Source: Chrysomallon squamiferum (lineage: Eukaryota > Animalia > Mollusca). Taken from it: a stretch of 64,000 bases of DNA. Below the pieces are notes generated by a model. The model made no database searches. It had not been told where the DNA came from and was given only the letters and a program-made list of their open reading frames with translations. The position numbers and the translations under genes are program-made. Positions 1-64,000 of this stretch are shown one piece after another. Position 1 is the first letter of the stretch. Each line of letters starts with the position of its first letter. The stretch spans positions 1,364,001 to 1,428,000 of the forward strand of contig CM022671.1 in NCBI GenBank assembly GCA_012295275.1, given 5' to 3'.

Positions 1-100
1 ATTTAAATTAACATGCAGAGATATTAAGTTATATACTAGTTACTCATCCAACTTATGTAAATGGAGACTTTTGTATATTATATAAGGAACATATAAGTAC

Positions 101-1052
101 ATCGAGCAGTAAAAGTCTTGTATTGTAGTGATATGGCGTCATGGTGGCTTCTTCCATATCATACTGCTCTATATCAGCTTCCATCTGAATCTCCTCAAAG
201 TGCATCAGGGCAGACATTTTCTTACTGTAGGTTTCTGCGGTGATGGGGTCGTCTAGCATCTTCCTGGAACAAATTTAAATAAATATATGTCTCCTCTTCT
301 TATGAACTACTTGTAAAATAAACATTTTCTTCAGCATATTTAGTATGTTCATTCAGCCTCAAACTTGTTATAGCACTGCTATACTTCATTATTAGGAAAG
401 GTTTGTTACATAAACATAATACAGATTAATCAAACCTGTGTATACATAACATATTTAGGTTGTTGTGGGTACATTTCCACCACAGTTACAGCCCAGATTG
501 TTAGGGATACATTACTGAATAATTAAACTTTTAAATAAAATTTAGTAAACCTACTTGAATGATGTAAGTTCTATTTTCTCAAACTGTTTGAGATGATTTG
601 TGTTTGCGAGTCCCTGATTGATCATCTTCCTCACTGGATCCGGGACGATGTACTGTTTTAACTCTATCTTCCTTTCCAGTTTATCACAATTATGCCTAGA
701 ATTAATGAAAAACTAGCTTATGTAATGTGCACTCTGTATTTTTTTTAATGTGGCAAATGTTAATGATCATACAGAAAATGAGAGAAAAGCTGCAGTCACC
801 ATGCACTGGACTATTCTTTTTCATTAGCAACAAAAGGATATTTTATATACTTATCTTCTCCTGGTAACCATATGCTAAAAAACTCAATAAACTGTGGACA
901 TTATTTCACAACAGATATGTGCATATATAATAATATCATATACATATGTATATAAATGCATCACACAGGTTTGGATGTATGTATGTATGTATGTGTGTGA
1001 ATGTGTGCATGTGTTGATAGCTGACCATAGGTTACCTCTCTTACATTCCTGC

Positions 1053-1105
<53 letters not shown>

Positions 1106-2501
1106 AAAACCTAATAACTGTTAACAAAGGAAGGATTGAAACAAATCCTGTAGAAAAAAAAATAAAAATGAAAGGTGCATCTTAAGTTGTACCAAATCTA
1201 GCAAGGAATGACCAATGCTGGAATCAAGCTGAGATAACTTTGTTTATACATGGTGCTCAAGGAAGGAGGTTAAAGCTCCTTAAATTCCTCACTGCACCCA
1301 ACATCACATTTAAAACAACTGCACGTGAAATCACCACACAGCTGTTTAATGAAAAGAAAATATTCTTACTTTGGCAATGGAAATCCATTTATAATACGGT
1401 TGCTGCTCTCCGATGACTTTTACATCTCCTAGATTGTTTATCATGTTTAGCTAATTTTATGCCTTTCTTAATGTCTTCAATTGTCTCATTGACACATTTT
1501 GCATGTAAATATCTTACAATGTGAAATGCTGAACCAGACTCAGCGACTTGCTTGAACTGAAGAGCAATGGGTGAATGGTAACTTCCAATATTGCGAGCCT
1601 CAGCTCGTATATGTATATCATATGAACAGCCTGAAAATAATGATTTTATATCATTATTGTGTCATTTAAAAATGGCTATGTTTGTGCTAAAAACAGTTAC
1701 GACCATAACAACAATACAAAAAGATCTTAATGTAAAAGAGTAAACTTTTTTTTTAATTTCAGTATTATTTATCTTTGAAGTAGTATATTATACTATATAA
1801 CAATAATAATAATAATAAAAAGAATATAATGATGATGATGAAAAAAGAATACATATAATACACAGAATGTAAAAACTTAGTTATAAAATAGATTACTGCA
1901 ACAACTACTACTGATATTAATGATAATTATATTTACAAACAGCGAATACGTTTGTCTTTAGCATATTCTTTTTCAATAAATATTTGAAAACAGGAAAATA
2001 CTTTATACTCATCTTGCATGTAACACAAAAATAAAGAAACTGACTTACTCCTTACAACGGAAAAATAAATGAACAAATAAATGAACAAATAAATCTGTTT
2101 CTGAAGTTCACTGAAATTTTAAATACTGAACTAACCTGGTGTTATAACAACAGTGTTTTGTGATTCTGTCACTTTCCTTACATCATCAAGCTGAAACACT
2201 CGAATCCTCTTCAGCAGCTCACAACTAACAAGTTCAACGTTTTGTGTCTGGTTCACATTATTAATTGTTAGAGTTATGTCCCTTGGCTGTTGCTCTCTAA
2301 GAATAATAATGATAGAGTCTTTATCTGGTACATCAGATGGAACAGAAATTTTCACTCCATTTTTATCTTTTGTCAAAAAATTTCTGAAAAGAAAATGTTT
2401 TAAAGAAAATAAATTTGAAATACAATTAAGCAAAAACAAGATAAATGTTTAGGACTGGTAGTATTTTCTAAAATAACAGTAATCTTAATTAAAACAACAA
2501 C

Positions 2502-2536
<35 letters not shown>

Positions 2537-4036
2537 TATTTCAGATAAGAACTTTGTGATATAACTATGTATTTAACACTAACTGTTTTAAGTGAATTGT
2601 TAAACAATAAATTTCTTACTTCCTTATAATGTTTTCAAGCCTTACATAAAAACTGAATGCATGTCTGTGTTTTAAAACATTACAGTTGTGCATGTATTAA
2701 TTTTACTGTCCCTCATTTTCAGTCCTTGGACATACAAGCACATTTAACTTAATTAATTTATTAATATAATAATCAAAAAGCAACACCACCACTCTCCTTA
2801 CACTAGAAAAAGGCAACAACTCTTAATATTTGGTTTCAAAGCTCAGGACATTTTGGAAATAAATAAATAAATACATCTATTTATATATTACTAGCATTTG
2901 TTATTTTGGTCTGTATGCTGAAACTGATTAAACTTGTAGATGTAAAAGACTGTCACTAAAACTTTATAAGTTTTGTTTTTACACACTAAACAAAAGCTAA
3001 GTAAACCTTTTAGTATTTTATCCTAAATCAGAATTATTGTACAATATGTAGCAAAAATAAATAATCAAAGTAAACCTTTAGTATAAATATCCTAAAACAG
3101 AATTATTGTACAATATGTAGCAAAAATAAATAATCAAAGTAAACCTTTTAGTATTCATATCCTAAATCAGAATTATTGTACAATATGTAGCAAAAATAAA
3201 TAATCAAAGTAAACCTTTAGTATACATATCCTAAAACAGAATGACTGTAGTAAAACTAAGTAAACCTAAAACTTAGCAAACATTTAGTATATGTATCCTA
3301 AAACAGAATGACTGTAGTAAAACTAAGTAAACCTAAAACTTAGCAAACATTTAGTATATGTATCCTAAAACAGAATGACTGTAGTAAAAGTAAGTAAACA
3401 TAAAACTTAGCAAACATTTAGTAGATGTATCCTAAAACAGAATGACTGTAGTAAAAGTAAGTGTTACCTCTGGGTTTTTAACCTGTGCACTAAAACTGAC
3501 ACTCGATGTCGTCTGCCTTCCACGTGTTTGTCGACTTCTTGGTCTGACGTGCAAGGTGCTGAACACAGCTCACAGAAAAACGCTTTCTCTCTGTTAACGA
3601 TGAATTCAGGCAAACTCCCATTCTGACTAGAGCTGTGAGGCACATTCTGCGCAGAGCTTGATTTTTCAATCTGTTTTAAAATCTTGTGCTGATTAACAGC
3701 AAACTTTCTGTGTAGCTGTCTCCTCTGGAAGCCGTCAGATCTAGCGTCAGACTCCGAGTCACGTTTCTTGTCACTGAAGAAGCTGTGTGGTCCTTCGTAA
3801 CACAGATTATTCCTCAGGTGGATGATGCCGTTCATGAACAGTGGCTGCAGAATGCTGCTGAAACTCGGAACAGGTTTGTTTGGACTGATCTGCTGCAAGT
3901 GGGCTTTGTATGTGCCGTTGTAGTATTCGGAAATTCGAGTCTTGTCCATGCCATTGATGTTGATATTTTCAGTTTTCAGAAACCTGAGGAAGTCTTCACC
4001 TCTTTCTTGACGATCCTTAAATGTAAACTTGCCCAT
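101..4036 (-). CDS. MOV10: MOV10-like (SF1/UPF1-family) RNA helicase, 5' coding exons; the gene continues off the left edge
   Basis: Coding exons 4036-3468, 2383-2136, 1630-1370, 695-555 and 263-101 have GT-AG borders. Phases are compatible apart from one frameshift in the 1630-1370 exon. The peptides 'LKQYIVPDPV' and 'TYSKKMSALMHFEEIQMEADIEQYDM...RLLLLD(V)' match the MOV10/SDE3 pre-helicase region that precedes the 'VPGLAE.RPS' motif. There is an acceptor at 4102 and a probable non-coding first exon ending at 4838 (GTAAGT donor). Confidence 0.85.
2998..3462. repeat. Intronic minisatellite, 67-69 bp period, ~7 units in two subtypes
   Basis: About 3 copies of gtaaacctttagta..tatcctaaa.cagaattattgtacaatatgtagcaaaaataaataatcaaa, then cctaaaacagaatgactgtagtaaaa... 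at 3230, 3297, 3364 and 3431. Confidence 0.9.
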
Positions 4037-5668
4037 GTTGCAACTGACTTGAAGAACTACATCTAGATAAATGTAGATATGAATAACACAGAAGTGAAAA
4101 TCTGGGAAACAAAAGAAAACAAAAATATTGGTATAAATATGTGACTTAATTACATTTTGTACACTTCCAAGTTATTTTAATCGACATAACAATAATTTTT
4201 ATAATACAGTTATTATTTTTTTGTTAACTTTTTCAAGATTATGCGTGATATAAAATCATATGAAAATGTTTTACCTAACACATTTATTAAATTTAAATAC
4301 TTTTAATGAAGAAACAAATTTTTTTCAGTATATGTTGGGTAACACTTCTGAACATTTTAATACTAATTACTGTCATATGTCAGATGTCACCCCCCCACAC
4401 ATATAAACAACATAAAAATAAGATCGATAACATTCTACAATACTTTAATTTGTAATTGTAAGCAACATATCATGGCTATGACTACTTATAGTATCAGAAT
4501 AGTTAATTTCTTAAACTGTTAAAAACATGTCTCCATAAATCATCACTGAATTATGATACTATCATGTCTTCCTGTCAATAAAAAAGCGCGTTAAAAATCT
4601 CTTTACGCGCTTTTTTTCAAGTAGTTGCCTATTTATAAAGTTTAGAAACAATAGCCAACTCGATTTCTTCCCATAATAATAATAATAATAAAAAATTATA
4701 TTTGCTAAAAATAGTCAGAATACTTTCCACATTTTTAAAAATATCGTTAATTTAACATTAATTCCCAATTTCGTCAATACGGAAAGTAATAACCAGCGAG
4801 TGACGGATTCTATTTCACACAAAAGTACTTTACTTACGTGAATGACAATCCACGCCTTATATGTAGTCATCCATTATCAAATAAACTAAAATATATAACC
4901 GTTTGAACTAATCATATAACTTTTGGAAAACTAAATCACATATTGTCAAAAATCTGCCTTCCTTATTTTCGATCATGGATATTGTTCTGGGATTTCTACA
5001 CAGTTTCTTTTTCCTTTTTTTGTAATAGCATTGCAACAAGCAGAACCAGTCTACGGGGCATCCCCATAGAAAACATTCACGTTTGGTAAATAAGAGTTAT
5101 TTCCCTTCCACGACTACAGTCTATCCGCTACTAATATTATTAAATTAAGAAAGCTAACGTTAGCGATTAAAATGTCAAAACTTGTTAATGTCCTGTTTTA
5201 TTTTACATGCCCTTTTTAAAATTTGATCTAGTGTCAAAAGAATAAATCATACTGAAATTCCCCGAAACACTTATTTGATTTTACAGTATGCAGAAGATTA
5301 CCAGTCGTATAAAAGTTCACAGATCATTTTTTAACCAATCAAACCAACACGATGACTTTTTGTATTAATGTGTAACTAGCATTTCCTTGTTCATTTTAAC
5401 TCAAGGGAAATAAATTAGCAGGCCATTAGGCCATTTGCAAAAAAATATTTGTGCTATTGTTTTTAAATGAAGGCCTATATAAACGTATATTGTGAATTTG
5501 ATCAACACATGACCGCCTTTTACTCTCTTTTATGCACATTTTATACCACGAATAAAACAAATAAAACCGACCGGACATTCTGATTCTGAAAAGGAAATGA
5601 AGAAATGCAATACATTTTATATATAAATATGGTAAAGATTATATTTGGAGTTGTCTCACATTATTTTA

Positions 5669-5726
<58 letters not shown>

Positions 5727-6039
5727 TTAAATAGAAAAAAAAAAAGAAAAAGAAAGAGAAAATCAGAAAACTATCGGGGTGGGATGACTGCATTATATTC
5801 ATTATGATAAAGTTCAGCGATAAAGGAACGTTATTTCTTACAGTGATTAACTGTACTATAGCCTGTGTGCATGAAATCTCAACTACTGCGCCCACTTTAC
5901 AATTAAAGTTGAAATCAGTTCTTAATGGCGACTTTGTGGAGAAAGAAAATGCATTTGTTATCTTCAAAGCTACAAAACAAAAATAAAATAAATAATATAT
6001 ATAAAGCATCAGTTAAACCACTAAAAAAATTTAAATAAA

Positions 6040-6120
<81 letters not shown>

Positions 6121-6296
6121 TCTATGTTACATAGCATTCTGTATAAAATTATTTAATTTTTTTCCCTATCCACCTCCCCATTATTCATAAAATCTTTATT
6201 TTGTCAACCCTAATTTCTTCACGTCATAATTAATTCATTGGCATATTCAGTTATGACAAACTCGGGTTGAAACCCCCCCACCCCCGTAAAACAAAC

Positions 6297-6330
<34 letters not shown>

Positions 6331-6413
6331 AAATAACAAATAAATCCACCCACCCAACCAAAATATAATCAGTTAAAAAAATAGAACAAAAAAAGATGAT
6401 CCCTGAAAGCGCC

Positions 6414-6447
<34 letters not shown>

Positions 6448-6578
6448 GATCCATCGAATTCAAATGAAAGCCCAAAGAAAAAACAAAACAAAACAAAAAC
6501 AACAACAACAAAAAACCCCAACCAAACATTTAAAACATACAAAACATTCCCCTCAAGCCTACCTGTGCAGCAAAATCA

Positions 6579-6918
<340 letters not shown>

Positions 6919-7392
6919 ATCAATACACAGAAATCAACCGAAAAAAACCCACAGAAAACAAACAAAACAACAAATAGCCAAGTAAAAAAACCGACATAAA
7001 AAGAAAAAAAAAAAAAAAAAAAAAAGTCTTCAGCTATAGCAATAATAACCCCACCCCAAAAACGTTCAATTAGAATATATTTTTGTTTTTATTTTGGTGT
7101 ACGAATGAATTAATATACTGAAATTCGAATTGAATATACCAGAATAACAGGAAATAACACAGCTTGTCTTTCAAATGTTTTAATACAGCAACTTGCACTC
7201 TTACAAATACAAAAAGGTCGAAATATTATTTGTTATCAAAAAAAGGAGAGAAAACAAATCGTCAGCACTAGACTTTATCTGCTGGAACATCTATAATCAT
7301 GCATGAGAAAGACAGAAAAACAACAGGTGACAGTCACAAGCTAAAGATAAGAATTTGTACCTGCGTGTCTATTTCATCGACAGATCGTGACA

Positions 7393-12696
<5,304 letters not shown>

Positions 12697-13271
12697 AACA
12701 AATAAACGTTTTTGTATTTAAACAATAAATAAAATTATCTCTCCATTTCTGTTTTCATTATTAATTTTGATATTTTTAAAAACAAATTTACAAAAAGGGA
12801 AATGAATGGATTATCTTGCTTTTAGTTACTCTAATACGATCCACGGGCATTGCTGAATATCATTATATCAGTTTCGTTATTTGGTTTCATAAATATGCAG
12901 TACTAATCAATTAAGTGCAGTAAATACAATTTTAGTTTCAGTTCAAACACATTCTAACGTTATATTTGGGTCTAAAAGAAAACTCTTGAATATTAATTTG
13001 ATAAATTAGTAATGTGAGCCATCTAAAGGTTGAGTTAATGACAGGGTTCCAGTTCCTCAAAGATGAGGTTGGTCTGAACATGGCATTTGGTACATTTTAA
13101 CGCAATTAGTCGCTTTTATGTTTCATTGTGATTATTTTAATGTCAGGCGTTTACTCATTTATTGCTGGTTATAGACGTGTTTGTAGACGTGTTTATGCTA
13201 TTACATTAATTGAAAAATCAGTTAGTAGCTGGAAGTTCACAGAAGTAGAAGAGAAACCGGTTGTTAGAAAA

Positions 13272-14801
13272 ATGACAGGAGTCAGAAATCTGTGTGTCGT
13301 ACTGGGATGTCTGGTAGTCTTAACGACTGTCAGACCAACGAACGCAAGAGGTAAGAAGTAATTTACTCTTTTACGTCATTTGTATTTTAGTATTTTTATT
13401 TATTAGTATTATTAGTTTTTATTTAAATTCTGAACTGTAAATACTAAGTATGTAAGTAAATAATTATGTATGAATATATGTACGTATGTAAGTATGTATA
13501 TATGCATATTATAAATGATGTACGTGTGTGTGTATTTTCGTATGTATGTTAGCATGTATATACGTTTGTGCGTAATTTAGTATCCATGCATGTATGTATG
13601 TGTATGCGTGTGTGCGTGGATGCGCCTGCGACTATTTCTTAATCGAACTATGAAGTATTATTTCAGCAGGATGCGGACCTATGTCGTCCATGTGTCAAAC
13701 TGTCCGTAAATGTGTCGCGAACATTCACAGATGTGATGGTGTGAACGACTGCGGGGACTGGTCAGACGAATACACATGTCCTAACTGTGAGTCATTTAAC
13801 GTTTTTAATTCACAACTGTGTATGCACGTTAGCTTCATTAACAAGATAAGCAGTCGGAAGAAACGTATTTATAGATAAGGATAATCCTCACCAATAGAGT
13901 CAGCTAACCTATGTCTTGTGTACACGATAGAAATCTTTAAATGCAACAAGACCAGTGAATCGTGTTATAGTTTGCAGCATCTGTCCAATGGGATACTGAA
14001 AAGGTAATTGGTATTTACATTTAGGACAGAAAACAACTATTTTTTCTGTATGAAAAAACCCAACATTTTTCTGTTTTATTATATGCTGTACTTTATACAA
14101 AACAAACACATTTAAAATTGTTTAATGTTTATTGTAATTTTAAGTGCACTAAAATCACTACACATTTTGTTTATTTTGTTTAAACATCTATCCAACTCGA
14201 AACAGAATAAACAGTTCTAAATGAACAGATGTTGTATCACATTCCGAATACTTAAAAGCCAATTTGCATAATTGTTTTATCTAAACAACAGATTATTTAT
14301 ACTAATGAGAACCTTTCTGTAGAGGTCGAACATTTTCATGTATTCGGTAGTCAAATGTATAACTTTTGTTACAGTAAACATACATTATTCTATATTTCTC
14401 TTCTATATTTGTACCATGCATAAGATAAAAAATTTAGTTTCTGCGAATTCTATGATTAATATATACATGTTATTTTGGAATAAACGGATTTTCTTTTAAA
14501 ACCAACGCAGACATGAACAATAATCAGATTCTGAATCATATTTTGAATACACAGAGCCCGTTTTAATAATTATAAACTGTTCAGGTTGTGTCTAGTAGCA
14601 GTTTTTCTTTTATCAGTTGTTAGATTCTATTGAAAAAAAAAAAAAAAAAAAAAAACCCTGAAAACAAAACCATTTTTAAAGATGGCCTCCAAGAGGACAA
14701 AAAGTTACCAAAATAAAATATCAACTGATCCAGTACACTTCAGACATACTAGTACCCAAACATTCGCATTGATTCTGTTCACCAGTTGGGTAAACAAACG
14801 G

Positions 14802-14888
<87 letters not shown>

Positions 14889-15241
14889 GTTATTGTTATT
14901 ATTATTATTATTCTTGTTATCATATGCCTTCCCATAAACTGCAAAGCCTCTACTACGATGTTTGATGCTCCGGCAGAAGCGGGACAGTGAGGAGAACTGG
15001 ACAAGCCTGTGGTCAGCTCTCTGTCCAGCCTCCGCAATCAGTGACATCTTTTTCCTACGAGAAGTGAAAATACTGTTTACTTAATTTCCATATTTTTTCT
15101 TTTTTCACAGTCAGGTGTCCAGACTCGACGTTCCACTGCTCTGACGGACCTTGCGTTCTCAACGTCTGGGTTTGTGACGGATATGACGACTGTGTTGATG
15201 GTTCAGATGAACAGAATTGTCCTTCTACGTTAACAACATAG
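13272..15241 (+). CDS. Small secreted protein with two LDLa repeats (~109 aa)
   Basis: Exons 13272-13350 ([26 protein letters not shown]), 13667-13786 ([36 protein letters not shown]; NAGNAG acceptor) and 15111-15241 ([41 protein letters not shown]). Introns are phase 1; 330 nt in frame. Confidence 0.82.
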
Positions 15242-16977
15242 CGACAACGTAGCTGCTGTTGTGATTATTATTACCTCTGTTTGGTCATACTTCTTCTACT
15301 ACAAGTATTATAACTTGCATCCATTACATAATGTGTAGTAAGTCAACTTTTACTAGTACTACTACTATAACTCCTGCTGCAATTATTTCTGACACCACCT
15401 GTTATCACCGCTGCTGCTATTTCTGCCATTATTACCAACACTGCTTTGCCACTATTATCACCATCACCATAGGCACCAATGCGGTCGCTGCTACTGTGAA
15501 TTTTGCTCTTGTTATTAACTGTACAACTATAACTACTGCTATTACATCTGGTGCTACTTCTGTATTTACTGCAGCAACTCTGTTATTAGGGGAAGTGTAT
15601 CAGAGATAAGGATGGACATTCAGTTGACTTCTCAGCTGACACAATCAGCGATCAAAAAAAATGACGATCAACTTATATGAGAATCTACTACCACAGTATC
15701 TCTACAACTACAACAACAACAACAGCAACAACAACAACCACTACTACTACTATATCTGCTACTACAACTTTTTAAATATACATTATACACTCATACAAAT
15801 AATGAGATATACAATTATAATGAATAATATTATGATTATGGTCAGAAAGTTTTGTTAACGTGTAATTCTAATTCTTTAATCACTGATATTTAATAATTAA
15901 TAATTGATTATTAGTTCACAATGTATTATTTTTATTAAGAGCTGATTAATTATTGGTTATTAATGCGATATTGTTATAAGATGGTTATCAAGTCTTACTC
16001 ATTATGGTTAACGGTTAATTAACGGTCAGATCTAATGATTAATCGTAGATTAACGAAGACTGATTATTAATGAATTTGACTGAATATTAATAACAAATTA
16101 CTTATTACCCGCATACACACATACATACATACACACACACATACATACATACGTACATACATACAGACACAATTCACTATTATTAACAAATGATTGTTTA
16201 TGACCGATGGTTAATCAACGTAAAGATGAAAATCTGTTTCAGATGATTAATTATCCTGCATTTTCTAAACCATTTTTAAAATTTTTGTTTCTTGAAAAAA
16301 TGAATATCAAAGAAATATAAGAGATAACTTTCATCGATATAATAAAATGTATCTGAACTTACACTTGCCGTTTGTTGTTTGTTTATATGTTTTAATGTCA
16401 GTCTCTTGATACTGTGTTAAAATTTAATCGATTCAAACCGATTCATATCGATATACAAAATCCTATCAGAATATCGATACAACTTTCGTACATCTTCTCC
16501 TGTGAGTAGACAGCTTCCACAGTTGAATATTCTCGTTTGTATCTGCTATTTTACACATCTACATATTCACCCACATACATAACACACCCACACCCACAAG
16601 TACACACCCATCTATACATATATCCATACTTACATACATCCATTCATACATATAGGTACGTATGTTTTTGAGTGTATGCCAGTTAACAATATATTAATAT
16701 ATTTTGTTTTATCTTAACTATGTTATGTTTATATTAATTAAATGGAATAAAGGTTTGTATTTATAAAACTTACAGTTAATTATCTGATCTTTAATCGTGT
16801 TGTTATTTTAATACGAGCAAATTTAGAATCATAAGGCCAGTTAGTTCAGAGGCTGTTTGTTCAGTGATTATTTGGGATGATTTAACACATGTATAAATAA
16901 CGAGTACAACATTCTCCAACTGAAATTTGGAATTCACTGCCGAAACTGTGAAGAGAAGAAAAGATATTTTGAAAATC

Positions 16978-22809
<5,832 letters not shown>

Positions 22810-23258
22810 AGAAAGGAGGAAAAAGACATGTAAAAGTGCTGCCACGGAAATGTATTTGAAAGTAAAAATAGTATAACAATTAAATGTATACTTTATTTAT
22901 CTAGAAAATAGAATAAAGACTCATTAATAGAAACATGAGTGTGAGTTTTAGTATATATAGTGTATATTCAAAAGCACAGACTTTATTTTTCCCTCTCTCT
23001 CATAAAAACAAAGCAATATTAAATACCTATTTAATTGTATATGTATTGTGAGACTATTTGTTGATAAATACGTTCCAGTTACAACTGGAAATATAGATTA
23101 CATCTCAATGTCATATTTTTATATTACTACTTTTTTCAAATCTTGATATTACGTAGTATATCTCATTCCATAGTCTTAGAGACTTTTCCAAAATATTTAT
23201 GTTAAGTTGCAGTACCAAAACAAATGCAGAAGCTTTTCTGAGACAGTATTGGGTTCGA

Positions 23259-23378
23259 TTGATGGAGAATGTGAGATGAACTGTACAAGGGCTGTTCTTT
23301 ACAAACGAAAGTGCACTGGCAATTTTGTTAGCAGCAATTTAAAACCAGGCAGAATGAGATGTACAGGAGGCTTGTGTC
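23259..23378 (+). pseudogene. Orphan, 5'-truncated fourth copy of the TSP1-like exon
   Basis: Encodes DGECEMNCTRAVLYKRKCTGNFVSSNLKPGRMRCTGGLC. It lacks the WGPW start and the acceptor, Cys4 is changed to Phe, and it lies downstream of the poly(A) signal. Confidence 0.8.
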
Positions 23379-23442
23379 GTACGTTTTTGTTGTTGTTGTT
23401 TTTATTATTAGCATTGTTGTTGTTGTTGTTTTTGTTGGGATT

Positions 23443-23516
<74 letters not shown>

Positions 23517-24069
23517 CTTCACTCCGTATCAGCTGAAAAATGTGACGGGCGAATCGAAACAGGTTTAGGTATTTTGTAAATAATAGATATTTATTTGTCG
23601 TATCTGCTTCGTACAGCGAGGTCGCTGGTAGAAATTAATCCTGAAGTGTGTTTTCGAGCACTTTTAGTGGTGTCTTCCCAAAAGTCAGACGTCCCATAAC
23701 GCAGACGCATTAAACAACACAAGACACGGTTGAGCACTTTACTAATGACCTGCCTTGAATAATACATGTAGAAAATAATAGAACAGTCTGATACAACTAA
23801 ATATAGAATACAGAACAAAATTATATAAAACTAGATTTATTTATAGATTCTAACACGTCCATTTGACGCATTTTTATCCTAATTTTGAAAAGTGACCAAC
23901 GGTATCCAAGAACTGAATTGATGTTTTCTGGCCAAGAGTTAGCTCTGTCTTCAGTCTCTCGAGTCCATTTTCCGTCTGTTTATAAACTCTCTTTCTTGGT
24001 GGTTGGGCAGATCCAAAATCAAATGAAGTCTGGCGTTATCGTGTACCCATGTAAAAACCACATAATCAG

Positions 24070-24795
24070 TTAATGTCTCCGCCTGTGTACATCAGGTCCG
24101 TTATCCATTGCTTCAAACCACGCATCCTGCTGAACTTGTGCAGTTGGCAGAAGTGGTAGTCCAGCAGCCCTCCGAATCCATGTCTGTACATCTGGATCAT
24201 CTTTATACAGAACAGCAAGACCTAGATCTTGGGTTTTCCTCCAAATGGCCTGTGTGAAGTGAAAAAAGCATCGTTTCACCTCACCTTGTGGAAACTCAGT
24301 CTCAGATGCCTGGATTGCAGCCACCTCACAGTCAGTCTGAAGGTTAACTGGAGAAAGAGGTCGTCTTTGTCCAGGTCTCTTCTGTGTTGATATCGGCTCT
24401 AGTCAGTCGTTCGGCAGGTATCAAAAGTCGTCTATGTCTGTACAGTGCACTGCTCATACTGAGAAAGGAAGGCAAATGAGGAACAGTTTATGATGGTTTC
24501 TTTGGAACTCATCATTGTATATTTGCTGCATGGTTTTGTTTCTTCTCTTGCTCGTTTCTGTAGTCTGGTGATAAACTGAACAACATTCAGGTCACTTGGA
24601 CGGTGGTTGTGTTCTGATGTGTTCTGAATAAAATCGCCAACAGTGGTGCACTTCCCGGTACACATTTCTGCCACGCATCTCCAGTGAAAGCTTTCCCCTC
24701 TGGTGCGATTCGTTGTAAACAGAAATCCGTCCAGTGTTATCTGTAGTCTATCTTTTTGTGACTGAACAAATTCTACCCATTCTAAGATCAGCCAT
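24070..24795 (-). mobile_element. Degenerate Mutator-like (MULE) transposase with N-terminal FLYWCH zinc finger
   Basis: FLYWCH-like 'EFVQSQKDRLQITLDGFLFTTNRTRGESFHWRCVAEMCTGKCTT...SEHNHRP' and MULE core 'QTDCEVAAIQASETEFPQGEVKRCFFHFTQAIWRKTQDLGL' (CxxH motif). The frame is broken by frameshifts and deletions; TIRs were not identified. Confidence 0.8.
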
Positions 24796-26171
24796 GACTA
24801 CAAAATTTGAGTCTGTTTTTGGTAGGTACATGTAGTTAATGTATAGGAACTTTTATATGTTGTGTATGTGATTAGCTATGGTTTAAAGGTATGATCAATG
24901 AAATAATCATTGAGATATAAACAATGCCTATCTGAAGTGAAATGAACTGAATGCGGATGTTGCAGTGGAGAAACCGAAGAGCTAAACTTTAAAAACATGG
25001 ACTTCATAAAACTCAGTATCTTTACATTTGTTAACACCGCTTAGCAGGTTGCAATTAAGTTCAAGTTCCTTGTATGGAATTAGCTTTCTGAACAGACTGG
25101 AGCAGTACCACCGACGAAGCTGGCGGTGTACATTACATATCCCAGTAAAGTGTTTTGTATATGAAATGGCATATTTGTAACACTGTTATTTGCTGAATGC
25201 CTCAATTTTTTAGAAGAAAATGTGTTTGTCAACTTTATTTACAGTCTAGGTGATATAGGGAAGAATGAATACAGTTTTAATTTTGTGTTTTGATATTAAT
25301 GAGAAAACGTGTATTATTCGAGTAAAATATTTTATTACTATTTTTTTTTCCTTAGGGTAACTGACCTCCTTCGTTCTTTGTTTGACATACAAGAAGCTTG
25401 ATAGCGAAGAAAAACGTTTTGTGTATTTTTTCTTTTGTTTTTCATATTTATGGGTTATTTATTTATTATTATTATTATTTTTGAAAGTAAACGTGCTTTT
25501 TTCTGATGATGTAGATCTATTTGCAGTCTAATGCAACTGACTACTGATCAATAAATCAGTTTGTTAATTAAATCCCTATATGTTTATTTTATATATTCTT
25601 GTTGGTAAGAAATAACAAAGGATTGTCATAAACGACAATACATTTTAAATGTTATGGTCTGCCGATGTTACAATATTACAAGTAACTGGCAAAATAAAAC
25701 ACTTACGTCATCTATAGAAACATTAGAATATGTTTACAGTATATCTGTTCTAGAAGGTAACACAGACAACATTAACACAGTAAGATTAGGCAAACATCGT
25801 AATGATCACAGAAAAAACGAAACAACAACAACAAAAAAACGAATTTTCTACACAAATGCAATAATTATGCCGTAATACAGAATCAAGATAAAAAGTTGCG
25901 CGAATAATGGTCAAAACGTTCTTGCTATAATCAAAGATTTAACTTTATATCAAAATTTATCTTTTTTTTTTTCTTCACTTCCGAATTCTAGAAAGTCTTC
26001 TTTAAATTATCAGAAACATATTTCTTTCTGTTCATTTCGAATTAAGAATCCGATAAAACAGCTAGAAAAACATTATTCAGAATTATCAAAACGGCGAACT
26101 AAAAATGTAAATAAAAAGTATGAATCGAAACGTTGTATTGTACTGTTTGCATGTATCTCTCTGTCTCTGTC

Positions 26172-26234
<63 letters not shown>

Positions 26235-26618
26235 CTATTTGTCAGTCTATCTGTCTATCTATCTATATATCTGGTTATCATCGATACACACAAACATAAT
26301 TACAGTATGAAGTGAAATCTACAGGACTAATGCGTTAATGTTAATGGGTAGAGCTAGGAAGAAAGAAACAAATATTGATCGCTAATTTTGACATGATGGT
26401 AGTCTCGGAAACCTGGACAAACTAGCGCGGGATAAAAGCAGACAGTTGAACAAGAGCTTATCTGCGCTCTGCCTTCCTATATCCTTCAAGTCGTCTGCTT
26501 ATTCGTGTCGCGTGATGTCAAGGTCGAATGTTCATTGACCGAAGTGTCTTTGAATTGCTCCCAATCTCGGTCTTTTCAGTAGGTTTTACTGAGGCTTACA
26601 CACAGTTTGCTAGCGAAT

Positions 26619-28867
26619 ATGACTGAAGGTAGAACAGTGCTGATAGCTGTTGATGGAAGCAGCCATTCCGAATACGCTTTTAACTGTGAGTTGTGTTTCT
26701 GTTTGGTTATTGATTTTTGTCGTGTGGGGTTTACTGTTTAACGCAACTGACTGTAATACACACAGCAGCCCTGAACTATTTCAAGTACGTGTCTTATAAT
26801 GTTTTTTCGTTTCTTAGCTTCTTGTTTTGTTTTTCATATGTCGTTATCGGCTGCCACTGATACGAGGCAGTTCTGCTTCCTGTAAGACTGTAGTTCAAAA
26901 TGTAACCTGAGATTCAGATCTGTCTGGTATTCGATAAAACGTAACATCAAACTGATTTAAAAATCTATACTAACATAGAAATAGCTATTCAGGATTTATT
27001 GTTTTTATTATTACTATTAATGCGTTTGTATATATGTATGTATGTATGTATCTATGTATGTATGTATGTATGTATATATGTATGTATGTGTATTTATATG
27101 TATGTATGTATGTATATATGTATGTATTATATATATATTCATGTATATATATGTGTCTGTATATATATATATATATGTATGTATGCATGCATGTATGTAT
27201 ATATGTATATACGTATGTATGTATGTACGTATGTATGTATGTATATGTGTAGCAGGCTCACGAACGGATGTATAATTTGATAACGCCTGATCTCGCTGTG
27301 TTTAAGTTAAGTTATATGCAATAGTGTAGCCTCCCAAGGTCACGAGAAAGTGTGCACACGACGATGTAAACAGATGTAAATACAGACACTTATTTCTGCA
27401 CCCTGCCATTATGAAAATGCTTCATTACATCATACTAGAGAGATCAACGTTTAGTAAAGTTTGTTGTGGGTCTATTGATATTAATACTTAGACTGTCAGT
27501 TATTCAGTCGTTTAAAACGTGTTTACAAATGTTAAAGGAGAGAAAGGTAGGGAAGGACAGGAGGGTAATGTATTCAATGTCCCACAGTGCACTATAAAAC
27601 TGTGTTAATTGTGGGACATTAATTTTTTTTTTTTTTTCCCAGTGAATGGTTCAGCGATTTTTGTGTTTGTGTGTATGCTTAAATGTTTTTGTTATGTATA
27701 TGTTTATAGATAGCGGTGAATGGGCAGGTGTGTCGGTGCGCACGTGTGCGTACGTTTTTATATTTATTTCTTTTATTACTTGTTTCTGTTTTATACACAG
27801 CATATTGTCCACTGATAAACGAATACGTTTCCTTCTATTCGTACACATGAATGGAGATATTTATGTATGTGTCTTGAGTGACTGTGTGTATGTATATGTA
27901 TGAGGATATTATGTGTGCCTAAATGTACGTACTTGTGTATGTAGGTACGGATTTATGTGAATGGTTTTTCTGTACGTATTTTTTTCTTGTCTGAACATGT
28001 GTGTATGTATGTGTTCGGGTGTGTTTATTTTTGTAGCTAAATATCTAATGAAAAGATTCAGAAGATAACCGCCATTTGTAGAATTTATATAACGTAGATA
28101 GTTACACAAAAGAGACAAAAATAAAGTGTGGGGCATAATATAGCCAGCACACAACAACAACAATTGTGTTTAGACTTCATAATTAACAGTTTTCCAGGCT
28201 TCATCTAAACTAACGAATTCTTTGTCATTTCGTGTCGACGTAATTACGTATTGATTGAAATCTCGACAATTGTTCACTGCACGTTTATTTAAAGATGGCG
28301 GACAGGTTTTCGTTTATAGCCTTTTATCGATCTGTGGTAACTAGTCGATAATCGTTGCGTTTAAGGACCTCTTTACTTTATATTTATTACTGCTTTTACA
28401 AGTGTACACAGTAACTGATAGCATAATGCTATGTATATCATTAAATCAGTGTTCTGTTTTTTCATATAATATTATTTTATATCGTTTTATGAGGACGCGT
28501 TTTTGTTATTATTTTTTTTAATTTATATACTTTTTTATTGTTGTTGTATTTGTTGTTGTTGCTGCTGCTGTTGCTGTTAATGCTGTTGTTGGTTATTTTG
28601 TTACTGTAGTTACTAAAATAAACAAGAAATAAACAATTGGCACGGTACGTTTATTTCTGTGAAATGTTTAATTATTTTTTAATTATTATTATTATTTTTG
28701 GGGGGGGGTTTCATTTAATCATAATAAAAAACAACAACATATAAATGCTTTCCTTTTCAGTTTTGTAAAATTTTAAATACTAAACATAAAATATAAAATG
28801 TATTTAGGCATTTTCGTATTATTACCTAAAGTTCACTTCAGATGTTTATTATCTCGTGTATATAGAC

Positions 28868-28898
<31 letters not shown>

Positions 28899-30245
28899 TG
28901 TGTCTGTGTGTTTGTGTGTGTGTGTCTGTGTGTGTGTGTGTGTTGTGTATGTGTGTGTGTGTGTCATAGTCCTATATTAGTCTAATATTTCACACGAGTT
29001 ATCACATGACATCAGTCTACTATACTATCTTGGTTTAAGAGGATATTAAAACTGTCACATCTACGACAAAGAATAAAATTCGATCTGTGTAAATGTATGC
29101 GGATTACTTCAGCTGACACACGGGTGGAATATAAACGGGTATTTTTATAATCAGACGAAACGCGCACTGGGTATTTTTATAAGAATAACCAGTCATTTCA
29201 GGATATACATTTGCATTCCTAAGAAAACAAAGAAGTAAAACGCTTTACCACCACCACCACCACTGCCAACAACAACAACGACAAAATTCTAGCTTGTTTA
29301 AGAATCAGGTCAGCTGATAAAAGTAACTTGATATGTAGAAGTGGTCGTATAGAAATAAATTATAAATGTAGGTGACAGGAAAACGGGTCAGCTGTTGAAA
29401 AAGAAAGAAAAGAAAACGAGGTTCAGGTTATGTACTCCGATAGACACAGTGTTCGTGGGTATTTGATCTGACCTCGTCAGTTGTCCAGTAGGCTACGTCT
29501 CGTGTCATTGGTTCTTTTTTAAATAATTATATCCAACTTGTTTGTTTCTATAAAATAAAAAAGAAAGAAAGAAAGAAATAAAGAAAGAAAAGAAATAAAA
29601 AATGAAATAAGCTACATAAACAGAACGAATAAATAAACGCACGAATGAAATGGAGAAAAGAACAATATCTGAAAACGAAAGAAAAAATAATAAATAATAG
29701 GAATAAGTAGAAAACAAAATAAAACCCCACATTCTCACACATCAAAAAAAAAAAAAAAAAACAAGAGAACACCTATAAAACAACAAAATCAATTAAAACA
29801 AAGGAATTAAACATAAAAAAAACCCAATCAGTTTATTAATTAATTATTTATATTTTGTACAAATGAGAAAAGTTCAAATCTTAGTGTGTATTTTAAAAAA
29901 CTGTCCTAGCTTGAGCTCTGCTGTAAGTGGTAATAAATGCAAAATAAACATGTTGACTTCCCAAACAGAGGTAATATTATCTGGACAGTAAATATTTTCA
30001 TATTAGCTTTCCTTGAACCACACCAAGTATGAAGGTAAAGGTCATACCGTGAGATGATCAAGTTCCTATATTTATATCGTATGACGTATTTTTATTTCTA
30101 TTTTGTGTGATTCTTCATTCATCATAAGTGATTATTCATTCATTCAGTCAACTAATAGTTTATTTATAGCGTAAGCGACTGACTATTAAATATTTACACA
30201 AAATGATAATCACCACTTCGTTCTTCTGACTCAACAGAATGACTG

Positions 30246-30277
<32 letters not shown>

Positions 30278-31322
30278 CCTATATACTGTGTATAGTTATA
30301 ATAAATGATAATGGAAGTTTACGAAATGTTTGTAAATAACTAAAAGTGATCTGTGTTGTTGTTTCAGGGTACGTGAAGACTTTGTATCACGAAGGTGACA
30401 AACTGTTTGCTGTCGTCTGCCCACAGTACAACTACCGCCTGTCAGCCACGTGCATTGATGGTACTTTCCACACGGCGAATAATTTAAATATCAATTAACT
30501 GTACGACGAATAACTTAGATATCAGTTAACTGTTTATTATTGACTTTCTCTCGAAAACTGTGATGAATTTCAACATTTTGTTACATTAAATTTATTTATT
30601 TATTTATTATTTTCAGAAATAGACAGAGATAAAGTGAAGAAAGTACTCGATGAAGAAGATGTCAGAGTTAAGGAAACAGTGAAGAAATTTGAGAATTTAA
30701 TCAAAGAAACAAAGGTAATGAAAGAGAGAGAGAGACAAATAGAAAGTATGAAGAAAAACAGAAAGAAACAATGAAAGAAAGAAAGGAAGATAAACAGAAG
30801 GAAATCAAGAAAGAAAGGAATTATTTACAAGGAGAAAAATGACACACACACAAACGCACACATACACATATACACATACATACATACATACATCATATTT
30901 GCAGACCTTCATACATACATTCATCCGTTCATACATACATGCATACATACATACATTCATACATACATTCATATATATATACGTACATATATACATACAT
31001 ATATTATTTTAGATATTATTGTTGTTGTTTAAACCTTCAACTATCAACGTCATAATTATAATCATCATCATCATCATCATTACTATTATTATAATTACTG
31101 TTATTATTACAGATTGACGGTGAAGTTAAGACGTCCGGTGGGTCGACTCCAGGTTACAGTATAGTGGAAATGGCTAAAAACCTGGACGTTTCCTTCATCG
31201 TCATAGGATCACGTGGTCGAGGGGTGAAACGGAACACGAGTACCGGAAACGTCTGCGACTACGTTGTCAAGCATGCGCACGTCCCAGTTATGATCAGCAA
31301 ACATGGCAACTTGTCGAAATAA
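26619..31322 (+). CDS. Universal stress protein (USP/UspA domain), 155 aa
   Basis: Exons 26619-26685 (MTEGRTVLIAVDGSSHSEYAFN), 30368-30460, 30617-30714 and 31113-31322 (…FIVIGSRGRGVKRNTSTGNVCDYVVKHAHVPVMISK…). 468 nt in frame, with the classic USP N- and C-terminal motifs. Confidence 0.93.
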
Positions 31323-32907
31323 CTTGTATTCATATTTTTATTGTTATTGCTATGAGGTCAAATAATAATGACCCATTAACGAACTTATTTTATTGAAGTA
31401 TGACAAAAGTCGTATCAGTTAAACAGAGCTTTATTTATGCAGAAGTTAAATAGTAGCAGGAAAAGAAAAAATGAAAGAAAAATTTGAGGCTGTGAATGGT
31501 CGTTTATGGAACAGTTACAAATTATCTTGATTAAAAATTAGTTTAGAGCTCAGATTTATAATGAAGGTCGGACGTAGGCTGTTTGGCATTCCGGACTTGT
31601 TACCATCAGCTGACTAGCTAACGAACTTTGTTCATCACAGAAACAATAAATAATCAGATAATCTGATTCCACACGGAGAATTTATACGTTGTTTTATTTT
31701 GTTTGTTGTTTAACATTTCTCCAGTGACTGCCGCGGTTGTCTGAACCTTCACAAGCCACGTCAGTAACAACGTACACACAGACTGAAAGAAATATTAGAA
31801 ATTACTTTAGATCTTTGTCAATAAAATAATAATTATAAAGAATTCATCTTTCGTTCTGTCGTTTGTGTTGACAAATTGTATTTCGCTGTTAACATTTAGG
31901 GGGATATTCTCACTGTTCGTTGAATTCAGATAGTTATTAATCTCGTTGAACCAGCCTGTGCTTATCACTTTGGAATACCTAATTATACATAAAATGAAAG
32001 TATCTGGAAAATATATTTTTTACCATAACAGTACTGTTATACATTTTCCTCATATTTATTTTGCTAAATACTGTGGTTTTAAGAGTAACGAATCAGATAA
32101 ATATAATCATTCGTTTTCATGAGAAAAATAGAATTTTCGTTTTCATTTTCATTTTTTTTTTCTCAGACACTCTTCAAAAGTAAGAAAAACTATTTTTTTT
32201 TTTTTTTATAAAACCTTCAAATCTCCTAATTAGAACTGGACCTAATTTCGTTAAAAGTGGATTATGTTGTTTTTCTGTAGCGTAATTATTATTGTAAGAA
32301 AAAAGAAATTTGTACTAGTTAAGCCTGCGATCGGACTTCAATAATAATAACAATAACAATAATAATAACAGTAATAATAATAATAATGATGGTGATAATG
32401 ACACAGTACACATACGAATGAAGATCTATCTTTTTATGCGTTCGATAGCAAATATATTTAATTACATATTAATTAATTCCCCTAAGTTCATCTGTTGAAT
32501 AAACTGTCCTGTAAAATGACTATCACGATATCGAACTAAGCACAGCAGTATAATAATACCGCAGGATCTACGCAGGACATAAGTACAGACATGGTTCAGC
32601 ATACAGCGGAAAGAAAAAGCGGACACAGTTGTCAAAAAAGTAAGAACGATAATCAGTTATGATGATGCCAAGAGTTATGTCCCTTCACTACACACGTACA
32701 ATTTGACATTGATGCAGGGAAGCCTTGTACAGGTACGTGTTAAAGAATGAGTTTATTAACGTGCAACACTTCGATTAGTGTTTGGAACCCTAAACGTTTC
32801 ATTAACAGACAAATAGTTCTGTCTTTGTTAGTCTGGAGTTTACACTTCATTTATAATAATTATAAGTTTTGTGATCCACAGCTGATAAATATTTCTTACA
32901 ATAGTTA

Positions 32908-32950
<43 letters not shown>

Positions 32951-33699
32951 TGCACAGCCATATTTATATATATATACACGTACAATATACCGACGTACTA
33001 CCTTCACACACACACACACAAACACATCTACACACACACACACACAAACACATCTACACACACACACACACAAACACATCTACACACACACACACACAAA
33101 CACATACACGCACACACACACACACAAATACACATACACAAACAGATGCAAATAAATGCATTGAAAAATCAGTCTAGCCTTATTATATATTAATCAGTCT
33201 AGCCAAATTTGTTAAGGTTTCTCAGAAATTCAGTCAATAAATTACGTCAGTTTACAAATATTAACATAGGTTATTTACTTTATCGTAGCCGTTTATTTTG
33301 GCCATATCAAATATCTCGCATGTATGCCTTAATGAATCAAGCCATGTTTTTAATTTACGGTTCAGAAAACACAGTCAGTCGAGTTAACAGTGGTGTCAAA
33401 TTGTCTTTTGACAAAATCTTAGTTTTACTGGGTTATTCATCCGTAAAGCTTCAAACACACTGGTTTTGTCTGCAGGATCAATCTAAACATAAACAGTGCT
33501 ATTAAATAATGTCATGCATATAATAACATATTCAGAGAAACATAAATGAACACACCCATTTATACATACATACATTCATACATGATACCTACATTTATAT
33601 ATACATACGTATATACATACACACACACACACACATAAATAAGAAGATAATTACACACATACTTACATATTTACACATATACAAACACATATACGTTCA

Positions 33700-33875
33700 G
33701 GGTTGTCTTGATAGCCGAACTGTAACTGGGGAATGGATGCCATAAGTTCGAGTCTCATCAGCGGCATCTGACGGGTTTGTGAGGTCCTGATTGGACTTTG
33801 CTCCAGTGCGTTCCCGAAAACTGTGTTTGTGCAGAGTCTATTCAGACGTACATAAGACAGATACTATTCAAATCC
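33700..33875 (+). mobile_element. Putative tRNA-derived SINE
   Basis: A-box-like TAGCCGAACTG (33712) and B-box-like GTTCGAGTC (33746) sit in a GC-richer island inside simple-repeat DNA. No full cloverleaf can be folded. Confidence 0.45.
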
Positions 33876-33986
33876 TAAAACACACATGCTCGTAGATACA
33901 CCCACAAATAGACATACACGTTCACATATACACATGTACTTTCATTCATAATATTGATTTGATTATTTATTTATGTTGTAGATATC

Positions 33987-34847
33987 ATGCCTGATGATCG
34001 GATAACTAAGATAGTTTCTAGGACTCTGCAGGAACTGACCAAATACGCCGCAAAATTCGCTGAACTGAATTCCAATCCCAGAATGAAATTTGCCGTCATG
34101 GAAGAATGTCAGGCAGTGGCGGAGGAGCAAATTAAACTCAGCAGTGAATTTACTCAGCAGTTTGATTACCAAGCACAAAACATCAACACGGCTCTGAGGA
34201 AACAGCTACCCGCTCGGCGCCTCACTGTTTTTAAAAAAGCTCTGAAACTGCCGGCTTTCGAGCCAGCAGCGGTCACTGATGAGACAAGCAAGAAGATTTC
34301 ACTTAAAACGTACTTGAGCGGTGAAGAGCTGTTTCCAGTTCGAGTGATGGAATCGCGGGATGACGTTCACTGGGCAACCACTTTGCTGTATTCTGGGATT
34401 CTTGTGGACTCCGCCGTGTTTCTCATACATGCTGCTGGAATCTCTTTGACTACCAGCAAGAAAACGATGAGAATTACACTGAAGAAAACGGCTGATAATA
34501 TTACAGCCAAATTTGCCAAATGTAAAGCTTTCCTTGATACGTTCATAGCAAACTGGAAACAGTCTGGAGATGACTTGCGTATGAAGGGTGGAGCAGTGTT
34601 CCAGTTGATAATGGACAGCAACTCCCAAGGAATTATGGGAGATATCATTAAAGAGCTGTTGGCTGATTTGACAGGAAAGGACTGGCTCGTCACTTCCGCT
34701 CGTATTTTTGCAATGATTGTGGCGGCCATGATAACAGATGGCGCTGTCCTTGTAGCGATGATGTCGTTCGTTGTGGCTGACGCTGAGCTCTTTGCTAAGA
34801 AGATCGAGAGTGTTTATGTTTTGTGTGAAGAAACTAAACATGTTTGA
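33987..34847 (+). CDS. Uncharacterised 286-aa alpha-helical protein encoded by one coding exon, with a C-terminal hydrophobic hairpin
   Basis: An 861-nt open, non-repetitive, GC-elevated frame. A splice acceptor (ttatgttgtag) lies 5 nt before the ATG and a possible upstream donor is near 32733. No signal peptide. Hydrophobic segments at 'TTLLYSGILVDSAVFLIHAAGI' and 'ARIFAMIVAAMITDGAVLVAMMSFVVA'. Confidence 0.8.
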   Translation: MPDDRITKIVSRTLQELTKYAAKFAELNSNPRMKFAVMEECQAVAEEQIKLSSEFTQQFDYQAQNINTALRKQLPARRLTVFKKALKLPAFEPAAVTDETSKKISLKTYLSGEELFPVRVMESRDDVHWATTLLYSGILVDSAVFLIHAAGISLTTSKKTMRITLKKTADNITAKFAKCKAFLDTFIANWKQSGDDLRMKGGAVFQLIMDSNSQGIMGDIIKELLADLTGKDWLVTSARIFAMIVAAMITDGAVLVAMMSFVVADAELFAKKIESVYVLCEETKHV

Positions 34848-34994
34848 ATCACTTTACTAACTTATATACTCTCACTTGTTTACCTACAGATTAAAATAAT
34901 GGAAAGGCGCCGATTTTCGACAAAAGATAATGACTAAATGATTCAAAAAGGCTAATAATTATTTTTTTTTTATATTTATTTGCATATCTGCATA

Positions 34995-35079
<85 letters not shown>

Positions 35080-36542
35080 TGTGTGTGTGAGAGAGACAGA
35101 GAGAGAGACAGAAAGAGAGAGAGAGTGTGTATATGTGTGTGTGTATGTGTGTGTGTGTGTATGTGTATATGTGTGTATGTGTGTATGTGTGTGTGTGTGT
35201 ATGTGTGTATGTGTATGTGTGTGTGTGCGTGTGCACAAATTCCAATTCTCGGCTACAGTCTCAGACTTCAGCATTATTTAGCCGAGTCACGGCTGTGACG
35301 TCATGGCGCTCTCATCACAGTTTATATCCGTGCTTTGTGCTTTGTGCACGATATTTGTAGATATTACTGTACCGTTTTGCAGTGACAGTACTCCCCCTCC
35401 AAACTTGTACAGTACCAGTCTATCAAATCTTAACTTTGCAAAAACTCGGCAAATTCCGTTACTCGACACTGCACTGTTTCCAGCGATGCCGAGTCTGGGA
35501 ATTTCAACCTGAGCACGTGTCTCACTAAACGTCTTAGAGTGAGAGGAATGAACATACTTTCTCTCTTGTGTTTTATGTCTCTGTGTTCTCTTCTGTAGTT
35601 TCTGCAGGTCTCATTAAATATGTCATGTATATGAGTGCTTGTGTGTGCTTTTGTGTCAACACAAACAAAGAAATAAATATAACAAACTATTTAAAAATAA
35701 TGAAAATGGTTGGTCACACAAATAGAGTATTTAATCATATCTTTTGAACTGTAGATATAATTGTATCTTCAGAAATAAATAAAAACGTCACATTAGAATA
35801 TTTTTCACATCCGATAACACGTTTATTTAATCGTTATGCACGGTGCGATGAATTCAGTGTTAGCATAAAATACGTTCGTACACCCACACACATACATACA
35901 CACGTACAGAGACATATATACACACACTGAACATACATACGTACACATTTTGAAATGTTTATACACAAATGTCTAAGTAGTGTTTGCTTTTCATTAAAGC
36001 AGTTTATTGAACTTGTGACACAGAAGAGTTATGTTACCAGCAGATTGACGTAATATGTTTTTTATATGAAAGTTTAATTTATATTTAAATTTTCAATCGA
36101 TAAGTAACCTTGTATATATTCCGAAATGTGAGATAATAGTCAGTTATTTAAAGCGTTGAATAACAGTTAAAAGATAATAAAAACGAATTAAAAAACTAAT
36201 CCTTTCTCCGAGTGTCACAAATAGACATTTTTATCTAATGCACTTTTTTTATTTTTGAATATTTCTTCATAATCCATTTCGCTCGATCAGAAACTATGCC
36301 CCAAAACTGTTATTTTTGCTTATTAACGGTTGAACCAATTCCCTAAGTAAACAATTAAAAGAGTTACATGATACAAATAATAATAATAAATAAATGAATA
36401 TATATATAAATAAATAAATAAATAAAACTAATTAACTTTATATAAAAAATGCGAATGTTAAAATATATATTAGATCACGCGCAGTTATAAATAATAATAA
36501 ATAAATAAATAATAATAAATAAACGAATAATAATAATAAATG

Positions 36543-36573
<31 letters not shown>

Positions 36574-36825
36574 ATATAAATAAATAAATAATAATAAATA
36601 AACAAATAATAATAATAAATGAATTAAAAAATATATATATATAGAAAAAATAAATAAATAAATTAATTAGTTTTGTATAAAAAATGTGAATGTTTAAATG
36701 TGTATTAGATCACGCGCAGTTTTTCACTGATTACGTAGAATCTTTGAACACGTGTGTAACTGAAAACTGAAATATACAGCTGAATGTGGAGAAGAAAAGT
36801 TATTTTAAAAACGAGAGCTACTTTT

Positions 36826-36877
36826 ATGATTGGTCTTTTGTTCATATTGGCTCTTGGTATGTCTACGTAATCATCTT

Positions 36878-36939
<62 letters not shown>

Positions 36940-37023
36940 TATTTGGTTTACTGATTTGAGTAAGTGGAAATTCAGTTCTAATAAAAGAATCTAATTCAGT
37001 AACTTTTATATTTTATTTTAAAC

Positions 37024-37063
<40 letters not shown>

Positions 37064-38049
37064 TCAGATTTACAGCTAACGTACAGGTTTCTGGTAAGTT
37101 GTATTTTCTTTTTTCTATTTCGACTCCAAACTCAAATACTTTTTGGTTTAAACATTTTGAATTAATGAACATCATTTTACAAGCAGTTACGTCAATAACA
37201 ATAAAGTCAGTTGGTAGAAAGGTGGAAAAAATTCCCCAAAAACCTACTTTTTATTTCAATTCAGATATCAGCTTTAATTTGACGTACACAAAATATATAT
37301 TTTTTTGTTTTTTTTGTTTTTTACTTAGGGTAGATTATGTTCAATACATTAATGGAGCGGAAGATGATCGGAATTATCCTCAATTCTTTATCTTTCTTTC
37401 TTTCCTAGACAATCTGGTTTTGACTTCCTTTTAGCAGTTTCATGATAAAATTTTCAGTCAATGTGATTTCAGTATGAACAAAGTTTTAATATGAGAATCG
37501 TATTTTCACTAACATAGACTTTTAATTCTCTCTACTTTGAAATTATATGTCATAAATGATTGTCAGTGACAATGTTTATACTTCAAACATCACTACATAC
37601 TGTGACTTTGGCACATAACTGATGGTGTATGTGAGACTGAGTGTAAAAGATCTGTTATTTACAAACGCAGTTGTCAAGGTGACCGTTTCGGAACCTGTAT
37701 AAAAGAAATAAAGGAAGTTTGCCACGGAGGCTTCTGCGGTTTGGTATGTAATTCTTATAATGCAAACAACAACAACAACAGCAGCAGCAATACAAACAAC
37801 AGAAGCAACAGCAACAGTAACAACAACAACGGTACTAATAACAATAACAACGAAATAATTAATAATAGTAACAACAAAATTAATAATTGTAATAGTAATG
37901 ATGATGACGATGTTAATAATAACAGTCATCTTCATTTGTACTCAATACATCACAGTGACAAGTTAAACAGCTATCGACAAAAGAAAACTCTGCAATGGAT
38001 ATTAACAATGGTTTTTTTTTTTTTTTTTTCAGAGTTTGTGAATTCCTGA
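36826..38049 (+). pseudogene. Decayed paralogue of the micro-exon/TSP1-like gene
   Basis: Signal exon 36826-36856 (MIGLLFILAL; its 5' flank is homologous to 16950-17030), 18-nt exon 37076-37093 (ANVQVS), 150-nt exon 37589-37738 (…DGVCETECKRSVIYKRSCQGDRFGTCIKEIKEVCHGGFC) with a lost AG acceptor and in-frame TGA at 37603, and a possible last exon 38033-38049 (EFVNS*). Confidence 0.75.
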
Positions 38050-39233
38050 CAGACGTGTCATCCCAGGAATTAAAATGGTCTGCAGTGAACGTTCTGAAGA
38101 TTAAAATACAAAACCGCTGATTAAATCTTATTTCTGCGCCGAGTCTTATTCATTTGTCTGCGTGTTTTGTTGAATTTTTAAATACCTGCTTGTTTGATTG
38201 TTGAGACATACACATTTGTTCATTTGTACACACACACCCTCACTTTCCTTTTAGCTATCTTTCGTATCATATATATATATATATATACACAAACATAAAC
38301 AAACGTGCATACACACAAACATACATATACATGTATATATAAAAAAGTGATATATCTCCTTTCATTTAACTTTTTGGCGACATAATCTAATATTTTGTTT
38401 TAAACTTTAACGTAATTTAATATGCAATTTCACTGACAAAATATAATTGTCATATTTTACATCTACTGTCATCAAATACCTGTAGTATTGTAAACATTCA
38501 GATAATATTTAATTTAACCCGATGTCATTCAAATCACAATTTCATGATGCGAGCAGCCAAGTTCTGTATTTGATGATCATCAAGTGATTTCAAGGAATGT
38601 GTAAAATGATGTAAAATTTTCTTTAATAGATGACGTCATGTTATCGTTAGTGATTCATCCTTGTGAGAGACATTTGTTATGAACGGTTTTCAAGTGTGTA
38701 TGTACTCCATTACGTGGTGGGATTTTTCATCGCTTTCACATAAGAAAAACCGACGTTCTGAAAACAACACGCACGCGTATGTGTCCGTGAGCATAATAAT
38801 ATTGCTTCAAATAAACAAATAGATAGACAGACAGACAAAAAAAAAAAAAAAAAAAAAATACACAGATACAGATTGTCCCCTGCGCTCATATATTCATATA
38901 TTCATATTAGATTAGTTTATCCAGGTTTAATATTTTAATTAGTGATTAATATTTTCTTTGTCTTTGTACCGTATAGAGTTTTACGAAACACTTGTATGTG
39001 TTGATTGACGCAGACGTTCACAGAAGGATTTACCTGAGTGAGTCTGACAGAGTCCGCAAACAGACGTGAACAAATAATGTAGTAATTATAGGACGGTTCC
39101 CGCTAAAGTTATATTTAATAAAAAACTAATTTGAGAACGTGCCTTGAAATATTATTTGATTTAACATGTATTGTTTTATTAGTAATCATTTTAATATTTT
39201 TTTTTTTTACACCATAAGTATTTTTGTAGCTCA

Positions 39234-39329
39234 TGCGCAGATTGTTCACTGATCTACGTACGTGACTGTGTCGGTGTCTGTGACGGCAGCAGCGTATTGG
39301 TTCGTCCTATATTCTGCTGTTAAACGTGT
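39234..39329 (+). pseudogene. Remnant of a third TSP1-like paralogous exon
   Basis: Translates CADCSLIYVRDCVGVCDGSSVLVRPIFCC*TC, which aligns with (C…)LYKRNCTGNCIGSSLKPGRMSC of the intact exon. Confidence 0.55.
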
Positions 39330-41516
39330 ACGACGTTGTTATAATCTCTTCATTGCTAGAACCTCAACAATTATTACTACTACTACCTGTAAAACTGCGA
39401 CTCCTACTGCTACTATCATAGCTAGATTTACTTCTATTTATACTAATCCTCAACACCTACAAGTACCAAAACTACAAAGCTTCTACTACTACTACCACCA
39501 CTACTACTATTACTACTACTAATACTACTACTACTACTGCTGCCAATACTATGCAACTACTGTTGCAACTATTACTTCTCTACCACTGATACATCTGCTG
39601 CTAACACTACTGCTCCTACTTCTACTATTATGACTACTACATCATCGTCTGTTGTCTGCAGTCGGACATACACACAGACATACATTATGTTATTACTGTT
39701 TGTGTTTTATAGGACAGATTATGTCGTTCTGGCTTTGTATCGTAAGAAAAATATGATCTTTTTATGGTATTCATAATGAAGGATTATGTAATGCTGTCCA
39801 GTTTGAAATAGATGTCAAATAATAAATAAATAAATAAATAATAATAATTCAATGGTCAATATTTATTTATTTATTTATTTATATTTATATTTATTATTAT
39901 TAATTTTTAATCTGCTGTGCTAGTGCTAATATAAAAGCTGTGATTTAAAATGTGATACGTGAGCCAGTATTCTCTTCTTAATAGTCTTTTTTTCCTTCAG
40001 ACTACTGGGTTAGTTTTCTTTATCTGATTTCAGCTAAAGCATCCCTTAAAAGAGTAGCTGAAAAGTCATATGTCGATATTTTATCATCATACTTTTTTAA
40101 CATAGGTTTCCAATAACATAAATTATGTTGCCGCCAGAGGTACGCTTTCAGATGCTATGGTTTTCATTACTGAAAATAGGACTGATGTAGCATGTTTGTA
40201 TTTTCTAGGCTACAGATATAAAACAGAAGCAGAGACTGGCAATGTGGGTGAACACTTCTGGACAAATTATCGATATGGGCCGTCTCAGAATATAAAACCT
40301 CCGCGACCGAAGTTAGAATAGACAGTGCATTTTAGCACACGCCATCCAGAAATTGCCTCATGAATATTCAAATAGCATAAAATATTTAGCTGTATATATC
40401 AGTACATGAACATGAACTCCAAAAAATAAATTATATATAAATGATTTCCATTTATAAAATCACAGGTTACGATAATACGATTTGTAATAATATAGGATAA
40501 TTTCGATGATTAAAGAGAATTATTGTCCTCTTATACATTCTATATAAACCTGAATATTTACATAATATGAATATTATTTGGTCATAAATAAATATAGAAA
40601 ATTTCCTATTGACTTTACCTGTAGCCGTCTGCTCGTAAGTGAATGTTTCTGCCGTCTTTGGAAGGTGGAAACAGTTCTACGATTATTAACTGCGTTAGCC
40701 AGATCGAATAAGAGTTTTATTTTCTTGAACCTTGAATCTTGAAACAAATGAACGTGCTAATCAGAGCAAGTTGTTGTGAGGCACGTCTACGACGGGCACG
40801 CTTTCTGACAGGTCAGCGGGCGTGTCCGTCGCATTTATAAAAACGTTGTGACATTTACTCAGGGTGAAGAAACTTCAGTTCATCAATGTGAACGTTTCTG
40901 ACATTAATTCAATCAACATTTGACGCGACACTCGCTGTTTTAATCCGCAGTATCAACGTACATAAAACAAGATGGCGGCCAGTCACATTCTTACTACTAA
41001 GTCTTTTTAAAAACAAGACTTCCTGCTACTACACCGTTTAGTCACATATTAAATATAGCATTTACAGGAAAAAAACACACTATTGATTAAGTAATAATAA
41101 TAACAGACACACGTACACACGCACACACACATACTCACACCGACATCATTCACCTCGTCACAGTATTGTAATGCAATCTTAAATTACGAACATTTAAGGA
41201 AGTCAATTTTTCATCTCATTATAGAAAACAAAACGGAACAATTAATTTTTTTATTTAATTATAAAATTTTGGTTATTTTACTATAAATAGAATGGAACAT
41301 CCACAATCAGACAATTTGTGAAATTTTCTTTCAGAAGTAAAATAAAACGATATAAATGAAATTAATAACATAAATGAAATAATAAATAGATAAAAATTAC
41401 AAACATCGATCCTACTTGAATCCTACAAGGAAAACAAACATGTATTACAGTCTATCTCTACAACAATCCCTGACTCCAGAATTTCCAACTTATGCCCGTC
41501 AGTATTTAAAACCGTG

Positions 41517-41547
<31 letters not shown>

Positions 41548-42810
41548 AAACAAGGAGGATTTAAAAAAGGAAAGAAAGAAAGAAAGAAAGAAAGAAGAAT
41601 TTAAATCAGATTATTTTTCTCTTGTATATAAATCTAATTTCTTCACATCCTTTATCATGCCTTATCTTAAGGTTTTAATCTCGGAGTTTCAGGCTCCCTT
41701 ATAACGACAATTAAGACCCATTAAGATTATAATTACCATCATAGGACGACATCAAGTATCATTATTTTATAGAAAACAACAAAAGCCAAATCTTTCCTGG
41801 TACCGAAACAACTGTTTATTCTCACCCAATGTACACAATTACACCAGCAGATGTCTTTGGTAGTTTATAAGAGAAATCTATCGTAGACCTCATCCAGTAT
41901 GAACCAGGACTCAGATGTATGCGAAACCGAGCATCCATTCCTACTGAAAACCCAGCCATGAGAAAAACGAAATAGCTTAGAGGATATTGTACTTTGTCGA
42001 TAGTCAACAGAGAACCTAAATGTAGTTTTAACTATAATTTGGTTTGTTAAATATGTTTAATGTTCATATATTTTTTAAAAATCATAATAACAAAAATGTT
42101 CGAATATCGCTTGCATATGCAAAAGTTTTTTTTTTTTTTTTTTTTTTTTTTTGCAATCTTCAACACCAAAAATATCTTTTTATGAGAACGAATTTTTATG
42201 AAAAAGACAATGATTTTTGTAAGCCAAAATGTATCATCTTAAAAAATTAACTCCAAATGACTAGGATGTATTTCTTAGTTCTTCGTAGAAATGATTTTAC
42301 ACAAAAATTGTTCATCAAACTGTTGAATGTTGCTTTTCTTCTCTTAGTCTCTCTGTTAGAGAATCTAAAGTAATCATGTGAAACTAATTTCTCATATAAA
42401 AAAACATTCACTCATTTGAATGATTTTTAAATTTTTTTATTGCTTTACAAATGATTTAATCTTGATGAAACAGAAACGACATTGAAACTTCAGGAACAGA
42501 CAACTGTAGTTTTTAAATATATATATATTTATATATTTTAGTTAAATATATGATTAAATTTCAAAAATACAATTGTCAGTGGTCAAGGTGAGCATGTTTG
42601 TTTCTGTGGTTCTGTTATGTGGTCAAGGATGGTCTGTGGTCACGTGATCTACATCTGACAGAAAACATAAGAATAATAATAATAACAGCTCCAACAACAG
42701 CACTAACAGTATTAGTAAGAATATCAGTAATAACAACAGAAATAACAATACAGAAAATAAAGGTATCAATGTTTCGTTCTTGTTCTTACCAATATCATTA
42801 TTATTATTGA

Positions 42811-42845
<35 letters not shown>

Positions 42846-43159
42846 GTAGTAGTAGTAGTAGTAGAAGTAGTAGTAGTATAATCATCATCATAACAGTAAA
42901 GATAATCAATGAAGGAATAACATTGTTTATTTAATATATTAAAAACAACACAATGTTTCTTGTTCTTTCATGTTGCTTTGTTTTCGTTGTTGTTTTTGTG
43001 AATCAGAACGTTTCTGTTGTTCAACATGTGCATTGTTCAAACTTATAAATGATTTTAGTTTAACATATATTTACTTTTCTGAACTGTTGTTTCTTCATAC
43101 CTCTTTTTCCAATCAGAAAACAGAATCATAAATATTTTTTCGTTTTTGTTTCTCTTATG

Positions 43160-43202
<43 letters not shown>

Positions 43203-43309
43203 TTATTATATATTTTTTTATTTACTATTATTTTTGTTATGGTTAATGTCATTCTTACTGCTAATATGAATCAGAATGTTTCCGTTGTTACTGGTTTCTT
43301 TTTGTATTT

Positions 43310-45206
43310 CTAATACTTAGGTGCTTCCTCGCTCGAATCTTCTTCCTTCTTCAGTTCCTCTTCAATTTGTGTTTCTTTGCTTTCTTCTTCAGCAATTTCT
43401 TCAACTAGCTCTTTGGCTTGTTCTTCTATATCTTGTTTATTTTCTGCATCTGCTTCATTTATCTCTTCATCCATGCCCTCGGTCATTTCCTTCATACCTG
43501 CGTCAATCAAGGCATCAATAGTGTCTGCTGCTTTTATCAGAGCCTCGGCCGCCTCTGTTTGTTTCATCTGAGCCAGTACTTTACCTAACAGTCGCAAGTT
43601 GTCTGACATGTCGAGTAAGTCTTCGGGAGATGGACCACTGTCATCACTTCCATCATCCATCATCCCATTCATATCATCATCATTATCATCTTCATCATCA
43701 CTATCACCAATCATTTCTTCCAAAGAACTTAACAAAGAATTCTCATCCATAGAACCATCATCCATGTCATCACCCGACATATCTTGAAGAGAACCTAGCA
43801 AAGAATTCTCATCTACATCTTCATCATCGTCCACATCAGCGCCATCATCCAAAATTAAAGCAGCCACAAGTAATTCCTCGTCGTCTACGCTGTCATCAGA
43901 ATCATCCATGTCATCACCCATCATATCTGACAAAGAACCTAACAAAGAATTCTCATCCATAACGTCACCGTCATCCATATCGTCACCATCATCGACATCA
44001 TCACCATCATCCAGAATCAAAGCAGCTTCAAGTGTGTCCCCAAGTAATTCCTCGTCATCTCCGCCGTCATCGGAATCATTTACGTCTTCTAACAGTGTTT
44101 CCAACAGTTCTTCTACATCGTCATCATCAGCAGCAGCGTCTTCTAAATATACACAACATTACATCATTTAAATAATCAGTATAGGAATGAAGGAGAGTCA
44201 ATTAAATGTGATACAATACTAACGTCAACTGTAATCCAAGAGAGGACGGCTTATAAAAATTTTTGAATCTTATACAAATACAAGTAAATATTTCTTATTT
44301 TTAGAAAACAAGATATCAATAAATTATATATTTATTGAAGAGTTGGAATGGACCTTTTAAAAGTACCATTGGTAAGACAGGAATGCAAATATCTTCAGTT
44401 ATTCATGCACTATAAACGTGTACGTTTTTCTTCCAGTCTGAACTTTCAAAATCAGAAATATTCCCATGGGACAAGCGCTAATAACTACTACACAACTAAT
44501 GTTACGTTAAGTTTAAATCTGAAGTAATAAATATTATAAATATTTTGAGAAAAAAAGCTTTGCCTTTTAACAGTTCAACTAACAGTTTCCCTACATCGAC
44601 ATGAGGAGCAGCGTGTTCTAATTAGACACAGCAACACAGATGTAACATCATTTAAATAATCAGTATAGGAATGAAGGAAAGTGGTACGTTAGTATTATTA
44701 ATACTAACATTAAATGTAATCTAAGAGAGGACGGCTTATAAAAACATTTTCAGTAGTGTAAAGCGTACATATAAAAATAAATGTTTCTTACTATTAGAAA
44801 AGAAGATCATAAATTATATATGTACTGAGGAGTAGGAATGGATCTTTTAAAAGTACCATTGGTAAGACAGGATTGCAAATATCTTCAGTTATTCATGCAC
44901 TATAAACGTGTACGTTTTTCTTCCAGTCTGAACTTTCAAAATCAGAAATATTCCCATGGGACAAGCGTTAATAAGTTCTACACAACTAATGTTACGTTAA
45001 GTTTAAATCTGAAGTAATAAATATCATAAATATTTTGAGAAAAAAGAGCTCAGTTTTTGAAACCAGCAAGAATATGAAAGATGAAATATTTTTATACAAT
45101 TTAAGAAATAAAGAGAATTAATGGACTTACCCCCATCTTCCACCGTTATCCTGTAGGCGAAAGCTGTGGTTGCCAGGAGACACAGAAGGAAAATACAAAA
45201 TCTCAT
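43310..45206 (-). CDS. Secreted Asp/Glu-rich acidic protein, long form (copy 1, ~302 aa)
   Basis: Exon 45206-45131 (MRFCIFLLCLLATTAFAYRITVEDG, signal peptide; ATG directly after the acceptor) joins exon 44142-43310; 909 nt in frame. The non-coding first exon ends at 45880 and there is a 3'-UTR intron at 43258-42655. Confidence 0.88.
44085..45050. repeat. ~480-bp tandem duplication covering the start of the main exon and the intron of acidic copy 1
   Basis: 44150-44555 matches 44645-45045 (e.g. aaagtaccattggtaagacagg…ttcccatgggacaagcg). The duplicate includes a copy of the exon start at 44617-44564. Confidence 0.85.
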
Positions 45207-45952
45207 CTGTAAGAAAGATATAACCTTTCTGTTTACTGGCTTGTTTATTAACCTGTGAATTAATTATTTCTTAACTCATTTACTCATTTTCAGTTTGAAT
45301 TACGTTTATTTATTTGCTTGCTTCACTTACTTTATTGTTTAACTCTTATTTCTTCCGTTCCTTTGTTTTACTTATTTCATGATATCTTGTAAATTTATTT
45401 TTTGTTTATTTTTTGAAAGCAATGATTGTTTTCATGTTTATCTAATGGTACGTGTATAATAAGGTTACGGTACAGCTATCAAGAGTGTCACGTGTACTAT
45501 GACGTCACATTTCCAATGTTAAGTGGTAAAATGATGGCTTTGAAATGTTTAGTGATTACTCGTTCAAAACAATTTAAACATAAATCACTGTATGAACGTG
45601 TATATAACATTCTATTAATTAATCATTACTTACAAAATTATTTTTACAATTTCGACATTAGAGAAATACAGGACATGTCTACAAAGAACTGTTTTTAAAC
45701 TATTAACGTTTTGATCTATGAAATATTGGTACAAAACTTTTAAAAGGCGAAACGCTCCTATTATAATAATTCACGAAATATTATTGACATATTTAACTTT
45801 AAAAATTTAGTTTTCATTCGAATAAAATAAAATAATTTAACTCAGAAACATTTATGAACTGAGATAAAAATTAAATTACCTTGTTTGTTCAAGTAGGGTG
45901 CTGTATTGTTCCTGGTTCTACAGAGAATGATGTTTGATCTTAGATGTTGTCT

Positions 45953-45959
45953 TTTTATA
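45953..45959 (-). promoter_or_regulatory. TATA box of acidic gene copy 1
   Basis: TATAAAA about 75 nt upstream of the first-exon donor; the context is conserved in the other copies. Confidence 0.6.
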
Positions 45960-46240
45960 ATAACTAACATGCTAATTAGCTAACAGCTGCTTGTCGTAAT
46001 GAATTCAAACCGAATATACAATGAGAAATTTTACATATATTTTACATTGGTCAGATAATTTATGTTCAGAATACACCTTTCTGATTTTAGAATTAGATTA
46101 CAGCTTTGTAATTTTAGAATTAGATTACAACTTTGTAATTTTAGGATTAGATTACAGCTTTGTAATTTTATTATTGTTACTGCTACTTTACAATAACTGT
46201 TTAGATATGCCATTATATTATTAATATCTTGACATGTATG

Positions 46241-46284
<44 letters not shown>

Positions 46285-46775
46285 TTGTACGCATGCTTGA
46301 ATATATACTGTTTCTGCTTGTATGGTATACATACAAAAAGACATGTTTACATATTTATTGCATCAAGTGAGAGTATATATACTAACATATATCTGTCTAC
46401 TGCTGCACCACTTTTTACAGTTCCTGCGTCCCTAAGTTAACCAGTGAGAAAGTTAGTTGTTGTTATTTTAAATGACTGGTTTTGTTTCTGTTGATTTTCA
46501 GTTGTCCACTTTTAAATGAATAATAATATTACTATTATTAGTACTACTGTTTCATTAGCAAACATAAAACACAACATGAAAATACAATGGAAACACGTAT
46601 GCATGTATGCATGGACTATGAAACAAAAATATAATCTAATCCTAAAATCATAAGGATCTAATCTGACCAACATAAATTATCTGACCAATGAAAAATATAT
46701 GTAAAATTTCTCATTGTGTATTCGGTTTGAATTTATTACGACAAGCAGCTGTTAGTTAATTAGCATGTTAGTTAT

Positions 46776-46782
46776 TATAAAA
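46776..46782 (+). promoter_or_regulatory. TATA box of acidic gene copy 2
   Basis: TATAAAA in the inverted homologue of the copy 1 promoter; the first-exon donor is at 46857. Confidence 0.6.
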
Positions 46783-47019
46783 AAAGACAACATCTAAGAT
46801 AAAACATCATTCTCTGTACAACCAGGAACAATACAACACCTACTTCAACGAACAAGGTAATATAAAATTTTATTTGAGCAGATCAAATACATGTGTATGT
46901 ATATATATATATATATTATTATTATTTAATGATTCTAAAGAAAACGAAACATTTAAGAGTTAAAAATACAAAAAACAAACTAATAAATGTAAATGTTATG
47001 TTTATGTTTATATTTACAG

Positions 47020-48477
47020 ATGAAAGCTTGTATTTTCCTTCTGTGTATTTTGGCAACAACAGCTTTAGGCTACAGGGTAAAGCGGACGGTAGAGGTAATT
47101 CTGTTTATCTCACCAGTTGAATCAAAATATTTCATCCATTAATTCTGTTTATCTCACCAGTTGTATCAAAATATTTCTTCCATTAATTCTGTTCATCTCA
47201 CCAGTTGTATCAAAATATTTCTTCCATTAATTCTGTTCATCTCACCAGTTGTATCAAAATATTTCTTCCATTAATTCTGTTTATCTCACAAGTTGTATCA
47301 AAATATTTCATTCATTAATTCTGTTTATTTCACCAGTTGTATCAAAATATTTCATCCATTGGTTCTGTTTATCTCACCAGTTGTATCAAAATATTTCTTC
47401 CATTAATTCTGTTTATTTCCATAATTGTATCAAAATATTTCTTCCATTAATTCTGTTTATTTCCATAATTGTATCAAAATATTTCTTCCATTAATTCTGT
47501 TTATTTCACCAATTGTATCAAAATATTTCATCCATTGATTCTGTTTATTTCATCAGTTGTATCAAAATATTTCATCTGTCTCTTAGATTCTCTTATTTAT
47601 ATGTATCAAAATATTTCATCTGTCCTTAGATTCTCTTATTTATATGTAGAAATAGTGGTTTTTAAAAGATCCATTCATTATTATAGATAGAGAGAAACAT
47701 AGATAGATATTAGTCCGGATGTTTCCATTACAGACCTAGAAATGATATTTTTCTAAAATATCCATTCATATATGTATATAGATTCAAAAAAGATAGATTT
47801 TAGATAGATAATAGATAGATCCTATCTTTGATTAGATAAATTAGATAGATATTAAGATTTTCTTTTCTAATTGTAAGGAACATGATTTAAAATTCTTTAA
47901 CTGAAAGGTTTTATCTAAATGGTGTTACAACTAAAATGTTTTGTATATTTAGGAAAGTGGTGATGATGTTGACGGCGTAGACGACGAGGAATTACTTGTG
48001 GCTGCTTTAATTTTGGATGACGGCGATGATGTGGATGATGATGACGATGTAGATGAGGATTCTTTGGAAGAAATGATGGGTGATGATGATGATGAAGATG
48101 ATAATGATGATGATATGAATGGGATGATGGACGATGGAAGTGATGACAGTGATCCATCTCCCGAAGACTTACTCGACATGTCAGACAACTTGCGACTGTT
48201 AGGTAAAGTACTGGCTCAGATGAAACAAACAGAGGCGGCCGAGGCTCTGATAAAAGCAGCAGACACCATTGATGCCTTGATTGACGCAGGTATGAAGGAA
48301 ATGACCGAGGGCATGGACGAAGAGATAAATGAAGCAGATGCAGAAAATAAACAAGATATAGAAGAACAAGCAAAAGAGGTAGTTGAAGAAATTGCTGAAG
48401 AAGAAAGCGAAGAAACACAAATTGAAGAGGAACTGAAGAATGAAGAAGATTCGAGCGAGGAAGCACCTAAGTATTAG
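47020..48477 (+). CDS. Secreted Asp/Glu-rich acidic protein, short form (copy 2, 199 aa)
   Basis: Exon 47020-47094 (MKACIFLLCILATTALGYRVKRTVE) joins 47953-48477 across a phase-0 intron; 600 nt in frame. 3'-UTR intron 48529-48830; AATAAA at 48923. Confidence 0.9.
47095..47578 (+). repeat. 44-bp intronic minisatellite (~11 units)
   Basis: ttaattctgtttatctcaccagttgtatcaaaatatttcttcca is repeated starting at the splice donor. Confidence 0.95.
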
Positions 48478-48612
48478 AAATACAAAAAGAAACCAATAAC
48501 AACGGAAACATTCTGATTCATATTAACAGTAAGAATGACATTAACCATAAAAAAAATAATAGTAAATAAAAAAAAAAAAAAAAAAAAAATAATAATAATA
48601 ATAATAATAATA

Positions 48613-48668
<56 letters not shown>

Positions 48669-50387
48669 CAATAATAATAATAGTAAGAGGAACAAAAACG
48701 AAAAAACATTTATGATTCTGTTTTCTGTATTTTTGTTCTGTTTTTACTGCTACCATTCTTACTGTCTTACTAATTCTGTTAGTGCTGTTGCTTTGGTTGT
48801 TGTTGTTATTATTGTTATATTTTGTTTCAGATGTAGATGACGTGACCACACCGCAGTACCACACAAAGCAGAAAGAATCTTGAACATACTCGTCTAGCCC
48901 ACTCAAGTTTAATCTTATCTTGAATAAATATTATTTTAAGAAATCATAATTGGTTGTTTGTTTCTAAAATTCCTGTGTTGTGTCTCTTTCATCAAATAAA
49001 TGTAAAGAATTTATTTTTGTATAAGAAATTACCTTTCCCATGATTGCTAATGGTTGAGATTCTTCGAGAAAGAGAAAAGTAGAGAAACGAAAGAATACTT
49101 TGATGACAAACGTCTTTGTAGAATCATTCAAACGAAGATGCAAGAATAAGTACTTATTTAGCAGCACTGCTAGAAGTAGTAGTAGTAGTACTTTACTATT
49201 AAAAGTAATGGAATCAGAAGTTATATGTAATATGGTCATTATGATGAGATGATAATGATGATGTTGATATTAAGGTCATGATAACAAACAAATGTTTTAA
49301 ACGTGACTAATTTCTGCTTTGCTCTGCATTGTCCAAAAGACAGAGGTTTACACGATGACGGCTCTGAAACAGTCAGACTGAAAAGAAGCAACCCGTGTTA
49401 GGTCGATCGTGCGTTTCTTCTCTTCATATATTCGTTATTCTTGGCTGTCACTGTGGAGTCACAGTCGTAGAGGTAAAACTTGTGATACTGGGACGTTAGA
49501 TGCAAAAGAGTTAACAAAGTTAAATAAAAAATGAATCATTTATGAAAGGAAATCAAGAGATTTTATTGTATTAATCTATTTTAATTTATTTTATTTTATT
49601 TTTTTTTTTTTTTTAGTTATAAATTTAGAGTAAAAGAATTACAGAATTAGAAAAAAGAATAAAGGATGAAGATATTTCTGATGATCGCTCATTATAAAGC
49701 TGCTGATGCCTCTGAAACAGAACGTTTTGTTGTTGATGATAATAATCCTCAACTTTTGAGAATATGAGAATATTAAATTTCAGAGATATATACTACAAAG
49801 GAACATGGAAGAAAAGAAAGAAAAATTTATAATAATAATAATAATAATAATTTTTTTTTTTATTTTTTTTTTTTTGTTTTTCAATAATGAAAGAAACTGC
49901 TAAGTACCATTTTTCTGTCAAAGTGTTCATGAGTTTCCTAAATTACTTGACTCTAAACAGCTGGTAGAATAATTTATTGTAACAACAACAACAACAATAA
50001 CAAAAGCAATAATAATAATACTAATAATACTAATACTAGTAATAAAAATAATCATAATCATAATAATAATAATTATTATTATACACGACTGTTTCCACTG
50101 CTGTACATAGCATAGAAATTAACTGGCAAATATAAATATTTAAGAATAACGAAATAATAATAATAATAATACTAATAACAGTGTAAATGTGATATTACTA
50201 CAATACTATAATATTGTAATCAATTTCAGTTGTTCACGTGAATACCACATTTAGATTATTAAATGATTATTTCCTATGAAAACACTGTGATGTCTCCTAA
50301 TTGTGTGCTAAATGTGTGTGGTTGTTTTATTAATGTTTTTTCACCAACATTAATGGGTAATCCAAGAACGCTGTTAAAAGTATGTAC

Positions 50388-51553
50388 GATGTCACGTATA
50401 TTACAAAGGTCTCTGTTTAAACAGTTTGTTATGAATCATTATATTTGATGTCACGTATATTACAAAGGTCTCTGTTTAAACAGTTTGTTATGAATCATTA
50501 TATTTGATGTGATATCACGTATATTACAAAGGTCTCTGTTTAAACAGTTTGTTATGAATCATTATATTTGATGTCACGTATATTACAAAGGTCTCTGTTT
50601 AAACAGTTTGTTATGAATCATTATATTTGATGTCACGTATATTACAAAGGTCTCTGTTTAAACAGTTTGTTATGAATCATTATATTTGATGTGATATCAC
50701 GTATATTACAAAGGTCTCTGTTTAAACAGTTTGTTATGAATCATTATATTTGATGTCACGTATATTACAAAGGTCTCTGTTTAAACAGTTTGTTATGAAT
50801 CATTATATTTGATATCACGTATATTACAAAGTTCTGTTTAAACAGTTTGTTATGAATCATTATATTTAATGTGATATCACGTATATTACAAAGGTCTCTG
50901 TTTAAACAGTTTGTTAAGAATCATTATATTTAATGTGATATCACGTATATTTCAAAGGTCTCTGTTTAAACAGTTTGTTATGAATCATTATATTTGATGT
51001 GATATCACGTATATTACAAAGGTCTCTGTTTAAACAGTTTGTTATGAATCATAATATTTGATGTCACATATATTACAAAGGTCTCTGTTCAAACAGTTTG
51101 TTATGAATCATTATATTTGATGTGATATCACGTATATTACAAAGTTCTGTTTAAACAGTTTGTTATGAATCATTATATTTAATGTGATATCACGTATATT
51201 ACAAAGGTCTCTGTTTAAACAGTTTGTTATGAATCATTATATTTGATGTCACATATATTACAAAGGTCTCTGTTTAAACAGTTTGTTATGAATCATTATA
51301 TTTAATGTGATATCACGTATATTACATAGGTCTCTGTTTAAACAGTTTGTTATGAATCATTATATTTGATGTCACGTATATTACAAAGGTCTCTGTTTAA
51401 ACAGTTTGTTATGAATCATTATATTTAATGTGATATCACGTATATTACAAAGGTCTCTGTTTAAACAGTTTGTTATGAATCATTATATTTGATGTGATAT
51501 CACGTATATTACAAAGGTCTCTGTTTAAACAGTTTGTTATGAATCATTATATT
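50388..51553. repeat. 59/64-bp tandem array (~19 units)
   Basis: Unit gatgtcacgtatattacaaaggtctctgtttaaacagtttgttatgaatcattatattt; some units carry a 5-bp insertion. Confidence 0.97.
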
Positions 51554-52658
51554 TTCCGGATTTATTTATTTTAATCTTTTGACGAAAAAAACGGAATGAG
51601 CCAACACGAGAGAGAGAGATGGGCAAAAAGAAGAAGAAAAAGAGAGAGAGACCGAGAGTGAATGAAGACGGGAGAAAGGGAGAAAGAAACGAAAGGAGAG
51701 AATGAAACAGAATGAGATAGAAAGAACAACAAAAAAAGAAGCGAAGAAATAGGAAAAGGAGAGAAATCGGGAAAGAGAAAACGAGAAAGAGAAAAACGAG
51801 AATGTGAGAGGAATTTATGTTTTAACACTAAATGTTTTACTCAACTTGTTTTCATTCAGAAACTTTACAAAAAAGACTTTTATTAACTATAATTTGAAAA
51901 TTATGTGTATGAATGAAACAGAAATATGAATGTTGGGCTAATTTTGATACATCTCAACAAACGGACCTATTATCTGATCAATATGATTCTAATGTATTAT
52001 ATGTCTTTCTAAGTCAGTTAATAAAATATGTTAAAATTATACTTTCACTATTGTAAACTGCCGAATCTAACAGCGGAAAAACTCGAAAATACATGATTTT
52101 TATTAGTATCTGAATTCTTTTTCATCAAAGTATTCTTTCGTTTCTCTACTTTTCTATTTCTCGAAGAATTTGAGTCATTAGCAAAAATAAATTCTTTTGC
52201 GTCATTTGATGAAAGAGACACGAAACTGGAATTTTAGAAACAAACAACCAACTATGATTTCTTAAAATAATTTTTATTCAAGATAAGATTAAACTTGAGT
52301 GGTCTAGACGAGTATGTTCAAGATTCTTTCTGCTTTGTGTGGTACTGCGGTGTGGTCACGTCATCTACATCTGAAACAAAATATAACAATAATAACAACA
52401 ACAACCAAAGCAACAGCACTAACACAATTAGTAAGACAGTAAAAATGGTAGCAGTAAAAACAGAACAAAAATACAGAAAACAGAATCACAAATGTTTTTT
52501 CGTTTTTGTTCCTATTATTATTATTATTATTATCATTATTATTATTTATTTATTTATTTTTATTTTTATTTACTGTTATTTTTTGTTATGGTTAATGTCA
52601 TTCTTACTGTTAATATGAATCAGAATGTTTCCGTTGTTATTGGTTTCTTTTTGTATTT

Positions 52659-54258
52659 CTAATACTTAGGTGCTTCCTCGCTCGAATCTTCTTCATTCTT
52701 CAGTTCCTCTTCAATTTGTGTTTCTTCGCTTTCTTCTTCGGCAATTTCTTCAACTAGCTCTTTCGCTTGTTCTTCTATATCTTGTTTATTTTCTGCATCT
52801 GCTTCATTTATCTCTTCGTCCATGCCCTCGGTCATTTCCTTCATACCTGCGTCAATGAAGGCATCAATAGTGTCTGCTGCTTTTATCAGAGCCTCGGCCG
52901 CCTCTGTTTGTTTCATCTGAGCCAGTACTTTACCTAACAGTCGCAAGTTGTCTGACATGTCGAGTAAGTCTTCGGGAGATGGACCACTGTCATCACTTCC
53001 ATCGTCCATCATCCCATTCATATCATCATCATTATCATCTTCATCATCATCATCACCCATCATTTCTTCCAAAGAATCCTCATCTACATCGTCATCATCA
53101 TCCACATCATCGCCGTCATCCAAAATTAAAGCAGCCACAAGTAATTCCTCGTCGTCTACGCCGTCAACATCATCACCACTTTCCTAAATATACAAAACAT
53201 TTTAGTTGTAACACCATTTAAAAAATCAGTTCAAGAATAAATGAGCGAATGTGACAATACTCTTAATAACATGTAATTTGTTATAATCAAAGATAGGACC
53301 TCTTATTAAAAACATTTGAATTATGCGCATACATATTCCTTATTATTAGAAAAGAAAATCTATCTATCTATCTATCTGTCTATCTATATACATATATGAA
53401 TGGATCTTTTAAAAGCACCATTTCTGGGTCAGTAAGAGACAGATGAAATATTTTGATACAATTGGTGAAAAAAACAAAATCAATGGATGAAATATTTTGA
53501 TACAACTGGTGAGATAAACAGAATTAATGGAAGAATATTTTGATACAATTGGTGAAATAAACAGAATTAATGGATGAATATTTTGATACAACTGGTGAGA
53601 TGAACAGAATTAATGGAAGAAATATTTTGATACAATTGGTGAAATGAACAGAATTAATTGATGAAATATTTTGATACAACTGGTGAGATAAACAGAATTA
53701 ATGGATGAAATATTTTGATACAACTGGTGAGATAAACAGAATTAATGGAAGAAATATTTTGATACAACTGGTGAGATAAACAGAATTAATGGAAGAAATA
53801 TTTTGATACAATTGGTGAAATGAACAGAATTAATGGAAGAATATTTTGATACAATTGGTGAAATAAACAGAATTAATGGATGAATATTTTGATACAACTG
53901 GTGAGATGAACAGAATTAATGGAAGAAATATTTTGATACAATTGGTGAAATGAACAGAATTAATTGATGAAATATTTTGATACAACTGGTGAGATAAACA
54001 GAATTAATGGATGAAATATTTTGATACAACTGGTGAGATAAACAGAATTAATGGAAGAAATATTTTGATACAACTGGTGAGATAAACAGAATTAATGGAA
54101 GAAATATTTTGATACAATTGGTGAAATGAACAGAATTAATGGAAGAAATATTTTGATACAACTGGTGAGATAAACAGAATTACCTCTATCGTCCGCTTTA
54201 CCCTGTAGCCTAAAGCTGTTGTTGCCAAAATACACAGAAGGAAAATACAAGTTTTCAT
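52659..54258 (-). CDS. Secreted Asp/Glu-rich acidic protein, short form (copy 3, 199 aa)
   Basis: Exons 54258-54184 (MKTCIFLLCILATTALGYRVKRTIE) and 53183-52659, in frame. Confidence 0.9.
53441..54183 (-). repeat. 44-bp intronic minisatellite (~17 units)
   Basis: Reverse complement of the 47.1-kb unit. Confidence 0.95.
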
Positions 54259-54752
54259 CTGAAAATATAAACATAAACATAACATTTACATTTATTACTT
54301 TGTTTTTTGGTATTTTTAACTCTTAAATGTTTCGTTTTCTTAAATGGTTATATATATATATATATCTGATCTGCTAAAATAAAATTTTATATTACCTTTT
54401 TCGTTCAAGTAGGTGCTGTGTTGTTCCTGGTTGTACAGAGAATATCGTTTTATCTTAGTTGTAGTCTTTATATAATAACTAACATGCTAATTAACTAACA
54501 GCTGCTTGTCGTAATGAATTCAAACCGAATATACAATGAGAAATTTTACATATATTTTACATTGGTCAGATAATTTATGTTCAGAATACACCTTTCTGAT
54601 TTTATGATTAGATTACAGCTTTGTTTCATAGTCCATGCATACATCAGCAATAGAGAAAGGTGTGGTGCCAACAAAAATAATTCTTCGCCAACCAAAACAC
54701 ATTTCTGACTCTATGAAGCACTAAATGATGGTTGGACTAACTATAACATTTC

Positions 54753-56553
54753 TATAATACATTAGAATCATACTGATCAGATAATAGTTCGGTTTCTTAG
54801 AGATGTATCAAAATTAGCCTAACTAGAACATATTTCTGTTTCATTCATACACATAATTTTCAAATTATGGTTAATAAAAAGTCTGTTTTGTAAAGACTCT
54901 CACATACTCGTTTTTTCTCTTTCTCGTTTTCTCTTTCCCAATTTCTCTCCTTTTTCTATTTCTTCGATTCTTTTTTGTTGTTCTTTCTATCTCATTCTGT
55001 TTCATTGTCTGCTTTTGTTTCTTTCTCCCGTCTTCATTCACTCTCTCTCTCTTCTTATTTTTACCCTCTTACTCTCTCGTGTTGGCTAATTCTGTATTTT
55101 TCATCAAAAGATTGAAATAAATAAATTACAAAAATATATTTGCCAGTTTATTTCTATGCTATGTACATCGATGAAAACAGTCGTGTATAATTATTATGAT
55201 TATTATTTTTATTAGTAATATTAGTATTATTAGTAATATTAGTATTATTAGTATTAGTATTATTGCTTTTGTTATTGTTGTTGTTGTTGTTACAATAGAT
55301 TATTCTACCTTGCTTTCATTATCAACATCACCAATGAATTGTTACCTGGGAAAACACTGTCATGTCTCCCATTTCGGTACCAAATGTGTGTTTGTTTTTG
55401 TTTTTTGTTTTTACCAACATTAACGGGTACTCCAAGAACGCTGTTAAAAGTATGTACGATGTCACGTATATTACACAGGTCTCTGTTTAAACAGTTTGTT
55501 ATGAATCATTATATTTAATGTCACGTATATTACACAGGTCTCTGTTTAAACAGTTTGTTATGAATCATTATATTTAATGTCACGTATATTACACAGGTCT
55601 CTGTTTAAACAGTTTGTTATGAATCATTATATTTGATGTCACGTATATTACACAGGTCTCTGTTTAAACAGTTTGTTATGAATCATTATATTTGATGTCA
55701 CGTATATTACGCAGGTCTCTGTTTAAACAGTTTGTTATGAATCATTATATTTGATGTCACGTACATTACACAGGTCTCTGTTTAAACAGTTTATTATGAA
55801 TCATTATATTTGATGTCAAGTATATTACACAGGTCTCTGTTTAAACAGTTTATTATGAATCATTATATTTAATGTCACGTATATTACACAGGTCTCTGTT
55901 TAAACAGTTTGTTATGAATCATTATATTTAATGTCACGTATATTACGCAGGTCTCTGTTTAAACAGTTTGTTATGAATCATTATATTTGATGTCACGTAT
56001 ATTACACAGGTCTCTGTTTAAACAGTTTGTTATGAATCATTATATTTGATGTCACGTATATTACGCAGGTCTCTGTTTAAACAGTTTGTTATGAATCATT
56101 ATATTTGATGTCACGTACATTACACAGGTCTCTGTTTAAACAGTTTATTATGAATCATTATATTTGATGTCAAGTATATTACACAGGTCTCTGTTTAAAC
56201 AGTTTATTATGAATCATTATATTTGATGTCACGTACATTACACAGGTCTCTGTTTAAACAGTTTGTTATGAATCATTATATTTGATGTCACGTGTATTAC
56301 AGAGGCTCCGTTTAAACAGTTTATTATGAATCATTATATTTGATGTCACGTACATTACACAGGTCTCTGTTTAAACAGTTTATTATGAATCATTATATTT
56401 GATGTCAAGTATATTACACAGGTCTCTGTTTAAACAGTTTATTATGAATCATTATATTTGATGTCACGTGTATTACAAAGGTCTCTGTTGAAACAGTTTA
56501 TTATGAATCATTATTTATTTTAATCTTTTGACGAGAAAAACGGAATGAGCCAA

Positions 56554-56636
<83 letters not shown>

Positions 56637-57012
56637 AAAAGAAGAAGAAGAAGAGAGAGAGAGAGACGGAGAGTGAATGAAGATGGGAGAAAGGGAGAAA
56701 GAAACAAAAGGAGATAATGAAAGAATGAGGTAGAAAGAACAACAAAAAATGAAGCGAAGAAATAGGAAAAAAGAGAAATCGGGAAAGAGAAAACGAGAAA
56801 GAGAAAAACGAGAATGTGAGAGGAATTTAAGTTTCTACACTAAATGTTTTACTCAACTTGTTTTCATTCAGAAACTTTACAAAACAAACTTTTATTAACT
56901 ATAATTTGCAAATTATGTGTATGAATGAAACAGAAATATGCATGTTAGGCTAATTTTGATACATCTCAACAAACGGAACTATTATCTGATCAATATGATT
57001 CTAATGTATTAT
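54753..57012. repeat. Long inverted-repeat arms (~54753-55125 and ~56512-57012) enclosing a 59-bp tandem array
   Basis: The left arm tataatacattagaatcatactgatcagataatagttc…gttggctaattctg…aaaagattgaaataaataaa is the reverse complement of tttattttaatcttttgacg…gccaacacgaga…gaactattatctgatcaatatgattctaatgtattata. Confidence 0.85.
55458..56513. repeat. 59-bp tandem array (~18 units)
   Basis: Same unit as the 50.4-kb array, acacagg variant. Confidence 0.97.
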
Positions 57013-57660
57013 ATGTCTTTCTAAGTCAGTTAATAAAATATGTTAAAATTATACTTTCACTATTGTAAACTGCCGAATCTAACAGCGGAAAAACTCGAAA
57101 ATACATGATTTTCATTAATATCTGAATTCTTTTTCATCAAAGTATTCTTTCGTTTCTCTACTTTTCTATTTCTCGAAGAATTTGAGTCATTAGCAAAAAT
57201 AAATTCTTTTGCGTCATTTGATGAAAGAGACACGAAACTGGAATTTTAGAAACAAACAACCAACTATGATTTCTTAAAATAATATTTATTCAAGATAAGA
57301 TTAAACTTGAGTGGGCTAGACGAGTATGTTCAAGATTCTTTCTGCTTTGTGTGGTACTGCGGTGTGGTCACGTCATCTACATCTGAAACAAAATATAACA
57401 ATAATAACAACAACAACCAAAGCAACAGCACTAACAGAATTAGTAAGACAGTAAAAATGGTAGCAGTAAAAACAGAACAAAAATACAGAAAAAAGAATCA
57501 TAAATGTTTTTTCGTTTTTGTTCATCTTATTATTATTATTATTATTATTATTATTTTACAAGTTTTTATTTACTATTATTTTTTTTGTTATGGTTAATGT
57601 CATTCTTACTATGAATATGAATCAGAATGTTTCCGTTGTTATTGGTTTCTTTTTGTATTT

Positions 57661-59000
57661 CTAATACTTAGGTGCTTCCTCGCTCGAATCTTCTTCATTC
57701 TTCAGTTCCTCTTCAATTTGTGTTTCTTCGCTTTCTTCTTCAGCAATTTCTTCAACTACCTCTTTCGATTCTTCTTCTATGTCTTGTTTATTTTCTGCAT
57801 CTGCTTCATTTATCTCTTCCTCCATGCCCTCGGTCATTTCCTTCATACCTGCGTCAATCAAGGCATCAATAGTGTCTGCTTGCTTTTATCAGAGCCTCGG
57901 CCGCCTCTGTTTTGTTTCATCTGAGCCAGTACTTTACCTAACAGTCGCAAGTTGTCTGACATGTCGAGTAAGTCTTCGGGAGATTGACCACTCTCATCAC
58001 TTCCATCGTCCATCATCCCATTCATATCATCATCATTATCATCTTCATCATCATCATCACCCATCATTTCTTCCAAAGAATCCTCATCTACATCGTCATC
58101 ATCATCCACATCATCGCCGTCATCCAAAATTAAAGCAGCCACAAGTAATTCCTCGTCGTCTACGCCGTCAACATCATCACCACTTTCCTAAATATACAAA
58201 ACATTTTAGTTGTAACACCATTTAAAAAATCAGTTCAAGAATAAATGAGCGAATGTGACAATACTCTTAATAACATGTAATTTATTATAATCTAATATAG
58301 GACCTCTTATTAAAAACATTTGAATTATGCACATACATATTCCTTATTATTAGAAAAGAAAATCTATCTATCTATCTATCTGTCTATCTATATACATATA
58401 TGAATGGATCTTTTAAAAGCACCATTTCTGGGTCAGTAAGAGACAGATGAAATATTTTGATACAATTGGTGAAATAAACAGAATTAATGGATGAAATATT
58501 TTGATACAATTGGTGAAAAAAACAAAATCAATGGATGAAATATTTTGATACAACTGGTGAGATAAACAGAATTAATGGAAGAATATTTTGATACAATTGG
58601 TGAAATAAACAGAATTAATGGATGAATATTTTGATACAACTGGTGAGATGAACAAAATTAATGGAAGAAATATTTTGATACAATTGGTGAAATGAACAGA
58701 ATTAATTGATGAAATATTTTGATACAACTGGTGAGATAAACAGAATTAATGGATGAAATATTTTGATACAACTGGTGAGATAAACAGAATTAATGGAAGA
58801 AATATTTTGATACAACTGGTGAGATAAACAGAATTAATGGAAGAAATATTTTGATACAATTGGTGAAATGAACAGAATTAATGGAAGAAATATTTTGATA
58901 CAACTGGTGAGATAAACAGAATTACCTCTATCGTCCGCTTTACCCTGTAGCCTAAAGCTGTTGTTGCCAAAATACACAGAAGGAAAATACAAGTTTTCAT
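57661..59000 (-). pseudogene. Acidic protein copy 4, frameshifted (pseudogene or assembly error)
   Basis: Exons 59000-58926 and 58187-57661. The latter is 527 nt against 525 in the intact copies, with single extra T bases (plus strand) near 57910 and 57880. Confidence 0.8.
58444..58925 (-). repeat. 44-bp intronic minisatellite (~11 units)
   Basis: Same unit as in copies 2 and 3. Confidence 0.95.
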
Positions 59001-59494
59001 CTGAAAATATAAACATAAACATAACATTTACATTTATTACTTTGTTTTTTGGTATTTTTAACTCTTAAATGTTTCGTTTTCTTAAATGGTTATATATATA
59101 TATATATCTGATCTGCTAAAATAAAATTTTATATTACCTTTTTCGTTCAAGTAGGTGCTGTGTTGTTCCTGGTTGTACAGAGAATATCGTTTTATCTTAG
59201 TTGTAGTCTTTATATAATAACTAACATGCTAATTAACTAACAGCTGCTTGTCGTAATGAATTCAAACCGAATATACAATGAGAAATTTTACATATATTTT
59301 ACATTGGTCAGATAATTTATGTTCAGAATACACCTTTCTGATTTTATGATTAGATTACAGCTTTGTTTCATAGTCCATGCATACATCAGCAATAGAGAAA
59401 GGTGTGGTGCCAACAAAAATAATTCTTCGCCAACCAAAACACATTTCTGACTCTATGAAGCACTAAATGATGGTTGGACTAACTATAACATTTC

Positions 59495-61303
59495 TATAAT
59501 ACATTAGAATCATACTGATCAGATAATAGTTCGGTTTCTTAGAGATGTATCAAAATTAGCCTAACTAGAACATATTTCTGTTTCATTCATACACATAATT
59601 TTCAAATTATGGTTAATAAAAGTCTGTTTTGTAAAGACTCTCACATACTCGTTTTTCTCTTTCTCGTTTTCTCTTTCCCAATTTCTCTCCTTTTTCTATT
59701 TCTTCGATTCTTTTTTGTTGTTCTTTCTATCTCATTCTGTTTCATTGTCTGCTTTTGTTTCTTTCTCCCGTCTTCATTCACTCTCTCTCTCTTCTTATTT
59801 TTACCCCTCTTACTCTCTCGTGTTGGCTAATTCTGTATTTTTCATCAAAAGATTGAAATAAATAAATTACAAAAATATATTTGCCAGTTTATTTCTATGC
59901 TATGTACATCGATGAAAACAGTCGTGTATAATTATTATGATTATTATTTTTATTAGTAATATTAGTATTATTAGTAATATTAGTATTATTAGTATTAGTA
60001 TTATTGCTTTTGTTATTGTTGTTGTTGTTGTTACAATAGATTATTCTACCTTGCTTTCATTATCAACATCACCAATGAATTGTTACCTGGGAAAACACTG
60101 TCATGTCTCCCATTTCGGTACCAAATGTGTGTTTGTTTTTTGTTTTTTTGTTTTTTACCAACATTAACGGGTACTCCAAGAACGCTGTTAAAAGTATGTA
60201 CGATGTCACGTATATTACACAGGTCTCTGTTTAAACAGTTTGTTATGAATCATTATATTTAATGTCACGTATATTACACAGGTCTCTGTTTAAACAGTTT
60301 GTTATGAATCATTATATTTAATGTCACGTATATTACACAGGTCTCTGTTTAAACAGTTTGTTATGAATCATTATATTTGATGTCACGTATATTACACAGG
60401 TCTCTGTTTAAACAGTTTGTTATGAATCATTATATTTGATGTCACGTATATTACGCAGGTCTCTGTTTAAACAGTTTGTTATGAATCATTATATTTGATG
60501 TCACGTACATTACACAGGTCTCTGTTTAAACAGTTTATTATGAATCATTATATTTGATGTCAAGTATATTACACAGGTCTCTGTTTAAACAGTTTATTAT
60601 GAATCATTATATTTAATGTCACGTATATTACACAGGTCTCTGTTTAAAACAGTTTGTTATGAATCATTATATTTAATGTCACGTATATTACGCAGGTCTC
60701 TGTTTAAACAGTTTGTTATGAATCATTATATTTGATGTCACGTATATTACACAGGTCTCTGTTTAAACAGTTTGTTATGAATCATTATATTTGATGTCAC
60801 GTATATTACGCAGGTCTCTGTTTAAACAGTTTGTTATGAATCATTATATTTGATGTCACGTACATTACACAGGTCTCTGTTTAAACAGTTTATTATGAAT
60901 CATTATATTTGATGTCAAGTATATTACACAGGTCTCTGTTTAAACAGTTTATTATGAATCATTATATTTGATGTCACGTACATTACACAGGTCTCTGTTT
61001 AAACAGTTTGTTATGAATCATTATATTTGATGTCACGTGTATTACAGAGGCTCCGTTTAAACAGTTTATTATGAATCATTATATTTGATGTCACGTACAT
61101 TACACAGGTCTCTGTTTAAACAGTTTATTATGAATCATTATATTTGATGTCAAGTATATTACACAGGTCTCTGTTTAAACAGTTTATTATGAATCATTAT
61201 ATTTGATGTCACGTGTATTACAAAGGTCTCTGTTGAAACAGTTTATTATGAATCATTATTTATTTTAATCTTTTGACGAGAGAAAAACGGAATGAGCCAA
61301 CAC

Positions 61304-61360
<57 letters not shown>

Positions 61361-61740
61361 GAGAGAGAGAGAGAAAGGGGAAAAGAAGAAGAAGAAGGAG
61401 AGAATGAAAGAATGAAGATGGGAGAAAGGGAAAAGAAACAAAAGGAGAAATGAAAGAATGAAGAAAGAACAAAAAAAAATGAAGGAAGAAATAGGAAAAA
61501 GAGAAATCGGGAAAGAGAAAACGAGAAAGAGAAAAACGAGAATGTGAGAGGAATTTAAGTTTTACACTAAATGTTTTACTCAACTTGTTTTCATTCAGAA
61601 ACTTTACAAAACAAACTTTTATTAACTATAATTTGCAAATTATGTGTATGAATGAAACAGAAATATGCATGTTAGGCTAATTTTGATACATCTCAACAAA
61701 CGGAACTATTATCTGATCAATATGATTCTAATGTATTATA
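59495..61740. repeat. Second copy of the inverted-arm / 59-bp array module (array 60202-61259)
   Basis: Near-identical to 54753-57012 at an offset of ~4.74 kb. Confidence 0.88.
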
Positions 61741-62386
61741 TGTCTTTCTAAGTCAGTTAATAAAATATGTTAAAATTATACTTTCACTATTGTAAACTGC
61801 CGAATCTAACAGCGGAAAAACTCGAAAATACATGATTTTCATTAATATCTGAATTCTTTTTCATCAAAGTATTCTTTCGTTTCTCTACTTTTCTATTTCT
61901 CGAAGAATTTGAGTCATTAGCAAAAATAAATTCTTTTGCGTCATTTGATGAAAGAGACACGAAACTGGAATTTTAGAAACAAACAACCAACTATGATTTC
62001 TTAAAATAATATTTATTCAAGATAAGATTAAACTTGAGTGGGCTAGACGAGTATGTTCAAGATTCTTTCTGCTTTGTGTGGTACTGCGGTGTGGTCACGT
62101 CATCTACATCTGAAACAAAATATAACAATAATAACAACAACAACCAAAGCAACAGCACTAACAGAATTAGTAAGACAGTAAAAATGGTAGCAGTAAAAAC
62201 AGAACAAAAATACAGAAAAAAGAATCATAAATGTTTTTTCGTTTTTGTTCATCTTATTATTATTATTATTATTATTATTATTTTACAAGTTTTTATTTAC
62301 TATTATTTTTTTGTTATGGTTAATGTCATTCTTACTATGAATATGAATCAGAATGTTTCCGTTGTTATTGGTTTCTTTTTGTATTT

Positions 62387-63724
62387 CTAATACTTAGGTG
62401 CTTCCTCGCTCGAATCTTCTTCATTCTTCAGTTCCTCTTCAATTTGTGTTTCTTCGCTTTCTTCTTCAGCAATTTCTTCAACTACCTCTTTCGATTCTTC
62501 TTCTATGTCTTGTTTATTTTCTGCATCTGCTTCATTTATCTCTTCCTCCATGCCCTCGGTCATTTCCTTCATACCTGCGTCAATCAAGGCATCAATAGTG
62601 TCTGCTGCTTTTATCAGAGCCTCGGCCGCCTCTGTTTGTTTCATCTGAGCCAGTACTTTACCTAACAGTCGCAAGTTGTCTGACATGTCGAGTAAGTCTT
62701 CGGGAGATTGACCACTCTCATCACTTCCATCGTCCATCATCCCATTCATATCATCATCATTATCATCTTCATCATCATCATCACCCATCATTTCTTCCAA
62801 AGAATCCTCATCTACATCGTCATCATCATCCACATCATCGCCGTCATCCAAAATTAAAGCAGCCACAAGTAATTCCTCGTCGTCTACGCCGTCAACATCA
62901 TCACCACTTTCCTAAATATACAAAACATTTTAGTTGTAACACCATTTAAAAAATCAGTTCAAGAATAAATGAGCGAATGTGACAATACTCTTAATAACAT
63001 GTAATTTATTATAATCTAATATAGGACCTCTTATTAAAAACATTTGAATTATGCACATACATATTCCTTATTATTAGAAAAGAAAATCTATCTATCTATC
63101 TATCTGTCTATCTATATACATATATGAATGGATCTTTTAAAAGCACCATTTCTGGGTCAGTAAGAGACAGATGAAATATTTTGATACAATTGGTGAAATA
63201 AACAGAATTAATGGATGAAATATTTTGATACAATTGGTGAAAAAAACAAAATCAATGGATGAAATATTTTGATACAACTGGTGAGATAAACAGAATTAAT
63301 GGAAGAATATTTTGATACAATTGGTGAAATAAACAGAATTAATGGATGAATATTTTGATACAACTGGTGAGATGAACAAAATTAATGGAAGAAATATTTT
63401 GATACAATTGGTGAAATAAACAGAATTAATTGATGAAATATTTTGATACAACTGGTGAGATGAACAGAATTAATGGAAGAAATATTTTGATACAACTGGT
63501 GAGATAAACAGAATTAATGGATGAAATATTTTGATACAACTGGTGAGATAAACAGAATCAATGGAAGAAATATTTTGATACAACTGGTGAGATAAACAGA
63601 ATTAATGGAAGAAATATTTTGATACAACTGGTGAAATAAACAGAATTACCTCTATCGTCCGCTTTACCCTGTAGCCTAAAGCTGTTGTTGCCAAAATACA
63701 CAGAAGGAAAATATAAGCTTTCAT
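62387..63724 (-). CDS. Secreted Asp/Glu-rich acidic protein, short form (copy 5, 199 aa)
   Basis: Exons 63724-63650 (MKAYIFLLCILATTALGYRVKRTIE) and 62911-62387, in frame. Confidence 0.9.
63169..63649 (-). repeat. 44-bp intronic minisatellite (~11 units)
   Basis: Same unit as in the other short copies. Confidence 0.95.
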
Positions 63725-64000
63725 CTGAAAATATAAACATAAACATAACATTTACATTTATTAGTTTGTTTTTTGGTATTTTTAACTCTTAAATGGTAAT
63801 ATATATATATATATATCTGATCTGCTAAAATAAAATTTTATATTACCTTTTTTCGTTCAAGTAGGTGCTGTGTTGTTCCTGGTTGTACAGAGAATATCGT
63901 TTTATCTTAGTTGTAGTCTTTATATAATAACTAACATGCTAATTAACTAACAGCTGCTTGTCGTAATGAATTCAAACCGAATATACAATGAGAAATTTTA

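What the first reader, a model, noticed from the sequence alone, without database searches (positions are those of the whole stretch)
43310..63724. Five-copy array of secreted, extremely acidic Asp/Glu/Met-rich proteins
Seen: each copy has a signal peptide, a poly-Asp low-complexity region, a conserved amphipathic helical core (PEDLLDMSDNLRLLGKVLAQMKQTEAAEALIKAADTIDALIDAGMKEM) and a Glu-rich tail ending APKY, with no Cys in the mature chain. Orientation is -,+,-,-,-, and the last three form ~4.7-5.0 kb tandem units that may continue past the window. Known: secreted Asp-rich proteins (aspein, Asprich, coral CARPs) bind Ca2+ and control CaCO3 mineralisation. Inference: a dosage-amplified, lineage-specific biomineralisation or metal-binding protein family. 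I do not recognise the helical core as a named domain.
Basis: partly seen in the sequence, partly recalled or inferred. Interest (0 to 1): 0.7.

Follow-up and report, generated by a model that had tools for sequence, protein, structure and literature searches.

The report
Amplified acidic secreted vent-snail protein family
A snail, likely of the hydrothermal-vent family that includes the scaly-foot snail, carries four to five close copies of an undescribed gene for a very acidic protein predicted to be secreted, with a relative found only in another vent snail; it likely binds calcium during shell building, a known kind of job, but nothing yet ties it to the shell.

Summary
The array is real. 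It holds five three-exon genes (-,+,-,-,-) for 199-302 aa proteins with a predicted signal peptide, an Asp-rich disordered arm, a predicted helical hairpin running into a long helix, and a Glu-rich tail. D+E is about 40%, pI 3.3-3.5, and the mature chains have no Cys.

Copy 1 is an older type.

One credible homologue was found: a 143-aa Gigantopelta aegis protein (three RefSeq accessions, 37% identity in the core, 17 of 24 N-terminal residues identical). The neighbouring MOV-10 gene also hits G. aegis, so the host is likely a peltospirid vent snail, probably Chrysomallon (inferred). No Pfam, PDB or Atlas family fits the core. Between the two snails the hairpin is conserved while the acidic arm varies about sixfold in length.

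Best reading (0.5): a lineage-restricted acidic shell-matrix-type protein, analogous to Lottia CCD1 but not shown homologous. Expression, Ca binding and shell localisation are all untested. Interest is moderate.

The parts
43310..44142 (-). Copy 1 exon 3: 180-aa Asp-rich arm with internal repeats, helical core, Glu-rich tail, stop. Protein 302 aa; ancestral type.
45131..45206 (-). Copy 1 exon 2: ATG, predicted signal peptide and the YRITVED motif shared with G. aegis; phase-1 intron follows
   Evidence: 17 of 24 residues identical to P0002
45880..46109 (-). Copy 1 conserved upstream block (about 146 nt), TATA-like box and presumed non-coding exon 1
   Evidence: (143 of 146 nt identical to copy 3); not confirmed by RNA
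46623..46856 (+). Copy 2 upstream block, TATA-like box and presumed exon 1; divergent (head-to-head) from copy 1
47020..47094 (+). Copy 2 exon 2: predicted signal peptide followed by R-V-K-R (furin-type site, predicted); phase-0 intron with 44-bp minisatellite follows
47953..48477 (+). Copy 2 exon 3: acidic arm, helical core (about 48157-48306), tail, stop. Protein 199 aa.
52659..53183 (-). Copy 3 exon 3 (protein 199 aa, intact)
54184..54258 (-). Copy 3 exon 2 (presumed exon 1 ends at 54396, TATA-like box near 54475)
57661..58187 (-). Copy 4 exon 3: two 1-nt insertions in the core (near 57909 and 57879), frameshifted; otherwise identical to copy 5
58926..59000 (-). Copy 4 exon 2, identical to copy 3 (presumed exon 1 ends at 59138)
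62387..62911 (-). Copy 5 exon 3 (protein 199 aa, intact)
63650..63724 (-). Copy 5 exon 2 (presumed exon 1 ends at 63847, TATA-like box near 63927)
53704..63170 (.). Near-perfect tandem duplication of about 4.7 kb with breakpoints in intron 2, creating hybrid copy 4. 0 substitutions in 2,560 non-repeat columns; 6 short indels, 5 of them 1 nt.
50388..51554 (.). 59-64 bp minisatellite of the spacer, repeated at 55458-56514 and 60202-61259

Best explanation
These genes encode a family of very acidic proteins, found here only in what is likely a peltospirid vent snail and in Gigantopelta aegis, that are predicted to be secreted and likely act as shell-matrix-type Ca2+/calcium-carbonate regulators supplied in bulk. 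Shown: gene structure, composition, copy history and homology to G. aegis. Predicted: signal peptide, disordered Asp-rich arm, helical hairpin plus long helix, and furin-type and Fam20C-type (S-x-E) sites. Inferred mechanism: the mantle secretes the protein; the polyanionic arm and tail (net charge about -60 to -100) gather Ca2+ and stabilise or steer amorphous CaCO3; the conserved amphipathic hairpin would hold chains together or dock them on the organic framework. Tandem duplication with homogenisation of the core would raise the dose, and changes in arm length would tune the charge.
For: Composition: D+E about 40%, pI 3.3-3.5. This is the range of Lottia CCD1 (31% D, pI 3.55, coil, extracellular, 3.49% of the shell proteome, its major phosphoprotein; PMC4094399 passages). 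Host: five MOV-10 exons are 54-77% identical to G. aegis MOV-10, the only hit among 297 candidates. Homologue P0002 keeps the signal peptide, N-terminal motif and core; 0 of 5,000 shuffles reach the score for the core or for the N-terminus. If the host is Chrysomallon, that is conservation over about 116 Myr (PMC7895826 section 7). Four of five ORFs are intact, with splice sites, TATA-like box, an AATAAA or ATTAAA signal at +88 to +91 and a conserved 146-nt upstream block, which argues for live genes. Independently expanded, lineage-specific, secreted low-complexity families are typical of mantle secretomes (PMC4897951 passages). In peltospirids, 19 of 49 uncharacterised shell/sclerite proteins are family-specific (PMC11871041 section 8). 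Five to seven S-x-E sites per intact copy; 16 of 46 Lottia shell phosphosites fit this or related motifs.
Against: No expression or proteomic datum is tied to these genes. The parts of the published shell-proteome tables that I read give ids without sequences, and motif searches found nothing. The G. aegis homologue has only a short acidic arm (about 30 aa), D+E 33%, K+R 12% and pI 3.98, so extreme acidity is not the conserved trait. No homology to aspein, Asprich or CCD1 was shown. Acidic secreted proteins also occur in mucus, blood and glands (general knowledge). The species is inferred, not shown.
Confidence: 0.5

Rival explanations
1. A polyanionic metal or ion buffer secreted outside the shell (mucus, haemolymph or storage granules) that binds Fe, Zn, Cu or Ca in vent fluid; high dose is selected for detoxification.
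For: The only homologue is in a vent-endemic snail (family ecology from PMC7895826 passages). It is amplified in both lineages and has a high carboxylate density.
Against: No Cys, His or Trp in the window's mature chains, so no soft-metal ligands; carboxylates favour Ca/Mg or Fe(III) (general chemistry). The restriction to vent snails may reflect sampling, since few Neomphalida are sequenced.
Confidence: 0.2
2. A gland or reproductive secretion (egg coat, albumen or seminal fluid, or a granin-like packaging protein of secretory granules), processed at the furin-type site.
For: Acidic, Cys-free, helical and secreted, which is granin-like (recalled). R-V-K-R follows the signal peptide in copies 2-5. 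Young, homogenised tandem arrays are common among reproductive proteins (recalled).
Against: The furin-type site is absent from copy 1 and G. aegis and depends on which of two possible donors is used (sequence). No internal dibasic sites release peptides. The core is nearly invariant between copies, not diversifying.
Confidence: 0.17
3. A sclerite- or iron-sulfide-related protein: copies 2-5 were recruited in the scaly-foot lineage to bind Fe and template or limit mineral in scales or the outer shell layer.
For: Compared with G. aegis the acidic arm is 2-6 times longer, and copies 2-5 have a derived N-terminus. The host is probably Chrysomallon (inferred).
Against: The family is shared with the scale-less G. 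aegis. Only 7 of 178 sclerite proteins were uncharacterised and 29 of 178 had signal peptides; novel proteins are concentrated in the shell (PMC11871041).
Confidence: 0.07
4. The multiplicity is largely an assembly artefact or neutral copy-number noise around one or two genes.
For: Copy 4 is an exact copy 3/copy 5 mosaic with only homopolymer-type indels outside repeats, as an assembler loop with long-read errors would give. Copies 2, 3 and 5 differ at only 8-11 of 600 coding nt, close to the 1.38% heterozygosity reported for C. squamiferum (PMC7142155 passage).
Against: Copy 1 differs strongly from the rest (59-60 of 75 nt in exon 2) and copy 2 is inverted with its own upstream sequence (exon 1 73 of 83 nt against copies 3 and 5). 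Independent DNA run X1 holds several sequence variants, including the exact 3' end of copy 2 and two further 3' ends. G. aegis has the gene at two or more loci. Unequal crossing-over between copies 5 and 3 would give the same mosaic.
Confidence: 0.06

Closest known systems
Gigantopelta aegis uncharacterized proteins LOC121381992 / LOC121381193 (XP_041366316.1, XP_041367339.1, XP_041367381.1; P0002)
   Same: True homologue: signal peptide plus YRITVED motif (17 of 24 identical to copy 1), acidic arm, helical hairpin and long helix (27 of 73 identical, E 1e-13 pairwise), charged tail; multi-locus.
   Different: 143 aa; arm about 30 aa against about 70-180; pI 3.98; Lys-richer tail; one Cys; no furin-type site. 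No function; 0 papers in the searched library name these ids.
Lottia gigantea CCD1 (B3A0Q3, Lotgi1|233420)
   Same: Gastropod, extracellular, very acidic (31% D, 10% E, pI 3.55-3.6), with a predicted coil; abundant shell phosphoprotein (PMC3374290 and PMC4094399 passages). Best functional analogue.
   Different: About 394 aa or more and more Asp-rich. No sequence homology shown: it did not appear, but it lies outside the length range and I had no CCD1 sequence for a direct test.
Aspein (Pinctada) and Asprich (Atrina)
   Same: Secreted Asp-rich disordered arm of the type shown for aspein to bind Ca2+ and stabilise amorphous CaCO3 (bioRxiv 10.64898/2026.06.03.729799, abstract and Introduction).
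   Different: Aspein is 60.4% Asp, 1.5% Glu, pI about 1.45, predicted fully disordered, from the bivalve calcitic prismatic layer. This family is 20-25% Asp plus 15-20% Glu and has an ordered conserved hairpin.
Accripin11 (Pinna nobilis)
   Same: Small clade-specific shell protein combining short helices with an acidic disordered end (PMC9808598 abstract).
   Different: Defined by a cysteine pattern, pI 6.74, pteriomorph bivalves; this family has no Cys pattern.

Membership tests
Peltospirid family of G. aegis LOC121381992 | Non-low-complexity homology in N-terminal motif and helical core | tested here: met
   E 1.2e-06 in 1.84 billion proteins; 0 of 5,000 shuffles reach either score; still E 1e-12 to 4e-10 with low-complexity masking
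Aspein/Asprich | Asp dominates the chain (aspein 60.4% Asp, 1.5% Glu) | tested here: not met
   Asp 20-25%, Glu 15-20%; the arm alone is 33-39% Asp
Aspein/Asprich | Chain essentially fully disordered | tested here: not met
   AlphaFold2 helices H70-89 and H93-167, pLDDT 86-94 in the core; same layout at lower confidence for P0002. Prediction only.
Aspein/Asprich | Sequence homology outside low-complexity tracts | tested here: inconclusive
   No such hit; their presence in those libraries was not checked
Lottia CCD1/CCD2 | Secreted, pI about 3.5, acidic tracts plus helical/coil region | tested here: met
   (signal peptide judged by hydropathy only)
Lottia CCD1/CCD2 | Sequence homology to B3A0Q3 or B3A0Q7 | tested here: inconclusive
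   No hit with the core; CCD1 is outside the length limits; no direct pairwise test
Acidic shell matrix proteins (functional class) | Mantle expression and peptides occluded in shell | not testable with these tools
   No genome or RNA holder available; the supplement parts read lack sequences
Acidic shell matrix proteins (functional class) | Ca2+ binding or effect on CaCO3 crystallisation | not testable with these tools
   Needs a bench assay
TPR proteins | Tandem 34-aa helical hairpins matching a TPR profile | tested here: not met
   One hairpin only; no TPR family in Pfam at E up to 1
Antimicrobial-peptide precursors with an acidic propiece | Cationic amphipathic peptide released at a flanking dibasic site | tested here: not met
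   Core net charge -6; no R-x-K/R-R site next to it; the matching G. aegis helix is not cationic
Ferritin-like or ESCRT-III/PspA helical folds | Significant structural match over a domain | tested here: inconclusive
   Foldseek best E 0.88; VIA best Z 8.3, rmsd 1.9, 62 residues aligned, with many unrelated hairpins tied

The most novel reading that the evidence does not exclude
The host is the scaly-foot snail, and it has taken an ancestral vent-snail secreted hairpin protein, lengthened its acidic arm up to sixfold, given it a new furin site through a frameshift compensated across an intron, and amplified it into a high-dose Fe/Ca-binding scaffold used in its iron-mineralised armour. That would be a host-encoded, testable handle on iron-sulfide biomineralisation.
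Probability: 0.07. Interest if true: 0.8.

Novelty: new member of a known kind. Interest (0 to 1): 0.4.

Why it matters
Very acidic matrix proteins are thought to control CaCO3 deposition, but low complexity usually makes their homology untraceable. This family has an alignable, conserved helical core, so its acidic arm can be followed between two vent-snail genera, and 'arm length tunes mineral control, hairpin assembles' becomes directly testable. It also gives a concrete, short, Cys-free candidate among the unannotated family-specific proteins of peltospirid shells, checkable at once against public RNA-seq and MS data. If it is only one more mantle low-complexity protein, it is a modest addition to a well-known pattern.

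Tried and rejected
Whole genome: none held, so no genome-wide copy count.

Homology: exon 3 alone gave 0 of 1,056 candidates at E up to 0.01 (lengths 95-305 only). P0003 (E 5e-05, 533 aa, about six 90-aa repeats, no signal peptide or acidic arm) was dropped as a likely chance helical match. Pfam hits were all below their cut-offs. PDB sequence search: best E 0.12. Atlas: best feature score 0.81, which is chance level, and structure TM 0.38 or less. Fold searches found generic hairpins only.

Homodimer prediction of the core: no verdict (score 0.12 against a mark of 0.32; alignment not used), which is no evidence either way.

RNA: no RNA holder was listed. The three added RNA runs matched only 34-35 nt low-complexity pieces. 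Neither is evidence on expression. No single-copy depth baseline was obtained, so X1 depths (contigs from about 43 to 315) were not converted to copy number.

A cluster of 12 mantle-enriched genes in the published scaly-foot table (CsqKR_Scaf135_4.x) looked like a candidate array. It was rejected because the two repeat units shown (of 19 rows) are Gly/Met/Leu-rich or Gly/Arg/Trp-rich. MOV-10 is not named in the supplements searched, so no gene id could be tied to the window.

His-rich and Ser-rich ORFs on the opposite strand are antisense shadows of the GAT/GAA codons. TPR and antimicrobial-precursor readings were rejected (see membership test). dN/dS was uninformative, with 0-1 changes in the core. 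Earlier scan findings: none.
Full report
1. OBSERVATION. The window is AT-rich animal DNA (GC 31.0%) full of microsatellites. Five related genes lie at 43310-63724 on strands -,+,-,-,-. Each has a conserved upstream block and TATA-like box, a presumed non-coding exon 1, a 75-76 nt exon 2 that begins with the ATG directly after the acceptor AG, and a long exon 3. An AATAAA or ATTAAA signal lies 88-91 nt after the stop in 5 of 5 copies. The gene models are from sequence signals only; no RNA confirms them. The products are 302 aa (copy 1) and 199 aa (copies 2, 3, 5). Copy 4 has two 1-nt insertions in the core and ends at 134 aa. Mature chains have D+E 39.6-40.7%, Met 5.5-6%, and no Cys, His or Trp; net charge is -101 (copy 1) and about -62 (copies 2, 3), pI 3.27-3.52. 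The N-terminus looks like a signal peptide and no transmembrane segment follows.

2. ANATOMY. AlphaFold2 on exon 3 of copy 2 (single sequence) gives a low-confidence coil for residues 1-69, a helix at 70-89, a tight turn and a long helix at 93-167, with pLDDT 86-94 over residues 71-120. Both core helices are amphipathic. No Pfam family passes its cut-off. PDB sequence, Foldseek, VIA and Atlas searches give only generic hairpins, which shows neither novelty nor kinship of the fold.

3. RELATIVES AND HOST. phmmer with the 83-aa core against 1.84 billion representatives gave 2 hits at E up to 0.001. One, P0003, was dropped as a likely chance match. The other, P0002, is a Gigantopelta aegis uncharacterised protein under three RefSeq accessions and at least two LOC ids. 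It shares the N-terminus of copy 1 (17 of 24 identical) and the core (27 of 73), and 0 of 5,000 shuffles reach either score. A profile search returned only P0002 among 1,186 candidates of 59-251 aa; longer relatives were covered only. Five MOV-10 exons at window 98-4036 are 54-77% identical to G. aegis MOV-10, the only hit of 297 candidates. The host is therefore likely a neomphalid, probably peltospirid, snail other than G. aegis (G. aegis averages 37.22% GC). Chrysomallon squamiferum is the likeliest species (my estimate about 80%). That its genome is near 30% GC is recalled; it was not found. The two genera split about 116 Ma (95% interval 71-184).

4. HISTORY OF THE ARRAY. Copy 1 keeps the ancestral N-terminal motif. 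Copies 2-5 have exon 2 one base shorter, read R-V-K-R after the signal peptide, and have intron phase 0 instead of 1, so the frame is kept across the intron. This rests on the donor homologous to copy 1's; a second possible donor 18 nt upstream would remove most of the motif (sequence). Copy 1 and copy 5 are 150 of 150 nt identical in the core, but 59 of 75 in exon 2, 83 of 100 at the intron end and 123 of 146 in the arm. Zero changes at 33 synonymous sites has probability 0.0004-0.002 at the flanking divergence, which points to gene conversion of the core (inferred). Copy 4 is copy 3 in its 5' half (366 of 366) and copy 5 in its 3' half (0 substitutions in 1,097 non-repeat columns). The duplicated segment has 0 substitutions in 2,560 non-repeat columns and 6 short indels. 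It is either a very recent unequal crossover or an assembly loop, at about even odds, and its frameshifts look like homopolymer errors. Run X1 behaves as genomic DNA (26 of 30 bins covered, introns included; 91 records laid). It holds the exact 3' end of copy 2, a variant copy-1-type exon 2, and two 3' ends that leave the window's sequence just before the stop codon, so further paralogues or alleles exist. Its depths are not a copy count.

5. MECHANISM. Best reading (0.5): a mantle-secreted, shell-matrix-type polyanion. Shown: intact, conserved, amplified genes and extreme acidity. Predicted: secretion, disorder plus hairpin, and 5-7 S-x-E sites. Inferred: Ca2+ capture and control of amorphous CaCO3 by arm and tail, as described for aspein; assembly or docking through the hairpin; dosage as the reason for amplification. 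Against it: nothing ties the genes to mantle or shell, and the G. aegis protein is less acidic (pI 3.98, arm about 30 aa), so the hairpin is the conserved element. Rivals: metal buffer in mucus or blood (0.2), gland or reproductive secretion (0.17), sclerite or iron role (0.07), mostly artefact (0.06).

6. COMPARISON. It likely works like Lottia CCD1 and, more loosely, aspein, Asprich and accripin11, but it is not filed in any of them: it fails aspein's composition and disorder criteria, and homology to CCD1 is not shown. It is a member of the unnamed G. aegis LOC121381992 family. Searches for the G. aegis ids and two motifs found 0 papers in a library limited to Creative Commons PMC papers and bioRxiv.

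7. WHAT WAS READ. PMC11871041: abstract, Results part 1 of 3, section 8, passages, and supplement file 3 parts 1, 13, 70 and 71 of 400 plus term searches (the file is cut; one PDF has no text and one is too large). PMC7142155: passages, supplement file 4 part 1 of 235, and term searches (one file too large). PMC7895826: passages and section 7. PMC3374290, PMC4094399 and PMC4897951: passages. bioRxiv 10.64898/2026.06.03.729799: abstract and Introduction. PMC9808598: abstract. Others: search listings only. Unseen supplements and the deposited gene sets could already show these genes as mantle or shell proteins.

8. VERDICT. A real, apparently undescribed, vent-snail-restricted family; four secure copies and one doubtful. 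It is a new member of a known kind (lineage-specific acidic secreted low-complexity proteins), with function inferred only. Interest 0.4; up to 0.8 if it proves to serve the scaly-foot snail's iron armour (probability about 0.07).

Noticed in passing
window 98-4036 (-): First five coding exons of a MOV-10 helicase gene, 54-77% identical to G. aegis; used to place the host.
   Followed up: partly
window 98-4036 against 43310-63724: MOV-10 and the array are about 39 kb apart here, but G. aegis MOV-10 (P0001) and P0002 lie on contigs of different length (96.8 and 84.9 Mb), although rearrangements between the two genera are reported as intra-chromosomal only. The array may have moved, or P0001 or P0002 may be a paralogue.
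   Followed up: no
window 33963-34847 (+): Intronless 294-aa open frame with hydrophobic C-terminal stretches and no Pfam hit at E 0.01; unexplained.
   Followed up: no
window 19619-23536 and 37600-37750: Repeated Cys/Trp exon resembling a thrombospondin type-1 repeat (judged by eye; no Pfam hit for the two frames scanned), with an inverted duplication 19619-20163 / 20524-21068 at 95.8%.
   Followed up: no
window 12415-13878 (+): LDL-receptor class A exon (Pfam E 2.9e-08) and a six-Cys exon that looks ShKT-like by eye (no Pfam hit).
   Followed up: no
window 31095-31322 (+): Universal stress protein exon (Pfam E 1.3e-11).
   Followed up: partly
window 24070-24797 (-): FLYWCH (E 3.7e-09) and weak MULE transposase remnants of a Mutator-like element.
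   Followed up: no
window 47096-47573, 53445-54182, 58446-58924, 63170-63648: The 44-bp minisatellite of intron 2 starts at the splice donor in copies 2-5 and appears as a single related unit in copy 1; the tandem-duplication breakpoints fall in or beside it.
   Followed up: partly
window 44161-45050: 490-bp tandem duplication (88% matches) inside intron 2 of copy 1.
   Followed up: no
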